Source of the DNA: Thermoanaerobaculia bacterium
GTDB taxonomy: Bacteria; Acidobacteriota; Thermoanaerobaculia; Multivoradales; UBA5704
Reading direction: 5' to 3'
DNA length: 64,000 bases
Assembly: GCA_035637095.1 (NCBI GenBank)
Contig: DASPXX010000345.1
Coordinates: forward strand, 1,660-65,659
Of the stretch, positions 1-64,000 are shown piece after piece. The first letter of the stretch is position 1. Every line of letters starts with the position of its first letter. A model generated the notes under the pieces. It ran no database searches. It worked only from the letters and a program-made list of their open reading frames with translations, and was not told the origin of the DNA. The translations under genes and the position numbers were made by a program.

Positions 1-1390
1 GGATCTGCGGGTCTTCCTCGCCCATGGCCAGCAGGGAGTGGCAGGTCGAGCAGTCCTGCGAGATCTTCCGCCCGTCCGGTGCCGCATGCTCTTCGTCGTG
101 GCACCGGAAGCAGCCTGGGGAGCTCTCATGGCCGATATGGTTCGGATAGGTCCCCCACCCGATCTTCATCGACGGGAAGACATTGGCGCGATAGGCCGAC
201 GAGAGCGCCGCCGCTGCGTTGCCGATCGCGGCAGACTTCTGCATGGCGACCTGCGGATATTGCTTGGCGTAGAAAGCCCGCAGCCCGTCCGCGATCTCGC
301 GGTCCGCCGCGGCGTGCGACGGATACGCGGCCTTGAGCAGCCGCACCCCTTCGCGGTGAACGAACGGCAGGGCGCGATCGATGCGTCCGGCGGCGATCGC
401 CGCGTCGACCTCCTTCTCGGGAGGCTGGAAGGTATGGCTCGGCCGGTTGTGGCAATCGACGCAATCCATGGTCCGCCACACCGCGCCCGCCGCCGGCTTC
501 TGCGCTTTGCTCGTGAACCGCGTCACCTTGCCGTCGGGCGTCCGCATCTCGACCTGATAGATCGTCTCGCGGGACTCGTCCGACAGATAGCGGATGGCGA
601 CGCCCGGGTCGACGTGCCAGTGGATCCCCTGCGAGGCGCTCCCCTGCCGTCCGCCGACCCGCACCAGGAGGACCGTCTTGGCCGGGGTATTGGCCTCGTC
701 GTCGTTGAACCCGTCGATCACCTTGAGGCGGTCGCCCACGAACTTCGACGGCCAGTGGCACTGCTGGCAGGTCTCGCGGGCCGGCCGCAGGCTGTGCACC
801 GGCGTCGGGATCGGGCGCGGATAGAGATCGAAGGTCACCGCGATCACCTGCCAGGTGCCCGAGAGCTTGGACTTGACGAACCAGCCGGCGCCCGGACCGA
901 TGTGACAGTCGACGCAGGCGACGCTGGCGTGCGCGCCCCGCGCGTGGGCGGTGTCCTCGGGCTGCATGACGCTGTGGCAGGTCTTACCGCAGAACGTGGT
1001 CGAATCCATCGTCTCGACCCCTTTGTAGGTGGCTGCCGAGAGGATGACCGCGTTGACCAGGGTCAGGATGACGAAGGCAAGAGCACGCCTGCGCGTCCGG
1101 CGGTCATTCAAGTCGAGGACGGGGAAGGCCGGCGGAGCTTCGCCGCGCAGCTCCGCCCTGCGGTCCCGGCGCCGCTGCCAGGCGATCCCGATCGGGATCA
1201 GGAGGAGGCCCAGGATGAAGATCGCCGGGAGGATCAGGAAGGCGATGATCCCGAGGTAGGGGCTCCCCTTGAACCCCAACAGGTCCAGCAGGAAGAGCGT
1301 GACGATCAGAAAGCCCGACGCGGTCACGATCGCGGCGCCGAGCAGGCTCACCGCATTCCGGGTGAGGGCGATGAAGAAGCTCCTCCACAT
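1..1390 (-). CDS. Membrane-anchored multihaem c-type cytochrome with NapC/NirT-like N-terminal part (3' end runs off the window start)
   Basis: Absent from the ORF track because there is no stop codon in the window. Hand translation from ATG (complement of 1388-1390): MWRSFFIALTRNAVSLLGAAIVTASGFLIVTLFLLDLLGFKGSPYLGIIAFLILPAIFILGLLLIPIGIAWQRRR... That gives two hydrophobic helices followed by six CxxCH motifs (CGKTCH, CVDCH, CQQCH, CVDCH, CFRCH, CSTCH). The stretch TTFCGKTCHSVM...ACVDCH resembles NapC/NirT/CymA. Confidence 0.8.
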   Translation of the reverse strand, partial: MWRSFFIALTRNAVSLLGAAIVTASGFLIVTLFLLDLLGFKGSPYLGIIAFLILPAIFILGLLLIPIGIAWQRRRDRRAELRGEAPPAFPVLDLNDRRTRRRALAFVILTLVNAVILSAATYKGVETMDSTTFCGKTCHSVMQPEDTAHARGAHASVACVDCHIGPGAGWFVKSKLSGTWQVIAVTFDLYPRPIPTPVHSLRPARETCQQCHWPSKFVGDRLKVIDGFNDDEANTPAKTVLLVRVGGRQGSASQGIHWHVDPGVAIRYLSDESRETIYQVEMRTPDGKVTRFTSKAQKPAAGAVWRTMDCVDCHNRPSHTFQPPEKEVDAAIAAGRIDRALPFVHREGVRLLKAAYPSHAAADREIADGLRAFYAKQYPQVAMQKSAAIGNAAAALSSAYRANVFPSMKIGWGTYPNHIGHESSPGCFRCHDEEHAAPDGRKISQDCSTCHSLLAMGEEDPQI

Positions 1391-1472
1391 GGCAGACCTC
1401 CGTCTCCTCACGCAAAGAGAGCCGTCCCCCGGGTTGGCGAGGCGGGTGGACGGCTCTTGCGAGAAAGGGCAA

Positions 1473-1823
1473 CTACTTCTTCTGCTTCTGGATCCAGGCG
1501 ATCAGGGCGCCGAGCTCCTCATCGCTGCCGGTGAACTGCTTCATGTGCTTCTTGCCGTTGATGTCGGCAGTCTTGCGCAGATAGCTGTTCAACTCCTTGG
1601 CATCCGCCTTGATGTTCACCAGGTCAGGCGCCTTCGACGACTTCATGGTCGGCGTGATGCCCTCGGTGGAGACTGAGTGGCACGTATTGCACTTCTGGGC
1701 GAGGAAGATCTGTTTGCCGTCCAGAACCTTCGCGGCCTGGGCCTTGGCCGCGGGGCCGGAGTAGAAGGCGGCCAGCAGGAAGACGGTTGCGAGGACTGAC
1801 AGGGTAAAGCCGAACGTTTTCAT
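1473..1823 (-). CDS. Monohaem class I cytochrome c, secreted (MtoD-like position)
   Basis: Signal peptide MKTFGFTLSVLATVFLLAAF. There is a single CNTCH haem motif and a downstream Met region (ITPTMK). The 116-aa size fits a class I cytochrome c. Confidence 0.85.
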   Translation of the reverse strand: MKTFGFTLSVLATVFLLAAFYSGPAAKAQAAKVLDGKQIFLAQKCNTCHSVSTEGITPTMKSSKAPDLVNIKADAKELNSYLRKTADINGKKHMKQFTGSDEELGALIAWIQKQKK

Positions 1824-2247
1824 GGCTGCTCTCCTTTTTCAGGTTCGGTTTCCTCGGCGCGCATCTGAACACGCCCACTCCGGAGCAAGGAACGCCCCGA
1901 CAGGTGGTTTTTCCAGACTACCCTAAAGGATAGCGGCGGCCAACCCACCCTCCCCCCACCTGAAAGGGTGGGCCTGCCCCACCCTGCGGGAGTGGAGGCG
2001 TCCCCACCCCGCAGGGGGTCGCCGGCATCGACCCAGTAGTTGAGACTGTCCTGGATAAATCAGCGCAGGCCCGGCACGGGTGCCTACCCCGGAGGGTGGG
2101 CAGGCAACCACCCGTCCGGAATGGGAAGACCGTCCGAGCGGCCGTGTCCAGATTCAAGACGCCCTTCCTAAACTACGCGCAGGTTCACAACCCGGCTATC
2201 AGCTCTCCACTTGGAGAAAGCCGACAGAGACGGGAGGAGAGATCCAA

Positions 2248-3201
2248 ATGAGGTCCCACCGACTCCTACTTCTACTTCCGCTCTGCGCGTTGGCGGTCCT
2301 GGCCCTCACGGGCTTCGGATTCGCCACACCGCAAGAGCACCCCTCGGAACCGGCGGCCGCCCCGCCGGCCACACCGCAGGGCTACGCAGGGAGCGACACC
2401 TGCGTTACCTGCCACAGCGACATCGGCGACCATCTGGCGACGACGCCTCACGGTAAAGAGGTCTTCGCAAGCAAGGCGTCGCAAGGATGTGAGAGCTGCC
2501 ACGGGCCGGGAGCGGCGCACGCCGAAAACCCGGACGACCCGGCGCTGCGGCCGAGCATCACGAAACTGAGCAAGAAGCAACAGTCCGCCATATGTCTGAG
2601 CTGCCACGACGGAAGGCAGCAGTTCTTCTGGCACGGTGGCACGCACGAGAAGCGCGGCGTCGCGTGCACCGACTGCCACAGCATCCACGCCTTCAAGTCC
2701 GAGGACAACCAGCTCAAAGCCAAGAACACGACCGAGGCCTGCCTGACCTGCCACAAGGACGTACGGGCCGAGATGTGGAAGTCGTCGCACCATCCTATCC
2801 GCGAGGGCGAGATGAGCTGCTCCGATTGCCACAACCCGCATGGCAGCCAGACGCCGAAGATGATCAAGGCGGTGTCGGTCAACGAGCAGTGCTACACCTG
2901 CCACACCGAGAAGCGCGGTCCGTTCCTCTGGGAGCACCCGCCGGTGCGCGAGAACTGCCTCAACTGCCACGTGCCGCACGGCTCGAACCACATCAAGCTG
3001 CAGAAGACTTCGGTCCCGTTCCTCTGCCAGCAGTGCCATTCCAACACCCGTCACCCCGGTACGCTCTATGACGGTCTGCGCGTGCCCACGCTCGAGGATC
3101 CTTCGCTGAGCAGCAACCGGCTGTTCAACCGTGCGTGCGCCGACTGCCACAACCTGGTCCACGGCAGCAACGATCCGTCGGCCCCGTATCTGGGTCATTA
3201 G
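2248..3201 (+). CDS. Periplasmic decahaem cytochrome c, MtrA/DmsE/PioA/MtoA family
   Basis: ORF 2080..3201 trimmed to ATG 2248, which has a GGGAGGAGA SD upstream and the signal peptide MRSHRLLLLLPLCALAVLAL. Ten CxxCH motifs are present: CVTCH, CESCH, CLSCH, CTDCH, CLTCH, CSDCH, CYTCH, CLNCH, CQQCH, CADCH. Confidence 0.9.
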   Translation: MRSHRLLLLLPLCALAVLALTGFGFATPQEHPSEPAAAPPATPQGYAGSDTCVTCHSDIGDHLATTPHGKEVFASKASQGCESCHGPGAAHAENPDDPALRPSITKLSKKQQSAICLSCHDGRQQFFWHGGTHEKRGVACTDCHSIHAFKSEDNQLKAKNTTEACLTCHKDVRAEMWKSSHHPIREGEMSCSDCHNPHGSQTPKMIKAVSVNEQCYTCHTEKRGPFLWEHPPVRENCLNCHVPHGSNHIKLQKTSVPFLCQQCHSNTRHPGTLYDGLRVPTLEDPSLSSNRLFNRACADCHNLVHGSNDPSAPYLGH

Positions 3202-3210
3202 GAGGACGCC

Positions 3211-5505
3211 ATGCGCATCACTCGAATCACCGCCCTGGCTGCCGGAGCGATCCTCTGGGCGAGCCTGGCGCCGCTTGCGGCCCAGGAGGCGGCACAAGGT
3301 GAGGCGAAGGGGTTCTCCTTCACGGTCGACCCCCTGGTCCTCGGTTACGAAAGCGTCAGCAACGACACCGACTCGGCCAAGTTCGTCGAGTACCGCGACT
3401 TCGACGACGGCCCCCTCGGCTTCCTGAGAGTCACCGGCGCGAGCGGTGACGGCGAGCGGTACCTCGACCTCAATGGCACGCGGATCGGCCGCGAGGACGG
3501 CCGCTACACCTTCGGGTACGGCGCGGTCGGCCGCTACAGCCTCCTCGTCGACTACAACCTGATCGTCCACCGCTTCGGCAACAACGGCCACATGCTGTTC
3601 ACCCGCACCGGCGACGGCCGCTACGAGATCCCGGACGCCACGCAGCTGGCGCTCCAGAACGCGATCACGGCCAACCAGAGCCGGCTCACCTTCCCATTCC
3701 TCCGCAACCTGCTCGCTCCGTACCTGGCCACCGCCAACGAGGTGGACCCGAGGCTGCAGCGCAAGCGGCTTCTCGTCCGTGCCGATCTCGGCCGGATGGC
3801 CGCGTTCGACTGGGGCCTCGAGCTCTTCCAGGAGAAGCGGGACGGTACCCGGCCGTTCGGCGCCACCTTCGGCTTCAACAATGTCACCGAGCTCCCGGAG
3901 CCGATCAACTACACGACCCGTGACGCCGAGCTCTCCGGCGAGTGGAACGGCGACAGAGGCGGCCTGCGCTTCGGCTACCGTATGTCCAACTTCAAGAACG
4001 ACACTCCCACGTTGATCTGGGACAACCCGTTCCGGTTCACCAGCTCGACCGACCCTGGGGCCTACTCGGCGCCCACCACCTCCTCGGTGAACGGCTCGGC
4101 TCTCGGCATCGCCGACCTGCCGCCGGACAACAAGGCGAGCCAGCTCTTCGTGAGCGGGCGCACCCGCTTCGGCTCGTCGTGGTTCGTCAACGGCAGCGCG
4201 GCCTACATAGAGATGAAGCAGGACGATCCGCTGCTCCCCTACACCCTGAACAACTCGATCGTGGGGATCGCCTCCAACGGCTCGACCTTCGATCCGACGA
4301 ACCCGGCGAACCTGCCGGCGCGCAACGCCGACAACAAGGTCGACGTGACGAACTTCACGGCGCAGGCGGGCAGGGATCTGGGCGACAATCTGGATCTGAC
4401 GTTCCGCTACCGCTACTACGACTACGACAACAAGTCGAAGCGCATCGAGTTCCCCGGCTACGTCCGCTTCCACGCGGTTTGGGAACCCATCGCGCGCATC
4501 TCGGTGCCGTATGCCTACACGCGGCAGGACGCCAGCGCCGAGCTCGGTTGGGACATCGGCACCAGGAGCCGTCTCGCCTTCTCCTACGGCCTCCAGCTCT
4601 GGGACCGCGAGTTCCGTGAGGTGGAGAGCTCGGACGAGAACATCCTGCGGGCGTCCTTCGACACCCGGCCGCTGGACCGGCTGACCCTGCGGGCGCGCTA
4701 CGAGCATGGCGACCGCTCGATCGACGGCTATGACGTCGATGCGGCCGAGGCCACCTTCGTCGAGCCCGAGGCTTCGACCAACATCCCCACGCTGCGCCGC
4801 TATGACGAGGCAGCGCGCACCTACGACGAGTACAACACGCAGGCGCAGTGGTTCGCCAGCGACACGTGGAACTTCACCTTCGGCGTGACCGGACGCTCCG
4901 AGGACTACGACAAGAGCCAGTTCGGTCTGATCTCCGACGAGATCTATCAGTACAACGCCGAGGCGGCCTTCGTGCCGAGCGATGCGCTGACCTTCTACCT
5001 CTTCGGGCAGTGGGCGGACCGCACGAGCTTCCAGAAGGCCCGGCAGTCCGGCGCGACGCCCTCGACCAATCCGCTCGACAACTGGCAGGTGAAGTTCGAC
5101 GAGAGCACGGCGACGTTGGGCCTCGGCCTGACCACCACCTTCGCCGAGCGCTGGACGGCCGACCTTTCGGTGCAGCGGTCCGACTCGAACGGCAACGCCG
5201 ACTTCACCGCCTTCCGGGGCGGCCTGCCGCTGGCGTCGCCGGGTCCCGGCCTGCCGGCCCGGACCGCGGCCCAGGACTTCGCGAACTATGAGGACACCGA
5301 GCTGACCGCGGCCCTGGCCAAGCTGGAGTACAAGATCAACAAGCAGTTCTCGCTCGGCCTGTCCTACCTCTGGGAGGACTACACCATCGACAGCTTCATC
5401 CTGCAGGACCTCCAGAACTACCTGCCGGGTGCGCTCCTCCTCGACGCCAACAACGGCGACTACACGGGCAAGGTGTTCACGTTCGACGTGGGCATGCGCT
5501 TCTGA
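3211..5505 (+). CDS. Outer-membrane beta-barrel porin, MtrB/PioB family (decahaem-associated)
   Basis: Starts 10 nt after the decahaem gene. It has a signal peptide (...SLAPLAAQEA). The 764-aa protein is Gly/Tyr/Asp/Asn/Thr-rich with an alternating-strand pattern and ends ...FDVGMRF (terminal Phe). The family call rests on synteny plus composition. Confidence 0.8.
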   Translation: MRITRITALAAGAILWASLAPLAAQEAAQGEAKGFSFTVDPLVLGYESVSNDTDSAKFVEYRDFDDGPLGFLRVTGASGDGERYLDLNGTRIGREDGRYTFGYGAVGRYSLLVDYNLIVHRFGNNGHMLFTRTGDGRYEIPDATQLALQNAITANQSRLTFPFLRNLLAPYLATANEVDPRLQRKRLLVRADLGRMAAFDWGLELFQEKRDGTRPFGATFGFNNVTELPEPINYTTRDAELSGEWNGDRGGLRFGYRMSNFKNDTPTLIWDNPFRFTSSTDPGAYSAPTTSSVNGSALGIADLPPDNKASQLFVSGRTRFGSSWFVNGSAAYIEMKQDDPLLPYTLNNSIVGIASNGSTFDPTNPANLPARNADNKVDVTNFTAQAGRDLGDNLDLTFRYRYYDYDNKSKRIEFPGYVRFHAVWEPIARISVPYAYTRQDASAELGWDIGTRSRLAFSYGLQLWDREFREVESSDENILRASFDTRPLDRLTLRARYEHGDRSIDGYDVDAAEATFVEPEASTNIPTLRRYDEAARTYDEYNTQAQWFASDTWNFTFGVTGRSEDYDKSQFGLISDEIYQYNAEAAFVPSDALTFYLFGQWADRTSFQKARQSGATPSTNPLDNWQVKFDESTATLGLGLTTTFAERWTADLSVQRSDSNGNADFTAFRGGLPLASPGPGLPARTAAQDFANYEDTELTAALAKLEYKINKQFSLGLSYLWEDYTIDSFILQDLQNYLPGALLLDANNGDYTGKVFTFDVGMRF

Positions 5506-5563
5506 GCCCGCTCCCACCGCGGCGCTCCTCCGGGGCGCCGTGGATTGTTCGATAGGTAGTTGA

Positions 5564-5591
5564 GCCGCCCCGGTGACGGGGCGGCTTTTTT
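5564..5591 (+). terminator. Rho-independent terminator after the porin gene
   Basis: Stem GCCGCCCCG, loop gtga, stem CGGGGCGGC, followed by TTTTTT. Confidence 0.7.
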
Positions 5592-5629
5592 GTCAGGGCG
5601 TCGCTATCCTCTTGCGACGATCTACCCCG

Positions 5630-5646
5630 TCATGATATCGTCATGA
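5630..5646 (+). promoter_or_regulatory. Putative TA-module operator: two palindromic TCATGA hexamers 11 bp apart
   Basis: TCATGAtatcgTCATGA ends 5 nt before the antitoxin ATG at 5651. Confidence 0.35.
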
Positions 5647-5650
5647 TGTT

Positions 5651-5893
5651 ATGCGCAGGAAGTTCAGCACTCTTCTCGACGAAAGCCTGTACGACCGCAC
5701 ACGCTACGAGGCCAGCCGCCAAGGCAGGCAAATCGCCGACGTGGTGTGCGACGCTCTCGCTGAGTACCTCGACAGCAAGGCCGCCGTCCGCCGGCCGGGA
5801 GGAGTTGTGGCAGAGACCTGGGGGAGTCTCGCGTTGCCGCCATGCCAGGTCCGGGAGTTGCTCGCCGAAGAGGACGGCCTTTTTGACAGCTGA
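5651..5893 (+). CDS. Ribbon-helix-helix (CopG/VapB-like) antitoxin
   Basis: MRRKFSTLLDESLYDRTRYEASRQGRQIADVVCDALAEYL fits a strand-helix-helix pattern. It lies directly upstream of a PIN-domain remnant. Confidence 0.55.
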   Translation: MRRKFSTLLDESLYDRTRYEASRQGRQIADVVCDALAEYLDSKAAVRRPGGVVAETWGSLALPPCQVRELLAEEDGLFDS

Positions 5894-5906
5894 GGGGGCA
5901 AAGCGG

Positions 5907-6163
5907 TTGTCGGAGGTTCCCTCTGGAACCAGGGTCTTCATCGACGCCACCATCTTTCTCTACCACTTCACAGGCGTTTCGCGCTGCTCACGACCGCCGC
6001 TCCTCTGCGCACCAGGTATGGGTTGCTGACGAACGACTCGATCCTCCTCGCCACCGCGCTCGAACACAGCACCGTGGCATTTGCCTCGGCCGACCGCGAC
6101 TTCGAACGGATTGACACCGTCCAGTTGTTCGGGCCAGAAGATCTCGAAGAGGCCGGGTTGTAG
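5907..6163 (+). pseudogene. VapC (PIN-domain) toxin remnant: internal deletion plus frameshift
   Basis: N-terminal PIN signature from TTG 5907 (LSEVPSGTRVFIDATIFLYHF) hits a stop at 6027-6029. The PIN C-terminus (YGLLTNDSILLATALEHSTVAFASADRDFERIDTVQLF...) continues in another frame to the stop at 6161-6163. Together they give about 85 aa against about 130 expected. Confidence 0.55.
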
Positions 6164-6246
6164 CCCCGCGTTTTCCGTATCGCCTCCAGGACATCGCCGG
6201 GAACGCCATCTCGCTGGCCGCGAGTGCAACGGCGTCGGTCCGTTCC

Positions 6247-6325
6247 CCCAGACAAAACGCGAAGACGAAGGACGCTTCCAGGCTCGCGGCCTATCCGTAC
6301 CATGGAGCTGTCGGGCGCCGACACC
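6247..6325 (+). promoter_or_regulatory. Conserved block upstream of precursor A1 (paralogous to 15317..15396); candidate promoter region
   Basis: CCCAGACAAAACGCGAAGACG...ATCCGTACCATGGAGCT...GCGCCGACACC is shared by both precursor loci. I could not assign confident -35/-10 elements. Confidence 0.35.
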
Positions 6326-6376
6326 GTTAAACCCGATGGCTGCTGAGGCGGTCATCAACCCTGCAAGGAGAAGAAA

Positions 6377-6520
6377 ATGGAAAACGTTCTCGCCCTCCAG
6401 AGCCTGACGTCCGTCGCCGACCCTCTCGACGACGAGATGTGCTGGTCCACCTGTAGCTCGAGCGGCTGCAGCTCCTCGTCGGTGTTCGTGCCGGACGCCG
6501 GCTGCGTCGACAACGGGTAA
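6377..6520 (+). CDS. Class III lanthipeptide precursor A1 (47 aa)
   Basis: Not in the ORF track. AAGGAG SD precedes the ATG. Product: MENVLALQSLTSVADPLDDEMCWSTCSSSGCSSSSVFVPDAGCVDNG. The leader has a VLALQ box. The core has S-x2-S-x3-C (S24..S27..C31), 10 Ser/Thr and 4 Cys. It lies 70 nt upstream of the LanKC gene. Confidence 0.8.
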   Translation: MENVLALQSLTSVADPLDDEMCWSTCSSSGCSSSSVFVPDAGCVDNG

Positions 6521-6530
6521 TCGCTTTGCC

Positions 6531-6560
6531 AGGAGAGCGGCGTGCGTTTGCCGCTCTCCT
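6531..6560 (+). terminator. Stem-loop after precursor A1 (putative leaky terminator or attenuator)
   Basis: AGGAGAGCGGC, loop gtgcgttt, GCCGCTCTCCT. The same stem with a different loop follows A2. The T-tract is weak (GCTCTTTCC). Confidence 0.4.
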
Positions 6561-6590
6561 GCTCTTTCCCCTGGAGGCAGCGAGCGCATC

Positions 6591-9293
6591 ATGTCCAGCA
6601 TCGAAAAGTTCACCTACACTCTGGCCCATCCCGAGTTCTATGAGCCTCTCGATTTCTTCGCCACCGACGAGGTCCGCTACCAGCGCCATCTCCGCGAGCT
6701 CCTTCCGAACGACTGGAAGGTGATGCGGGAGAGCGTCTGGCTGCACTGCATGCCTCCCGATGCGCGCCTTGTCTATCAAGGATGGAAGATCCACCTGTCC
6801 GCGGTCACTCCGAACGCGGTCGATCTCTTTCGCACCGTCATCCCCGTCCTGGTCCGCGAAAACGTCACATTCAAGACCTGCGCCGCGCCGACCATCCTGT
6901 CGATCATGGTCAGCAAGCGGTGGCACCGCGGCGGGGCCGGCAAGTGCATGACCGTCTATCCCTTCGATACCGATCACTTCATCGATCTGATCGAGCTCCT
7001 GCATCAGGCCACCCTCGGTCATGAAGGTCCCTACATTCTTTCGGACCGCAGATACAAGGACAGCAAGTGCGTCTTCTATCGCTATGGAGGGATCGCGCCG
7101 CGCAGCTCGCTGACCGCCAAGGGCGATCGCGTGCCCTACCTGCTTTCGCCGGAAGGCGAGCAGGTCCCCGACCGCCGCCAGGCCTGGTTCCATCTGCCGC
7201 CCTGGGCCAAGGACCCGTTCGCCAGCGAAACGGCTTCCACCGCGCCGGCGATGAATACTCTCAAAGGCGGGAGGTACCGGCCCGAGGCGGCCCTGCGCCA
7301 CACCAACTCGGGGGGCCTGTATCTGGCTCTCGACACGGCGACGGGTGAGAAGGTCGTTATCAAGGAGGCCCGCCCGCTGACCAATGTCGACCCGACCGGC
7401 GGCACCGAGGCGAAGGACCTCCTGGCCCGGGAATACCGGCTGCTCACGCTGCTCGACGGGGCCGGGGTCGGTCCGCGCGCCATCGATTTCTTCCAGGAAT
7501 GGGAGCACACCTTCTTCGTGCAGGAGTACCTGGACGGCATGACGCTCCGCCAGCACTCGATCCTGCACAACGTGGCCCGGTTCTCCCAGCCGTCGCCGAC
7601 CCATTTCGCGGAGTTCTACAGCGAGCTCCGGCGCGTCTTCGAGCAGCTGGCGGTCATCCTGCAGACCCTCCACCGGCACCAGGTCGTCTTCCGCGATCTG
7701 TCGCCGACGAACGTGATCATCTTGAAGACCGGAGAGGTCCGCCTGGTGGACTTCGAGGCGGCGTCGCAGCTCGGCGTCGATCCGATGAGCAACCTTTTTA
7801 CCCCCGGCTTCGCTTCGTCGGATCACTTCTCGAGCGACCTGCCGCAGTTCGAGAACGACTATTTCTCACTGGGCGCGCTGATGCTCGCCTACCTCATGCC
7901 GATGCACGCCGCCCTCGGTCTCGATACGTTGATGCATCACCGGTTCATCCGCTCGATCGGCGACGACTACGGTTTCCCCGAGAGTCTGATCGATCTGATG
8001 AACGGGCTGATGAGCCGCGATCCCGCCCTGCGTCCGGCGCCGGACGCGGTGCTGGAGATCCTCGCCCATCCCTCTCCCGTGCGCGAGCCCCAGATGGGCA
8101 GGAACGCCGGCCTGCCGGACGACAAGCTGCGCGAGGCGGTATCCCGGATCGTGCACTACACGCTCCGCCAGGCGACCCCGGAACGCAAGGACCGGCTCTT
8201 CCCTTGTGATCCCAAATCGTTCGCGACCAATCCCCTGAGCCTCGCCTACGGCGCCTGCGGCACGGTCTATGCCCTGCACCGGCTCACCGGCGAGGTCCCG
8301 GCCGAGCTGACCGAGTGGATCCTCCGCAAAGAGATCACGACGGACTCCTATGCGCCGGGCCTCTACAGCGGCATGGCGGGTATCGCCTGGGTGCTCCTGG
8401 AGCTGGGCTTCGTCGATCAGGCGCGGGAGATCCTCGACAAGGGGCGCAACCATCCGGTCCCGCAGATCCATGACCTGTTCTACGGCCTGGCCGGTTGGGG
8501 CATGACGCAGCTCAAGTTCTATCACGAGCTCGGCGAGTTGGAATATCTGGACGAGGCCGTCCGCACCGGCCGCGAGCTGCTGAAGACGCGAATCCCCGGA
8601 GACGACGGCTGCCACTGGGCTGCGTCGGAAGAGCTCTTCTTCGGATTGGCCCACGGCGCGAGCGGCGTGAGCCTCTTCCTGCTCTACCTGTACCTCGCGA
8701 CCGGCAACGAGGAGTTTCTTCGCGTCGGGCAGGAGGCTCTGGATTTCGATCTCGCGCAGGCCGTGGACCTGGGAGAAGGATTGCTCTGGCCGAGCCGCAC
8801 CGGCCCGCTGCGCACCGTGGTGCCCTACTGGAGGTATGGCAGCGCGGGCGTCGGCGCCGTCCTGCTCCGCTACAGCCGCGTGGCGGACAACGAACGGTAC
8901 CGGCAGCTCCTGCAGGGGATCAAGCGCGCCGCGATCCGCAAGTACGCCATCTTCCCCCACCGCGGATTCGGCCTGGCCGGCCTGGGGGAATTCCTCGTCG
9001 ACATGGCGCAGCACGGGATCGACGCGGAGGAGTGCAGGGAGGCCGCCCGCAGCGTGGCTTCAGGGGTGATGCTCTTCCACCTGGACAAGGAGAGCGAAGG
9101 CATCGCCTTCCCCGGCGCCGATCTCTGGAAGATCAGTTGCGACTACACCGCCGGAAGCGCGGGGATCGCTCTGTTTTTCGACCGGCTGCTGAGCCGCCGG
9201 CCGGCCGATTTTCTGCTGGACGAGCTGTTCCCGGCCGCGGCTGCTCCGCGTCTCGAGCCATCCGCGGTCGAGGCGGCCGGAACGGCTCGCTGA
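6591..9293 (+). CDS. Class III lanthipeptide synthetase (LanKC: lyase-kinase-cyclase)
   Basis: N-terminus: QGWKIHLS, FKTC, GKCMTVYP (pSer/pThr-lyase-like). Middle: VVIKEA, FRDLSPTN, VDFE (protein kinase). C-terminus: GxxG helix-pair repeats (GMAGIAWVL, GLAGWGM, GLAHGASGVS, GSAGVGAVL, GLAGLGEF, GSAGIALFF). WRYG replaces WCxG and SCDYTAG replaces CHG, so the Zn ligands appear absent. Confidence 0.85.
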   Translation: MSSIEKFTYTLAHPEFYEPLDFFATDEVRYQRHLRELLPNDWKVMRESVWLHCMPPDARLVYQGWKIHLSAVTPNAVDLFRTVIPVLVRENVTFKTCAAPTILSIMVSKRWHRGGAGKCMTVYPFDTDHFIDLIELLHQATLGHEGPYILSDRRYKDSKCVFYRYGGIAPRSSLTAKGDRVPYLLSPEGEQVPDRRQAWFHLPPWAKDPFASETASTAPAMNTLKGGRYRPEAALRHTNSGGLYLALDTATGEKVVIKEARPLTNVDPTGGTEAKDLLAREYRLLTLLDGAGVGPRAIDFFQEWEHTFFVQEYLDGMTLRQHSILHNVARFSQPSPTHFAEFYSELRRVFEQLAVILQTLHRHQVVFRDLSPTNVIILKTGEVRLVDFEAASQLGVDPMSNLFTPGFASSDHFSSDLPQFENDYFSLGALMLAYLMPMHAALGLDTLMHHRFIRSIGDDYGFPESLIDLMNGLMSRDPALRPAPDAVLEILAHPSPVREPQMGRNAGLPDDKLREAVSRIVHYTLRQATPERKDRLFPCDPKSFATNPLSLAYGACGTVYALHRLTGEVPAELTEWILRKEITTDSYAPGLYSGMAGIAWVLLELGFVDQAREILDKGRNHPVPQIHDLFYGLAGWGMTQLKFYHELGELEYLDEAVRTGRELLKTRIPGDDGCHWAASEELFFGLAHGASGVSLFLLYLYLATGNEEFLRVGQEALDFDLAQAVDLGEGLLWPSRTGPLRTVVPYWRYGSAGVGAVLLRYSRVADNERYRQLLQGIKRAAIRKYAIFPHRGFGLAGLGEFLVDMAQHGIDAEECREAARSVASGVMLFHLDKESEGIAFPGADLWKISCDYTAGSAGIALFFDRLLSRRPADFLLDELFPAAAAPRLEPSAVEAAGTAR

Positions 9294-9320
9294 AACGACC
9301 AGAACCCAACGAGGGGCATC

Positions 9321-10334
9321 ATGAGCAAACCACTGATCAGTTATTCCTTGACGCGCCATCCCAGCCAGTCCCGCATCGCGTCGGCCTACATCGACGCTCT
9401 GCGCGAGCGCTATGAGATGGTCAGCAGCCAGGACGACGCCGACGTCGTCATCGTCCACCATGCGCCGCGCAACTACGAGACGGTCTATGCCCTGCATCCC
9501 GCGCTCGAGGACAGCTATGTGATCTCCTGCTGCGTAACGCATGCGGACGTCCTGCCGCCCCACTGGCAGCGCAACCTGGCGCGCGTCCAGGAAATCTGGA
9601 CCTGCTCGCGGTATTGCCATCAGATCCTGTCGCGGTACCACCCGAAGGTGACTCACATCCCCTATGTGGCCGAGCGCGACTTCACCTGCTCCGCCACCGC
9701 CCTCGAAGGCATCCGCCGGATGATCGATCACGACGAGGACAACGTCTATTTCCTGAACATCGCCCTCAGCAATCATCCCCGGAAGAACGTCCAGACGCTG
9801 GTCGAGAGCTTCAAGAAGGTGGCCGCCGCCATGCCGAAGGCGCGGCTGGTGCTCAAGGGGATGCCGCAGGACGTGCCGACCTGGTCGCCCCACCCGCAGG
9901 TCCTGTTCCTCCCGTTCCAGATGCCGTTCGAATACATCAGCGCTCTCTACCGGCTGAGCGGCGTGTACGTCAGCACGCACCGCTCGGAGTCCTGGGGCCT
10001 CACGATGTCGGACGCCATCCTCTGCGGCAAGCCCGTCATCGCGACCGGCTATTCCGGAAATCTGGACTACATGAACGAGGACAATGCGTTCCTGCTCTCC
10101 TACCGCGAGAGCGCCATTCCGGGGCAGGCCCTCGGGGTGGAGCTCGACGGGGCGACCTGGGCCGATCCGGATCCGGCCAGCCTCGAAGAGAGATTCCTGT
10201 ACCTGTACGAGACGCATGCCAGCGAAGCGACCCGGCAGAAGGCCGAGCGGGCGCGCCAGGAGATCCTTCGCTTCAACCGGCCGTATGTCACGAACCTGAT
10301 CCATCAGAGCATCGAATCGGCCCTCGCCGGCTAG
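9321..10334 (+). CDS. Glycosyltransferase (GT-B fold, GT1/GT4-like)
   Basis: C-terminal motif STHRSESWGLTMSDAILCGKPVIATGYSGNLDYMNEDNAFLL (E-x7-E type). Starts 27 nt after the LanKC gene. Confidence 0.75.
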   Translation: MSKPLISYSLTRHPSQSRIASAYIDALRERYEMVSSQDDADVVIVHHAPRNYETVYALHPALEDSYVISCCVTHADVLPPHWQRNLARVQEIWTCSRYCHQILSRYHPKVTHIPYVAERDFTCSATALEGIRRMIDHDEDNVYFLNIALSNHPRKNVQTLVESFKKVAAAMPKARLVLKGMPQDVPTWSPHPQVLFLPFQMPFEYISALYRLSGVYVSTHRSESWGLTMSDAILCGKPVIATGYSGNLDYMNEDNAFLLSYRESAIPGQALGVELDGATWADPDPASLEERFLYLYETHASEATRQKAERARQEILRFNRPYVTNLIHQSIESALAG

Positions 10335-10345
10335 GGGAAACGCTC

Positions 10346-11278
10346 ATGAGCACAGATCCTCGCTTCGTGGAGCGCACGGAACAGCTCGACCGCGACGGCT
10401 TCTTCGTTTGGCCCGGGCTGCTGCCGGATTCGCTGGTCGACCGGCACCTCGCGGATTACGAGGCGCTGAATGCCGCGCTGGCTGCCGAGCCGCGGGAGCA
10501 GGCGGAGATCAAGCAGGCGCGCTACGACTTCCATCGCGACAATCCGGCGACGCAGGAGCTGTACTTCAATCCGGACCTGCTGGCCTTCCTGAGCTTCTAT
10601 TTCGGGGAGGAGCCGGTGATGCGGCAGCCGGAGACGGGCCTCCACCACCGGAAGACTCCCGACCACACGGATTCGCTCGATTTCAAGGTCAGCCCGCACC
10701 GGCACGAGCTGCGGATGTGGTGCGCCCTGGAGGACATCCATCCCGACTCGGGTCCGGTCTATTTCGTCCCCGGCAGCCACCGCTCGATTGCCGGCCGGCT
10801 GGAGCGCGACGTCCTGACCGAGCATCCGGAGCTCGGCGAGCTGCTGCGCGCGCAGATGCATCCGACCACGGCCCAGGAGTTCTACGTGGCGACCCAGCCG
10901 CTGTGGAACTATGTGAAGCAGAGGAAGATCCCGACCGCGATCCAGGAGAACGGCGTCGAGCGGGTGCCGCTTCTGCTCGAGAAAGGCGACGTCGTCATCT
11001 TCAGCTCGGATTGCGTGCACGGCACCTGCCGCTGCGCCAATCCCGCGCTGACGAGGAAATACTGCGTCGCCTACTGGTCGGCCGCCGGCGCGGAGTGGTT
11101 CCAGTCGCGTTCCTACTGGGGCCCTCTCCACGACTACCGGGACGCGGAAAACGCCATCTCGGCGCCGGTCGAGAGAACCCCGCTGGGGCTCCGGATGTCG
11201 TTCCAGGAGCTCCACGCGGCCTACATGGCCTCCTTCGAGAAAGCGGTGGTCCAGCCGGCGGTGGCCCGGTCGGCGTGA
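10346..11278 (+). CDS. PhyH-family Fe(II)/2-oxoglutarate dioxygenase
   Basis: ORF 9614..11278 trimmed to ATG 10346 (MSTDPRFVERTEQLDRDGFFVWPGLL). The facial triad is HTD...SSDCVHGT. Starts 11 nt after the glycosyltransferase. Confidence 0.8.
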   Translation: MSTDPRFVERTEQLDRDGFFVWPGLLPDSLVDRHLADYEALNAALAAEPREQAEIKQARYDFHRDNPATQELYFNPDLLAFLSFYFGEEPVMRQPETGLHHRKTPDHTDSLDFKVSPHRHELRMWCALEDIHPDSGPVYFVPGSHRSIAGRLERDVLTEHPELGELLRAQMHPTTAQEFYVATQPLWNYVKQRKIPTAIQENGVERVPLLLEKGDVVIFSSDCVHGTCRCANPALTRKYCVAYWSAAGAEWFQSRSYWGPLHDYRDAENAISAPVERTPLGLRMSFQELHAAYMASFEKAVVQPAVARSA

Positions 11279-11303
11279 GAGCCATGACGCCACGCGCTTT
11301 TTT
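11273..11303 (+). terminator. Weak intrinsic terminator after the dioxygenase gene
   Basis: GCGTG, 13-nt loop, CACGC, then GC and TTTTTT. Confidence 0.35.
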
Positions 11304-11347
11304 GTGTATTCTGAGCGTCGAAACGGTTTCCGGGGAGGATCAGTAAG

Positions 11348-13801
11348 ATGTTTGGACTCCGCCAGCTCTCCCTGTTCACGCGCGAGGTGCGCTTCGCCGC
11401 GCGCGCGCTGCGCAAGAGCCCGGTGTTCACGCTCACGGCGGTGCTGACCCTGGCCATCTGCATCGGCGCGAACACGGCGCTGTTCAGCGTCGTCGATGCG
11501 GTGCTGCTGCGCCCGCTCCCTTACCCGCAGCCGGAGCGGCTGGCCGAGGTGATCACCCGGTTCGAGGACAAGGGTCCCGAGCAAGACGAGGATTCGCACT
11601 CCGGACAGACCTGGTTCCTCATCCGGGATCACGCGGAAGGGTACGACGCCGCCGTCTCCTCGGGTCTCGCCTCGGGAGTCAACTTTGCGGCCGCCGGCCG
11701 GGTGGAGTACGTGCAGCAGGAACGGGTGGGAGCCGGCTTCTTCCGCGTCCTCGGCATTCCGCCCCTCCTCGGACGGGAGATCTCTCCCGAGGAAGACACG
11801 CCGGGAGGCCCGGCGGTGGCGGTGCTCAGCCACCGCCTGTGGCAGCGGGTCTTCCATGCCGATCCTGCCGTCCTCGGCCGCGTCGTCCTGCTGCGCGGCG
11901 TTCCCCATGTCGTCGTCGGGGTCATGCCGCCCGGCCTGGTGACCACGGGATCGGCCGACCTGTGGACGCCCCTCCAGCCCTCGACGACCGGCGAGGGCGA
12001 GGATGAGAACTACCGCGTCATCCTCCGCCTCCACGAGGGGACGGCCTGGCCGCAGGCCGTGGCCCGGATCGCCACGCTCGGCCAGACGGCGCTCACGGAG
12101 AGGCGTGCGGAGGACCCCTCCGTCCGCCTCACGCTCGTACCGCTCCAGCGGGGCCTCACCGAGACGGTCCGCAAGCCGCTCCTCGTGCTCTGGGCCGCGG
12201 CGGGCATGCTCCTGTTGATCGGGTGCGTGAACATCGCGAGCCTGCTCCTCGCGCGGGCGGTCGAGCGCAGCCGTGAGACCGCGACCCGGCTCGCGCTCGG
12301 GGCGGGGCGGACGACCATCCTCCAGCAGCTCCTGGCCGAGAGCCTGCTCCTCGGCGTGAGCGGCGGGCTCGGCGGCCTGCTCCTCGGTTTCTGGGCCTTG
12401 CGCGCGGTCAAACCGCTGGCGCATGGCAGCCTCGAGCTGTGGCAGGAGGTCACGCTCGACACCCGGGTGCTCGCCTGGTCGATCGGCGCCTCGCTCCTCG
12501 CCAGCTGTATCTTCGGCCTCCTTCCCGCGCTCCAGATCCGCCGCGTCGACATCCGTTCGACGCTCGGCGAAGGGGGCCGCGGAAGCACAGGGAGCGGGCA
12601 CCGGTGGGCGAGGCGCCTGCTGGTGATCTCCGAGGTCGCGCTGAGCGTCGTCCTCCTGGTCTGCGCCGGCCTCTTCCTCCGCACCTTCTCGGCGCTCCGC
12701 GCGCTCCAGCCCGGCTTCGATGCGAACAACGTGACGACCGCCCAGCTGTCCTTGCAGGATGCGCGCTATACCACGAGCCGGCAGATGAACCGGCTGTTCA
12801 CCGACACCCTGTCGCGCATCCGCGAGCTGCCCGGGACCGAGGGAGCCGCGGTCGGGCTGGGATTGCCCTATGAGCGCCAGCTCAGAATGGGTTTCCAGCT
12901 CATGGACGGCGCCGAGGCCGCGGGACCCGGCGGCAACACCACCGCGACCTACGTGACGCCGGATTACTTCGCGGTGCTGCGCATCCCGCTCGTGCGCGGC
13001 CGCCTGCTGCGCGACAGCGACGGACCGGAGGCGGGCAAGGTGGCCGTGGTCAACCAGGCCTTCGTCCGCCGCTATCTGCCACAGGGAGAGCCGATCGGCC
13101 GGCACATCCAGCTGGCCGGCGAGACGCGCGAGATCGTCGGCGTCGTCGGCGACGTCCTCCAGCAATCGGGAGGGACGAACGGTCCGATCGCTCCTCTGCC
13201 GGCGACCCTCTTCCCGGCGGCGCAGGCGAGCGACGACATGATCCAGCTCGTGCACACCTGGTTCTCACCGAGCTGGATCGTGAGGACCGGAGAACGCCCC
13301 GACCAGGCGGCGCTCGGCATCCAGCGCGCGATCGAAGCCGTCGATCCCCGGCTGCCCATCGCGAGCTTCCGCGGCATGGAAGACGTCGAGAGGCGCGCCA
13401 CGGCCCGGCAGCGCTTCCAGGCCATCCTCCTGGCGACGCTCGCCGTCCCCGCCGCGCTCCTCGCCGCGATCGGCATCTACGGTCTGATCGCCCACGCGGT
13501 CGCCGAGCGACGGCGCGAAGTGGGCATCCGGCTGGCGCTGGGCGCCACCCGCTGGCAGACGATCCGGGCCGTCGCGCAACCGGGCATCCTGCTCGCTCTT
13601 GTGGGCACCGCGCTCGGCTGCCTTCTGGCGCGAGTCGCCGTCAAGTCGCTGCAACATCTCATCTGGGGAGTCCAGGCCACCGACCCCGGCACCTTCGCCG
13701 CGGTCACGCTGGGCCTCCTCCTCGTGGCCACCGCCGCCAGCATCCTGCCCACGTTGCGCCTGAACCGGCTCGACCCCTCCCAGACCCTGCGCGATTCGTG
13801 A
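11348..13801 (+). CDS. ADOP-type duplicated MacB/FtsX-like permease (acidobacterial duplicated orphan permease family)
   Basis: 817 aa. The N-terminus ...[48 protein letters not shown] is typical of the family. There are two FtsX-like halves and no adjacent ATPase gene. Confidence 0.8.
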
Positions 13802-13930
13802 GCCTCCCAGCCAGGGGCAGGCACAAGGCCCGCCCCTACAGTTGCCAATTACAGCCTCGTGTCCGAGGTCCGTGTAGGGGTACCACCCATCGTCGTTGAT
13901 CTCGCTGTCGCCTCCTCCGGAGGCTTGAGA

Positions 13931-13996
13931 CCGGAGGCGCTCCAGTTCCCGGGGCTCACGCCCCGGGCTAAGCGCCGACGCCCCCTCCGGGGGCTC
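13931..13996. repeat. GC-rich palindromic interspersed element (inverted copy of 14199..14275)
   Basis: Contains hairpins CCCGGGGCtcacGCCCCGGG and CCCCCtCCGGGGG. Its reverse complement aligns with AGCCCCCGAAGGGGGCG...TAGCCCGGGG...CCCCGGGT at 14199..14275. Confidence 0.5.
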
Positions 13997-14002
13997 TCAC
14001 CC

Positions 14003-14504
14003 AGCTCACCCACCGTACAGATCAAGGCAGTTCCGGCCGGGCGGCACGGGCGCGTGGACGGAGATCAGCCGGTTCTTTTACTCGTCGCAATCCCACCGTA
14101 CGGATCAGGGCAGTTCCGACGATAACTACGTCGCGATCGCGGGGAGGCTAGGCAAGTCGCAATCCCACCGTACAGATCAGGGAAGTTGTCGCATCCGAAA
14201 AGCCCCCGAAGGGGGCGACAGAATGTAGCCCGGGGTCAGAGCGACGAAGGAGCAGCGACCCCGGGTAAGGAGCACCCACTCTTTTCCAAGCCCCAGAGGG
14301 GCGGCAGCAGCCTCTCGTCGCAACCGACCACCGTACAGATCAGGGCAGTTCCGGCGCACTGGATCATGTCGGAGCAGATGGCCAACTGAATCACGTCGCA
14401 ATCCCACCGTACAGATCAGGGAAGTTCCAAGGATGAAAGCAGCCGATGGCTGCAACGTCACGATTGAGTCGCAATCCCACCGTACAGATCAGGGAAGTTC
14501 CAAG
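14003..14504 (-). CRISPR. CRISPR array 1 (6 repeats of 37 nt; no cas genes in the window)
   Basis: Repeat as written on the + strand: GTCGCAATCCCACCGTACAGATCAGGGAAGTTCCAAG. Copies: about 14003-14036 (degenerate, partial), 14084-14120, 14156-14187 (truncated after GGAAGTT), 14317-14354 (degenerate), 14395-14431 and 14468-14504 (both exact). Spacers are 35-47 nt and lower in GC. Degeneration at the low-coordinate end and the conserved flank on the right imply minus-strand transcription. In that sense the repeat ends in ATTGCGAC. Confidence 0.85.
14199..14275. repeat. GC-rich palindromic element inserted inside CRISPR array 1
   Basis: Follows the truncated repeat 14156-14187. Contains hairpins GCCCCCgaaGGGGGC and CCCGGGGtcagagcgacgaaggagcagcgaCCCCGGG. 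Confidence 0.5.
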
Positions 14505-14722
14505 GGCGGCCGTTCCAACCCTCTGAGTCCACAGGCACTTAAGTTGGGTCTTTTTATGACCCGGCTCGAAGGTCGTCTCTGCTTCTCGTTTTCCACAGCC
14601 TTTCAGCTCACCTCCTCTCTGGTAACCTCTTGAAGGCCGGGCACTTCCGGTCCTTTTATGATCTCCCCGTCAAAATGGCACTTTGAGGCTGGCATGCTTT
14701 TTGTCTGGCACACCGCTTGCTT
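14505..14722 (-). promoter_or_regulatory. CRISPR leader 1 (conserved with 35694..35910)
   Basis: About 220 nt with roughly 85-90% identity to the flank of array 2. AT-richer patches are present (TTTTTATGA, TTTTATGAT, CAAAATGG). Confidence 0.6.
14706..14721 (+). promoter_or_regulatory. Sigma-54-type -24/-12 promoter motif pointing away from the array
   Basis: TGGCACaccgcTTGCT against the consensus TGGCAC-N5-TTGCW. GG and GC are exactly 10 nt apart. The paralogous site at 35894 keeps both elements while the N5 spacer differs. Confidence 0.45.
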
Positions 14723-14822
14723 CCACTCGGCGACCATGACAGGGCTGCTGCCCAAATAATCCTACTCTCTTTGCCGCGGCTTGGGGAGATCTTCCTCCCC
14801 AGTTCCTCTTCATAGGCCGGAT

Positions 14823-14976
14823 CCCGGCGAGATGCCCGGCTCGTCGCGTTGTTGCTTCAGTTTTCAAAGAGCGCAGGGGATCGGGCGCAGCCTGGCCCCT
14901 CTGACTTCTCTAGACACAGGTTGCCGGCGGATTGTTGGACGCGGCCCAATCTTCCCTCGGCAGGGCGGCCACCGCC
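14823..14976. other. 153-nt conserved non-coding block, copy 1 (paralogue at 36257..36410)
   Basis: About 92% identity between copies. Substitutions do not favour synonymous sites in any frame I checked. A small stem AGGGG...CCCCT is kept with a changed loop. Confidence 0.5.
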
Positions 14977-15007
14977 GGCGTCTCGCCAGGGCGAACACCG
15001 GTCCTCA

Positions 15008-15322
15008 CGGGGCGAAGGCCGGCTGTCTTGGGGCGGAGGCCGGTACTCGCGGGGCGAAGGCGAGGACTGACGGGGCGAACATCGGGACTGACGGGGCGGA
15101 GGCCGGGACTGACGGGGCGAAGCTCATCCCTGCAGGGGGAAAGGCTCCCCCAGGAGGGATGACCTCGTACCCAACAGGGGCGGCCGTCGCCCCTCTTGGG
15201 GGAGCCGTCGCCCCAGCAGGGATGAGCTCGTACCCAGCAGGGGGGACCTCGTACCCGTCAGAGGGGAGCTCGTACCCAGTAGGGGGGAGCTTCCCCCCAA
15301 CACGGGCGGCCGTCATCCCAGA
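15008..15322. repeat. 21-bp phased minisatellite, copy 1 (about 15 units)
   Basis: G-runs start at 15009+21n for n=0..13 with no indel. The first 6 units resemble CGGGGCGRRGGCNGGGACTGA. The later units are GGGG-N-CCCC mini-palindromes (for example GGGGCGgccgtCGCCCC and GGGGGGAgctTCCCCCC). Confidence 0.85.
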
Positions 15323-15396
15323 CAAAACGCGAAGACGCGCGACGCTTCCTTGCTTGCGGCCCATCCGTACCATGGAGCTTGTCGTGCGCCGACACC
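15317..15396 (+). promoter_or_regulatory. Conserved block upstream of precursor A2 (paralogous to 6247..6325)
   Basis: Same sequence block as upstream of A1. It directly abuts the last minisatellite unit. Confidence 0.35.
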
Positions 15397-15424
15397 TTCA
15401 CAACACAAACGTAAGGAGAAGACA

Positions 15425-15568
15425 ATGGAAAACGTTCTCGCCCTCCAGAGCCTGACGTCGATCGCCGATCCCCTCGACGACGAGATGTGCTGGTCGACCT
15501 GCAGCTCCAGCGACTGCAGCTCCTCGTCGGTGTTCGTTCCGGACGCCGGCTGCATCGACAACGGCTAA
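15425..15568 (+). CDS. Class III lanthipeptide precursor A2 (47 aa)
   Basis: This is the C-terminal part of ORF 15350..15568, and an AAGGAG SD precedes ATG 15425. Product: MENVLALQSLTSIADPLDDEMCWSTCSSSDCSSSSVFVPDAGCIDNG. It differs from A1 by V13I, G30D and V44I. Confidence 0.8.
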   Translation: MENVLALQSLTSIADPLDDEMCWSTCSSSDCSSSSVFVPDAGCIDNG

Positions 15569-15578
15569 ATCGCTTGCC

Positions 15579-15617
15579 AGGAGAGCGGCTGGCTGGCTGC
15601 CGCTCTCCTGCTTTTTC
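15579..15617 (+). terminator. Stem-loop plus T-tract after precursor A2 (attenuator or leaky terminator)
   Basis: AGGAGAGCGGC, loop tggctggct, GCCGCTCTCCT, then GCTTTTTCC. Confidence 0.5.
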
Positions 15618-15639
15618 CTTGAGGAGGACGGAGCGCACC

Positions 15640-17301
15640 ATGGATCGCACAGAACAATTCACGGACTCCCTGGCCGGCGCGTTGCTGTTCGACGGCGAGA
15701 TTCGCGACAGAGAGCTGCAGAAATCCATGCGCAAGGAGGTGCGCGTCCAAGGCTTCGACGTCTTTCTCGCCGGGTTTGCCAAGGCGCTCCTGGCCCACAG
15801 CCGTCTCGGGCCCGTGCACGTGACCCGGGAAGCGGCCACCTCGTTCCTGCGCGCTGCGCCGCCCTGGCTTCAGGAGCATGCGGGGCGCCTCTCCATGGTG
15901 TCCGCGAACGATCCGTCGGAGCTCGCGTCGATCGCGCGGCTGGTCCTCCTGTCGGTCGGTCCGGAGATGATCCAGCTCGCCTGGCTCCGCTCGCGGCTGC
16001 ACCGGCCCGACTGGCCGATCACCGCGATTCTTCATTCCCTGTCTCCCGCGCCCCGGATCCGCTATTTCTTCACCAGCGCGCTCCTCCCTATGCTCGGCCG
16101 GCACGATGCGTTCGTCTGCCCCAGCCGCGCGGCGAAGAAGGCGCTCGAAAACCTGTTCTTCTCGGTTCCCGAGGAGATCCGCTCCTGCTCCACCATTCCG
16201 TTCGAAATGCCGGTCATCCCGTTCGGGATCGATTTCCACGAGCATGCATCGATCGGCAAGGAGGAGGCCCGCCGCACCCACGGCATCCCCTCGTCGGCGG
16301 TGGTCTTCCTGTGCTTCGGCCGGCTGGCGATGGACAAATGCGATCTGCTCCCCTTGATGATCGCGTTTTCCCAGCTTCCCAAGGACTCGGGCGCCGTCCT
16401 TCTGATGGCCGGGGATGATACGCAGCTCAGGATGGGCTCTCCACTCCTGGGGCTCGCCCGGGAGCTCGGCTGCGGCGACCGCGTGCAGATCCTGACCGAC
16501 GTGAGTCGGACGGCGAAGCTGGAGATCTTCGCCGCGGCCGACGTCTTCGTCTCTCCCACGGAGAACACCCAGGAATCCTTCAGCATGACTCTCGCCGAGG
16601 CCATGGCGAGCGGCCTGCCCGTCGTGACCTCGGATTGGGGCGCGCACGGCGAGCTCGTGGAGCACGGCGAGACGGGATTTCTGATCCCCACCTATCTGCC
16701 GCCGGTGGCGGAGCCCTGGCACATGCTCACGCTCTATTCGGGGATTCCGCAGGAAAACCTGATCTCGATGAGCACGGCCGTGGACGTGGACCACCTCCTG
16801 CACTCCCTGCAGCTTCTCCTGGCGAGCCCGGATCTCCGGGAGAGGATGGGCCGGGAGGCGAAGCGGCGCGCGGCGGAGACGCTCGACTGGCCGGTCGTGG
16901 TCGGTCAATACGATGCCCTGTGGCTCGAGCTTCTCGAGCGTGCCGGCGCCGTGCGGGCGAAGTCCGGACCTTTCGCCTGCTCGTCGTTTCAGGAGGTCTT
17001 TGCCGGGTACCCGACGCGGTCGCTCCAGGCGGAGGACAGCGTCGAGGTCAACCAGGCTCTCGGCGGCGTGGCCCGCCGGCTCCCGGGCGTCTTGGGCACG
17101 AGCCCGCACTTCGACGCCGACCTCTTCCACCAGGTCATCGCGACTCTCGAATCCGAGGGGCCGACGCGGATCGACCGGCTCGTCGAGCTGGCCGCGGCGC
17201 CCCGGCCGCGCAGCGCCACCGAGGTCGGCCGGCACATCGGCCGCCTGATCAAGTACGGAGTCCTCCGGGTTTCCGCGGGACCCCAGGAGATCGGCCGATG
17301 A
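15640..17301 (+). CDS. GT4-family glycosyltransferase with long N-terminal extension
   Basis: ORF 15487..17301 trimmed to ATG 15640 (GAGGAGGA SD). Motif: ENTQESFSMTLAEAMASGLPVVTSDWGAHGELVEHGETGFLIP. Confidence 0.75.
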   Translation: MDRTEQFTDSLAGALLFDGEIRDRELQKSMRKEVRVQGFDVFLAGFAKALLAHSRLGPVHVTREAATSFLRAAPPWLQEHAGRLSMVSANDPSELASIARLVLLSVGPEMIQLAWLRSRLHRPDWPITAILHSLSPAPRIRYFFTSALLPMLGRHDAFVCPSRAAKKALENLFFSVPEEIRSCSTIPFEMPVIPFGIDFHEHASIGKEEARRTHGIPSSAVVFLCFGRLAMDKCDLLPLMIAFSQLPKDSGAVLLMAGDDTQLRMGSPLLGLARELGCGDRVQILTDVSRTAKLEIFAAADVFVSPTENTQESFSMTLAEAMASGLPVVTSDWGAHGELVEHGETGFLIPTYLPPVAEPWHMLTLYSGIPQENLISMSTAVDVDHLLHSLQLLLASPDLRERMGREAKRRAAETLDWPVVVGQYDALWLELLERAGAVRAKSGPFACSSFQEVFAGYPTRSLQAEDSVEVNQALGGVARRLPGVLGTSPHFDADLFHQVIATLESEGPTRIDRLVELAAAPRPRSATEVGRHIGRLIKYGVLRVSAGPQEIGR

Positions 17302-18809
17302 TCCGAAAGGTTTTTCTCTGGTGCGCCTTCACGGCGCTTCTCCTCCTCCTGGCCGGCGCCGCCGCGGCCCAGGACTTGGCGTCGTTCGAGGCGCGGACGA
17401 CGCTCCACAAGCTGGCCAACGGCTGGACGTTCCTGATCGTCGAGCGGCCCACGGCGCCGGTCTTCTCCTTCGTCACGCTGGCCGACGCCGGCTCGTCGCA
17501 GGACGTCCCCGGGATCACCGGCCTGGCGCACATGTTCGAGCACATGGCGTTCAAGGGAACGACCCTCATCGGCACCAAGGACCCCGTGGGCGAGGCCAAG
17601 GCGCTCGCGGACCTCGAAGCCGCGTACCAGGCCTATCAGGCGGAGCGGCTGGCGCCGCGGCCGGACGCCGCCCGGCTGGAGGGGCTCCTTGCGGAATTCA
17701 AAACCCGGCAGGCGGAGGCGGCCGGGTACGTCGTGCCCAACGAGCTCGACTCCATCCTCACGCGCGAAGGAGCGGCGGCGATCAACGCCGTGACGGACGC
17801 GGACCGGACAATGTTTTTCTATTCGCTCCCGTCGAACAAGGTGGAGCTCTTCGCGTTCCTCGAATCCGAGCGGTTCTATCATCCGGTCTTCCGCGAGTTC
17901 TACGAGGAGCGGAAGGTGGTCCAGGAGGAGCGCCGGATGCGCTATGAGAGCCAGCCGCTCGGCCGTCTCGCCGAGCAGCTGCGGACCACGGCGTTCCAGC
18001 ACCATCCGTACGGGCAGCCGGGGATCGGCACCATGAGCGATCTCGATTCGATGACGATGACGGATGCGGAAAACTTCTTCGAGACCTATTACGCGCCATC
18101 GAACCTCTACACCGTGATCGTCGGGAACGTAGAGGCCGTCACCCTGATTCCGCTCATCGACAAGTATTTCGGCCGCATCCCCGCGCGGCCCGCGCCGCCG
18201 CCTCTGCGTGCCGTAGAGCCGCCGCAGATCGCCGAGAGGACGGTCGTTCTGGAGGATCCGGGGCAGCCGTCCTACCTGGAGGCCTACCACAGGCCGGCCC
18301 AGACGCATCCGGACCAGCCGGTCTACGACGCGATCGAGGACGTCCTCACCAATGGCCGCACGTCGCGCCTCTACCGGTCGCTGGTGCATGACAGGAAGCT
18401 CGCGGCGAACGTGCAGGCCCTTTCCGGGTTTCCCGGGAAAAAGTATCCCAACCTGTGGGGAGTGCTCGTCGTCCCGGCCGCGGGAGTGACCCATCAGCAG
18501 ATCCAGACTGCCCTGCGGGAGGAGCTCGACCGGTTGAAAACGGAGGATGTGACGGACGGCGAGCTGGCCCGGTTCAAGGCCCGCTCGAAAGAGAATCTCC
18601 TCCGCTCGTTGCGCAGCAACCAGGGCCTCGCCATCGAGCTCGCCGAGCACCAGTGCCTCGATGGCGACTGGCGCGAGCTGTTCCGCTCGATCGATCGCCT
18701 GGACCGGGTGACCAAGGCCGACATCCGGCGGGTTGCGGAGGCGACGTTCCAGGCCCCGAACCGCACGGTGGCGATGACCGTCCGGAAGGATGACAAGGAG
18801 AACCCATGA
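17298..18809 (+). CDS. M16 (pitrilysin-family) zinc peptidase, active subunit, secreted
   Basis: ATG 17298 overlaps the glycosyltransferase stop (ATGA). Signal peptide MIRKVFLWCAFTALLLLLAGAAAAQD. The HxxEH motif is HMFEH. Confidence 0.8.
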   Translation: MIRKVFLWCAFTALLLLLAGAAAAQDLASFEARTTLHKLANGWTFLIVERPTAPVFSFVTLADAGSSQDVPGITGLAHMFEHMAFKGTTLIGTKDPVGEAKALADLEAAYQAYQAERLAPRPDAARLEGLLAEFKTRQAEAAGYVVPNELDSILTREGAAAINAVTDADRTMFFYSLPSNKVELFAFLESERFYHPVFREFYEERKVVQEERRMRYESQPLGRLAEQLRTTAFQHHPYGQPGIGTMSDLDSMTMTDAENFFETYYAPSNLYTVIVGNVEAVTLIPLIDKYFGRIPARPAPPPLRAVEPPQIAERTVVLEDPGQPSYLEAYHRPAQTHPDQPVYDAIEDVLTNGRTSRLYRSLVHDRKLAANVQALSGFPGKKYPNLWGVLVVPAAGVTHQQIQTALREELDRLKTEDVTDGELARFKARSKENLLRSLRSNQGLAIELAEHQCLDGDWRELFRSIDRLDRVTKADIRRVAEATFQAPNRTVAMTVRKDDKENP

Positions 18810-20254
18810 AGAAGCTCAGGCTCGCGGCCCTCCTGCTCGCCGCCGGCTGGTCGCTCTCCGCGGCGGCGCAGGTCAGCCGCGTCGAAGACCTGCACTATCC
18901 GCCCTTGCCGCCGTTCGCGATCCCGCAACCCGAGCGCCTGGTGCTCGGGAACGGGCTGGTCGTCATGCTGCTGGAAGACCATGAGCTGCCGCTCGTCGAC
19001 GCCACGGTCCTCATCCGCACCGGCTCGCGCTTCGATCCCGCGGACCAGGCGGGATTGGCCGTTCTCGGCGCGCGAGCGATGCGCGCCGGAGGCACCGGGA
19101 GCCTGCCCGGCGACGCCTTGGACGGTTATCTCGAAAGCCGCGCGGCCGAGATCGAGATCACCGCCGAAGAGGACCTGACCCGTGCGACCGTCTCCTCGCT
19201 GGCCGCGGATTTCCCCCAGGTGTTCCGCGTCTTCGCCGACCTCCTGCGCCGGCCCGCGTTCGACGCGCCCGAGGTGGAGGTGGCGCGGACCCAGGCGATC
19301 ACCGACGTCTCCCGCCGCAACGACAACCCGGGCAAGGTCGCGCTGCGCGAGCTCCGCAGGATCGTCTACGGCGCCGACTCTCCCTATGGACGGGCGGAGA
19401 CGCCCGCGACCTTGGGCGCCATCCGGCGTGAAAATCTGATCGGCTGGCATGCCGCGGCGTTCCATCCGGACCGGATGGTCCTCGGACTGGTGGGCGACTT
19501 CCAACGCAAGGAGGCCGTGGCGCTGATCCGCCAGGTTTTCGGCGACTGGCCGCGCGGCGCCGCATGGCATCCCCAACCGGCGTCCTACCGGCAGCAGCCG
19601 GCTCCCGGCGTCTATTACGTCGAGAAGCCCGGAATCGCGCAGTCCTCGATCCAGATGGGACATCTCGGCGTCCTGGTGAGCGATCCCGACTTCTATGCCC
19701 TCGAGGTGTTGAATCAGGTTCTCTCCGGCTCGTTCTCGTCGCGGCTGTTCGCCGACGTGCGGACCCGCAAGAGCCTCGGCTATGCCGTGTGGGGCGCGGT
19801 CGACAGCGAATGGGACCATCCGGGGCTCGCCTCCCTCTACCTCTCCACCAAGGCGGAGACGACCGGCGCCGGCGTCGAGGCCCTGCTGGAGGAGGCCCGC
19901 AGCCTCACGGAGCTCCCGCCGACCGAGGAGGAGGTGAGCCGGGCCCGGCAGGGCCTCCTCAACTCCTTCGTCTTCCGTTTCGACTCCCCGCGCGAGGTGC
20001 TCGCCCGGCAGCTCCTCCTGGAGTATCACGGCTATCCTCTCGACTGGCTCTCCCGCTACCGGGCGGGGATCGAGGCAGTGACGTCCGACCAGGTCCGGCG
20101 GGCGGCCCGCCACTGGCGGCCGGACGACTTCACCATCCTGGTCGTCGGTCCGAACCAGGGACGGGACAAGCCGCTCACCGATTTCGGCACGGTGACCGTC
20201 CTGGCGGGAGCGTCCGCTCCGGCGCGCCCCGACGTCGATGCGGGGCGCCCATGA
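18806..20254 (+). CDS. M16-family peptidase, non-catalytic partner subunit, secreted
   Basis: 4-nt overlap with the upstream M16 gene. Signal peptide MKKLRLAALLLAAGWSLSAAAQ. There is no HxxEH motif. Confidence 0.75.
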   Translation: MKKLRLAALLLAAGWSLSAAAQVSRVEDLHYPPLPPFAIPQPERLVLGNGLVVMLLEDHELPLVDATVLIRTGSRFDPADQAGLAVLGARAMRAGGTGSLPGDALDGYLESRAAEIEITAEEDLTRATVSSLAADFPQVFRVFADLLRRPAFDAPEVEVARTQAITDVSRRNDNPGKVALRELRRIVYGADSPYGRAETPATLGAIRRENLIGWHAAAFHPDRMVLGLVGDFQRKEAVALIRQVFGDWPRGAAWHPQPASYRQQPAPGVYYVEKPGIAQSSIQMGHLGVLVSDPDFYALEVLNQVLSGSFSSRLFADVRTRKSLGYAVWGAVDSEWDHPGLASLYLSTKAETTGAGVEALLEEARSLTELPPTEEEVSRARQGLLNSFVFRFDSPREVLARQLLLEYHGYPLDWLSRYRAGIEAVTSDQVRRAARHWRPDDFTILVVGPNQGRDKPLTDFGTVTVLAGASAPARPDVDAGRP

Positions 20255-22158
20255 GCATTCCGATCGAAGCCAACTCCGGAGCCGCGCGCGCCGGCCTCTA
20301 CGGCGGCGTCGTCTCCTCGAAGCAGCGGCACCTCCCCCGCGATTCCGCCGGAAAGCTCAAGGTGCCGGGGAAGCTCCCGGTGATCCTCACCGACGCCTGG
20401 GAGATCGTGCGGGCGCGCAAGGGGCGCCTCGCCGTCGGCCTCCTGCTGATCCTCGTCAACCGCCTCTGCGGTCTGGTGCTCCCCGGAATGACCAAGGTTC
20501 TCCTCGACGAGGTGGTCGGACGGCACAACCGGGCCCTGCTGGTGCAGCTCGTCCTCGTCGGCGGCGGCGCGACGCTCCTCCAGGCGCTCAGCTCCTTTTC
20601 TCTCGCGCAGGTCCTCGGCAAGGCGGCGCACCGGTCGATCACCGAGATGCGCCGCACCCTGCAGCGGCACGTCGGCCGTCTGCCGGTGGGCTATTTCGAT
20701 CGCACCAAATCGGGCGTCCTCCTCGCGCGCGTGATGAACGATGCGGACGGGCTGCGCAACCTGGTGGGGACGGGCGTGGTGGAGCTGGTGGGCGGCGTCC
20801 TGACCGCGGTGCTGGCGCTCGCCATCCTCGTCTCCTTGAATGCCCGGCTGGCGGTGATCGTCATCGCCGTGCTGGCGCTCTTCGCGGCCGTCATGCAGCG
20901 GTCGTTCAAAGTGCTCAGGCCGCTCTTCCGCGAGCGTTCCCGGATCAATGCCGAGATCTCGGGCCGGCTCTCCGAGTCGTTCTCCGGCGTGCGGGTCGTC
21001 AAGGTCTACCGCGCCGAGCGGCGTGAGGCGCTCGTCTTCGCCAAGGGAGCCCACCGCCTGTTCCGCAACGTCGTCGCGACAGTCACCAGGATCTCGCTGA
21101 TCGGCGGGACGTCGACGCTGCTGCTCGGCCTCCTGGGCGTCGCGATCATGGCGATCGGGGCGAACGAGGTGCTGGCCGGCCGGATGACGCTGGGCTCGTT
21201 CTTCTCGTTCACCCTGTATCTGGGCCTCCTGGTGAACCCGGTGACGCAGATCGTCAACATCGGAGGCCAGATCAGCGAGGCGTTCGCCGGCCTGGAGCGC
21301 ATCCGCGAGATCCGCAGCGAGACGATCGAGAGCGCCGGCGAGGTCCTCCACGCGCCGCTCGACGCGGTCACCGGGCGGGTCGAGCTCCGCGACGTCTGGT
21401 TCGAATACCAGGAGCAGACGCCGGTCTTGCGCGGCATCTCGTTCACCGCCGAGCCGGGCATGTCGGTGGCGCTGGTCGGCTCCTCCGGCTCCGGCAAGAG
21501 CACGCTGATCGGATTGGTGGCCGCCTTCCACCGTGCGACCGCCGGCCAGGTCCTGGTGGATGGCAGGGACCTCGCGACGCTGCGTTTGAACGACTACCGC
21601 GCCCACCTCGGAGTCGTCTTCCAGGAGAGCTTCCTGTTCGATGGAACCGTGTTCGAAAACATTGCCTATGCGCGGCCGGATGCTTCCCGCGACGAGATCG
21701 TGGAGGCCGCCCGCATCGCCGGCTGTGACGCCTTCGTGACGAAGCTGCCGGACGGCTACGCCACGATCGTCGGCGAGCGGGGCGTCAAGCTCTCCGGCGG
21801 CGAGCGGCAGCGGGTCGCGATCGCGCGGGCGATCCTCGCGGACCCGCGGATCCTCATCCTCGACGAGGCGACCTCTTCGCTCGACAGCGAGAGCGAAGCC
21901 CTGATCCAGCGAGGCCTGGCCGAATTGATGCGCGGACGGACCACCTTCGTCATCGCCCACCGGCTGTCGACCATCCGCAACGCCGACCTGATCCTGGTGC
22001 TGGAACAGGGACAGATCGTCGAGCGCGGCCGTCACGGGGAGCTGCTCGCCCTGGGCGGCCGCTATCACGCGCTCTACACCCGGCAGTACAACCTCGAGTC
22101 GAATCTCTTCCTGAACCCCGGCGAGAAAATCGAGCGGATGTCGGTGATCGGGGCCTGA
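20251..22158 (+). CDS. ABC exporter, fused TMD-NBD (MsbA/type I exporter-like); no C39 peptidase domain
   Basis: ATG 20251 overlaps the upstream stop (ATGA). Motifs: Walker A GSSGSGKST, signature LSGGERQR, Walker B ILILDEATS, H-loop IAHRL. Confidence 0.85.
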   Translation: MSIPIEANSGAARAGLYGGVVSSKQRHLPRDSAGKLKVPGKLPVILTDAWEIVRARKGRLAVGLLLILVNRLCGLVLPGMTKVLLDEVVGRHNRALLVQLVLVGGGATLLQALSSFSLAQVLGKAAHRSITEMRRTLQRHVGRLPVGYFDRTKSGVLLARVMNDADGLRNLVGTGVVELVGGVLTAVLALAILVSLNARLAVIVIAVLALFAAVMQRSFKVLRPLFRERSRINAEISGRLSESFSGVRVVKVYRAERREALVFAKGAHRLFRNVVATVTRISLIGGTSTLLLGLLGVAIMAIGANEVLAGRMTLGSFFSFTLYLGLLVNPVTQIVNIGGQISEAFAGLERIREIRSETIESAGEVLHAPLDAVTGRVELRDVWFEYQEQTPVLRGISFTAEPGMSVALVGSSGSGKSTLIGLVAAFHRATAGQVLVDGRDLATLRLNDYRAHLGVVFQESFLFDGTVFENIAYARPDASRDEIVEAARIAGCDAFVTKLPDGYATIVGERGVKLSGGERQRVAIARAILADPRILILDEATSSLDSESEALIQRGLAELMRGRTTFVIAHRLSTIRNADLILVLEQGQIVERGRHGELLALGGRYHALYTRQYNLESNLFLNPGEKIERMSVIGA

Positions 22159-22189
22159 GGGGACCCTCACCCCCTGGGCCCCTCGGTCC

Positions 22190-22585
22190 TCAGGCGGCGG
22201 AGGTCGGCGTGCGGTCGAACTTGCGGTGGAAGGCGCGGTAGAAGGTCTGGGGGTACAGGTAGCCGACCGCCATGGCGACGTCGAAGACAGGGAACCGTTT
22301 TTCGAGCAATCGGAGGGCGGCGTTCAAGCGGAGGGTTTCGATGTATTCCTTGAGGGTGATTCCCAGGACATGCCGGAACCGGCAGGAGATGTTGTTGTCG
22401 CGGATGCGACATCGCCTCTTGATGCTCTGCACGTTGAGATCGGGATCAAAGAGGTTCGCATGGATGTGCTCCAGGACCTCCCGGATCTCGCGCGACAGGT
22501 TGCCGGGCCGGGAGACCTCCGCCAGGAAGCGGTCGAGCTCAGCTTCGATTCCGGAATGATTGAGAGCGATGCTGTTGGTTCTCAT
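22190..22585 (-). CDS. AraC-family HTH transcriptional regulator (short, DNA-binding domain only)
   Basis: ORF 22190..22804 trimmed to MRTNSIALNH... (GAGGAG SD). The HTH region reads ...ISCRFRHVLGITLKEYIETLRLNAALRLL...VGYLYPQTFYRAFHRKF. Confidence 0.7.
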   Translation of the reverse strand: MRTNSIALNHSGIEAELDRFLAEVSRPGNLSREIREVLEHIHANLFDPDLNVQSIKRRCRIRDNNISCRFRHVLGITLKEYIETLRLNAALRLLEKRFPVFDVAMAVGYLYPQTFYRAFHRKFDRTPTSAA

Positions 22586-22646
22586 CGAGCTCCTCGCGTC
22601 ATGAAAAAGCGTTCCCCGGCGGCCGGAGCCGCCGGGGAGGGACTCC

Positions 22647-22844
22647 TCAAGCTGACTCTCCTCCCGCAAACAGATTGCAGGAGTATTGGACACAGTTCGT
22701 CGACTCGTCATTGCCGCCGAGAACCTGCGCCAGAACCGAGTCCACCAGCGCCTCCAGATCCCCCGTCTGGATATCCTGCGCGCCCAGCCGGAATGCGGCT
22801 CCATTCAAACGTACGACCTGCCCAGCACACCAACTCTTTTTCAT
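22647..22844 (-). CDS. Candidate RiPP precursor with double-glycine leader (65 aa)
   Basis: GAGGA SD. Product: MKKSWCAGQVVRLNGAAFRLGAQDIQTGDLEALVDSVLAQVLGG/NDESTNCVQYSCNLFAGGESA. It starts 57 nt downstream of the radical SAM/SPASM gene on the same strand. Confidence 0.55.
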   Translation of the reverse strand: MKKSWCAGQVVRLNGAAFRLGAQDIQTGDLEALVDSVLAQVLGGNDESTNCVQYSCNLFAGGESA

Positions 22845-22901
22845 CGTCAGATCCTCACATCAAAAAACCGCCGGGCCTCCCGGCGGATCATTTCCCGGAG
22901 A

Positions 22902-24404
22902 TCACAGATCGCAGACTTTCTCCCGCAGCGCCACCGGCGCGCCACCGGCCAGGTGCTGCCGGTAGGCCTCGGCGAGGCTGGCCTGGAAACGCGAGGAGAA
23001 TCCATCGCAATAGTTCGAGTTGTACGAGCCGTTGCTGCCCAGGGCCAGCACGGCGCAGCCGCCTCCGCAATGGAGCGCATAGCGGCAGCGGCGGCAGACC
23101 GGATTGCTCGCCACGGTCCGGCTCTGCCAGACCGCGAGCTGCTCCCGGCTCAGCTCCACCTCGCCGTCCGGCAGGACGCGGCCGGTGCGGATCTTGGCAT
23201 CGCCGGTCCGCTCCCAGCAGGAGTAGATGTCACCGAACGGATCGAAGATGTACATGCGGTCGTGGGCGCCGCAGAAGCTCGGCCGCAGGCTCGGGAGGAC
23301 CTCGCCACCGGTGTCGAAGATCCGCCGGGCCCGGGCGCGCAGCCCTTCGTCCGGACGGGAGAGGACCGCGACCTCGGGATGCTCCCCGCGCAGGCGCGTC
23401 AGCTCCCGGTCGAGATCCCAGGTGGAGAACGTCGAGCCGGGGTCGGTCTTGCCGTTCCCGGCGCGCACCGGCGAGGTGTAGGCCGCAAAGCCCGGATGCG
23501 CGGCCCAGCCGCGCGCCGCGAGCTCGCGGGCCACGGCCGGCAGGTCGGCCAGGTTCGTCCGGTCGACGTTGATCCGGAGGCTCACGACCGCGCCCTCTGC
23601 CAGGGCCAGGTCGATCCCCCCGGCGATCCGCTCGTACGAGCCGGAGCCGTCGGCGTAGATCCGCCGGCGGTCGTGCTGCGGCGGCGGTCCGTCGAGGGTG
23701 ATCTGGAGCATGGCGATTCCAACGGGGCCGAGGAGGTCGCGATAGGCGGCGAGCTCGGTCCCGTTGCTCACCGCCCAGACGTCGACCGGTCCCAGGTCGA
23801 AGGCGCGGGCCAGGATGTGCTCCACCACGGGCCGGTTCGCCGCGAGCAGCGGCTCGCCGCCGAAGAACCCGATGTTGCGCCGGTGCCGCGATCCCGGCGC
23901 CACCCCGTGGAGCGCCTCGATCTTCGGCAGTGCCGCAAAGATGCGGTCCACCATCGGAGGCTGCATCGTCCGCAGCAGATGACGCAGGTTGCAGTCGCTC
24001 CGCATGTGATCCTGGTAGCAATACGAGCAGCGCAGGTTGCAGTCGTAGGTCGGCATGAAGATGTAGCTCGGAGGCTGCTGCAAAGCCCGCTCGTGGAGAC
24101 GGGTGGCCAGCCGGCCGAAAAAGGTTTCTTCCTGCTCGCTGCTCAGCTCGGTGAGGTAGCCCTGGGCGCAGAGGTGCTCGATCAGGGAGTCGGACGGATC
24201 GGCGACCGGCTCGGCGGCGTCCGCCTCCTCGCTCCACGCGCCGTAGAGAGGGCTCGCCGCGGTCCTGGCGCCCCGGGACCGCAGGAAGCCGGCCACCCGG
24301 CGAGAAACCTTGTCGTACGCGCCGGTGTATCCGTGGACCAGGAGGACCTCGTCCTCGCTGTCCGGAAGATTGACAAAGATCACGTAACTGCTCATTCGAA
24401 GCAT
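22902..24404 (-). CDS. Radical SAM/SPASM-domain peptide maturase
   Basis: Trimmed to MLRMSSYVIF... (GGGAGG SD). Radical SAM cluster: CNLRCSYC. SPASM motifs: C-x17-C (FCGAHDRMYIFDPFGDIYSC) and CRRCRYALHCGGGC. The N-terminal roughly 100 aa look like a PqqD/RRE-type peptide-binding region (VLLVHGYTGAYDKVS). Confidence 0.8.
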   Translation of the reverse strand: MLRMSSYVIFVNLPDSEDEVLLVHGYTGAYDKVSRRVAGFLRSRGARTAASPLYGAWSEEADAAEPVADPSDSLIEHLCAQGYLTELSSEQEETFFGRLATRLHERALQQPPSYIFMPTYDCNLRCSYCYQDHMRSDCNLRHLLRTMQPPMVDRIFAALPKIEALHGVAPGSRHRRNIGFFGGEPLLAANRPVVEHILARAFDLGPVDVWAVSNGTELAAYRDLLGPVGIAMLQITLDGPPPQHDRRRIYADGSGSYERIAGGIDLALAEGAVVSLRINVDRTNLADLPAVARELAARGWAAHPGFAAYTSPVRAGNGKTDPGSTFSTWDLDRELTRLRGEHPEVAVLSRPDEGLRARARRIFDTGGEVLPSLRPSFCGAHDRMYIFDPFGDIYSCWERTGDAKIRTGRVLPDGEVELSREQLAVWQSRTVASNPVCRRCRYALHCGGGCAVLALGSNGSYNSNYCDGFSSRFQASLAEAYRQHLAGGAPVALREKVCDL

Positions 24405-24580
24405 TGTGACCTCCCCGCTTGGCAACCTGCGCGAAAGGACTTCTGCAAGGGGTGGACCAGGGATGCAAGGAGGTGAAGGAGAGCGAAAAACCTTTCGACT
24501 CGGGTAACGCGCTACTCAACGCGGGTAAGCCCCTACCCCTGCCGGATGGGCGAGCCGTGCCGGAACGCCCCCGGTCTCCC

Positions 24581-24596
24581 TGGCATGCGGGATGCA
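24581..24596 (+). promoter_or_regulatory. Sigma-54-type -24/-12 promoter motif upstream of the ABC-2 operon
   Basis: TGGCATGcgggATGCA has the correct GG-N10-GC spacing. It lies 54 nt upstream of ATG 24650. Confidence 0.45.
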
Positions 24597-24649
24597 GCAA
24601 GCCACGATATACTCCGGCCCCGGAGTACCCTTCCGCGGAAAGACGAGAC

Positions 24650-26251
24650 ATGCTGCGTGCTGTGATTCGAAAGGAATTTCAGTTCCATCTCGCGGGCTTT
24701 CCCCTGCGGGTCGGGACGCTGTTGGCGCTCCTGCTGGCCGCGTCGTCCACGCTGCTCGTCACCCGGGACTACAACCTGCGGCTGGAGGCGTATCGGGACC
24801 GCGTCGCCGCGCATGCGCGCGCGCTTCAGGAGGAGACGGTCTACTCGTACCTGCAGCCGGTCGTGGTCCGCCCGCCGGAGCCGCTCAGCGTGCTGGACCA
24901 GGGCTACGACGCCCAGCTGGGGACCGATGCGACCATCAATCTCTTCGCGGTTCCGGCGGAGGCCACGGGCGGATACCGGGGCAACGAGTTCCTCGTCACC
25001 TCTCCCGCGGCGGACCTCACGGCGATCGTGGCGGTCGTCCTCGGCCTCCTCGCGCTCCTGCTCGCCCACGACGCGGTGGCGGTCGAGCGGGACGGCCAAG
25101 CGCTCTCCGCGCTCCTCGCCTCCGGCCTGCCGCGCCACACCCTGCTCGCCGGCAAGGTCCTGGGCGGTCTGCTGAGCCTGGCGCTGCCGCTCGGCGGGGC
25201 GCTCCTGGTCAGCCTGGCGATCTTCGTCCAGCAGGTCGACGTCGAGCTCTCGGTCCGGCAGTGGTTGCGCGCGGCGGGGCTCGGGGCGGGGTACGTCCTC
25301 TATCTCTCGCTCATGTTCCTTCTCGGCGTGCTCATCTCCCTGTCCTCGCGCAAGCGGTCGCGCGTGCTCGCCCTGGCGGTCGTGATCTGGCTCGCCGCGG
25401 TGGTCGTCCTGCCGGGAGCGGTGCGCACCCTGGTGGCCGATCTCGGGGGTGCGCGCGAGGCCCGGCTGGCCGCGGAGCGCCGCGGCGCCGAGCTCCTCGC
25501 CGAACGGGACCGGCGCCTCGAGGCGGAGCTCCGGCGCGTGCCCCTGCGCGCCGTCTTCAACGGCGACTCGGCCATCTCCTTCGCGAGCGGCGAGAACCGG
25601 GCCGTGCGCTACCGCTACGGATCGGCCGCCTATTACGACGCGCTCAGCGCCTACTACCGCACCGAGGTGGCGCTCGGGATGCGCTATGCTGAGACCGTGT
25701 TCGCCGAGCAGCGGCGCGCCGAGGAGCACCTCAGGGCCGCCGAGAGGCTCGGCCTGATGCTGGGCATGATCTCTCCCGCCGTCCTCCTCGACAACCTGTC
25801 GGAAGAGCTCGCCGGGACCTCGACCGCGGAGTACGACCGCTTCCTCGCGGCCTGCCGGGACTACCGCCTCGCCCTGATCCGCTACTTCGAGGAGCGCAAT
25901 GCGTTCGCGTCCTGGCGCTGGTTCACCGACGATCGTCCGGACCGGCTCCACCCCTGGCCGCTGTTTCTCGGCCTCACGCCCGATGAGGCGCGGCCGGAGG
26001 ACGTCCAGCGGCTCTTCGCACGGCTCGGCGATCCGGAGATCGCGGGCCGGGTGAGCCGCGAGCAGGCCGCCCTGGCGGGCGATCCGGCCCGCCGGCTGCC
26101 GCTGGCGGACATGCCTCGTTTCGTCCCTCCGGGCGCGGGGTTCCTCGAGTGCCTGCGCCGCGGAATCCCCGAGGCGCTCGGGCTCCTGGCCTTCAACCTG
26201 CTGGCCTGGGCCGCGGTCTCGGCGCGCTTCCGGCGATGGTCTCCCCGATGA
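24650..26251 (+). CDS. ABC-2-type permease with long C-terminal extension (DUF3526-like)
   Basis: ORF 24419..26251 trimmed to MLRAVIRKEFQFHLAGFPLRVG. It has multiple TM helices followed by an Arg/Glu-rich helical region and a terminal TM helix. Confidence 0.65.
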   Translation: MLRAVIRKEFQFHLAGFPLRVGTLLALLLAASSTLLVTRDYNLRLEAYRDRVAAHARALQEETVYSYLQPVVVRPPEPLSVLDQGYDAQLGTDATINLFAVPAEATGGYRGNEFLVTSPAADLTAIVAVVLGLLALLLAHDAVAVERDGQALSALLASGLPRHTLLAGKVLGGLLSLALPLGGALLVSLAIFVQQVDVELSVRQWLRAAGLGAGYVLYLSLMFLLGVLISLSSRKRSRVLALAVVIWLAAVVVLPGAVRTLVADLGGAREARLAAERRGAELLAERDRRLEAELRRVPLRAVFNGDSAISFASGENRAVRYRYGSAAYYDALSAYYRTEVALGMRYAETVFAEQRRAEEHLRAAERLGLMLGMISPAVLLDNLSEELAGTSTAEYDRFLAACRDYRLALIRYFEERNAFASWRWFTDDRPDRLHPWPLFLGLTPDEARPEDVQRLFARLGDPEIAGRVSREQAALAGDPARRLPLADMPRFVPPGAGFLECLRRGIPEALGLLAFNLLAWAAVSARFRRWSPR

Positions 26252-27744
26252 GCGGCTCGCCGGCACCGCTCGTCTCGCTCCGGGAGACCCCCGCCGCCGC
26301 GGACCGCGGCTTCCCGGCGCCCGCCGCCGTGGGCAGGCCCCGCCGGGTCGTTGCGACGGTGTTCTGGAACGAGGTGCGGCTGGCGGCGGACAGCATCCGT
26401 CTCTGGGCTCCGGCGGTCCTCCTGGTGGCGTTGATGGTGCTCGCCGCCGTCATCTCCTCCGCGCGGTTCCGGCGGGACGCCGCGGACCAGGCGGGCTCTG
26501 CGAAGGACTATGCCCGGCGCCTGGAAGGAGCCTCGCTCGATGAGCTCTCGGTGCTCCGGTACCCGGCCCTCAAACCTCCCTGGCGTCTCGCCGTGGTCGT
26601 CGAGGGCGGGCAGACCGCGACGCCCGACACCTACGATCAGGTGCTGAGCGCGTTGGAGGAGCCGGAGCTGCGCAGGGCTGCCGGGGAGGATCCGCGCCTG
26701 TCCGGAGCTCCCGCGGTCGATTGGATGCTCGCCATCCGGGTCGTCCTCTCGATCGGCGCCTTCCTCCTCTGCCATGGCGCCATGAGCGGCGAGCGGCGGT
26801 CGGGACGGCTGAAGCTCGTCTTCTCGCTGCCGATCCCGCGCTGGAAGATCCTGGCGGGCAAGTTCCTCGCCGCCTGGTCCTGCCTCGCGGTCCCGTTCCT
26901 CGCCGGCGCCGTGGCCAGCCTTCTCGTCGCCTCCGGCCTCGGCGGCTTCCGCCTCGCGGAGGAGGATCTCGCCCGCGCCGGCCTGGGGGTGCTCCTGGGG
27001 CTCTGGGCGGCGGCGTTCTTCGTGCTCCTCGCCCTGCTCGTCTCCTCGCTGACCCGCGAGCCCTCGACCAGCCTCGGCGTCCTCGCCCTGCTCTGGGTGG
27101 CCGCGGTCATCGTGGTCCCGGCCCTCTCCGTCCTGCTCGCCCGGAGGCTGCAACCGTTCCCGACCCGCGCCGAGGTCAACCAGCGCATGGCCGAGGCCCG
27201 GCAGGAGGCCCGGCGCGAGATCGCCGGGCAGGACGGACGGTGGCGGCCGTCCTCCTGGGCCGCGGCCGACGGGTACGCGTGGGAGAAGATCTCCGCGCGC
27301 GGAGAGAATCGGCGGTCCTTCCTCCAGGAGGAGATCCGCCGCCAGGTCCTCCAGCAGAAGCTGCGGCAGGCGGAGCTGGCCCGCACCCTGGCTTCCGTAT
27401 CCCCGCCGTCGCTCGTCCAGACGATCGCCGAACGGCTGCTCGGCAGCGGCGTCGAGCGGGACCGCGCCTTCCTGACGCAGGCGTGGGTCCTCCGCGCCGC
27501 CATGCGCGAACGGGTGCGGCAGCTCGACGCCGCGGACCCGGAGAGCCCCCACATCCTGTATTTCCATGGCTACATGTCGCAGCGCCCCATCGCGCCCGGA
27601 TCTCTCCCCGGCTTCGCCTTCCGTGAGCGGACTCTGCGCAAGGGCCTGACCTCCACCCGTCCGGCCCTCCTGGCGTTTCTCTTGGAGACGCTTCTCCTCG
27701 CGGCCGCGGCCCTCTTCGCCTTCTCTCGCTATGACGCGGGGTGA
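26248..27744 (+). CDS. Second ABC-2-type permease (DUF3526-like), paralogous architecture
   Basis: ATGA overlap with the upstream gene at 26248; the start could also be 26236. It has the same TM, helical and TM layout. Confidence 0.6.
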   Translation: MSGSPAPLVSLRETPAAADRGFPAPAAVGRPRRVVATVFWNEVRLAADSIRLWAPAVLLVALMVLAAVISSARFRRDAADQAGSAKDYARRLEGASLDELSVLRYPALKPPWRLAVVVEGGQTATPDTYDQVLSALEEPELRRAAGEDPRLSGAPAVDWMLAIRVVLSIGAFLLCHGAMSGERRSGRLKLVFSLPIPRWKILAGKFLAAWSCLAVPFLAGAVASLLVASGLGGFRLAEEDLARAGLGVLLGLWAAAFFVLLALLVSSLTREPSTSLGVLALLWVAAVIVVPALSVLLARRLQPFPTRAEVNQRMAEARQEARREIAGQDGRWRPSSWAAADGYAWEKISARGENRRSFLQEEIRRQVLQQKLRQAELARTLASVSPPSLVQTIAERLLGSGVERDRAFLTQAWVLRAAMRERVRQLDAADPESPHILYFHGYMSQRPIAPGSLPGFAFRERTLRKGLTSTRPALLAFLLETLLLAAAALFAFSRYDAG

Positions 27745-27747
27745 ACC

Positions 27748-28470
27748 ATGATCGAAGCCGTCGACCTCAGCAAGCGCTATCCCAACGGCCAGCTGGCCCT
27801 CGATGCCTTGAACCTCCGGATCGCGCCGGGCGAGATCTACTGCCTGCTCGGGCCGAAGGGCGCGGGGAAGACCACGGTGATCAATCTCTTCCTCGGCCTC
27901 ACCATGCCCACGGCCGGCCGGGCGCTCCTCGGCGGCTGCGACGTGGCGCAGGACCCCCAGGAAGCCCGGCGGCGGGTGGCCTTCCTGTCCGACGGCATGA
28001 CGTTCTACGAGCGGCTCACCGTGCGGCAGAACCTCGAATTCTTCGCCCGGCTGGCCGGACGCTCGCGGGCGGTTTCCGGCGACTGCGAGATGCTGCTGCG
28101 GGAGGTGGGCCTGCCGGAGGCCTCGTTCGATCAGAAGCTGGCCGGGATCGGCACCGGCGCGCTCCGCAAGCTCGGCCTCGCCGTGGCCATGGCCAGGAAC
28201 GCGCCGGCGATCCTGCTCGACGAGCCGCTCTCCGGCGTCGATCCCAAGGCCGCCGCCGAGCTGGTCGAGATCCTGGAACGGCTGCGCGACCAGGGCAAGG
28301 CGCTGCTGATCACCCTCCAGGAGCTGGTCTGGGTCCGCCAGCTCGCCGACCGCGCCGGCTTCCTTCAGGAAGGCCGGCAGGTGCTGGCGCGCACCCGCGA
28401 GGAGCTGCGCTATGAGGACGTCGAACGCCTGTACCTCGACTACACCCGGGGGGGATTGATGGCACGGTGA
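27748..28470 (+). CDS. ABC transporter ATP-binding protein with degenerate catalytic motifs
   Basis: Walker A (GPKGAGKT) and Walker B (ILLDEP) are intact. Other motifs are degenerate: Q-loop Q->D (FLSDG), signature IGTGA instead of LSGGQ, H-loop H->Q (ITLQEL). Confidence 0.75.
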   Translation: MIEAVDLSKRYPNGQLALDALNLRIAPGEIYCLLGPKGAGKTTVINLFLGLTMPTAGRALLGGCDVAQDPQEARRRVAFLSDGMTFYERLTVRQNLEFFARLAGRSRAVSGDCEMLLREVGLPEASFDQKLAGIGTGALRKLGLAVAMARNAPAILLDEPLSGVDPKAAAELVEILERLRDQGKALLITLQELVWVRQLADRAGFLQEGRQVLARTREELRYEDVERLYLDYTRGGLMAR

Positions 28471-28474
28471 GGGC

Positions 28475-29859
<1,385 letters not shown>

Positions 29860-29875
<16 letters not shown>

Positions 29876-31263
29876 GCGGCATTCTCCACGAGCGGCAAGC
29901 GGACCGAAGCCGTGGTACCCCGTCCCTCTTCGCTCTCGAGCTCGATCTCGCCCTGATGCCTCTCGACGATGCCGTGGCAGATGGCGAGCCCGAGACCCGT
30001 GCCATCCCGTTTGGTCGTATAGAAGGGATCGAAGACGCGGCGGACCTGGTCCGGCGGAATGCCCGGCCCGGTGTCGGCGATGCGGACCTGCGCCCAGCGC
30101 GCCCCCGGGCTGCTCGGGGGAGACCAGGAAGCCGCCGCCACCGTGATCCGGCCGCCGCCGGGCATGGACTGCAGGGAATTGAGCAGCAGGTTGAGAAAGA
30201 CCTGCTTGAGCTGGCCCGAATCGCCGCGGACGCGCAGCGGCTCGCTGCCCAGGCGGGCTTCGAGAGCGACCCCCTGCTCGGTTGCGCGGGCCTGCACCAG
30301 ATGGACCGACGCGGAGAGCGGATCGATGAGATCGAATTCCGTCAGATGGAGCTCGCCGGGCCGGCCGAGGCTGAGCAGGCCGCCGACGGTGCCGTTGATG
30401 CGGTCGACCTCGCTCAGCAGCTCGGCCACGAGCTCGTGGTGCGGCTCGTCGGGCGCGAACCCATGCAGGAGGTACTGCATGGTCGAGCGGATCGCCGTCA
30501 GGGGGTTGCGGATCTCGTGGGCCACGCCGGCCGCGAGCTGTCCGACCGCGGCGAGGCGCTCGGCGCGGTGGAGGCGGTCGAGGCGGTCCTGCTGCGCGCG
30601 GTAGAGGGCCGCGTTCTCGAACGCGAGGCTCACCTGCGCGGACAGCAGCTGCAACAGCTCGAGGTCTCTCCCGACCAGCCATCGCCCGGGCCGGTCGCAC
30701 CCCAGGAGGAGGATCCCGGTCAGCCGGTTGATGGAGACCATGGGAACGGCGACGTCGATCCCCAGGCGGCGGAACAGGTCCTGCTCGACCGGGTCGAGGT
30801 AGTCGAAGACCCCCGGCTGGCGATCGCGGACGAAGGAGATCTCGTTGACTTTGAGCCAGCGGGCGAGCTTGCCGCGACCGAGGATCTCGACCCCGGAGAG
30901 CGCGGCGTCCTCGATTCCGAAGGAGAAGCCTGGCCGGAAGACGGCCTCGCCGAGGTCGGGCTCGAGGAAGACGATCCGGTCCGGATCGAACATCTCGCGC
31001 AGGCGCGCGGCCACGCTGGACTCCAGGGCCTCGCGGTCGACGATCAGCGCCAGCGCGCGCCCGAGCTCCTGGAAGGCCCGGCGGTCGACCCCCCGGCGGC
31101 GCCATCGTCCAAAGAGTCCTTCGAAGAGTGGCCACCGTGACTTCAAAGGCTGATCATACCTCCGGCGGCGATCGGGGCCGCCGCGCGTCACCGCTCTCCT
31201 CGTCTCTGCACGGAGGAGGGCCCTTCCCTGGACAACATCCGTATATACGGACCGTGGCTCCAT
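29860..31263 (-). CDS. Sensor histidine kinase (GAF-like input, HisKA, HATPase_c); start uncertain
   Basis: H-box GVAHEIRNPL. N, G1 and G2 boxes: LLLNSLQSM, DTGPGI, GTGLGLAI. It overlaps the response-regulator start by 16 nt. Confidence 0.8.
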
Positions 31264-31394
31264 GCCGTCCTTTCACGGCCATCTCCCCGCAAGGCCTGTG
31301 TGTATCAGTACGAACAAACAGCGGGCAAGTTGCCCGGAATTCCGCGTACCTCCAACCGGCAAAACGGAGAGCCTTTGTGGTAAAAAAGGGCGCT

Positions 31395-34208
31395 ATGGCA
31401 AAAGCATTCACCAAGAAGGAGCGCCGCCGCGGCGGCCGGGCGGGGCGGGTCGAGGAGCGCCGTCCCCGGTTTCAGGGGTGGCTCAGCACGGACGAAGAGG
31501 AGATCGAGCGGCGGCGGCAGCGGGCCCAGGTCGAGCCGCTCACCGTCGAAGCGCTCGAAGCGGACGAGCCGGTCTTCGGGACTTTCCGGGTCGGCTCCGC
31601 CGGGGGCCGCGTCGGCTCCGCCCAGGGGAGCGCCTACGAGGTCGAGATCCGTTCCCGCGTCGAGCGGGACAACTCCTGCGGCTGCCCGGACCATCGGGTC
31701 AACGGTCTCGGGACCTGCAAACACATCGAGGCCGCGCTGGCCCGCCTCGAGCGCAGGTCCCGGGCGCAAGCCGCGAGCCCGCGAGCCGAGATCTTCCTCC
31801 GGCGTTCCGGCGAGCGGCCGGAGGTGCGCATCCAGTGGCCGGAGGGGCCGGATGGGTCGCGCCTCGGCGCTCTGCTGGGGCCGTTCTTCACCGCCGGCGG
31901 CCGGCTGCGCGGCAATCCGGCCACGGCGCTCCCGGCGCTCGCCCGCACGGTCGGCGAGGCCCCGTTCCAGCTCCGCAAGCGCATCCGGCTCTCGCGCCAG
32001 CTCCTCCCCTGGGCCGACGAAGAGCGGCGGCGCGCGGCACGGAGCACGGCCCGCGAGCGCTTCCTCGCCGACGTCCAGGCCGGGCGGCAGAGCCTCGACC
32101 TTCTGAAGCTCCCGCTCTATCCCTATCAGCAGGAAGGGATGCTGCACCTCGCCTTCACCGAGCGGGCGCTCCTCGCCGACGAGATGGGCCTCGGCAAGAC
32201 GATCCAGGCGATCGCCGCCTGCGAGCTGCTGCGGCGCCTGCGCGGCATCGAGCGCGTGCTGGTCATCTCCCCCACCTCGCTCAAGGGCGAATGGGAGGAG
32301 CAGATCGCCCGCTTCACCGACCTGCCCGTCCGCATCCTCCAGGGGACGCGCCCCCAGCGCCTCCTCCAGTACAAGGAGGGAGCCTTCTTCTATCTCGCCA
32401 ACTACGAGCAGGTCCTGATCGACGGAGCCGACATGCAGGAGCGGCTCGCGCCGGACGTCGTCATCCTCGACGAGGCGCAGCGGATCAAGAACTGGCAGAG
32501 CCGCACCGCCCAGGCGGTCAAGCGCCTGCGGAGCCCCTACGCCTTCGTGCTCACCGGCACGCCGCTCGAAAACCGCATCGACGAGATCTACTCGATCGTC
32601 CAGTTCCTCGATCCGGCCCTGTTCGGTCCGCTCTTCCGGTTCAACCGGCAATATTACGACCTGGACGACCGCGGCCGGCCGGTGGGCTACAGGAACCTCG
32701 ACGAGCTGCACCGGAGGCTCGCCCCCATCCTGCTGCGGCGGAGGAAGAGCGAGGTCGAGGGGCAGCTGCCCGGTCGCACGGACAAGCACTACTTCGTGCC
32801 CATGGACGCCGAGCAGGGCGCCCGGTACGGCGACTACGAGCTGCGGGTCTCCCGCCTCGCCGCCGCGGCCCGGCGCCGCCCTCTGACGCCCGATGAATTC
32901 AAGAAGCTCCAGCAGTGGCTGGCGTGCATGCGGATGCTCTGCGACACGCCCTACATCCTCGACTCCGACTGCCGCGTCTGCCCCAAGCTGCACGAGCTGG
33001 AGGAGATCCTCGGCGAGGTGCTGGCCGACCGGGAAGCCAAGGTGCTGATCTTCTCGGAATGGGAGCGGATGCTCGAGCTGGTCCGCGAGCTCGCCGGCGA
33101 GATGGGGCTCGGCTTCGCCTGGCACACCGGCTCCGTGCCCCAGATGGCGCGCCGGCAGGAGATCCGGCGCTTCAAGGAGGACCCGGAGTGCCGGCTCTTC
33201 CTCTCGACCGAATCCGGAGGCGTCGGCTTGAACCTCCAGGCGGCGAACGTGGTGATCAACCTCGACCTGCCGTGGAATCCCGCGCGGCTCGAGCAGCGCA
33301 TCGCCCGCGCCTGGCGCAAGCACCAGACGCGGCCGGTCCAGGTCCTCCATCTGGTCACCGAGGACAGCATCGAGCACCGGATGCTTCCGCTCCTCGCCGG
33401 CAAGCAGGCCCTGGCCGACGGCGTGCTCGACGGCGTGGGAGATCTGAGCGCGATGCCCCTCCCCTCCGGCCGCAAGGCCCTCGTCGCCCGTCTCGAAGCG
33501 CTGATGCGGCCCACGGAGCCGCCTCCTCCTGCCGCCGGCGGCCTCCGCGACGACGTCGTCGCCAAGCTCGGCGAGCACGTCCTGCTCCTGGAGATGGTGC
33601 CCGGGAGCGGCGGCGAGACGCTCTTCGCCGTGGTCGACCAGAACACCGCGCCGGCGCGCCGGCAGATCGAGACCCTCCTGGCGGAGCAGCAGGCCGGCGC
33701 GGCCTCCCCGCCTGCACTGGAGGTGATCGACCGCGCGACCTTAGAGACCATCGAGCGCCTCGCCAAAGCCGGAGTCCTGCAGCTCGCACCCGGCGCCCGC
33801 CTCCTCCATCGCGCAGCCACCCTCGACCGCTCGCCGGAAGCGGACGACGCCGAGCGCACCCGCCGGCTCGCCCGCGCCCGCGAGCTCTTCGAGCAGGCCG
33901 AGCGCAAGATCCGGATGGCCGCCGTCCTCGCCTCCGGCGGCTTCCCGCTCGAAGCCCTCCCCTCGCTGCGGGAAGGCGTCGACCTCGGCGTGCGCTCCTG
34001 GGCTCATCTCCAGGGAGAAGAGCCGGCGGGACAGGACGGGGAGGCCCTCGTGTGGGGGGAGAAGAACCTGCCCAGGCCTCTCCCCCTCCTCGGCAAGCTG
34101 CGCGGCGGCCCCGAGGCCCTGCTCGGAGTCGCAGAGAGCGAAGTGAGAAGCTGGATCGACGAAGGAGCGCGATGGGCGGAGGAGCTGGGGAGGGAGATGG
34201 CGAGGTGA
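31395..34208 (+). CDS. SNF2-family helicase with N-terminal SWIM zinc finger
   Basis: Trimmed to MAKAFTKKERRR. SWIM: CGCPDHRVNGLGTCKHIEA. SNF2 motifs: LADEMGLGKTIQ, DEAQRIKN. Helicase C: GGVGLNLQAANVVINLDLPWNPARLEQRIARAWR. Confidence 0.85.
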   Translation: MAKAFTKKERRRGGRAGRVEERRPRFQGWLSTDEEEIERRRQRAQVEPLTVEALEADEPVFGTFRVGSAGGRVGSAQGSAYEVEIRSRVERDNSCGCPDHRVNGLGTCKHIEAALARLERRSRAQAASPRAEIFLRRSGERPEVRIQWPEGPDGSRLGALLGPFFTAGGRLRGNPATALPALARTVGEAPFQLRKRIRLSRQLLPWADEERRRAARSTARERFLADVQAGRQSLDLLKLPLYPYQQEGMLHLAFTERALLADEMGLGKTIQAIAACELLRRLRGIERVLVISPTSLKGEWEEQIARFTDLPVRILQGTRPQRLLQYKEGAFFYLANYEQVLIDGADMQERLAPDVVILDEAQRIKNWQSRTAQAVKRLRSPYAFVLTGTPLENRIDEIYSIVQFLDPALFGPLFRFNRQYYDLDDRGRPVGYRNLDELHRRLAPILLRRRKSEVEGQLPGRTDKHYFVPMDAEQGARYGDYELRVSRLAAAARRRPLTPDEFKKLQQWLACMRMLCDTPYILDSDCRVCPKLHELEEILGEVLADREAKVLIFSEWERMLELVRELAGEMGLGFAWHTGSVPQMARRQEIRRFKEDPECRLFLSTESGGVGLNLQAANVVINLDLPWNPARLEQRIARAWRKHQTRPVQVLHLVTEDSIEHRMLPLLAGKQALADGVLDGVGDLSAMPLPSGRKALVARLEALMRPTEPPPPAAGGLRDDVVAKLGEHVLLLEMVPGSGGETLFAVVDQNTAPARRQIETLLAEQQAGAASPPALEVIDRATLETIERLAKAGVLQLAPGARLLHRAATLDRSPEADDAERTRRLARARELFEQAERKIRMAAVLASGGFPLEALPSLREGVDLGVRSWAHLQGEEPAGQDGEALVWGEKNLPRPLPLLGKLRGGPEALLGVAESEVRSWIDEGARWAEELGREMAR

Positions 34209-34214
34209 GCGCCC

Positions 34215-34259
34215 GAAAGAGGGTAATACCGCGGAAAGAGGGTAATAAAGAGGGTACTA
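34215..34259 (+). repeat. Three direct copies of AAGAGGGTAMTA upstream of the Fic remnant
   Basis: GAAAGAGGGTAATA at 34215 and 34234, and AAGAGGGTACTA at 34248. Confidence 0.5.
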
Positions 34260-34267
34260 TCTACCCC

Positions 34268-34483
34268 ATGAGCTCCTTCCGCGGCGGCCGGCTGGCCGGC
34301 CTTGCCCTGCCGGTCAGCTCGGTCTGGCTGTTGACCGACGTCGCCGAGGCGAAGGGCCGGCAGGACCTCTACGCCCGGCAGGCGCCCCAGCTCCTGGCGC
34401 CGCGTCCTCCGGCGGCTCCAGCACGACGGCAGGGTCGAGTGCATTGGGTGGGGGCCGGGAGCGCGGTGGCGGCGGAGAGAATA
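34268..34483 (+). pseudogene. Fic/DOC-family gene remnant (N- and C-termini only; catalytic core deleted)
   Basis: The N-terminus MSSFRGGRLAGLALPVSSVWLLTDVAEAKGRQDLYARQAPQLL resembles Fic N-terminal domains. In a different frame, VLRRLQHDGRVECIGWGPGARWRRRE* resembles the C-terminal winged helix. No HPFxxGNGR core is present. Confidence 0.45.
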
Positions 34484-34507
34484 AACCATATATTCACTCT
34501 CCTCACT

Positions 34508-34948
34508 TCAGAAGAGCTCCTCGGCCAGCGCGACGATGATGCCCGCAGGGCCTCGCATGTAGCAGAGTCTGTACTTGTCCTCGTACTGGACCACCTCGCC
34601 GACGAGCTCGGCGCCGTTGGCGCGCAGGCGAGCGACAGTGTCGTCGACGCTTTCGACTGTAAACATGACGCTCCGGAGGCCCAGCGCGTTCGGCGGTGCG
34701 ATCGCCGGTTCGATCTCGACCAGTTTTGGATTGCGAAACTTCGTCAACTCGAGCCGCCCGTGCCCATCTGGGGTCCGCATCATAACGATGTCGACTTGGA
34801 CCCTTTCGAGCCCGTTGACGCGGTCCACCCACGGGCCCTCGACCGGCGCCTCGCCTTCGAGCGTCATGCCGAGCGCGGTGAAAAAAGCGATAGCGCCTGC
34901 AAGGTCGTCGACGACGACGCTGACGTGGTCCAATCTCTTGATCGTCAT
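34508..34948 (-). CDS. VOC/glyoxalase-family protein
   Basis: Trimmed to MTIKRLDHVSVVVDDLAGAIAFFTALGM. 146 aa. Confidence 0.8.
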   Translation of the reverse strand: MTIKRLDHVSVVVDDLAGAIAFFTALGMTLEGEAPVEGPWVDRVNGLERVQVDIVMMRTPDGHGRLELTKFRNPKLVEIEPAIAPPNALGLRSVMFTVESVDDTVARLRANGAELVGEVVQYEDKYRLCYMRGPAGIIVALAEELF

Positions 34949-35071
34949 GTACCTAGTATAGCAGAGGCCGTGCGCGGCGGCCCAGGCCGACCGTTCTCGC
35001 GAGTTGGACGTGGTTAGCCGCAATACCGTTCGCTTTGCTGGTTACGCTTGGTTCTTCGGGTGTACCAACAT

Positions 35072-35693
35072 GTCGCAATCCCACCGTACAGATCAGGGAA
35101 GTTTGCGAAGTGCCGGACTGTCCGGCCCAACGGGCCGGGAGAGCCAAGCCCAGGGCATCGAGGCCGCAGGCCGATGCCCTGGGTCAAAAGGCCCCCGCAT
35201 TCCTACGGCCTGAAAGGCCGGGAGAACCTGAACGAAATCGGTAAAATCTCTCGCGACCTTTCAGGCCGCTATCATTGATCGGCTTTCTCTCCCAGGGTGT
35301 CGGCCTACGGCCTCGACCCTGGGCTCCGTTCTCTCGGCCCGTTGGGCCGATTCCTGCCCCCCCACCGTACAGATCAGGGAAGTGGAAGTTCCAAGGGACC
35401 AGGCGGTCTGGCGGCCCACCGGCATGAACCCGTCGCAATCCTACCGTACAGATCAGGGAAGTTCCAAGCAATTCTCTTCAGTATGGACACAACGAGCGCT
35501 CAGAAGTCGCAATCCCACCGTACAGATCAGGGAAGTTCCAAGTGAGACAGAAGCTGTTGGGAATCGTCGCCTTCCTGAAGAAGTCGCAATCCCACCGTAC
35601 AGATCAGGGAAGTTCCAAGAGGTTGAGGCGTTTATCATCAACGATGGCGGAGGTATGTCGCAATCCCACCGTACAGATCAGGGAAGTTCCAAG
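35072..35693 (-). CRISPR. CRISPR array 2 (same repeat as array 1; 6 repeats, one pair interrupted)
   Basis: Repeats: 35072-35103 (truncated after GGAAGTT), 35361-35395 (lacks the first 8 nt and has a 6-nt GGAAGT duplication), 35432-35468 (1 mismatch), then 35506-35542, 35583-35619 and 35657-35693 (all exact). Spacers are 36-40 nt. The leader is on the right. Confidence 0.85.
35104..35360. mobile_element. MITE-like element with about 32-bp terminal inverted repeats, inserted in a CRISPR repeat
   Basis: TIRs: 35124-35155 (GGCCCAACGGGCCGGGAGAGCCAAGCCCAGGG) and 35317-35348 (reverse complement GGCCCAACGGGCCGAGAGAACGGAGCCCAGGG). There are several internal hairpins and no ORF. Confidence 0.5.
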
Positions 35694-35910
35694 GGCGACC
35701 GCGCCAACCCGCTGAGTCTACAGGCACTTAAGTTGGGCCTTTTTACGACCCGGCCCGAAAGCCGTCTCTGCTTCTCGTTTTCCACAGCCTTGCAGCTCAC
35801 CTCCTCTCGGGCAACCCACTGAAAACCAGGCACTTCCGGCATTTTTACGATCCCCCGTCAAAATGGCACTTTGGGGCTGGCATGCTTTTTGTCTGGCATG
35901 TCATTTGCTT
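35694..35910 (-). promoter_or_regulatory. CRISPR leader 2 (conserved with 14505..14722)
   Basis: Aligns end to end with leader 1, including the terminal -24/-12 motif. Confidence 0.6.
35894..35909 (+). promoter_or_regulatory. Sigma-54-type -24/-12 motif, paralogue of 14706
   Basis: TGGCATGtcatTTGCT. Confidence 0.4.
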
Positions 35911-35984
35911 GGGATCAGTGCCACGGTATGGGTCGGACAGTGAGGAACACAGAAGTAATTCTTATCTTCTCCCGCCTCCTGCTG

Positions 35985-36070
35985 GACCGCGAACCCGATC
36001 CAATCACCGCTCACGCGGCGCTCGGCATCCAGCGCGCGATTCCATCCGACGACCCTACCATAACGACCTG
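35985..36070 (+). pseudogene. Fragment of an ADOP-type permease paralogue
   Basis: 36015-36040 is identical (26/26 nt) to 13307-13332 inside the intact ADOP gene. It translates to ...[14 protein letters not shown]... against [14 protein letters not shown]. Confidence 0.4.
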
Positions 36071-36122
36071 GGCAGGCTCCGGCACAGGACGATGATCCGA
36101 TTCCGGCGGCCAAGAACATCGA

Positions 36123-36159
36123 GTCGCAATCCCACAGTACAGATCAGGGCAGTTCCAAG
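36123..36159 (-). repeat. Solitary degenerate CRISPR repeat about 430 nt beyond leader 2
   Basis: GTCGCAATCCCACAGTACAGATCAGGGCAGTTCCAAG has 2 mismatches to the consensus and no neighbouring repeat. Confidence 0.7.
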
Positions 36160-36192
36160 TCAGCGGCAAGTACTTCCCATGTCGCGAAATGG

Positions 36193-36214
36193 AAAAAAAG
36201 GCCCGCGGCCCGCC
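36193..36214 (-). terminator. Possible weak minus-strand terminator (GC stem plus T7)
   Basis: The minus strand reads GGCGGGCCGCGGGCC followed by TTTTTTT. The stem is only 4-5 bp. Confidence 0.3.
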
Positions 36215-36256
36215 TTCTGGGGGAGGCGGAGCCGCGAGGGGCTCGGTGTGCCTGGT

Positions 36257-36410
36257 CCCGGCGAGGCGCCGGGCTCGTCGCGTTCTTGCTTCAGTTTTCA
36301 AAGAGCGCAGGGGATCGGGCGCGGCCTGACCCCTTTGCCTTCTCTAGACACAGGTTGCCGGCGGATTGTTGGACGCGGCCGAATCTTTCCTCGGCAGGGC
36401 GGCCATCGCC
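36257..36410. other. 153-nt conserved non-coding block, copy 2
   Basis: Paralogue of 14823..14976. Confidence 0.5.
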
Positions 36411-36432
36411 CCCGGCGCGTGCCTGGTTCCCC

Positions 36433-36832
36433 TCCGCACGGCGTTCACAGGCCCCGCGACGTGCGCTGCTCCCCTCGCAAGGGCGGCGAGCCCCCTCGGG
36501 ACGTGCGCTGGTCCCCTCGCGAGGGCGACGGCTGCCCTCGCGACGTGCGCCATCGCCCTCGGGACGGCGATGACTCCCCTCGGCACGGCGGCATTCCCCC
36601 TCGCGAGGGCAGCGACGCCCCCCGCGGGGGGAGAGACCGCCCTCCGGAGGGGAGTGACTCCCCCGGCGGGGGGAGTGGCTGCCCCCGGGAGGGGGATGAC
36701 CGCCGTCGCGGGGGCCGTGGTTCCCCTCGCGAGGGAAGTGGTTGCCCTTGCAGGGGCTGCGGCTCCCCTCGCGGGGGGAGAGGCTCCCCTTCCGGGGGAA
36801 ATCGTTCCCCTCTGAAGGGGAGAGGCTGCCGC
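36433..36832. repeat. 21-bp phased minisatellite, copy 2 (about 19 units of CCCC-N-GGGG mini-palindromes)
   Basis: The C-run/T junction falls at 36433+21n (36475, 36496, 36517, 36538, 36559, 36580, 36601, 36643, 36706, 36727, 36748, 36769, 36790, 36811). Example units: CCCTCGCGAGGG, CCCCCCGCGGGGGG, CCCTCCGGAGGG, CCCCTctgaAGGGG. Confidence 0.85.
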
Positions 36833-37164
36833 ACATATCGCAACCATAGTGCTCTCAAGCAAGCCTTCCTCTGAATACAGACTCTCGTGAATCATCCGTT
36901 CGATCATTTCAAAGACCCCCTTGACATCAATACAACAGCCAGGCCAGTATACACGCCGCCGGGAGGAGACGGAAGTCTCGCTCGACGGCGGGGTGCCATG
37001 GAGGCACTCCGTTCAACGGACCCAGGAGGTTCGCCATGAAGAGGCAACACAACGGCATCCGCCGGCCCGGGGCTCTGCGCCTCGGGCCATCCATCAACCC
37101 GTGGCGCGGTGGACGGGACCACCACGCCTGAGGTCGGACTCAACCCCGAGAAAGGAGAGGGACC

Positions 37165-37560
37165 ATGCCCAACAACTCGTCCCGCGCCGATACGGTGGTG
37201 GGCGCCGAGGATCTGCTGGCGGCGGTGGATGGCAATCCCGGGTTGCTGCCGGACATCGGCCGGCACCGGGATCCGGTGGTCGATGCGCTGTCGGAGGTGA
37301 AGTCGCTGAGCATCCAGCAGCAGGCGCTCACGGCGGATCGGCAGAGTGTGACGCAGAAGCTCAAGGCGGCGACCCGCAAGCTCAAGGATCTGACGATGCA
37401 CCTGCGGGCGGCCGTGCGGGCCGACATCGGCATGCGCAATGAGAAGCTCGTGCAGTTCGATGTGGCGCCGCTGCGTCCGCGCCCGCGCAAGCCGAAGCCG
37501 GCTGAGCCCGAGGCTGCGAAGTCGCCCGAGGCCGGGGCGGCGAAGCCGGCCGAGCCGTGA
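37165..37560 (+). CDS. Hypothetical coiled-coil protein with Pro/Lys/Ala-rich tail
   Basis: GAAAGGAGAGGG SD and strong GC3 bias. I recognised no family. Confidence 0.65.
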   Translation: MPNNSSRADTVVGAEDLLAAVDGNPGLLPDIGRHRDPVVDALSEVKSLSIQQQALTADRQSVTQKLKAATRKLKDLTMHLRAAVRADIGMRNEKLVQFDVAPLRPRPRKPKPAEPEAAKSPEAGAAKPAEP

Positions 37561-37742
37561 GATGAGACGTAGGGTGTAGGTTTCGAAGTCTGGTGCTCAT
37601 GCAGTCCTTCGGGGGGCGGTTGGACGAGCCCCCCGGTTTTGGCCTTCTTCCTTGCGCTGGGGCCGAGGGCGCGGTGGCGGAGGAGGGGGTAAACCCGATA
37701 TCCTCCCGCCGCTGCTGGAGCGCAAACCCGGAGGGAGAGGCC

Positions 37743-38489
37743 ATGGAACTGCATCGCCGCGTCATCGATGGATGGTATAGCCCGAGCCTCGGGCAAGACA
37801 TGCCGATCGTGTCCTATGGGCACTGGGGACACCCGATCCTCCTCTTCCCCACCGCCGCGGCGGACTTCCTGGAGAACGAGCGGTTTGGCCTCGTCGGCGC
37901 CGTCGCAGACAGGATCAACGACGGGCGGATCCGCGTCTTCTCGATCAACAGCATCAACAACCAGTCGTGGATGGACCAGGGCCTCCCCGTCCCTGAGAAG
38001 GCCCGGCGCCAGGCGCTCTACGACCGCTACATCGAGGACGAGGTCGTGCCCTACATCCGCACGGCCTGCCAGACCGCCGACCTGCGTATCGCGACGGCCG
38101 GAGCGAGCTTCGGCGCCTTCCATGCCGCCAACACGCTGTTCCGCCGGCCCGACCTCTTCGACGCCGTCATCGCAATGAGCGGCTTCTACGACCTGTCGTC
38201 CGACTACCTCCACGGCTACAGCGACGACAACGTCTACTTCAACAACCCGGCCTGGTACCTGCCCAACCTGGAGGGGCACAACCTCCATCTGCTCCGCAAC
38301 CACTGCAAGATCCACATCCTGACCGGCCAGGGAGCCTACGAGGCGCCCCACGCCTCCCGGCAGCTCTCGGACATCCTCTACAGCAAAGGCATCTCCCACT
38401 TCCTCGACCTCTGGGGGCACGACGTCGACCACGACTGGCCGTGGTGGCTGAAGATGCTCCCCTACTCGGTCGACTTGATGGGGTGGTGA
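37743..38489 (+). CDS. Esterase-family alpha/beta hydrolase (esterase D / enterochelin-esterase-like)
   Basis: Trimmed to MELHRRVIDGW (GGAGGGAGAGG SD). The serine motif is GASFGAFHA. Confidence 0.7.
   Translation: MELHRRVIDGWYSPSLGQDMPIVSYGHWGHPILLFPTAAADFLENERFGLVGAVADRINDGRIRVFSINSINNQSWMDQGLPVPEKARRQALYDRYIEDEVVPYIRTACQTADLRIATAGASFGAFHAANTLFRRPDLFDAVIAMSGFYDLSSDYLHGYSDDNVYFNNPAWYLPNLEGHNLHLLRNHCKIHILTGQGAYEAPHASRQLSDILYSKGISHFLDLWGHDVDHDWPWWLKMLPYSVDLMGW
38456..38489 (+). repeat. Direct repeat A (3' end of the esterase gene)
   Basis: GCTCCCCTACTCGGTCGACTTGATGGGGTGGTGA. 31/34 positions are identical to 38909..38942. Confidence 0.85.
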
Positions 38490-38530
38490 GGGGCGGCGGG
38501 TCCTGCGCCGGTGCGGAGTCATGAGATAGA

Positions 38531-38902
38531 ATGTCTTCGGGAGGATTCATGGGCATTACCTTCATCGACGGAGAGGTGAAAGGTCCCACCGGCACCACGG
38601 CGACCGTCCACTTTCTGGTCGACAGCGGTGCGACCTATTCGCTCCTGGCCAAAGATACCTGGCAAGCTTTGGGACTCCAGCCCAAGCGGTCCGCATCCTT
38701 TTCGCTCGCCGACGGAACGCGGATCGAGCGTCAGATCTCCGAATGCCATCTCACCCTGCCCCAAGGGGAGGGGCACACGCCCGTGATCCTCGGTGAGGAG
38801 GGGGATGAGCCACTGCTCGGTGCCGTGACCCTGGAAATCCTTGGGCTGGTGCTGAACCCGTTCAACCGCACTCTGCAGCCGATGCGGATGATGCTGGTTT
38901 AG
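38531..38902 (+). CDS. Retropepsin-like (clan AA) aspartyl protease
   Basis: FLVDSGATYSLL active-site motif and ...EPLLGAVTLEILGL. 123 aa; the start could be 38549. Confidence 0.7.
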   Translation: MSSGGFMGITFIDGEVKGPTGTTATVHFLVDSGATYSLLAKDTWQALGLQPKRSASFSLADGTRIERQISECHLTLPQGEGHTPVILGEEGDEPLLGAVTLEILGLVLNPFNRTLQPMRMMLV

Positions 38903-38908
38903 GGGAGG

Positions 38909-38942
38909 GCTCCCCTACTCGGTCGACCTCATGGGTTGGTGA
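38909..38942 (+). repeat. Direct repeat B (orphan copy of the esterase 3' end)
   Basis: GCTCCCCTACTCGGTCGACCTCATGGGTTGGTGA still reads LPYSVDLMGW*. All 3 differences from repeat A are synonymous. Confidence 0.85.
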
Positions 38943-38943
38943 A

Positions 38944-39360
38944 TCAGCGAATGAAGCGTATGGGGCAGACGTTCGCTTCGGCGATCGGGTCAAGCTCGTG
39001 GTGGTCGCTCGTCACCAGAGCACCACTCTCCTGAATCGTCAGCGCGAGGGCGAAGCAGTCTGCCAGAGAAACCCTTCGCCACTGAGCCTTGAGCTGGCCG
39101 GCAGCCTTCCAGAGGCTCGGAGGCAGCCGATCGAGAAGCATGAGATTGTATTCGGCGAAAATCGAAACGAGACTCTCCGCATCCTCCTCGTTCCCGCGGC
39201 GGCGGAGGTCGTAATAAATCTCGCACGCACTGATCGCGGAGATGAGGCAGTGATTGTTGGGCTCCAGCAGCATCTCCTCAACGATCTCGGCCCCAGGCTC
39301 GTCCTCCAGAAGAGCAATGAACGCACAAGCATCCACGACATAGACAGGCTCAACGACCAA
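38944..39360 (-). CDS. vapC: VapC toxin (PIN domain)
   Basis: TTG start at 39360 overlaps the antitoxin stop. Motifs: VYVVDACAFIALL..., ...SAISACEIYY..., ...LVTSDHHELD. Confidence 0.75.
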   Translation of the reverse strand: MVVEPVYVVDACAFIALLEDEPGAEIVEEMLLEPNNHCLISAISACEIYYDLRRRGNEEDAESLVSIFAEYNLMLLDRLPPSLWKAAGQLKAQWRRVSLADCFALALTIQESGALVTSDHHELDPIAEANVCPIRFIR

Positions 39361-39688
39361 GCGTCCGCTCCTCGATCTCGATCTCCTCTTGCTTGCGCTT
39401 CGCAAACTCCTCGCTTCCTGACGTCAACCCGCGGCCGGCGCCCCTCAGGCGCCGCAAGCGGGCACGACGCTCGTCCACGGTCAGATCCCGGAACGACCTC
39501 GGGTCTTCAGCCAGCTCAGCGGCGAGGGACGCCAAGCGACCCCGCCCTTCCGGGATCGCGTCAGCTCGCTCCTCCCGGTGCGGCACGAGCACGATCAGCT
39601 CTACCGGTCCAGCAGGGACCGTGTCCGGGAGCTCGATCGTCATCCGATGATCCTCGGAAACTACGCCATGAATTCGATGTGCCTGCAT
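39350..39688 (-). CDS. Type II antitoxin (AF2212/DUF104-like N-terminus)
   Basis: MQAHRIHGVVSEDHRMTIELPDTVPAGPVELIVLVP followed by a charged tail. It overlaps the vapC start. Confidence 0.6.
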   Translation of the reverse strand: MQAHRIHGVVSEDHRMTIELPDTVPAGPVELIVLVPHREERADAIPEGRGRLASLAAELAEDPRSFRDLTVDERRARLRRLRGAGRGLTSGSEEFAKRKQEEIEIEERTLGR

Positions 39689-39829
39689 CGCGAGCTTTCT
39701 CCTCATCCTGCGGATCTAGTATAGCGGCTTGAGAGGTGGACCGAGACGCCACTCCCGAAAGCCTCGGGCGCGTCCCCGGCGCCAACGCCCGAGGAGTACA
39801 ATACCCCTCCCTCTCCAGGGAGGTTCGTC

Positions 39830-42292
39830 ATGCAAGTGATGAAATTCGGCGGAACGTCGGTCGGCAGCGCGGAGCGCATGCGCGGCGTGGTCCGGCTGGT
39901 GGACCGGGCGCTGGCCGAAAGCCGCGTGCTGGTGGTGGCTTCGGCGGTCGCGGGGGTCACCAATTTGCTCCTCGACGGCGCCCAGGCCGCGGCGGACCTC
40001 GGGGAGACCGCGGCGGCTTCCGAACGGTTCCGCAGGGTCCACCAGACCGTCTTCGCGGAGCTCTCGACCGATCTCGTCCCCGTGATCCGCGAAGGGGTCG
40101 GCGGGGCTCTGGAAGATCTCGCCGCCGAGCTCGACAACCTCCTCCACGGCGTTTCTCTCCTGCGCGAGTGCTCGCCTCTGATCCTGGCTCATCTCTCGGG
40201 GATCGGCGAGCGGGCCTCGTGCGTCCTTCTTTCGGGCCTGTTCCGTTCCGCCGGCTGGCCGGTGGTCGATCTCGATGCGCGCGAGGTGATCGCCTGCACC
40301 GGCAATCCTCTGGAGGCGACACCGCTGCCGGCCGAGATCCGCGAGCGGTTCCGCCCGTTCCGCGAAGGGTCCGGTCCTCTCGCGCTCCTGCCGGGCTTCT
40401 TCGGCGGCGACCGCCGGGGCAAGACCCTGTCGCTGGGGCGTGGGGGCTCCGATTACTCGGCGGCTCTCGCCGCGGCGGCTCTCGATGCCGACCTCCTGGA
40501 GATCTGGACGGACGTGGACGGCGTCTACACGGCCGATCCGCGCGGGGTGCCCGAGGCGCTGCCCGTTCCCGAGATGAGCTTCGAGGAGGCCATGGAGCTC
40601 TCCCATTTCGGCGCCAAGGTGCTCCACCCCAAGACCATCGCACCAGTCCGCGAGCGCGGCATCCCGGTGCGGGTTCGCGACTCGTTCCATCCCGAGCGGC
40701 CCGGGACGTTGATCCGCGCCCGTGCGGAGGCGCCCCTGCACGGCGTGCGCGGCATCTCGTTCCTCTCCGATCTGGCTCTCCTCAACATCACCGGTCCGGG
40801 CATGCCCGGCGTGCCGGGGGTCGCGGCCCGCGTCTTCGGTGCCCTGGCGGCGCGCGACGTCTCGGTCGTCCTGATCAGCCAGGCGTCCAGCGAGTGCGCC
40901 ATCTCGCTCTGCGTCCGCGAGCGGGACACGGAGGCGGCCGTGGAAGCCCTCCACAGCGCGTTCGAGGCCGAGATCGCCAGCGGCCGGGTCGATGCGGTCG
41001 AGGTGCGGAGCGGTCTGGCCGCGCTCTCCGTGGTGGGCGACAGCCTGCAGCAGCGGATCGGCGCCGCCGGGACCTTCTTCGGCGCGCTCGGCGCCGTGCA
41101 GAGCAACGTGGTGGCGATCGCGCAAGGATCGAGCGAGCGGACCATCTCGGCGGTGATCTCCGCGGGGGACGCCCGGCGGGCCCTGCATCACGTCCACCAC
41201 TGCTTCTTCGATACGCCGGAGATCCTGGAGATCTATCTGCTCGGCGTGGGCACGGTGGGCCGCAAGCTTCTCCTCCAGATGGAACGGCAGAGCGCCGCGC
41301 TGCACCGGCAGAACCTGGACCTCCGGCTGTGCGGCGTCGCGAGCTCGCGGCGGATGCTGCTCGCTCCGGAAGGGATCGCGCCGGGACGAGCACTCGCCGC
41401 GCTCGCCGACGACCAGGGCGTCGAGCCACCCGATCTCGACCGTCTCGTGGGGCTCCTGCGCAGCCGCCGCCCGACCCAGCCGGTGCTGGTGGACTGCACG
41501 TCGTCCGACGACCTCGCCGCGGCCTATCCGCGGCTCCTGGCGGCGGGCTTCCACATCGTGACCGCGAGCAAGAAGGCCAACAGCGGCTCCCTGGAGCTCT
41601 ATCGCTCGGTACGCGCCGCGGCGTCGCGCCACCGCCGGCGCTTCCGCTACGAGACCAACGTGGGCGCCGGCCTGCCGGTCATCGACACGGTGCGCAACCT
41701 GATGGCCGGCGGCGACCGGCTGGTCCGCTTCGAGGGGGTCCTGTCGGGGTCGCTGTCGTTCATCTTCGGTCTGCTCGAAGAGGGCACCCCGTTCAGCCAG
41801 GCGGTGCGGACCGCGCGCGAGCGTGGGTTCACGGAGCCCGATCCGCGCGACGACCTCTCCGGCGTGGACGTGGCGCGCAAGGTCCTCATTCTGCACCGGG
41901 AGCTCGGCGGCGAGGCCGAGCCGGCCGACGTGGTGATCGAGGGAGCCCTGCCGCCGGATTTCGAAGCCTCAGGGGATGTCGAGACATTCCTCGCCCGGCT
42001 TCCGGACCTGGACGCCAGGTTCGCGGACCGCGTCCAAGGTCTGGCGGCGCGGGGAGAGGTGATGCGCTTCGTCGGCTCGATCGAGGAGGGCGTCTGCCAT
42101 GCCGGCGTGCGTGCCGTGGGAGCCGATCACCCCCTGCGGGCGATCCGCGGCGGCGAGAACGCGTTCAGCTTCCTGACCGAGCACTACCAGCCGCGCCCGC
42201 TCCTCGTCCAGGGATATGGAGCGGGGCCGGAGGTCACGGCCTCCGGCGTGCTCGCCGATCTCCTGAAGATCGCGACGCGAGGAAGTCTGTGA
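39830..42292 (+). CDS. thrA: Bifunctional aspartokinase / homoserine dehydrogenase
   Basis: [12 protein letters not shown]... (aspartokinase), ACT regions, then a homoserine dehydrogenase domain ([12 protein letters not shown]...). 820 aa. Confidence 0.9.
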
Positions 42293-43230
42293 GACGTCTG
42301 CGCGCCTTCGCTCCCGCCGGCATCGGCAACTTCGCCGCCGGCTTCGACGTCCTCGGAGCGGCGGTGACTCCGGAGGACGGGAGCCTCTGGGGAGATCAGG
42401 TGGAGATCACAGAGTCCGGCGCGACCCGGCTGGTCTGCACGGGTCCGTTCGCCGACCGGCTGCCTGCCGACCCGGCCGAGAACCTCGTGCTCCGCACGCG
42501 GGATCTGTTCGCGGAGGCTCTCGGACGTCCCCTGCCGCCGCTCCAGCTCACCCTGGTCAAGGGCCTGCCGGTGTGCAGCGGCCTCGGCTCCAGCGCCGCG
42601 AGCGTGGCCGCCACGGCGCGGGCGCTCAACGCCTGGTGCGGCGATCCCCTCTCTCCCGGAGATCTCCTGGCAGTGGCCGGCCGGGCGGAGGGTCTGGCTT
42701 CCGGCGCGGTCCACCTCGACAACGTGGCCCCCTGCCTGCTGGGAGGGCTCCTGCTGATCCCTCCGGCGGGACCGCCCCGCTCCCTGCCCTTCTCCGAGGA
42801 CCTGCGCATCGTGGTGGCGAGCCCCTCCTTGTCTCTCTCCACCCGGGAGGCACGGCGCGTGCTGCCGCGGGAGGTACCGCTCGCACTCGCCGTCGAGCAC
42901 GCGCAGAATCTGGCCTCTTTCGTCCATGCTCTGCATACGGACGACCGCGACCTGCTGCGCGCTTCGTTGCGCGACCTCGTGGCCGAGCCCTGGCGGGCCG
43001 ATCTCGTGCCCGGCTTCCGCGCCGCCCAGCGAGGGGCTCTGGAAGCCGGAGCTCTGGGGTCCACCTTGTCCGGCGCCGGTCCCGCGGTCTTTGCCGTGGC
43101 GGCAAAGCGCGAGGCCACGGCCGTGGCTGCTGCCCTGACCCGCGGATTCCAGAGCGAAGGGATCGAGGCGGCGGTGCGCATCTGCCGGCTCGATCTCCGA
43201 GGCGCCCGTATCATCGAGACCGAGCCATGA
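42289..43230 (+). CDS. thrB: Homoserine kinase
   Basis: GTG 42289 overlaps the thrA stop (GTGA). GHMP kinase motif: [14 protein letters not shown]. Confidence 0.85.
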
Positions 43231-44528
43231 TCCTCACCAGCACCCGCGATTCCCGCAAACGCGCCCGCTTCGGCGAGGCCATGACGCAGAACCTCGCCCC
43301 GGGCGGCGGGCTCTACATCCCGCTGGCGCTGCCGGCGTTCGAGGACGTGGACCACCTGCTGGCCCTCGCCTGGACGGAACGCTCGATCGAGATCCTCCGG
43401 CGCCTGCTGGGCGATGACTATGGAGAGCACGAGATCGCGGCCGTGGCGCGAGACGCGTTCGACTTCCCCGTCCCTCTCGTCCAGGTGAGCGACACCATCC
43501 ATGCCCTGGAGCTCTTCCATGGGCCGTCCCTCGCCTTCAAGGACTTCGGCGCCCGCTTTCTCGCCCGCATGCTTCAGCTGGAGCGCGAGCGGCAGGGAGC
43601 GAGCGGGCCGCTCACCGTCCTCACCGCCACGAGCGGAGACACCGGGGCGGCGGTGGCCCTGGCGTTCTGGCGCGTGCCCGGCGTCCGGGTCGTGGTCCTC
43701 TATCCGCGCGGCCGGGTCTCTCCTCTCCAGGAGCGGCAATTCGCGGCGCTCGGCGACAACGTGCTCGCCCTGGCGGTCGACGGCAGCTTCGATCACTGCC
43801 AATACCTGGCCAAGGCCTGCTTCGCCGACCGCGAGCTGACGGCGGAGCTCGGGCTGACCTCGGCGAATTCGATCAACATCGCGCGCCTGACCGCCCAGAT
43901 CCTCTATTACTTCGAAGCGGTTTCCGCCCTGCGCCGGCTCAGTGTGACGGCAGCCCCGGTCATCGCGGTCCCCAGCGGCAACTTCGGTAACCTCTGTGCC
44001 GGCCTCTACGCCAGGAGAATGGGCCTGCCGGTGCGCGTCTTCGTGGCGGCGACCAACGTCAACAAGACGGTCCCTGAGTACCTGGAGAGCGGCGAGTACC
44101 GTCCGCGCCCGAGCATCGCGACTCTCTCGAACGCCATGGACGTGGGAGATCCGAGCAACTGGGAGCGGATTACACACCTTTTCGGCCGCGACTGGCAGGC
44201 CCTGCGCGCCGCCCTGCGCTGGGGGAGCCTGGACGATGACGAAACGCGAGCCGCGATCCGCGCCCTGGCTGCGAAGGGCTACGTGGCCGATCCGCATACC
44301 GCGGTTGCCTGGGCCGTCCTGCGCCGCCGCCTCCAGCGGACCGAGACGGGGATCTTCCTGGCGACCGCGCACCCGGCGAAGTTCCAGGAGGTCCTGGAGC
44401 CCGTGCTGGGCCGGGAGATCCCCCTGCCGCCGGCGCTGGCGGAGCTGGTGGACCGGCCGCTGGTGAGGGAGGCGATGGTGGCGGAGGTGGAGGTGTTGAA
44501 GCGGCGGCTGCGGGAGCTCGCTCGCTGA
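43227..44528 (+). CDS. thrC: Threonine synthase
   Basis: ATGA overlap with thrB. PLP-lysine motif: FHGPSLAFKDFG. Confidence 0.9.
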   Translation: MILTSTRDSRKRARFGEAMTQNLAPGGGLYIPLALPAFEDVDHLLALAWTERSIEILRRLLGDDYGEHEIAAVARDAFDFPVPLVQVSDTIHALELFHGPSLAFKDFGARFLARMLQLERERQGASGPLTVLTATSGDTGAAVALAFWRVPGVRVVVLYPRGRVSPLQERQFAALGDNVLALAVDGSFDHCQYLAKACFADRELTAELGLTSANSINIARLTAQILYYFEAVSALRRLSVTAAPVIAVPSGNFGNLCAGLYARRMGLPVRVFVAATNVNKTVPEYLESGEYRPRPSIATLSNAMDVGDPSNWERITHLFGRDWQALRAALRWGSLDDDETRAAIRALAAKGYVADPHTAVAWAVLRRRLQRTETGIFLATAHPAKFQEVLEPVLGREIPLPPALAELVDRPLVREAMVAEVEVLKRRLRELAR

Positions 44529-44608
44529 GGACGAGCCCAGGGACTGTCTCGTTGGTGTCCTTTACGTCCTTGAGGTCCTTTTTGTCCTCTCGCCGAACTA
44601 TGCTGCTA

Positions 44609-44617
44609 TGCTATAAT
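44609..44617 (+). promoter_or_regulatory. Extended -10 promoter element TGcTATAAT upstream of the MoxR-like gene
   Basis: A perfect TGnTATAAT lies 28 nt before ATG 44645. This is unusual in such GC-rich DNA. I found no clear -35 element. Confidence 0.45.
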
Positions 44618-44644
44618 CTTCCTGCTTCACCCCGGGCCCCTATC

Positions 44645-45727
44645 ATGAACGCCGCCAAGACGGTCGCGCCGTCCCAACTCATGGACTTCCTGCTCAACGT
44701 GGCCGTTGTGCGCCCGGTGTTCATCTGGGGTCCTCCCGGGATCGGGAAGTCGAGCCTGGTGACGCAGTTCGCCGAGCAGCTCGGCCTCGATTGCGTGTCG
44801 CTCCTGGGCAGCCAGCTCGCTCCCGAGGACCTGATCGGCGTCCCCCAGGTGGTCGACGGGGTCAGCCGCTTCTGCCCGCCGGCCCAGATCGCCAGGAGCG
44901 AGCCCTACTGCCTGTTTCTGGACGAGCTCAACGCCTGCTCGCATGAGGTCCAGAAGGCGTTCTACAGCCTGATCCATGAGCGGCGGATCGGCGAGTACCG
45001 CCTGCCCGCAGGCTCCATCGTCATCGGAGCCGGCAACCGGGCGCAGGACAGCGCGATCGTCAAGCCGATGTCGTCGGCTCTCCTCAACCGCATGGTGCAC
45101 GTGCACCTGCAGGTCTCGCACCGCGACTGGATGGCCTGGGCGCGGCAGACCAACATCCATGCCCAGGTGATCCAGTACCTGGAGCTGCGGCCGGATCACC
45201 TGTGGAGCGCTCCTCCCAAGCACGAGGAGCCGTTCTCGACGCCGCGCTCCTGGCACATGCTGAGCGACGCCCTCCACCAGCTCGGCGAGGGATGCAAGGA
45301 CGACGATCTGGAGGCCCTGGCCTACGGCTGCCTGTCTCCCCAGCACGCGACCCAGCTCAAGGCGTTCGTCAAGCAGACGCGCAGCCGGTTCGCTCTCCAC
45401 CGCATTCTCAAGGGCGAGGTGGGCTGGCCCAGCGATCCGGGCGACCGCGACGTCCTCTATTTCCTCTCGCAGTCGTTCCGCGCCCAGCTCATCAAGGAGC
45501 TTCCAGGGGACTCGCAGTCGATGAGCCCGCAGCAGAAGCAGCTCGCCCACCGCGGCAAGGCGCTCCTCAAGGACCTGGCCTCGATCAGCCTCGAGATGGC
45601 CCAGCTCGTGGTGGCCGACGAGGATCCCCAGGGGCGGGACGGCGGCTCGGGGGGCGCCCTGCCGGGCTGGTTCCTCGTCGAGGTCGTGCGCGACCTGCCG
45701 CGCCTGGTGGAAAAGCGTGCCTCCTAG
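44645..45727 (+). CDS. MoxR-like AAA+ ATPase
   Basis: Walker A GPPGIGKS and Walker B CLFLDELN. Layout is AAA_5/CbbQ-like. Confidence 0.8.
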   Translation: MNAAKTVAPSQLMDFLLNVAVVRPVFIWGPPGIGKSSLVTQFAEQLGLDCVSLLGSQLAPEDLIGVPQVVDGVSRFCPPAQIARSEPYCLFLDELNACSHEVQKAFYSLIHERRIGEYRLPAGSIVIGAGNRAQDSAIVKPMSSALLNRMVHVHLQVSHRDWMAWARQTNIHAQVIQYLELRPDHLWSAPPKHEEPFSTPRSWHMLSDALHQLGEGCKDDDLEALAYGCLSPQHATQLKAFVKQTRSRFALHRILKGEVGWPSDPGDRDVLYFLSQSFRAQLIKELPGDSQSMSPQQKQLAHRGKALLKDLASISLEMAQLVVADEDPQGRDGGSGGALPGWFLVEVVRDLPRLVEKRAS

Positions 45728-47528
45728 AAAGCAGAAGCAGCGCCCCAAAGATCCCGCGACGCAGGCCTTTGATCTGGGTGTCTCAGCCCTCTCTGGACAC
45801 CCACTGTTCCTGCCGCTCGTGGGGCGCGCCCACCTGCAGCGCGAGGGATGGGACCGCTGCCCGCCCGGCGGTTGGGCCGTGGTGGCTCAGAGCGGGTATG
45901 TCTTCGTCCACCCGAAGCGGCGCGCCGCACCCGAGGAGTGGACGTGGGTCATCGCACACAGCCTTCTCCATCTCGCCTTCGGTCATTTCCAGAAGCGGGC
46001 CCGGCCGGACCTGTGGAACCTCGCCTGCGACGTATTCGTGAACCGGTTCCTGGCCGACTTGAAGCTCGGGCGCCGCCCCGCGGAGATCGAAATGGCCGAG
46101 CCCCTGCCCCACGGCCTGCCAATCACGTCGGAAAATGCACTCTACGACTGGTTGTTCGAGCAGGGCGTCCCTCCCGAGCTCCGTGGCGGGGGCACGGCCG
46201 GACCCGGCGCGCCGGACATGATCCTGGTCGAGGACCGCTGGGCGCCCAGGCACAGCGATTGGAAAGGGCTCCTCGGCGAAGGGCTGCGCAACGCGGTCTC
46301 CGCGGCGGTCGATCTGGCCGGCGGCAAAACCTCGACCCTCGCCGGCGGCAGGAGCCGGAGCACGCCATCCCAACGCGCCCGCTCGTGGTTCATGAGCAAC
46401 TTCCCCCTGCTCGGCTCCCTGGCCTCCTCCTTCAAGCTGATCGAGGATTCTGCGGTCTGCCGTAACCTGGACATCCACATCGCGGCGGTGGATGCCGAGG
46501 CGCGCGAGATCTACGTCAACCCACTCATCGCATTGAACGATGCAGAGGCGCGCTTCGTCATGGCTCACGAGCTCCTCCACGTGGGGCTCCGGCACCAGGC
46601 GCGCTGCCAGGGCCGCGACCCCTATCTCTGGAACGTGGCCTGCGACTATGTGATCAACGACTGGCTGATGGAGATGCACGTGGGGACCCCGCCGCGCTTC
46701 GGGCTCCTCCAAGATGCGGAGCTGAAGGGGCTCTCCGCCGAGGCGGTGTACGACCGGATCGTGACGGACCTCCGCAAGTACCGCAAGCTGGCAACGCTTC
46801 GCGGCACGGGACTGGGGGACATCCTGCCGGGCCACACCCGGCGCTGGTGGGAGACGGGCGAGGGCGTGGCGCTCGACCAGTTCTACAGGAGCTGCCTGGG
46901 ACAGGGGCTTTTTTCGCACCGGGATCAAGGCCGGGGCTTCCTCCCCGCCGGGTTGATCGAAGAGATCGAGGCGCTGGCGCAGCCGCCGATCCCCTGGGAC
47001 GTGGAGCTCGCGCAGTGGTTCGACCACCACTTTCCACCCAAGGAGCGCCGCCGCTCGTACGCCCGTCCCAGCCGGCGGCAGATGGCCACGCCGGAGATCC
47101 CGCGGCCCCGGTACGTGCCGGTCGACGACGGCTCGGTCCGCACCTTTGCGGTGCTGCTCGACACCTCGGGGAGCATGGACAGGAAGCTTCTCGCCAAGGC
47201 CCTGGGCGCGATCGCCAGCTACAGCATGGCCCGCGAGGTGGATCAGGTGCGGCTCGTCTTCTGCGATGCCGCGGTGTACGACCAGGGCTATGTCCCCCCG
47301 GACGACATCGCCGGCCGGGTGCGCGTCAAGGGCCGCGGCGGCACGGTCCTGCAACCCGGCGTCGACCTCCTGGAGAAGAGCCCGGACTTTCCCCAGGATG
47401 GACCGGTCCTGATCATCACGGACGGCTGGTGCGACGTTCTCCGCGTACGCCGCGACCATGCGTTTCTGGTCCCGGCGGGCAACCGGCTGCCGTTCGTTCC
47501 GCGAGGTCCGGTGTTCTGGGTGTCATGA
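45717..47528 (+). CDS. VWA-domain protein with duplicated DUF2201-type metallopeptidase-like N-domain
   Basis: GTG start overlaps the ATPase gene by 11 nt. Copy 1: VIAHSLLHLAFGH...WNLACDVFVN. Copy 2: VMAHELLHVGLRH...WNVACDYVIN (HExxH intact). The C-terminus is VWA-like (FAVLLDTSGSMD). Confidence 0.75.
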   Translation: MPPRKQKQRPKDPATQAFDLGVSALSGHPLFLPLVGRAHLQREGWDRCPPGGWAVVAQSGYVFVHPKRRAAPEEWTWVIAHSLLHLAFGHFQKRARPDLWNLACDVFVNRFLADLKLGRRPAEIEMAEPLPHGLPITSENALYDWLFEQGVPPELRGGGTAGPGAPDMILVEDRWAPRHSDWKGLLGEGLRNAVSAAVDLAGGKTSTLAGGRSRSTPSQRARSWFMSNFPLLGSLASSFKLIEDSAVCRNLDIHIAAVDAEAREIYVNPLIALNDAEARFVMAHELLHVGLRHQARCQGRDPYLWNVACDYVINDWLMEMHVGTPPRFGLLQDAELKGLSAEAVYDRIVTDLRKYRKLATLRGTGLGDILPGHTRRWWETGEGVALDQFYRSCLGQGLFSHRDQGRGFLPAGLIEEIEALAQPPIPWDVELAQWFDHHFPPKERRRSYARPSRRQMATPEIPRPRYVPVDDGSVRTFAVLLDTSGSMDRKLLAKALGAIASYSMAREVDQVRLVFCDAAVYDQGYVPPDDIAGRVRVKGRGGTVLQPGVDLLEKSPDFPQDGPVLIITDGWCDVLRVRRDHAFLVPAGNRLPFVPRGPVFWVS

Positions 47529-47662
47529 GCCCTGAAGGAGGACAAGCCCGCGGGACCCCCGCGGAAGCACCGGCCGCTGGGTAGTCCAGTAGAGTCCTGT
47601 TACTCTGGGCGCATGACCTTCCGCATCCTCGCCCTCAGAATCCCCCCCAGAGGGAGGGCTGC

Positions 47663-48982
47663 ATGACCGACCTGCTGGCGGCGCGGTCGCAGATGGCGAT
47701 CTCGCTGATGTTCCACATCCTGTTCGCCATCGCGGGCATGGCGATGCCGGTGCTCATGGTCGTCTCGGAGGCCCTCTGGCTGCGGACGGGACGGACGGTC
47801 TATCTCGACCTCACCCGGCGTTGGGCCAAGGGGACGGCGATCCTGTTCGCGGTGGGGGCGGTCTCCGGGACGGTACTGTCGTTCGAGCTCGGCCTCCTCT
47901 GGCCGAAGTTCATGGAGCACGCCGGGGCGATCATCGGCATGCCCTTCTCGCTCGAAGGGTTCGCGTTCTTCACGGAGGCCATCTTCCTCGGCATCTATCT
48001 CTATGGCTGGGACCGGGTGGCGCCGCGGGCGCACCTGGCGGCCGGGGTCGTGGTGGCGGTGAGCGGCGGGCTCTCCGCCGTCTTCGTGGTGACCGCCAAC
48101 GCCTGGATGAACACGCCGGTGGGATTCGAGCTGGTCGACGGCCGGATGACCAACATCGATCCGGTGGCGGCGATGCTGAGCCCGGCGGCTTTCCCTGAAG
48201 CCCTGCACATGCTGCTGGCGGCCTATGCCGCGGTGGGGTTCGCGGTGGCCGGCATCCACGCGTTCGTGCTGCTGCGCCATCCGGGCGATCCCTTCCACCG
48301 CGCCGCCCTCGCCATCGCGCTCCTGGTCGGCGGACCGGCGGCCCTGCTCCAACCGGTTTCGGGCGACTCCCTGGCGCGGATGGTGGCGAAGACCCAGCCG
48401 GCGAAGCTCGCGGCCCTGGAGGGACAGTTCGCGACCGAGCGGGGCGCTCCGCTGCGCCTCGGCGGACTGCCTGATCCGGAGCGCAGGACCACCCGCTGGG
48501 CGATCGAAATCCCTTACGGGCTCAGCCTCCTCGCCCATCACGACCCGCACGCCACGATCGTCGGGCTGAACGACATCCCGCGGGAAAGTTGGCCGAATCC
48601 GGTGATCGTCCATCCGTCCTTCCAGATCATGATCGCCTGCGGCACGGCCATGGCCCTGCTGGCGCTGGCGGCAGGATTCCTGGCGTGGCGGCGGCGCCAT
48701 CAACCAGACAGATTGCCGGATCAGCGCTGGCTCCTGCGCTCGCTGGTCTTCGCCTCCCCGCTCGGCGTGCTCGGCCTCGAGGCGGGCTGGTTCGTCACCG
48801 AGCTCGGGCGGCAGCCGTGGATCATCCAGGGGGTGATGCGGACGCGCGACGCGCTGACTCCCATGCCGGGGCTCACCGTCCCCCTGGTGACGATCACGCT
48901 GGTCTATCTTGCGCTCGGGCTGATCGTGATCGTCCTGCTCCGCCGGCACGTCATCTCGACCGTTCCATCGGTGCCGGTCTGA
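47663..48982 (+). CDS. cydA: Cytochrome bd ubiquinol oxidase subunit I
   Basis: MFHILFAIAGMAMP..., GWDRV... 439 aa. Confidence 0.9.
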   Translation: MTDLLAARSQMAISLMFHILFAIAGMAMPVLMVVSEALWLRTGRTVYLDLTRRWAKGTAILFAVGAVSGTVLSFELGLLWPKFMEHAGAIIGMPFSLEGFAFFTEAIFLGIYLYGWDRVAPRAHLAAGVVVAVSGGLSAVFVVTANAWMNTPVGFELVDGRMTNIDPVAAMLSPAAFPEALHMLLAAYAAVGFAVAGIHAFVLLRHPGDPFHRAALAIALLVGGPAALLQPVSGDSLARMVAKTQPAKLAALEGQFATERGAPLRLGGLPDPERRTTRWAIEIPYGLSLLAHHDPHATIVGLNDIPRESWPNPVIVHPSFQIMIACGTAMALLALAAGFLAWRRRHQPDRLPDQRWLLRSLVFASPLGVLGLEAGWFVTELGRQPWIIQGVMRTRDALTPMPGLTVPLVTITLVYLALGLIVIVLLRRHVISTVPSVPV

Positions 48983-50016
48983 TGGACGCCCTGGCTCTCG
49001 TCGCCGGGCTGGTGATCGTCGCCGCGCTCGACCTCTATGCGATTTCGGGAGGCGCCGACTACGGCGGCGGCGTCTGGGACCTGCTCGCACGCGGACCCCG
49101 CGCCGGGCGGCAGCGGGACCTCATCTCGCATGCCATCGGGCCGATCTGGGAGGCGAACCACGTCTGGCTGATCCTGGCGATCGTGGTGCTCTTCACGGGA
49201 TTTCCGGCGGCCTTCGCGCGGATCACGACGATCCTCCATGTGCCTTTCTTCCTGATGCTCCTCGGGATCGTGGCGCGTGGCGCGGCTTTCAGCTTCCGCT
49301 CGTACGGCAGCCCGCAAGGGGAGACGCAAGGGCGCTGGGGCCGGGTATTCGCGGTGGCGAGCCTGATCACGCCGCTCCTCCTCGGGACGATCCTCGGCGC
49401 GGTGGCGGCCGGAACCGTGCCGGCCGAGGCCACCTCCGCGGCGGTCTTCTTCACCTCCTGGCTGGGGCTCTTCCCTCTGTCCGTAGGCCTTTATGCCTTG
49501 ATCATGTTCGCGTTCCTGGCGGCGGTCTATCTGACGGTCGAAGCCGAGGACGAGGAGTTGCGGGAGGACTTCCGCCGGCGAGCGCTCGCCTCCGGGATCC
49601 TGCTGGGAATCCTGGCGGCGGCGGTTCTCGCGGTGGCTGGCCTGCGGGTTCCCGAGATTCTGGAGGACCTGACGCGGACTCCCTGGTCCTGGGCGCTCCA
49701 CGCGTTCACGGCCGCGGCGGCCCTCGGGACCCTCTTCGCCCTCTGGCGCCGTCTCTATCCCCTGGCCCGGATCGGGGCGGTGCTGCAGGTATCGTTGATC
49801 ATCTGGGGATGGGCCTTCTCCCAATACCCGCACCTGATCGAGCCAGACCTCACCCTGTGGGATGCGGCGGCGCCCCACATCACCCTGAAGCTTCTCCTGG
49901 AAGCTCTCGCTCTGGGGGCCGTGCTCCTCGTTCCATCCTTCGTCTACCTGTTTCGGGTGTTCGGGAAGGTCTGGAGGGCGGTCCCCACAAGCGGGGGACC
50001 GCGGGGCGATGGCTGA
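48982..50016 (+). CDS. cydB: Cytochrome bd ubiquinol oxidase subunit II
   Basis: ATG 48982 overlaps the cydA stop by 1 nt. Motif: ...IGPIWEANHVWLI... Confidence 0.85.
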   Translation: MDALALVAGLVIVAALDLYAISGGADYGGGVWDLLARGPRAGRQRDLISHAIGPIWEANHVWLILAIVVLFTGFPAAFARITTILHVPFFLMLLGIVARGAAFSFRSYGSPQGETQGRWGRVFAVASLITPLLLGTILGAVAAGTVPAEATSAAVFFTSWLGLFPLSVGLYALIMFAFLAAVYLTVEAEDEELREDFRRRALASGILLGILAAAVLAVAGLRVPEILEDLTRTPWSWALHAFTAAAALGTLFALWRRLYPLARIGAVLQVSLIIWGWAFSQYPHLIEPDLTLWDAAAPHITLKLLLEALALGAVLLVPSFVYLFRVFGKVWRAVPTSGGPRGDG

Positions 50017-50022
50017 GAAGAG

Positions 50023-50175
50023 CTAATTGGTGACGGTGATGCAGCAATCCTCGCCGCTGGGGCTACGGCTCAGCGTGGGGAAGCCACCGCGGACCTCGCG
50101 GAGGTCAAAATTCTCCAGATCGCGGACGGTTTCCCGATTGAGGACAAGCTTCTTCGGCGTCTGCGCCTTTTTCAT
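50023..50175 (-). CDS. Orphan GG-leader peptide (50 aa), candidate RiPP or bacteriocin precursor
   Basis: Not in the ORF track. AAGGAGA SD. Product: MKKAQTPKKLVLNRETVRDLENFDLREVRGG/FPTLSRSPSGEDCCITVTN. Confidence 0.6.
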   Translation of the reverse strand: MKKAQTPKKLVLNRETVRDLENFDLREVRGGFPTLSRSPSGEDCCITVTN

Positions 50176-50308
50176 GGCAGTCTCCTTGGGCGAATGAGGG
50201 GGACTCTCCCCCGCAGCTGAAGTGCCGACCCGCCCGACAACCGGGCAGGCTCACCTGTCATCAAACGATCGGGATGCAATAATCCCCTCCGTCTCCCGCG
50301 GAGGGATC

Positions 50309-51766
50309 ATGAAGAAAGCGCTCGCCGTCATCGGCCTCGTCCTGCTCGTCCTGATCGCGGTCCTGCTCGTCCGCACCGGAATGGCTCGTTCGCACCAGAT
50401 CGCCGCGGCTCCGGTGACGGACAACTCGATCGACGCCCGCGCCGTGGCGGAGCATCTCTCCGGAGCCGTTCGCTTCGCCACGATCTCGCACGACGACGGC
50501 CAGGTGGAGCGCGATGCGTTCCTCGGGCTGCACGACTACCTGGCGCGGAGCTTCCCGCTCGTCCATGCGCAGCTGACCCGCGAGGTGGTGGCGGGCTACA
50601 GCCTGCTCTACACCTGGAAGGGGCGCAATCCGAGCTTGGCGCCGGTCCTCCTCCTGTCGCATCAGGACGTGGTCCCGGTCGAGCCGGGGACGGAACGCGC
50701 GTGGACCCGGCCGCCGTTTTCGGGCGCCATCGCGGACGGCTTCATCTGGGGCCGCGGCACCATGGACGACAAGGCCGGAGTGCTCGGCATCCTCGAAGCG
50801 GTCGAGCACCTGCTCCGCCAGGGCTTCCAGCCGGAGCGTACCGTCCTCCTCGCTTTCGGGCACGACGAGGAGGTCAGCGGCGTGCACGGCGCGAAGAACA
50901 TCGCGGCGCTCCTCCGGCAGCGCGGAGTGAAGCCCGAATTCATCCTCGACGAGGGGGGCGTCATCGCCGCGGGGATGGTCGAAGGGATCAAGGCGCCGAT
51001 CGCTCTCGTCGGCACGGCCGAGAAGGGGTATGTGAGCGTCGACCTGGTCGCCAGAGCGGAGGGCGGGCACTCCTCCATGCCGCCGCAACACACCGCCATC
51101 GGGAGCCTGGCCGCGGCGATCAACGGCTTGGAGGAGAACCAGATGCCGGCGCGGATCGCGGGGGCCACCAAGGAGTCCTTCGAGTACCTGGCCCCGGAGA
51201 TGCCGTTTGGGCCGCGGCTTTTCCTCTCGAACCTCTGGCTCTTCGCGCCGCTCGCCGAGCGGACCTTCGCAAGTGACCCGGCATCCAACTCGCGCATCCG
51301 CACCACGACGGCCGCGACCATCATCAACGCCGGGGTCAAGGAGAACGTGCTCCCGCACGAGGCGCGGGCGGTGGTGAACTTCCGCATCCTGCCCGGTGAT
51401 TCGGTGGCGGACGTCGTGGCGCATGTGCGCGCCGAGGCCGGGCCGGACGTCCAGGTCGCGGCCCGCCAAGCCACGGCCACGGAGCCTTCCCCCGAATCGG
51501 ACGTGGAGGCGCCGGCGTTCCGGCTGATCCAGAAGACCGTCGTCCAGGTCTTCCCCGGCACCCTGGTGTCCCCCAACCTGTTGGCCGGCGGGACCGATAC
51601 GAAGCACTACAAAGACCTCACCCGGAACGTCTATCGCTTCCTGCCGGCGCGCATCCACAAGGAGGACCTCGCCCGCCTGCACGGCACGAACGAGCGGATC
51701 GGCGTCGACACCTTCGCCGGGGTGGTCCGCTTCTACGTGCAGCTCCTGCGCAACGCGGCGGGGTGA
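50309..51766 (+). CDS. M20-family metallopeptidase (carboxypeptidase-like), membrane-anchored
   Basis: Trimmed to MKKALAVIGLVLLVLIAVLLV. Motifs: LLLSHQDVVPV, RGTMDDKAG, GHDEEVSG. Confidence 0.8.
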   Translation: MKKALAVIGLVLLVLIAVLLVRTGMARSHQIAAAPVTDNSIDARAVAEHLSGAVRFATISHDDGQVERDAFLGLHDYLARSFPLVHAQLTREVVAGYSLLYTWKGRNPSLAPVLLLSHQDVVPVEPGTERAWTRPPFSGAIADGFIWGRGTMDDKAGVLGILEAVEHLLRQGFQPERTVLLAFGHDEEVSGVHGAKNIAALLRQRGVKPEFILDEGGVIAAGMVEGIKAPIALVGTAEKGYVSVDLVARAEGGHSSMPPQHTAIGSLAAAINGLEENQMPARIAGATKESFEYLAPEMPFGPRLFLSNLWLFAPLAERTFASDPASNSRIRTTTAATIINAGVKENVLPHEARAVVNFRILPGDSVADVVAHVRAEAGPDVQVAARQATATEPSPESDVEAPAFRLIQKTVVQVFPGTLVSPNLLAGGTDTKHYKDLTRNVYRFLPARIHKEDLARLHGTNERIGVDTFAGVVRFYVQLLRNAAG

Positions 51767-51770
51767 GGTC

Positions 51771-52202
51771 CTACAGCTTGAACAGGGCGTCGAAGGCGGA
51801 GCGGGCGTCCTTGGAGGTCTCGCGGTCGTGCTGGCGGCCGGACTCCGCGGCTTCCTTGGGGGTGAAGAAGGTGCACTCGTTGCGCGTGCTCTTCTTGACG
51901 ATGCGCGCCGGAATCTCTTCGAACTTCCGGCACTCCCAGCGGACCGAAGTGTCGAAGTGGATGCAGTTGGAGCAGGTGTGGAGGTCGGTGTGGCACTTGG
52001 CGCACGCCGTGTCGAGCTCGATGGGATCGGCGATCGCCCGCTCGGTGCCGCAGCGGGCGCAGCGGAAGACCGTCTCGGTTGGCCCGCCCAGACCGCGACC
52101 CCGCGGTCCTTCCTTCTTCTCCCGCGGCCCCTGCTGCGGCGCACGGCTCTCCCGGGGGGCGTCGTCCTGATAGCCGCTCTGCCGGTATCTGCGATCGGAC
52201 AT
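51771..52202 (-). CDS. Cys-rich zinc-ribbon protein, function unknown
   Basis: Trimmed to MSDRRYRQSGYQDD (GAAGGAGA SD). Cysteine motifs: CARCG...CAKCH...CSNC. Confidence 0.6.
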   Translation of the reverse strand: MSDRRYRQSGYQDDAPRESRAPQQGPREKKEGPRGRGLGGPTETVFRCARCGTERAIADPIELDTACAKCHTDLHTCSNCIHFDTSVRWECRKFEEIPARIVKKSTRNECTFFTPKEAAESGRQHDRETSKDARSAFDALFKL

Positions 52203-52296
52203 GCGAGGATCTCCTTCGGAGAGATGATACCGCGGGACCTCTCTCCAGACCATCCGAGCTATCCTACCGTCTGTCCAACCACCCCCTGGAGGCGGC

Positions 52297-53724
52297 ATGA
52301 GCGTACAGAGCCCGCGGATCGAGGAGGAGCCCGGCGCGGTCGAACCGGCCCCGGACTCCGGCGACGATGAGCGCGTCTGGCAGGAGGAGCTGGAGGTCGT
52401 GGTGCCGGTGTACGGCCCCGAGGACGTGCCGCCGCTCCTCGAAACGCTCCTCTATGCCTGGCAGCACACGCTGGTGGACGTCTCGCCGTACGTCCTGCCG
52501 ATGATTGTGGCGGGCGCCGTCGGCTATGGTGCCGAGCAGACGGCGGCGATGATCTCCGCCTGCCTCGTGCTGATGGGCGTGTCGACGTTCGCCAACGTGA
52601 CGTGGGGCAACCGGCTGCCCTCGGTTCTCGGACCTTCGGCGACCGACACGGGAGCAATGGCCACCGCCGGAGCGATCTATGGCGCTCCCGCGATGTGGAT
52701 GGCCGGCTTCATCGGCGGTCTGTTCGAGATCGTGGTGGGCGCGAGCGGCATGCTCGCGCCGCTGCGTCGCTTCCTACCGCCCTACGTCTGCGGCATCGTG
52801 GTCCTCACGATCGGCATCTCGCTCGCCCGCGTGGCCGGCGGCTGGATCTTCACGCACCCCGATCCGACCCTGCTCATGCTCGCCGCGGGCGCGGTCCTCT
52901 CGATCCTCGCGCTGACCGTCGTCGGGCACCACTTCGGGCTCGGGGTCCTTGCGCGCGGGGCCATCTTCTTCAGCCTGATCCTCTTCGGCGTGCTGATCGC
53001 CGGCTTCCTGGGCCTCGCCGACTTCGCCGCCGTGGCGAGCGCGCGCTGGTTCGGCCTGCCGCGGCTCTTCGCCTTCGGCGGTCCCGGCCTGGGATGGGAG
53101 CTCGCGGCGGGCGCGGTGTTCGGCGTCCTCGTCGGCTACATCGGCTCGATCAGCGAATCGATCGGCGACTACGCCGGCACCTGCGCCGTCTCCGGCATCG
53201 CCTACCGGGTACGGCACATGCGCCGCGGCATCACGGTCGAGGGGATCGCCTCGGTCATCGGTCCCCTCTTCGGCGGGCTGCCGCTGACCACCTACAGCCA
53301 GAACACCGGCGTCATCGCCACCACGCGCGTCGCCAGCCGCCGGGTGGTCCAGGTCGCGGCCGTGATCCTGCTTCTCTATGGGCTCTCCCCGAAGCTCGGG
53401 GCCTTGCTGGTGCTGATCCCGCGGCCGATCACCGGCGCGGTCTTCCTGGTGATCTGCGGCATGATCGCCACGGTCGGTTTGCGCCTCCTCGGCTGCGGCG
53501 CCAAGGACGAGGCCTGGCTCCTCACCACCGCGATCGCCCTGATCGCGGCCCTCACCCTGCCGCCCGTCGCCACCGCCCAGAAGGAGTGGTACGCGACGCT
53601 CCCTCCGATCGCCAAGCTCTTCCTCGGCAATGCCGTGGTGATCGCCATCACCCTGGGCATCCTGCTGAATGCGGTCTTCCGCGCCGTGCTCTCAGCAGCA
53701 ATTGACGATGGTACTAAGACGTAG
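52297..53724 (+). CDS. NCS2-family nucleobase:cation symporter (xanthine/uracil permease-like)
   Basis: About 12 TM helices. Motifs: YAWQHTLV, ...SQNTGVIATTRVASR.... Confidence 0.75.
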   Translation: MSVQSPRIEEEPGAVEPAPDSGDDERVWQEELEVVVPVYGPEDVPPLLETLLYAWQHTLVDVSPYVLPMIVAGAVGYGAEQTAAMISACLVLMGVSTFANVTWGNRLPSVLGPSATDTGAMATAGAIYGAPAMWMAGFIGGLFEIVVGASGMLAPLRRFLPPYVCGIVVLTIGISLARVAGGWIFTHPDPTLLMLAAGAVLSILALTVVGHHFGLGVLARGAIFFSLILFGVLIAGFLGLADFAAVASARWFGLPRLFAFGGPGLGWELAAGAVFGVLVGYIGSISESIGDYAGTCAVSGIAYRVRHMRRGITVEGIASVIGPLFGGLPLTTYSQNTGVIATTRVASRRVVQVAAVILLLYGLSPKLGALLVLIPRPITGAVFLVICGMIATVGLRLLGCGAKDEAWLLTTAIALIAALTLPPVATAQKEWYATLPPIAKLFLGNAVVIAITLGILLNAVFRAVLSAAIDDGTKT

Positions 53725-53773
53725 TACTATCGACACCTCGTTACAGCAAGGGTGAGTCCGAAAGGAGGAGGTC

Positions 53774-55495
53774 ATGATCCGAAGCTCCGGCGGTTGGGCT
53801 CGTTATAGGCCGGCCATAGCGTTTCTTGTCGCCCTGCTCGCGGTGCCGGTTGCAGGCGCGGCCCAGTCGATTACGATCGACTCTTTCACGACCAACCAGG
53901 CGAGCCTTTCGCTCACCTTCCCGCCAGCGGGCACCAGCGCCTCGTCGAGCGTCTCCGGCGCCGGCATCCTCGGCGGAGAGCGCGACCTGGAGATCAACCT
54001 GACCGCCGGCGTCATCGCCGGCAACGGCATGTCTGCCGTAGTCGGCAGCGGCTTCTTCTCGTACTCGCAGGACGCCACGATCTCGGGCACGGGCCGGATC
54101 CAATGGGATGGGACGGACGGCTCGGCGACTCTCAATCCCACCGGCCTCGGGGGTCTCGACCTGACCGCCGGCGGCAGCCAGGACGCATTCGTCCTCGACT
54201 TCACCTTCGATGACCTGCCGGTCGACGTGGTGATCGAGGTCTTCTCCGACGCCGGCAATGCCTCGTCGCTGACCCTCACGACACCCGGGCTGATCTTCTC
54301 GACGACCAACTTCGTCGTGCCGTACAGCGCGTTTACCACCAGCCTGGGCGCGGGAGCGGACTTCAGCAACGTCGGCGCCATCGTCCTGACCCTCGGCTCC
54401 AGCATCACCGCTCCGGACGTGGTCATCGATGACATCCAGACCACCTCGACTCTCACCGCATCCAAGACCGTCGCCATCATCAACGACGTGGATGGTGACG
54501 GCAATGCGGATCCCGGCGACACCTTGCGCTACACGGTCGTCGTGAGCAATCCCGACGACGCCTTCAATGCCGCGGCGACAGGGGTCCTGTATGGCAACGC
54601 GACCCCGGCCAACACCTCGCTGGTGACCGGCTCGGTGACCACCACGCAGGGGACCGTCACGGCCGGAAACGGCGGCGGGGACACCAGTGTGGGCGTGAAC
54701 CTCGGCACCATCGCCGATGGCGGGGGCGTCACGATCACCTTCGACGTCCTGATCAACAATCCCCTCCCGGCCGGCGTGACCCAGATCGTCTGCCAGGGAA
54801 CGGTCAGCAGCGACACCTTGACCAACCTGCTCACCGACGATCCCACCCCTCCCGGACCAACCGACCCGACGGTGATCCCGGTGGTCGCCGACCCGCTGAT
54901 CGTCGCGACCAAGGCGGACGCCCTGTTCGTCGACGGCAACAGCAATGGCATCGTCAACCCGGGCGACACCATCCGCTACACCGTGGTGATCACCAACAAC
55001 GGCAATGAGGACGCCAGCGGGGTCGTCTTCACGAGCGGCACCCCGGCCAACACGAGCCTCGTCGTCGGCTCGGTGACGACCACGCAGGGCACCGTCACCA
55101 CCGGCAACGGGGGCGGGGACACCAGCGTGGCGGTCAACATCGGTACGATTCCGGGGGGCGGCGGCAGCGTCACGATCCAGTTCCGGGTCACCATCGACGA
55201 TCCTCTGGCTGCCGGTGTGACCCAGATCATCTGTCAAGGATCGGTGACCGGAACGAACATCCCCTCGACCGTCACGGACGACCCCGACACCGCCGCGCCG
55301 AACGACCCGACGGTCACTCCGATCGTGGTCGACGTCGTCGTCCAAGAGATCCCCACCCTGGGCGAGTGGGGTCTCCTGGCGCTGATCCTGATGCTTTCGG
55401 GGCTCGCGCTCCGAGGGATGAGGAAGAGGGCTACGCAGGCAGTCGCACCAGCGAGCCCAGCAGATCCGCCACCCACGCGAGCTCGTCCTCGTTGA
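53774..55495 (+). CDS. Secreted DUF11-repeat protein with IPTL-CTERM sorting signal
   Basis: Signal peptide present. Two DUF11-like repeats of about 130 aa (PGDTLRYTVVVSN..., PGDTIRYTVVITN...). C-terminus: IPTLGEWGLLALILMLSGLALRGMRKR. Confidence 0.75.
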   Translation: MIRSSGGWARYRPAIAFLVALLAVPVAGAAQSITIDSFTTNQASLSLTFPPAGTSASSSVSGAGILGGERDLEINLTAGVIAGNGMSAVVGSGFFSYSQDATISGTGRIQWDGTDGSATLNPTGLGGLDLTAGGSQDAFVLDFTFDDLPVDVVIEVFSDAGNASSLTLTTPGLIFSTTNFVVPYSAFTTSLGAGADFSNVGAIVLTLGSSITAPDVVIDDIQTTSTLTASKTVAIINDVDGDGNADPGDTLRYTVVVSNPDDAFNAAATGVLYGNATPANTSLVTGSVTTTQGTVTAGNGGGDTSVGVNLGTIADGGGVTITFDVLINNPLPAGVTQIVCQGTVSSDTLTNLLTDDPTPPGPTDPTVIPVVADPLIVATKADALFVDGNSNGIVNPGDTIRYTVVITNNGNEDASGVVFTSGTPANTSLVVGSVTTTQGTVTTGNGGGDTSVAVNIGTIPGGGGSVTIQFRVTIDDPLAAGVTQIICQGSVTGTNIPSTVTDDPDTAAPNDPTVTPIVVDVVVQEIPTLGEWGLLALILMLSGLALRGMRKRATQAVAPASPADPPPTRARPR

Positions 55496-56075
55496 TGGTG
55501 TGCCCCAGGCCCGGGTAGATCCGTTCGGTCACCCGGGCCCCCATCCGCCGGAAGACCTCGGCGCTCTCGTGCACCCGCTCCTCCGGAACGTGCGGATCGC
55601 GGTCGCTGCAGCCGAGGAAGACCGGCGTGCCGTCGAGTGAGCCTTCATACTCTCGCGGCGTGCCGGGCGGACCGATCAGCCCGCCCGACAGCGCCACGAC
55701 TCCGGCGAAACGCTGTGCATGGCGCGCGGCGAATTCCAGCGACAGGCAGGCCCCCTGGGAAAACCCGAGAAGGACCGTACGCTCCGGAGGAATTCCCTGT
55801 GCGGCCAGCTTCGCGAGCACATCCTCCAGGAGCTCCAGCGCCGACGACAGATACGGCTCGTTGCGCTCGATCGGGGCCATGAAGCTGTACGGATACCAGG
55901 TGTACCCCGCCGCCTGCGGGGCCAGGTACGCCAGCTCCGGCCGGCCGAGCTCATCCGCGAGCGTCAGGATCGACTCCGCGGTCGCGCCCCGGCCATGCAC
56001 CATGACCACCGCCGCATCCGCCTCGCCTGGAGGCCGGCCCGCGATGACGACCGGCTGGCCGCGGTGGGGGCTCAT
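55431..56075 (-). CDS. Phospholipase/carboxylesterase-family alpha/beta hydrolase
   Basis: Nucleophile elbow GFSQGA. 214 aa. Confidence 0.8.
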   Translation of the reverse strand: MSPHRGQPVVIAGRPPGEADAAVVMVHGRGATAESILTLADELGRPELAYLAPQAAGYTWYPYSFMAPIERNEPYLSSALELLEDVLAKLAAQGIPPERTVLLGFSQGACLSLEFAARHAQRFAGVVALSGGLIGPPGTPREYEGSLDGTPVFLGCSDRDPHVPEERVHESAEVFRRMGARVTERIYPGLGHTINEDELAWVADLLGSLVRLPA

Positions 56076-57046
56076 TGCGCACCTCCTGCTTGAGCAGCGA
56101 GCTCCCGCACCTCGACCTTCGGCAGGATCTCCTCGATCCGCGCGCGGTCCGGCTCCAGCCAGGGCGGCAGCCGGAGCGAGCTCCCCAGAGTCTCCACCGT
56201 CTCGTCCGTTGTGAAGCCCGGCGGATCGGTCGCCAGCTCGAAGAGCACGCCGCCCCGCTCACGGAAGTAGATCGAGTGGAAGTACTGCCGGTCCATGACC
56301 GGGCTCACATGGAAGCCCTCCTCGGTCAGCTCCTCGTGCCAGGCCACCTGCGCCGGATCATCGGCCACCCGGAACGCCACGTGGTGCACCGTGCCCGCCG
56401 AGACATGGCCGCGCGGCGCATCCGGCCGGGCCAGGATGTCCACCCGCGCGCCGGGGCCGGCGTCTCCCGCCGCGAAGCGGAAGCGGTCCTTCCCCTCGCC
56501 CGCCGGCTGGAACCCCATCACGTCCCGCACCACCGCCGCCGTGACCTCCGGATTCCACTCGGTGAGCGTCACCCCGTCGAAGCCGCGGATCGCATGCGCC
56601 GCCGGCACCGGACCACCTGTCCACGGCTCCCGGCCGTCCCCGGCGCGGGCCACCAGCTCGAGCTTCAGGCCGTCCGGATCGAGCAGCGTGATCACCTCCT
56701 CGTCGAAGCCTTGCCGCGGCTTCGGCTCCTCCGCGGAGACACCGAGCTTCGCCAGGCGCTCCGCCCACCAACCCAGCGAGCCCTCGGGCACCGAAAACGC
56801 CGTGGCCGTGGCCATCCCGGCGCCATGGGTGCCGCGCTTCGCCATCGGCCAGGGGAAGAACGTGATGATCGTCCCCGGCCTGCCCTGCTCGTCGCCGTAA
56901 TAGAGATGGTAGGTCCCCGGATCGTCGAAATTCACCGTCTTCTTGACCAGCCGGAGACCCAGCACACCGGTATAGAAATCCACGTTCGTCTGAGGATCGC
57001 GCGCCAGCGCGGTGACGTGGTGGATGCCTTCGATCTGCTTGGTCAT
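56072..57046 (-). CDS. Ring-cleaving (extradiol-type, VOC-fold) dioxygenase
   Basis: Trimmed to MTKQIEGIHHVTALARDPQ (GGAGGGAAA SD). Two VOC modules. 4-nt overlap with the downstream hydrolase gene. Confidence 0.75.
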   Translation of the reverse strand: MTKQIEGIHHVTALARDPQTNVDFYTGVLGLRLVKKTVNFDDPGTYHLYYGDEQGRPGTIITFFPWPMAKRGTHGAGMATATAFSVPEGSLGWWAERLAKLGVSAEEPKPRQGFDEEVITLLDPDGLKLELVARAGDGREPWTGGPVPAAHAIRGFDGVTLTEWNPEVTAAVVRDVMGFQPAGEGKDRFRFAAGDAGPGARVDILARPDAPRGHVSAGTVHHVAFRVADDPAQVAWHEELTEEGFHVSPVMDRQYFHSIYFRERGGVLFELATDPPGFTTDETVETLGSSLRLPPWLEPDRARIEEILPKVEVRELAAQAGGAQ

Positions 57047-57113
57047 GAGCGTTTCCCTCCTCGCCCTGTGCAACGAAAACGTATTCCCGAGGGTGAGGGT
57101 GTACTCTTGGGTC

Positions 57114-59360
57114 ATGTCCCGCCTCATCGCCTTTGCCCGCCGCAGGGGGCTTGTGCCCCGCATCTCCGACACCGAGCGCCAGGCGCTCGAGGCGGGGACG
57201 GTCTGGGTCGACGGCGAGCTGTTCTCGGGCCGGCCGGATTTCCGGCGCCTCCTCTCCGAGCCGTATCCGCAGCTCACCGAGCGCGCTCTCGCGTTCCTCG
57301 ACGGCCCGGTCGAGGAGGTCTGCGCCATGGTCGACGAGTGGGAGCTGTCGCGCACCCGGGAGCTGCCGCCGGAGGTCTGGCGGTTCCTCAAGGAGAAGGG
57401 GTTCTTCGGCCTGGCGATCCCCGAAGAGTATGGCGGCCACGGCTTCTCCGCCCTCGCCCTCTCGACCATCTTCGGCAAGCTGGCGTCGCGCTCCCTGTCT
57501 CTCTCGGCGGTCGTCCTGATCCCCAATTCGGTGGGTCCGGGCGAGCTCCTTCTCCACTACGGCACACCGGAGCAGAAGGATCACTATCTCCCCCGCCTCG
57601 CCCGCGGCGAGGAGATCCCCTGCTTCGCACTGACCGAGCCCGAGGCCGGCTCCGATGCCGCGTCGATCCGCTCCGAGGGAATCCTGTTCCGCGACGGCCG
57701 GCTCGCCCTGCGCCTCACCTGGCAGAAGCGCTACATCACCCTCGCCCCGGTCGCTACGCTCCTCGGCCTCGCCTTCCGCCTGCGCGATCCCGAGAACCTC
57801 CTGGGCCGCGGCGAGGACCTCGGTATCACGGTCGCCCTCGTGCCCACCCACCTGCCGGGCATCCGCATCGGCGAGCGGCACGATCCGCTGGGCGTCCCTT
57901 TCCCCAACGGCCCGACCGAGGGGAAGGACGTCATCGTGCCCGCGGAAGCCATCCTCGGCGGCCTCGAACATGCCGGCAAGGGGTGGAAGATGCTCATGGA
58001 GGCCCTGTCGGCCGGCCGGGCCATCTCGCTGCCCGCCCAGTCGGTGGGCGGCGCCAAGGTCGTGGCGCGGGTCGCCGGCGCCTACAGCAGCGTCCGCCGG
58101 CAGTTCGGCCTCGACATCGGCCGCTTCGAAGGGATCGAGGAGCCGCTCGCCCGCATCGCGGGTCTGACCTATCTGATGGAGGCGGCGCGCGTCTGGACCT
58201 GTGGCGCCATCGACTCGGGCCACCGGCCGTCGGTCCTCTCGGCGATCTCGAAGTACAACCAGACCGAGCTGCTGCGCGCGCTGGTGCAGGACGGCATGGA
58301 CATCCTGGGCGGCGCCGCGATCTGCCGCGGGCCGCGCAACCTCCTGGCCAACGGCCACATGAGCGCTCCGATCGGGATCACGGTCGAAGGGGCCAACATC
58401 CTGACGCGAAGCCTGATCATCTTCGGCCAGGGAGCGCTGCGCGGGCACCCCTACGCCCTCTGCGAGGTCCACGCCCTGGAGGCGGGAGACGGCAAGGCGC
58501 TGCGCCGCACACTCTTCAAGCACGCCGGCTTCTTCCTGGGCAACCTCGTCCGCTCGGCTCTCCTCGGCGCCACCCGCGGCCGGCTGGCCCGCGCGCCGGT
58601 CGGGGGGCCTACGTCTCGATCTATTTCCAAATACTGGCGGCGGATCGCCTGGGCGTCCGCTCGCTTCGCCGTGCTCACCGATCTCGCCATGCTCTCGCTG
58701 GGCAGCCGGCTCAAGCTGCGCCAGAAGCTGACCGGCCGCCTGGCCGACGTCCTCTCCTGGCTGTACCTCGCCCTCTGCGCCCTGCGCCGCTTCGAGGCCG
58801 AGGGCCGGAGGGAGGAAGACCTGCCGCTCGTGCGCTGGAGCGTCGAGCACGCGCTGGCCCGCATCCAGACCGCCTTCGAGGGGATCTACCGGAACTTCGA
58901 AGGACCCGCCGCTCCCCTCCTTCGCTCGTTCGGAGCCTGGTGGTGCCGGACGAACCCGGTGGGCCAGCCGCCGTCCGACCAGCTGGGCGCCCAGGCCGCC
59001 GCTGCCCTGCGCCGCCCCGGCGAGCAGCGGGACCGCCTGACCGCCGGCCTGTTCATCCCGGCCGACCCGGGACAGGCATTGGGACGGCTGGAACGCGCAT
59101 TCGTCCTGGTCACCGAAGCCGCGCCAGTCCTGGAACGGATCGCGAAGGCCTCCCGCGCCGGTCAGCTCCCGGCCGGCGCGCCGGAGTCCCTCCTCGACGC
59201 CGCCCTCGGTGCCGGCCTTATCCAGAAGGACGAGGCCGAGCGAGTGCGAGAGGCGGCGTCCGCCCGGGAGGACGCGATCCAGGTGGACAGCTTCTCGCTC
59301 GCCGAGTACCTCCGCCTGAGCCAGGCCGACACCGACCTGCCCGCGGCCGTGTCGGCATAG
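57114..59360 (+). CDS. fadE: Large FadE-type acyl-CoA dehydrogenase
   Basis: Trimmed to MSRLIAFARRRG. Motifs: ...CFALTEPEAGSDA... and ...ITVEGANILTRSLIIFGQG.... 748 aa. Confidence 0.8.
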   Translation: MSRLIAFARRRGLVPRISDTERQALEAGTVWVDGELFSGRPDFRRLLSEPYPQLTERALAFLDGPVEEVCAMVDEWELSRTRELPPEVWRFLKEKGFFGLAIPEEYGGHGFSALALSTIFGKLASRSLSLSAVVLIPNSVGPGELLLHYGTPEQKDHYLPRLARGEEIPCFALTEPEAGSDAASIRSEGILFRDGRLALRLTWQKRYITLAPVATLLGLAFRLRDPENLLGRGEDLGITVALVPTHLPGIRIGERHDPLGVPFPNGPTEGKDVIVPAEAILGGLEHAGKGWKMLMEALSAGRAISLPAQSVGGAKVVARVAGAYSSVRRQFGLDIGRFEGIEEPLARIAGLTYLMEAARVWTCGAIDSGHRPSVLSAISKYNQTELLRALVQDGMDILGGAAICRGPRNLLANGHMSAPIGITVEGANILTRSLIIFGQGALRGHPYALCEVHALEAGDGKALRRTLFKHAGFFLGNLVRSALLGATRGRLARAPVGGPTSRSISKYWRRIAWASARFAVLTDLAMLSLGSRLKLRQKLTGRLADVLSWLYLALCALRRFEAEGRREEDLPLVRWSVEHALARIQTAFEGIYRNFEGPAAPLLRSFGAWWCRTNPVGQPPSDQLGAQAAAALRRPGEQRDRLTAGLFIPADPGQALGRLERAFVLVTEAAPVLERIAKASRAGQLPAGAPESLLDAALGAGLIQKDEAERVREAASAREDAIQVDSFSLAEYLRLSQADTDLPAAVSA

Positions 59361-59575
59361 GCTCCACAAGTGCTAGACTGACAGCGGGTGGCCGGGTTGT
59401 CCATCCGCACGGGTAACGAATCGTGCGTGAGTCGTGACCTGGATCACGGGCCGGCCCTCCGGATCGAGGTGACCCGGCAAACGGGATGGATTGGAGCCTG
59501 CCGCACACGAAAGTGTGAAGCGGGCACTTCAAAAAATCCAGACCGGCACACAATCAGGCCGCCCACTATCCACTC

Positions 59576-61375
59576 TCAGCTCTCTGAGGGAAGGCCCAGC
59601 AACTCCTCCACGGTCCGGCGGATTCCCAGGGCCACGTTCTTGAAGCCCTCATCCCGCGGCCGCCAGTTGATGACCGGCTTGCCCTCTTCGGGCAGGGCCT
59701 GGAGCTTCTCGAACGGCGCGAGCGACCAGTCCACCGGCCGCAGGATCACCGGGATCACGCGCGCCGTCCCCGCTTCGTGGCGCTCCATCGCCCGTTTCAC
59801 CTCCACGTCCTGGCTGTATCTGGACGCCATGAACGACTTGCTCACCAGGAAGAGGACGAGGTCGGCTTTCTCGAGGTTGTCGCTGATCTGGCCGGCCCAC
59901 TCTCTGCCCGCACCGATCTTCCGGTCGCTCCAGCCCTCGACGCGACCAGAGCTTTTCAGCCCGCTCAGATGCTCATCGAGTTGCTCTCGCAGCTCCTTGT
60001 CCTCATGGGCATAGGAGAAGAAGATGCGCACCTTCCGTGAGGTCCCAGGCTCCCGGCGGGCGGAAAGCTCGTCCTCTCGATCCGCCGGGTCGGGAAAGAG
60101 CGACTCGATCGCCTCGATCCTGCGGATGCGCTCCTGGAGCTCCCCGATCTCCTTCGCGACCTCGGGCCCCGACCGCGCGGAGTACCAGCGCTCGACCTCG
60201 TCGAGCCTCTGCCGGAGGAGCGCAGGCCGCACCGGGTTGCTGTAGGTCCACACGTCGCGGGCGAAGGCGTTGAGCACCCGCACCGGGAGCCTCTCGAGGA
60301 ACCGGAGAGACGAGATCGCCCGCAGGACCTCGCCCATGGTCTCGAGGAGCCGGAGCAGATAGTCGAAGCCGGTCCCCTGGCCGGGCAGCCAGGACGCGTC
60401 GAGCCGGCCCTCTCCCACGATCTGGCCGAGCTCCTCGATGAAGGCCTGCTCGGCGTAGGCGGCGGCCGACACGAGCTCGCGGGTCTCGGCCAGGACCTCC
60501 AGGCGCGCGATCCTTTTGTCCCGCGGCTCCAGGCCGGCGATCAGGAGCGCGACGTCCTGCCCCGCCACCGCCAGCGTCCTCTCCGTCCGCCAGGAGGAGG
60601 ACCGCAGCGCCTCGCTGAGACGGCTCTCCAGGAAGCCGGCCTGCTGCTCGTTGCCGGGCGCCAGCGACATCAGCCGGGCCAGCTCGGGGAGCCAGGGCGC
60701 AGGGTCGCTGCTCCCGGCGTCCCGCAGGCTGTAGACGGTTTGTGGCGGCTGCCAACGGCGATCCTCGTTTCCCTGGAGGAAAAGCGCCTTGTCGACCTGG
60801 TCGATGACGTCGAAAAAGAGCTCGCTCGGCGGCTTCGCCTGCCCTGCCGCGTCCACGAAGAGCAGGTCTTCCACGTGTTGTGCCATACGGGCGACGGCCT
60901 CGACGTCCACCGCCTCGCGAAAGGTCAGAGTCACAGTGACCTGGACGACCCCGGTCCCCGGCGGATAGATGCGGAGCCGGCCGCCGGCCTGGTGGTTCTC
61001 CACCAGGCCCCCCGCAGCTCCCAGGACCGTCTCGAGGTCGGAGCCAGGGGCAAAGCCGAGGGCCAGCCGGTCGGAGAGCGACAGCTCGAACGGGAGAAAA
61101 AACAGGGGCGAGGTCCCCGGCCGCCGCAGGTCCGGCACGCTGCCGCGCCAGAAGCGGTCCTGCGCGATCGCCACCGGGCGCAGCTTGCCCAGGTTGCCGA
61201 TCTGGATCTCCAGCGGCCGGTTGAGCGCCCGGCGCATCGCGGCCGGCTCGCGAATCGCCTTGAGAAAGCCCCGGGCACGGACACTGTCCGGATAGGTCAG
61301 CAGGTCGACCATCTGGAAGAGCTGCGAGATGGCGATCTGCACGACGCGGGTTCCGGGCAGCAGAGAAGCGCTCAT
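59576..61375 (-). CDS. TIR-domain protein with about 450-aa N-terminal domain of unknown function
   Basis: C-terminal TIR: KVRIFFSYAHEDKELREQL...ADLVLFLVSKSFMASRYSQDVEVKRAM...VIPVILRPVDW. I recognised no family for the N-terminal region. Confidence 0.75.
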   Translation of the reverse strand: MSASLLPGTRVVQIAISQLFQMVDLLTYPDSVRARGFLKAIREPAAMRRALNRPLEIQIGNLGKLRPVAIAQDRFWRGSVPDLRRPGTSPLFFLPFELSLSDRLALGFAPGSDLETVLGAAGGLVENHQAGGRLRIYPPGTGVVQVTVTLTFREAVDVEAVARMAQHVEDLLFVDAAGQAKPPSELFFDVIDQVDKALFLQGNEDRRWQPPQTVYSLRDAGSSDPAPWLPELARLMSLAPGNEQQAGFLESRLSEALRSSSWRTERTLAVAGQDVALLIAGLEPRDKRIARLEVLAETRELVSAAAYAEQAFIEELGQIVGEGRLDASWLPGQGTGFDYLLRLLETMGEVLRAISSLRFLERLPVRVLNAFARDVWTYSNPVRPALLRQRLDEVERWYSARSGPEVAKEIGELQERIRRIEAIESLFPDPADREDELSARREPGTSRKVRIFFSYAHEDKELREQLDEHLSGLKSSGRVEGWSDRKIGAGREWAGQISDNLEKADLVLFLVSKSFMASRYSQDVEVKRAMERHEAGTARVIPVILRPVDWSLAPFEKLQALPEEGKPVINWRPRDEGFKNVALGIRRTVEELLGLPSES

Positions 61376-61445
61376 CGGCTCATTCTACCTGCCGGCCGAG
61401 GCTCTCTCTGCTACGATCGCCGCGCAACTTTTCAGGGAGAGAGCG

Positions 61446-61919
61446 ATGGCGATCGAGATTGGACAGAAGATTCCGGACGTGAAGCTCAAGATGGTGGATG
61501 GCCAGGACGTCACCACGAGCGACCTGTGCCGTGGCAAGAAGGTCGTGCTCTTTGCCGTCCCGGGGGCCTTCACCCCCACCTGCTCCGACTATCACCTGCC
61601 CGGATTCATCGACCACGCCGACCAGATCCTGGCGAAGGGGGTCGACACCATCGCCTGTGTCGCGGTGAACGACCATTACGTCATGGGCGCCTGGGCCAAG
61701 GCCAAAGAGACGAATGACAAGATCCTGATGTTGGCGGACGGCAACGGCGACCTCGCGCGCGCCATGGGCCTGGAGTCGGACTCGCGTCCCTGGGGCATGG
61801 GCCTCCGCACCCGCCGCTATGCCGCGGTGATCGAGGACGGTGTGATCAAACAGCTGAACGTCGACCAGCCCGGCCGCCTGGAGATCAGCGCGGCCGAGGA
61901 GATCTTGAAGGGGCTGTAG
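61446..61919 (+). CDS. Prx5-subfamily peroxiredoxin
   Basis: Trimmed to MAIEIGQKIPDVKL. Motif: PGAFTPTCS. Confidence 0.85.
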   Translation: MAIEIGQKIPDVKLKMVDGQDVTTSDLCRGKKVVLFAVPGAFTPTCSDYHLPGFIDHADQILAKGVDTIACVAVNDHYVMGAWAKAKETNDKILMLADGNGDLARAMGLESDSRPWGMGLRTRRYAAVIEDGVIKQLNVDQPGRLEISAAEEILKGL

Positions 61920-61950
61920 GAAAGTATCTCGACAGACGCGGCCCTGAGGA

Positions 61951-62111
61951 CCTCACCCCCCGTCCCCCTCTCCCATCGCACACCCCTCCAACCGGGAGAG
62001 GGGGCGCCACCACCCAAGAAACTTCCAACGTCGAGTTTTTCGCATTGGGCGGGCCTCCCCCTCTCCCGGGGGAAGGGTGTGCGATGGGAGAGGGGGACCG
62101 AGGGGGTGAGG
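61951..62111. repeat. Nested long inverted repeat (35-37-bp outer arms plus 13-bp inner arms)
   Basis: Outer arms: 61951-61985 (CCTCACCCCCCGTCCCCCTCTCCCATCGCACACCC) and 62075-62111. Inner arms: CCGGGAGAGGGGG (61992-62004) and CCCCCTCTCCCGG (62056-62068). Confidence 0.8.
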
Positions 62112-62202
62112 TCGGGCGGTGGGACCGGCCGCGGTTGAAGCTCCACGATCTTTTCGCGAGGCCCACGAGGGGTGAGGTTCCGGGGGGAGGGGGCGCAATA
62201 CC

Positions 62203-62286
62203 CTGTACGACTACTACATCACCACGATCCTCTATCGCAACAACAACACGGTATCGCCGAAGCTCTACGGCTTGAGGCTCTTCTGA
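62203..62286 (+). pseudogene. Possible C-terminal remnant of an outer-membrane beta-barrel/TonB-dependent receptor gene
   Basis: Reads LYDYYITTILYRNNNTVSPKLYGLRLF* (terminal Phe, alternating pattern). There is no upstream body, and it abuts the inverted repeat. Confidence 0.3.
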
Positions 62287-62304
62287 GGCTGTTGCGAAGT
62301 CGCT

Positions 62305-62949
62305 CTAGGGTAGCCGGCGGCGGGCCTTGATCAGGACGGCGATCTCGTCCGGCCGGGGATTGACGAAATCGAGACGGATGCGGCCGTCCGGGGTCTCGGA
62401 GACCACGGCCGGGATCGAGCTCGCGGTCAGAGACCAGCCGGCGGGCAGGACCACGGCGTTCCTGGGCCGGCCGAAAGTGCGGTCGAAGACCAGCTCCTCG
62501 CCCTCCAGGCGATAGCTCTTGGGATCCGTGTAGGTCTCCGCGATGCGCAGGCGGATCGAGCCGCCCGGCTGGACCGCCGGGAAGTGAACGATCACCACCT
62601 CGGCGTCCGGCGGCACCTCCTCGTCCTCGGGTGTGCCGGTCTTCGGGAGGGCGCTCGCAGGGATGGTCTCCACCGCGAGCGTCTCGCCGGTGTCGAGATT
62701 CCGCGCCGACGGATGGGAGGCGCTGCTCCCCTTGCGCACCACGTTCAGGTAGCGGGCCACGCCGGGCCGTGACTCGGTGTAATCGTGATAGAGGTCGAAG
62801 GCGTGAGTCTCCGGCTGGAGCAGGAAATAGACGATCTCGCGGTCCTGATGCGCCCGTTCGACGAGCCGGTCCTCCTCTTGCGCGATCGCGGGCAGGGCCA
62901 CGAGCAGGGCGAGCAGACCGATCCGCTTGCACATCCGCAAGCCGCTCAC
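62305..62949 (-). CDS. Secreted hypothetical protein (paralogue of the upstream gene)
   Basis: Signal peptide ...LLALLVALPAIAQE. It shares ...TYxDxKSY... and ...RNxxVLPAGxxL... blocks with 62946..63608. Confidence 0.65.
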   Translation of the reverse strand: MSGLRMCKRIGLLALLVALPAIAQEEDRLVERAHQDREIVYFLLQPETHAFDLYHDYTESRPGVARYLNVVRKGSSASHPSARNLDTGETLAVETIPASALPKTGTPEDEEVPPDAEVVIVHFPAVQPGGSIRLRIAETYTDPKSYRLEGEELVFDRTFGRPRNAVVLPAGWSLTASSIPAVVSETPDGRIRLDFVNPRPDEIAVLIKARRRLP

Positions 62950-63608
62950 CCTCCCAACCTCCGCGCCTCGATCACCAGCGGCGCCGCTTCCGGGCCGGTG
63001 TGCATGAAGCTCACCGCGAGGCGCCCGTCCGGACCGGTCAGGACCTGGGCCGGAACGTTGCAGGCGACCAGCTCGTAACCCGCCGGCAGGACGATCGAAT
63101 TGCGGCGGATGCCGAGCGGACGGGAGAAGACGATGCGGTCCGGACTCTTGCGGAAATAGCTCTTCGCATCCTGATAGGTCTTTTCGATCAACAGCCGGAC
63201 GCCGCCTTCCTTGGGCACCGGACGCGGCAGGTGGACCCGGATGTAGTGGGTGTCGAGCTCCGCGTCAGGCAGACCGCCGGCGCGCGCCTCCGCACCGCTC
63301 ACGACCTCGAACCGCAGCGGCTGTCCGGTCGCCTGGTCGCGCACCGACTCGCCGCTCGCCACGCTCCCTTTGCGGATCGGATTGAAGAACACCGTCGCAC
63401 CGGCTTCGATCGACGTGACCTCGTAAAGAATATGAAACTGCGCCGTGCCGGGATCGAGCAGCTCGTAGCGTGTGTACTCATCGGCCTCGCGCGGCGCGGA
63501 CTCACGAGACGGCGCCGCGGCGACGGACGTCGCGGCGCGAGGCGGCGGCCCGCAGGCGGCCAGCAGGCACAGGCCGGAAAGCAGGAGCGCGCATCGAGCG
63601 GAGAACAT
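62946..63608 (-). CDS. Lipoprotein, paralogue of 62305..62949
   Basis: Lipobox LLAAC. 4-nt overlap with the downstream paralogue. Confidence 0.65.
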   Translation of the reverse strand: MFSARCALLLSGLCLLAACGPPPRAATSVAAAPSRESAPREADEYTRYELLDPGTAQFHILYEVTSIEAGATVFFNPIRKGSVASGESVRDQATGQPLRFEVVSGAEARAGGLPDAELDTHYIRVHLPRPVPKEGGVRLLIEKTYQDAKSYFRKSPDRIVFSRPLGIRRNSIVLPAGYELVACNVPAQVLTGPDGRLAVSFMHTGPEAAPLVIEARRLGG

Positions 63609-63609
63609 C

Positions 63610-64000
63610 TCACGCCCCCTCGGCGGTGTCGGTCCGGATGAATTTCAACGGAGATTTGGCCAACATCAGCTTGAGGTCCGCGATCTGCTCTCGCGTCGTG
63701 TCGGCCATCCATTTCTCTGGGGCTGCGGCGTACGCCGCCTCCAACTGCGCCTGGCCCTTCGCTTCGTCGCCGAGGCCCAGGCACGCCTCGCCGATCGTCG
63801 CCAGGATCCAGTACCGTTGGGCCTGCGCCTGTTTGACGGCCTCCGGGCTGGCGCTCGCCGCATCCGGGACGGGATTTGCCGCGAGCCACTGCTCGCAGAT
63901 GGCGAGGACCTCTTTGCGCACGCGACGCGCCTGGACGAAGTCGGTCACGGCTTCCGCCGGATCCGCAGCCTCCGCGGCCCGGCAGTTGAGCAGAAAGGCC
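63610..64000 (-). CDS. Hypothetical helical (TPR-like) protein, probably 5'-truncated by the window end
   Basis: The frame stays open upstream of the GTG at 63948 all the way to the window edge (AFLLNCRAAEAADPAEA-VTDFVQ...). Confidence 0.5.
   Translation of the reverse strand, partial: AFLLNCRAAEAADPAEAVTDFVQARRVRKEVLAICEQWLAANPVPDAASASPEAVKQAQAQRYWILATIGEACLGLGDEAKGQAQLEAAYAAAPEKWMADTTREQIADLKLMLAKSPLKFIRTDTAEGA

What the first reader, a model, noticed from the sequence alone, without database searches (positions are those of the whole stretch)
36433..36832. Strict 21-bp phasing maintained across about 34 highly diverged GC mini-palindrome units in two loci
Seen in sequence: in locus 2 the C-run/T junction recurs at 36433+21n through 36811. 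In locus 1 G-runs start at 15009+21n for 14 units. No net indel occurs, although unit sequences have diverged almost completely within and between loci. Most units are C4-5/N3-6/G4-5 palindromes (CCCTCGCGAGGG, CCCCCCGCGGGGGG, GGGGCGgccgtCGCCCC). The first six units of locus 1 are G-run-only (CGGGGCGAAGGCGAGGACTGA type). Twenty-one bp equals 7 codons, and it also equals two turns of B-DNA. Because all six frames stay open and the peptide repeats are not conserved between loci, coding constraint is not an obvious explanation. Alternative hypotheses, all inference: (a) an array of about 20 RNA mini-hairpins acting as a protein sponge or scaffold, with every + strand unit carrying GGGA/GGA, reminiscent of CsrB/RsmZ-type decoys; (b) same-face DNA binding sites for an oligomerising protein, like an iteron or centromere; (c) a G-quadruplex/i-motif-prone tract in the G-only units.
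Basis: partly seen in the sequence, partly recalled or inferred. Interest (0 to 1): 0.7.

Follow-up and report, generated by a model that had tools for sequence, protein, structure and literature searches.

The report
Helix-phased 21-bp palindromic repeat arrays
Two non-coding stretches in this soil acidobacterium (class Thermoanaerobaculia) are arrays of 21-bp units that keep their spacing of exactly two DNA helical turns while their sequence drifts; they belong to an apparently undescribed, lineage-wide family of intergenic repeats that most likely acts as structured or protein-binding DNA rather than as a gene or a small-RNA sponge.

Summary
The core observation is real. Window 36388-36828 holds 21 units and 14989-15324 holds 16 units. 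Both are in a strict 21-nt register with no slip, far beyond chance.

The arrays are non-coding. No frame is open across related arrays, and codon usage is atypical. They belong to a family I found in at least eight Thermoanaerobaculia genomes, one Aminicenantes genome, and a few Chloroflexota and Verrucomicrobiota genomes. The shared design is [..CCCY]-N4-[RGGG..]-N3-9, with two dyads per unit. G3/C3 blocks therefore recur every 10.5 bp on alternating strands.

Orthologues of locus 2 (neighbouring gene 76-78% identical) keep the array, its register and roughly its length at only 64-72% array identity. Indels are whole units or compensated pairs. A strain variant of locus 1 lacks exactly 2 units. 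Arrays are dispensable: one is missing from an 85%-identical relative.

Best reading (confidence 0.4): a BIME-like extragenic lattice constrained at the duplex-DNA level, either phased protein binding or anisotropic bending. Rivals are an RNA hairpin array (0.22) and a selfish minisatellite (0.25). The CsrB-like, iteron/centromere, G-quadruplex and coding readings fail their tests.

The parts
36388..36828 (.). Locus 2 array: 21 units of 21 bp. Consensus is CCCTCGCGAGGG plus a 9-nt linker (S-A/G-G-N-G-R-C-T-S). Two dyads per unit.
   Evidence: Orthologous arrays are in L144 and L150.
14989..15324 (.). Locus 1 array: 16 units of 21 bp. Six are G-run-only units (14989-15114, GGGCGRAGGCCGGNACTSACG). 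Ten are units of GGGG-N9-CCCC-N4 type (15115-15324).
   Evidence: The strain variant P0002 lacks exactly 42 nt (2 units) and has no other change.
36254..36387 (+). Block B, locus 2 copy: conserved non-coding block that runs straight into the array. Its last ~21 nt already look like a unit. It starts with a terminator-like hairpin (36259-36280).
   Evidence: About 93% identical to the locus 1 copy. No frame has synonymous-only changes. Terminator-like site. A diverged homologue sits upstream of the L150 and L144 arrays.
14820..14988 (+). Block B, locus 1 copy.
35694..35909 (.). Block A, locus 2: CRISPR leader-like block. It carries a sigma-54-type motif TGGCAT-N5-TTGCT at 35894-35909 that points toward the 21-nt array.
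   Evidence: Conserved in L150.
14506..14721 (.). Block A, locus 1: the same leader-like block. Sigma-54-type motif TGGCAC-N5-TTGCT at 14706-14721.
35068..35693 (-). Degenerate CRISPR array (37-nt repeat) next to block A of locus 2. A further solo repeat lies at about 36119-36159.
   Evidence: An intact 6-repeat array sits at the same place in L150.
14001..14505 (-). Degenerate CRISPR array next to block A of locus 1.
36921..36952 (+). Conserved promoter-like motif TTGACA-N21-TATAC between the array and the downstream operon. It places the array upstream of the likely transcription start of that operon.
   Evidence: Conserved in the window, L144 and L150, and partly in L005 minus strand. The sigma-70-type promoter scan did not call it.
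37036..37131 (+). Conserved 31-aa small ORF with a GGAGG ribosome-binding site. It is the first gene downstream of the locus 2 array and is followed by the 131-aa gene at 37165-37560.
   Evidence: Substitutions among orthologues are mostly synonymous.

Best explanation
What is shown:
- Both tracts are non-coding members of a lineage-specific family of extragenic tandem arrays, found mainly in class Thermoanaerobaculia and in Aminicenantes (phylum Acidobacteriota).
- The unit is a 21-bp palindromic lattice. A 4-7-bp block (..CCCY) and its reverse complement (RGGG..) alternate, separated by a short and a longer variable spacer.
- Every unit therefore has two dyad axes about 10.5 bp apart, and G3/C3 tracts recur once per helical turn on alternating strands.
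- Arrays grow and shrink by whole units.
- Arrays are gained and lost at individual loci.
- Arrays keep their 21-bp register while their sequence drifts.

What I infer:
- The constraint acts on duplex DNA. The array is a helically phased platform on which all dyads lie on roughly one face of the helix.
- It either binds a cooperatively oligomerising, dyad-symmetric DNA-binding or architectural protein, or it supplies strongly anisotropic bendability for wrapping.
- This is analogous to REP/BIME clusters of enterobacteria. Hairpins that form when the array is transcribed would then be a by-product.
- In this window the arrays close off a duplicated module: CRISPR array, then leader with a sigma-54 promoter, then block B, then the array. 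In locus 2 the array sits upstream of the promoter of the next operon. A role as a boundary or insulator between transcription units is therefore plausible.
For: Phase:
- Zero register changes occur in 37 window units. About 10 changes occur in 244 units of 17 arrays, several of them compensated or at array ends.
- This holds despite only 58-72% identity at lag 21 in the diverged hairpin-type arrays.

Orthologues:
- L144 and L150 (neighbouring gene 76-78% identical) keep an array of about 25 units at the same place and in register.
- Array identity is only 0.64-0.72.
- Gaps are 21 nt, or sum to 21 nt, or come as +n/-n pairs within about 15 nt.
- Flanking non-coding blocks show about 1 indel per 5-40 substitutions, commonly about 1 per 10. 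By that rate roughly 10-15 uncompensated indels would be expected in each array comparison.
- Palindrome length varies (11-14 nt) with an opposite change in linker length (10-7 nt), so only the sum is fixed.

Helical period:
- A strand-symmetric G3+/C3+ tract indicator peaks at exactly 10.5 bp (z 30-71 in seven arrays, 8-19 in L144, L150 and L005). It has little or no power at 10 or 11 bp (z below 4) in 10 arrays from genomes of 44-70% GC.

No RNA-type asymmetry:
- G:T and A:C mismatches are about equally frequent.
- Folding z-scores are alike on both strands for locus 2 (-6.1 and -6.4) and strong on both for locus 1 (-8.2 and -6.0).
- Position 4/9 varies as Y/R without covariation in L150 and only weakly in the window.
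- Flanking-gene contexts are about 2 convergent, 2 divergent and at least 6 tandem, with no fixed orientation.

Period preference is not just ascertainment:
- In unbiased TRF scans, the only incidental arrays in Acidobacteriota loci have period 42 (2 of 2).
- Only 3 of 50 incidental arrays in loci of other phyla have a period that is a multiple of 21.

Not coding:
- No lattice frame is open in more than 7 of 10 arrays.
- Codon-usage score is -1.2 to -1.7, against -0.7 to -0.9 for real genes.
- The called 330-aa ORF has only array-derived relatives among 5.8 billion proteins.
Against: - No binding protein is identified, and nothing in the window encodes an obvious partner.
- The arrays are dispensable. 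The whole locus 1 module is absent from a relative whose glycosyltransferase is 85% identical. The locus 2 array is absent from a 64%-identical relative.
- The CCC and GGG tracts are spaced 9/12 (locus 2) or 13/8 (part of locus 1) rather than 10.5/10.5, so 'same face' is only approximate.
- Orthologous units are not clearly more alike (0.62) than paralogous units within one array (0.58-0.68). Turnover by duplication could therefore contribute to phase retention.
- A conserved sigma-54-type promoter points into the arrays of this window. Several family members lie 10-50 nt after stop codons. Both facts suit an RNA or terminator role.
- My genome scan used a 21-nt pattern, so the family census is biased toward that period.
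Confidence: 0.4

Rival explanations
1. RNA-level element. The arrays are transcribed, here from the conserved sigma-54-type promoter in block A or by read-through from neighbouring genes. They fold into about 20 short GC hairpins or long fold-back helices. These would act as a terminator or insulator, as a 3'-end stabiliser like REP hairpins, or as a protein-binding scaffold.
For: - Folding is strongly better than shuffles on either strand (z -6 to -8).
- A conserved sigma-54 motif points toward the arrays in locus 1, locus 2 and L150.
- Several family members start 10-50 nt after a stop codon or fill the gap between convergent genes, as in L109, L124, L005 and L020.
- Some arrays show covariation at the fourth stem pair: L032 has 12 Watson-Crick pairs against 6.7 expected, with smaller excesses in L062 (6 against 3.6) and W_l2 (15 against 12.4).
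- Hairpin clusters are reported to terminate transcription in bacteria (PMC8355165, seen).
Against: - Hairpins do not need a fixed 21-nt period, yet indels are compensated so that only the sum is kept.
- There is no G:U versus A:C asymmetry and no consistent orientation to genes.
- Covariation is absent or reversed in L150.
- A terminator-like hairpin at the start of block B may already stop the sigma-54 transcript.
- In locus 2 the array lies upstream of the conserved promoter-like motif of the next operon.
- No Rfam family matches.
- The CsrA-type A(N)GGA motif is in only 1-2 units.
Confidence: 0.22
2. Selfish or neutral minisatellite. A quasi-palindromic 21-bp seed, such as the end of block B, expands and contracts by slippage or unequal exchange in whole units. 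The register is a by-product of how units are made. The array has no function for the cell.
For: - Whole-unit polymorphism: P0002 differs by minus 2 units with no other change.
- Indels of 21 and 42 nt occur between orthologues.
- Arrays are present or absent among close relatives.
- The two paralogous modules have 88-93% identical flanks but completely different arrays, so turnover is fast.
- There is no clear unit-by-unit orthology.
- Placement among convergent, divergent and tandem intergenic regions looks random.
Against: - Units within an array are only 45-68% identical, so most are old enough to have collected indels at the rate seen in flanks. Yet the register holds, and indels come in compensating pairs.
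- The same lattice and period recur from 44% to about 70% GC and across classes and phyla with different block sequences.
- Incidental arrays in these lineages also have period 42.
Confidence: 0.25
3. A heptad-repeat protein is encoded: 21 nt equals 7 codons. Gene callers predicted a 330-aa ORF at 35882-36874 and a 224-aa ORF at 14781-15455.
For: - The period is a multiple of 3.
- Long ORFs exist, and gene callers annotated them.
Against: - No lattice frame is open in all related arrays (at most 7 of 10).
- L083 has only one open frame, and that frame is closed in the window and in L020.
- Codon usage is far from that of real genes.
- Block B substitutions are non-synonymous or hit stops in every frame.
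- The part of the called 330-aa ORF from block B to its end (206 aa) was searched. It has no homologues apart from other array-derived ORFs, and those ORFs carry no Pfam domain.
Confidence: 0.02
4. The arrays are plasmid-type iterons or a partition centromere, or the G-only units of locus 1 form a G-quadruplex or i-motif switch.
For: - A period of 21-22 bp is typical of iterons (own knowledge).
- Locus 1 has G-runs every 21 nt, and units at 15072-15114 have extra GGG tracts.
Against: - Units are dyad-symmetric and only about 60% alike.
- There are 16-25 units.
- There are no rep, parA, parB or parR genes in the window.
- The arrays are chromosomal and occur at many loci.
- There is no canonical G4 motif with loops of 7 nt or less. 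Only three overlapping matches appear with loops up to 12 nt.
- G-only units are not a family feature.
Confidence: 0.04

Closest known systems
REP clusters / BIME-2 of Escherichia coli (bacterial interspersed mosaic elements). Features are from my own knowledge. REP super-families tagged GTAG or CGTC are from PMC3733652, seen.
   Same: - Extragenic and non-coding.
- Built of palindromic units in alternating orientation with fixed linkers, hence strictly periodic.
- Variable copy number.
- Often located after genes.
- Proposed to act both as DNA (gyrase or IHF binding) and as RNA hairpins.
   Different: - The unit here is 21 bp with 4-7-bp arms, against about 35-40-nt REPs and a period of about 100 bp.
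- There is no GTAG or CGTC tag.
- No RAYT transposase is seen in the window.
- The period equals exactly two helical turns.
- The host is Acidobacteriota.
- Whether single dispersed units exist could not be tested.
Plasmid iterons and partition centromeres (for example the R6K 22-bp iterons, F sopC with 12 x 43 bp, pSK41 parC with 4 x 20 bp). From my own knowledge.
   Same: - Tandem units of about two (or four) helical turns, so that bound proteins line up on one face.
- Cooperative filament-like binding.
   Different: - Those repeats are few, nearly identical, and sit next to rep or par genes on plasmids or phages.
- Here there are 16-25 diverged dyad-symmetric units at many chromosomal intergenic sites, with no such genes nearby.
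Tandem ARG boxes of ArgR operators (18-bp palindrome plus 3 bp, centre-to-centre 21 bp). From my own knowledge.
   Same: The geometry is identical to the lattice in some family members, for example L083: CTGCCCT-N4-AGGGCAG (18 bp) plus N3.
   Different: - ARG boxes are AT-rich.
- They occur as 1-2 pairs in promoters of arginine genes.
- An argR gene lies next to the orthologous gene in L147/L148, where the array is absent. I treat this as coincidence.
Hairpin-cluster intrinsic terminators (PMC8355165).
   Same: - Several adjacent GC-rich hairpins in inter-operon regions.
- Some family members lie between convergent genes.
   Different: - Those clusters are 2-4 aperiodic hairpins.
- Here there are up to 25 units with a fixed period and no strand polarity.
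CRISPR arrays.
   Same: - Partly palindromic repeats at a regular spacing.
- In this window the 21-nt arrays lie 0.5-0.9 kb from CRISPR leaders.
   Different: - There are no unique spacers.
- The period is 21 nt rather than about 60-75 nt.
- Other family members are not next to CRISPR arrays.

Membership tests
CsrB/RsmZ-type CsrA decoy RNA | Many A(N)GGA / GGA motifs exposed in hairpin loops on the transcribed strand | tested here: not met
   A(N)GGA occurs in 1 of 21 units (locus 2) and 2 of 16 units (locus 1). Plain GGA occurs in 10 of 21 and 11 of 16 units. It is as frequent on the minus strand in locus 2 (11 of 21) but not in locus 1 (5 of 16). It is largely absent in relative L083.
CsrB/RsmZ-type CsrA decoy RNA | Match to a curated RNA family | tested here: not met
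   No Rfam hit at gathering score in the whole window. At E up to 10, locus 2 gives only hits far below each family's gathering score, mostly eukaryotic miRNA precursors.
CsrB/RsmZ-type CsrA decoy RNA | CsrA homologue in the genome | not testable with these tools
   Only a 64-kb window was available. None of the 40 scanned ORFs is CsrA.
Plasmid iterons | Near-identical direct repeats of 17-22 bp, typically 3-7 copies | tested here: not met
   The period is met, but units are dyad-symmetric, 58-64% identical at lag 21, and number 16-21.
Plasmid iterons | Adjacent rep gene and an AT-rich unwinding element | tested here: not met
   Pfam scans of the neighbours show no Rep protein. The flanks are GC-rich conserved blocks.
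Partition centromere (parS / parC / sopC) | Linked parA/parB or parM/parR genes | tested here: not met
   None is found in the window.
REP / BIME | Extragenic palindromic units in alternating orientation forming periodic clusters | tested here: met
   Two dyads per unit in 10 arrays. Arrays are intergenic in all contexts examined.
REP / BIME | Conserved GTAG or CGTC tag at one end of the palindrome (PMC3733652) | tested here: not met
   No consistent tag. GTAG is in 0-1 units of most arrays, and CGTC/GACG is irregular.
REP / BIME | Many dispersed single copies in the genome, and an associated RAYT transposase | not testable with these tools
   No whole genome is available. No Y1 transposase is found in the window.
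CRISPR array | Repeats separated by unique spacers of similar length | tested here: not met
   The 21-nt units abut one another with no spacers. Genuine CRISPR repeats lie separately at 14001-14505 and 35068-35693.
Heptad-repeat protein gene | One reading frame open and conserved across relatives, with host codon usage | tested here: not met
   The best lattice frame is open in 7 of 10 arrays. Codon score is -1.2 to -1.7, against -0.7 to -0.9 for genes.
G-quadruplex motif | Four G3+ tracts with loops of 1-7 nt on one strand | tested here: not met
   Zero matches. With loops up to 12 nt there are three overlapping matches at 15072-15084.

The most novel reading that the evidence does not exclude
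Acidobacteriota carry a genome-wide class of positioning sequences. These are 300-500-bp DNA lattices whose G/C blocks are locked to the 10.5-bp helical repeat by selection. They would wrap or nucleate a filament of an unidentified architectural protein, acting as chromosomal boundaries or supercoil barriers between transcription units. That would be a bacterial counterpart of nucleosome-positioning or insulator DNA.
Probability: 0.2. Interest if true: 0.8.

Novelty: new variant of a known kind. Interest (0 to 1): 0.55.

Why it matters
Bacterial extragenic repeats (REP/BIME, MIRU and others) are known, but their constraints are usually on sequence or hairpin. Here the conserved quantity is the period itself: 21 bp, or 2 x 10.5 bp. 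It is held across orthologues, classes and a range of about 44-70% GC while the sequence turns over.

If that reflects selection on duplex geometry, it gives a tractable handle on DNA-structure-based chromosome organisation in a major but poorly studied soil phylum. The handle is a defined array that can be re-phased as a control.

It also has a practical use. These arrays are routinely mis-called as 200-330-aa 'hypothetical proteins' in metagenome annotations, and they are hypervariable markers that change by whole units.

Tried and rejected
- Block B as a family anchor. A 22-mer scan of genome contigs found nothing. A 20-mer scan of metagenome contigs gave 17 hits, all chance (only 20-29 nt aligned). 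blastn of blocks A and B against all fetched loci found nothing. Block B turned up only in the orthologues reached through the neighbouring protein.
- Viral contig scans with block B and the CRISPR repeat gave nothing or one chance hit.
- RNA folding of block B on either strand is no better than shuffles (z -1.1 to 0).
- Rfam gave nothing.
- The 131-aa neighbour as a candidate binder. One homologue is labelled 'terminase Nu1' by JGI, but there is no Pfam or PHROG support, and the arrays occur elsewhere without it.
- The link to CRISPR. The adjacency is conserved only at this locus and its paralogue, not in the family.
- The sigma-54 enhancer idea. No comparable motif lies near other family arrays.
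- Unit-by-unit orthology. The diagonal signal is too weak to claim.
- Literature searches for 21-bp hairpin tandem repeats, for Acidobacteriota histones and for helically phased repeats found no description of this element.
- One NCBIfam call failed on a coordinate error and was not repeated.
Full report
**1. Source and setting**

The window is part of a soil-metagenome contig (JGI 3300012360, Ga0137375_10000069). An identical copy exists in an ENA assembly. NCBI names its proteins as belonging to a Thermoanaerobaculia bacterium MAG, phylum Acidobacteriota. GC content is 68%.

**2.

- Printed in rows of 21, locus 2 is 21 consecutive units (36388-36828), each beginning CCC(T).
- Locus 1 is 16 units (14989-15324): six G-run-only units, then ten units of GGGG-N9-CCCC-N4 type.
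- Neither array changes register.
- Lag-21 identity is 0.58 and 0.64. The maximum in 1000 shuffles is 0.416.
- Fourier z-scores at period 21 are 49 and 25.
- No other part of the 64-kb window reaches 0.55.

- Not all six frames are open. Locus 2 has stops in three of six frames, and locus 1 also has stops.
- GGA is present in only 10 of 21 and 11 of 16 units. It is as common on the other strand in locus 2 but not in locus 1.
- Several unit positions are invariant or nearly so, so the sequence has not diverged almost completely.

**3. Anatomy of the two loci**

The two loci are paralogous modules. Reading left to right on the plus strand, each has:
- a degenerate CRISPR array (37-nt repeat; most perfect copies on the right);
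- a conserved leader-like block A (88% identical between loci), containing a sigma-54-type motif TGGCAC-N5-TTGCT that points rightward;
- a variable segment;
- a conserved non-coding block B (about 93% identical) that starts with a terminator-like hairpin;
- the 21-nt array, which begins where block B ends. The last 21 nt of block B already resemble a unit.

The arrays of the two modules share nothing but the period. There are no cas, rep, par, csrA or Y1-transposase genes in the window. An NtrC-type activator and a histidine kinase lie between the loci.

Downstream genes:
- Locus 1 is followed by a RiPP-type precursor and its modification and export genes.
- Locus 2 is followed by a conserved promoter-like motif, a structured leader, a conserved 31-aa ORF and a 131-aa protein of unknown function.

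**4. Not a gene**

- Gene callers turned the arrays into 200-330-aa 'proteins'.
- Searching the translated block B plus array portion (206 aa) of the locus 2 ORF against 5.8 billion proteins returned three hits: itself, a strain variant of locus 1, and one other array-derived ORF.
- Across ten related arrays, no frame defined relative to the lattice is open in more than seven. L083 has a single open frame, which is closed in the window and in L020.
- Codon usage in all six frames (-1.2 to -1.7) is far from that of window genes (-0.7 to -0.9).
- Block B differences between the paralogues are non-synonymous or hit stops in every frame.

**5. A family**

The array-derived hit led to L005, a 23-unit array in another assembly (GCA_036674845.1), again strictly phased.

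I then scanned one genome per GTDB species with the pattern (CC-N6-GGG-N10) x5. Most are high-identity, probably coding, repeats in Actinomycetota and other groups. The diverged, dyad-symmetric ones cluster taxonomically:
- Thermoanaerobaculia MAGs: L019, L020, L032, L083, L089, L094, L109, L124;
- one Aminicenantes MAG at 44-47% GC: L104, L111;
- single Anaerolineales, Chloroflexota and Spartobacteria MAGs: L062, L022, L074.

The common design is [block]-N4-[reverse-complement block]-N3-9. Examples:
- CTGCCCT-N4-AGGGCAG-N3 in L083;
- CCCCT-ACTT-AGGGG-N7 in Aminicenantes;
- CCCAA-N2-TTGGG-N9 in L062.

Each unit thus has two dyads about 10.5 bp apart.

**6. What is conserved is the period**

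A strand-symmetric indicator (base lies in a G3+ or C3+ run) has a sharp Fourier peak at 10.5 bp (z 30-71 in seven arrays, 8-19 in three). Power at 10 or 11 bp is essentially absent.

Over 17 arrays and 244 units there are about 10 register changes. Several of them are reversed within two units or lie at array ends. Palindrome length varies from 11 to 14 nt with an opposite change in the linker, so only the sum of 21 is fixed.

Orthologues of locus 2 were reached through the 131-aa protein.
- L144 (76% identical) and L150/L151 (78%) have the same layout: a CRISPR array (intact in L150), then block A with the sigma-54 motif, then a diverged block B, then a 25-unit array, then the promoter-like motif, then the small ORF.
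- The arrays are 64-72% identical.
- Their gaps are 21 nt, or sum to 21 nt, or are +n/-n pairs a few bases apart.
- Neighbouring conserved non-coding blocks show roughly one indel per ten substitutions (range about 1 per 5 to 1 per 40).
- By that rate each pairwise array comparison should contain about 10-15 uncompensated indels. I found none.

A strain variant of locus 1 (P0002) is identical except for a 42-nt (two-unit) deletion.

The period preference is probably not only an ascertainment effect. In unbiased TRF scans of the fetched loci, the only incidental arrays in Acidobacteriota loci have period 42 (2 of 2). Only 3 of 50 incidental arrays from other phyla have a period that is a multiple of 21. 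The sample is small.

**7. Turnover and dispensability**

- The more distant orthologue (64% identical, L147/L148) has no array.
- In L153, whose glycosyltransferase is 85% identical, the MacB-type gene is followed after 230 nt by the precursor gene. The whole 1.45-kb module of locus 1 is missing, and homology resumes exactly at the right end of the array.
- The two window modules have near-identical flanks but unrelated arrays.
- Orthologous units are barely more alike than paralogous ones.

The arrays are therefore hypervariable and not essential at a given locus.

**8. DNA or RNA?**

In favour of RNA:
- Both strands fold far better than shuffles (z -6 to -8), mostly as long fold-backs, because a two-dyad lattice is self-complementary about every dyad.
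- A sigma-54 motif points into the arrays of this window.
- Several family members start 10-50 nt after stop codons or fill the gap between convergent genes.

Against RNA and in favour of duplex DNA:
- Hairpins do not require a fixed period, yet indels are compensated.
- G:T and A:C mismatches are equally common, so no strand is preferred.
- The fourth stem pair varies as Y/R without covariation in L150 and only weakly in the window, though it covaries in L032 and L062.
- Orientation relative to flanking genes is not fixed, and contexts look like random intergenic placement: 2 convergent, 2 divergent, at least 6 tandem.
- In locus 2 and its orthologues the array lies upstream of the conserved promoter-like motif and structured leader of the next operon.

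I therefore commit, at 0.4, to a duplex-level explanation: a helically phased lattice that binds a cooperatively oligomerising dyad-symmetric protein or provides anisotropic bendability. It would be functionally akin to REP/BIME clusters and possibly serve as a boundary between transcription units. The binding partner and any phenotype are inferred, not shown.

**9.

- CsrB-like sponge. The motif premise is false, there is no Rfam match, and the motif is absent from relatives.
- Iteron or centromere. The geometry is similar, but the defining features are not met. Those features are near-identical direct repeats and linked rep or par genes.
- G-quadruplex. There is no canonical motif. Only a long-loop candidate exists at 15072-15084.

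**10. Novelty**

Four full-text searches found no description of such arrays. The closest known kind is the REP/BIME class. The element differs in several ways:
- unit size;
- lack of GTAG/CGTC tags;
- host phylum;
- above all, conservation of a period equal to two helical turns.

I rate it a new variant of a known kind, of moderate interest.

**11. Unexplained points**

- Why the arrays of two modules with 88-93% identical flanks share no sequence.
- What the conserved block B does.
- Why the sigma-54 promoter faces away from the CRISPR array.
- Whether the TTGACA-N21-TATAC motif, found next to arrays in two unrelated gene contexts (the locus 2 operon and the TIR-domain gene of L005), is a promoter linked to the arrays.

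Noticed in passing
window 14001-14505, 35068-35693, ~36119-36159: Two degenerate orphan CRISPR arrays and one solo repeat (37-nt repeat GTCGCAATCCCACCGTACAGATCAGGGAAGTTCCAAG). The window has no cas genes. The orthologous locus L150 (759-1176) has an intact 6-repeat array.
   Followed up: partly
window 14706-14721 and 35894-35909 (also L150 ~1375-1391): A conserved sigma-54-type promoter motif TGGCAC-N5-TTGCT lies inside the CRISPR leader-like block. It points away from the CRISPR array. An NtrC-type activator (28475-29875, minus strand) and a GAF histidine kinase (29860-31263, minus strand) lie between the two loci.
   Followed up: partly
window 15425-15568 and 6591-9293, 15640-28470: RiPP gene cluster. 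It has a 47-aa Cys/Ser-rich precursor-like ORF (MENVLALQSLTSIADPLDDEMCWSTCSSSDCSSSSVFVPDAGCIDNG), a GT4 glycosyltransferase, M16 peptidases, ABC transporters and a radical SAM enzyme. A RamC-type (class III/IV) lanthipeptide synthetase lies upstream. In relatives L154 and L155 the synthetase sits next to 1-3 precursor copies.
   Followed up: partly
window 37036-37131: Conserved 31-aa small ORF (MKRQHNGIRRPGALRLGPSINPWRGGRDHHA) with a GGAGG ribosome-binding site. It is preceded by a conserved leader in which one hairpin shows a compensatory change between orthologues (GTGCC..GGCAC versus GCGCC..GGCGC).
   Followed up: partly
window 36921-36952; L005 2060-2106 (minus strand): The bipartite motif TTGACA-N21-(CCAG)TATAC is conserved between the array and the downstream gene. 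It occurs in the locus 2 orthologues and also upstream of an unrelated TIR-domain gene in L005. The spacing is too long for a standard sigma-70 promoter.
   Followed up: partly
window ~13930-14000, 14195-14300, 35120-35230; L005 1770-2050; L150 590-700: MITE-like GC-rich palindromic elements (for example GGGGCTCACGCCCCGGGCT... and GCCCCCGAAGGGGGCGAC...) recur around the CRISPR arrays and in related assemblies.
   Followed up: no
window ~13850-15318 versus L153 1618-1780: The whole locus 1 module (MITE-like elements, CRISPR array, block A, block B and the 21-nt array) is an insertion or duplication relative to a relative whose glycosyltransferase is 85% identical. The right junction coincides with the end of the 21-nt array.
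   Followed up: yes
L104 201-536: The Aminicenantes locus carries an AT-rich tandem array of period 42 nt, 230 nt from its 21-nt array. L019 6293-6580 is another period-42 palindromic array.
   Followed up: partly
window 59576-61375 (minus strand); L005/L006, L020: TIR-domain genes recur near arrays. A TIR-NB-ARC-WD40 gene lies downstream of the L005/L006 array. In L020 the start codon of a TIR gene lies about 48 nt from the array. The window also has a TIR_2-domain protein.
   Followed up: no
window 37493-37556: A 24-nt tandem repeat lies inside the 131-aa gene. It encodes a Pro/Ala/Glu/Lys-rich C-terminal tail (..KPKPAEPEAAKSPEAGAAKPAEP).
   Followed up: no
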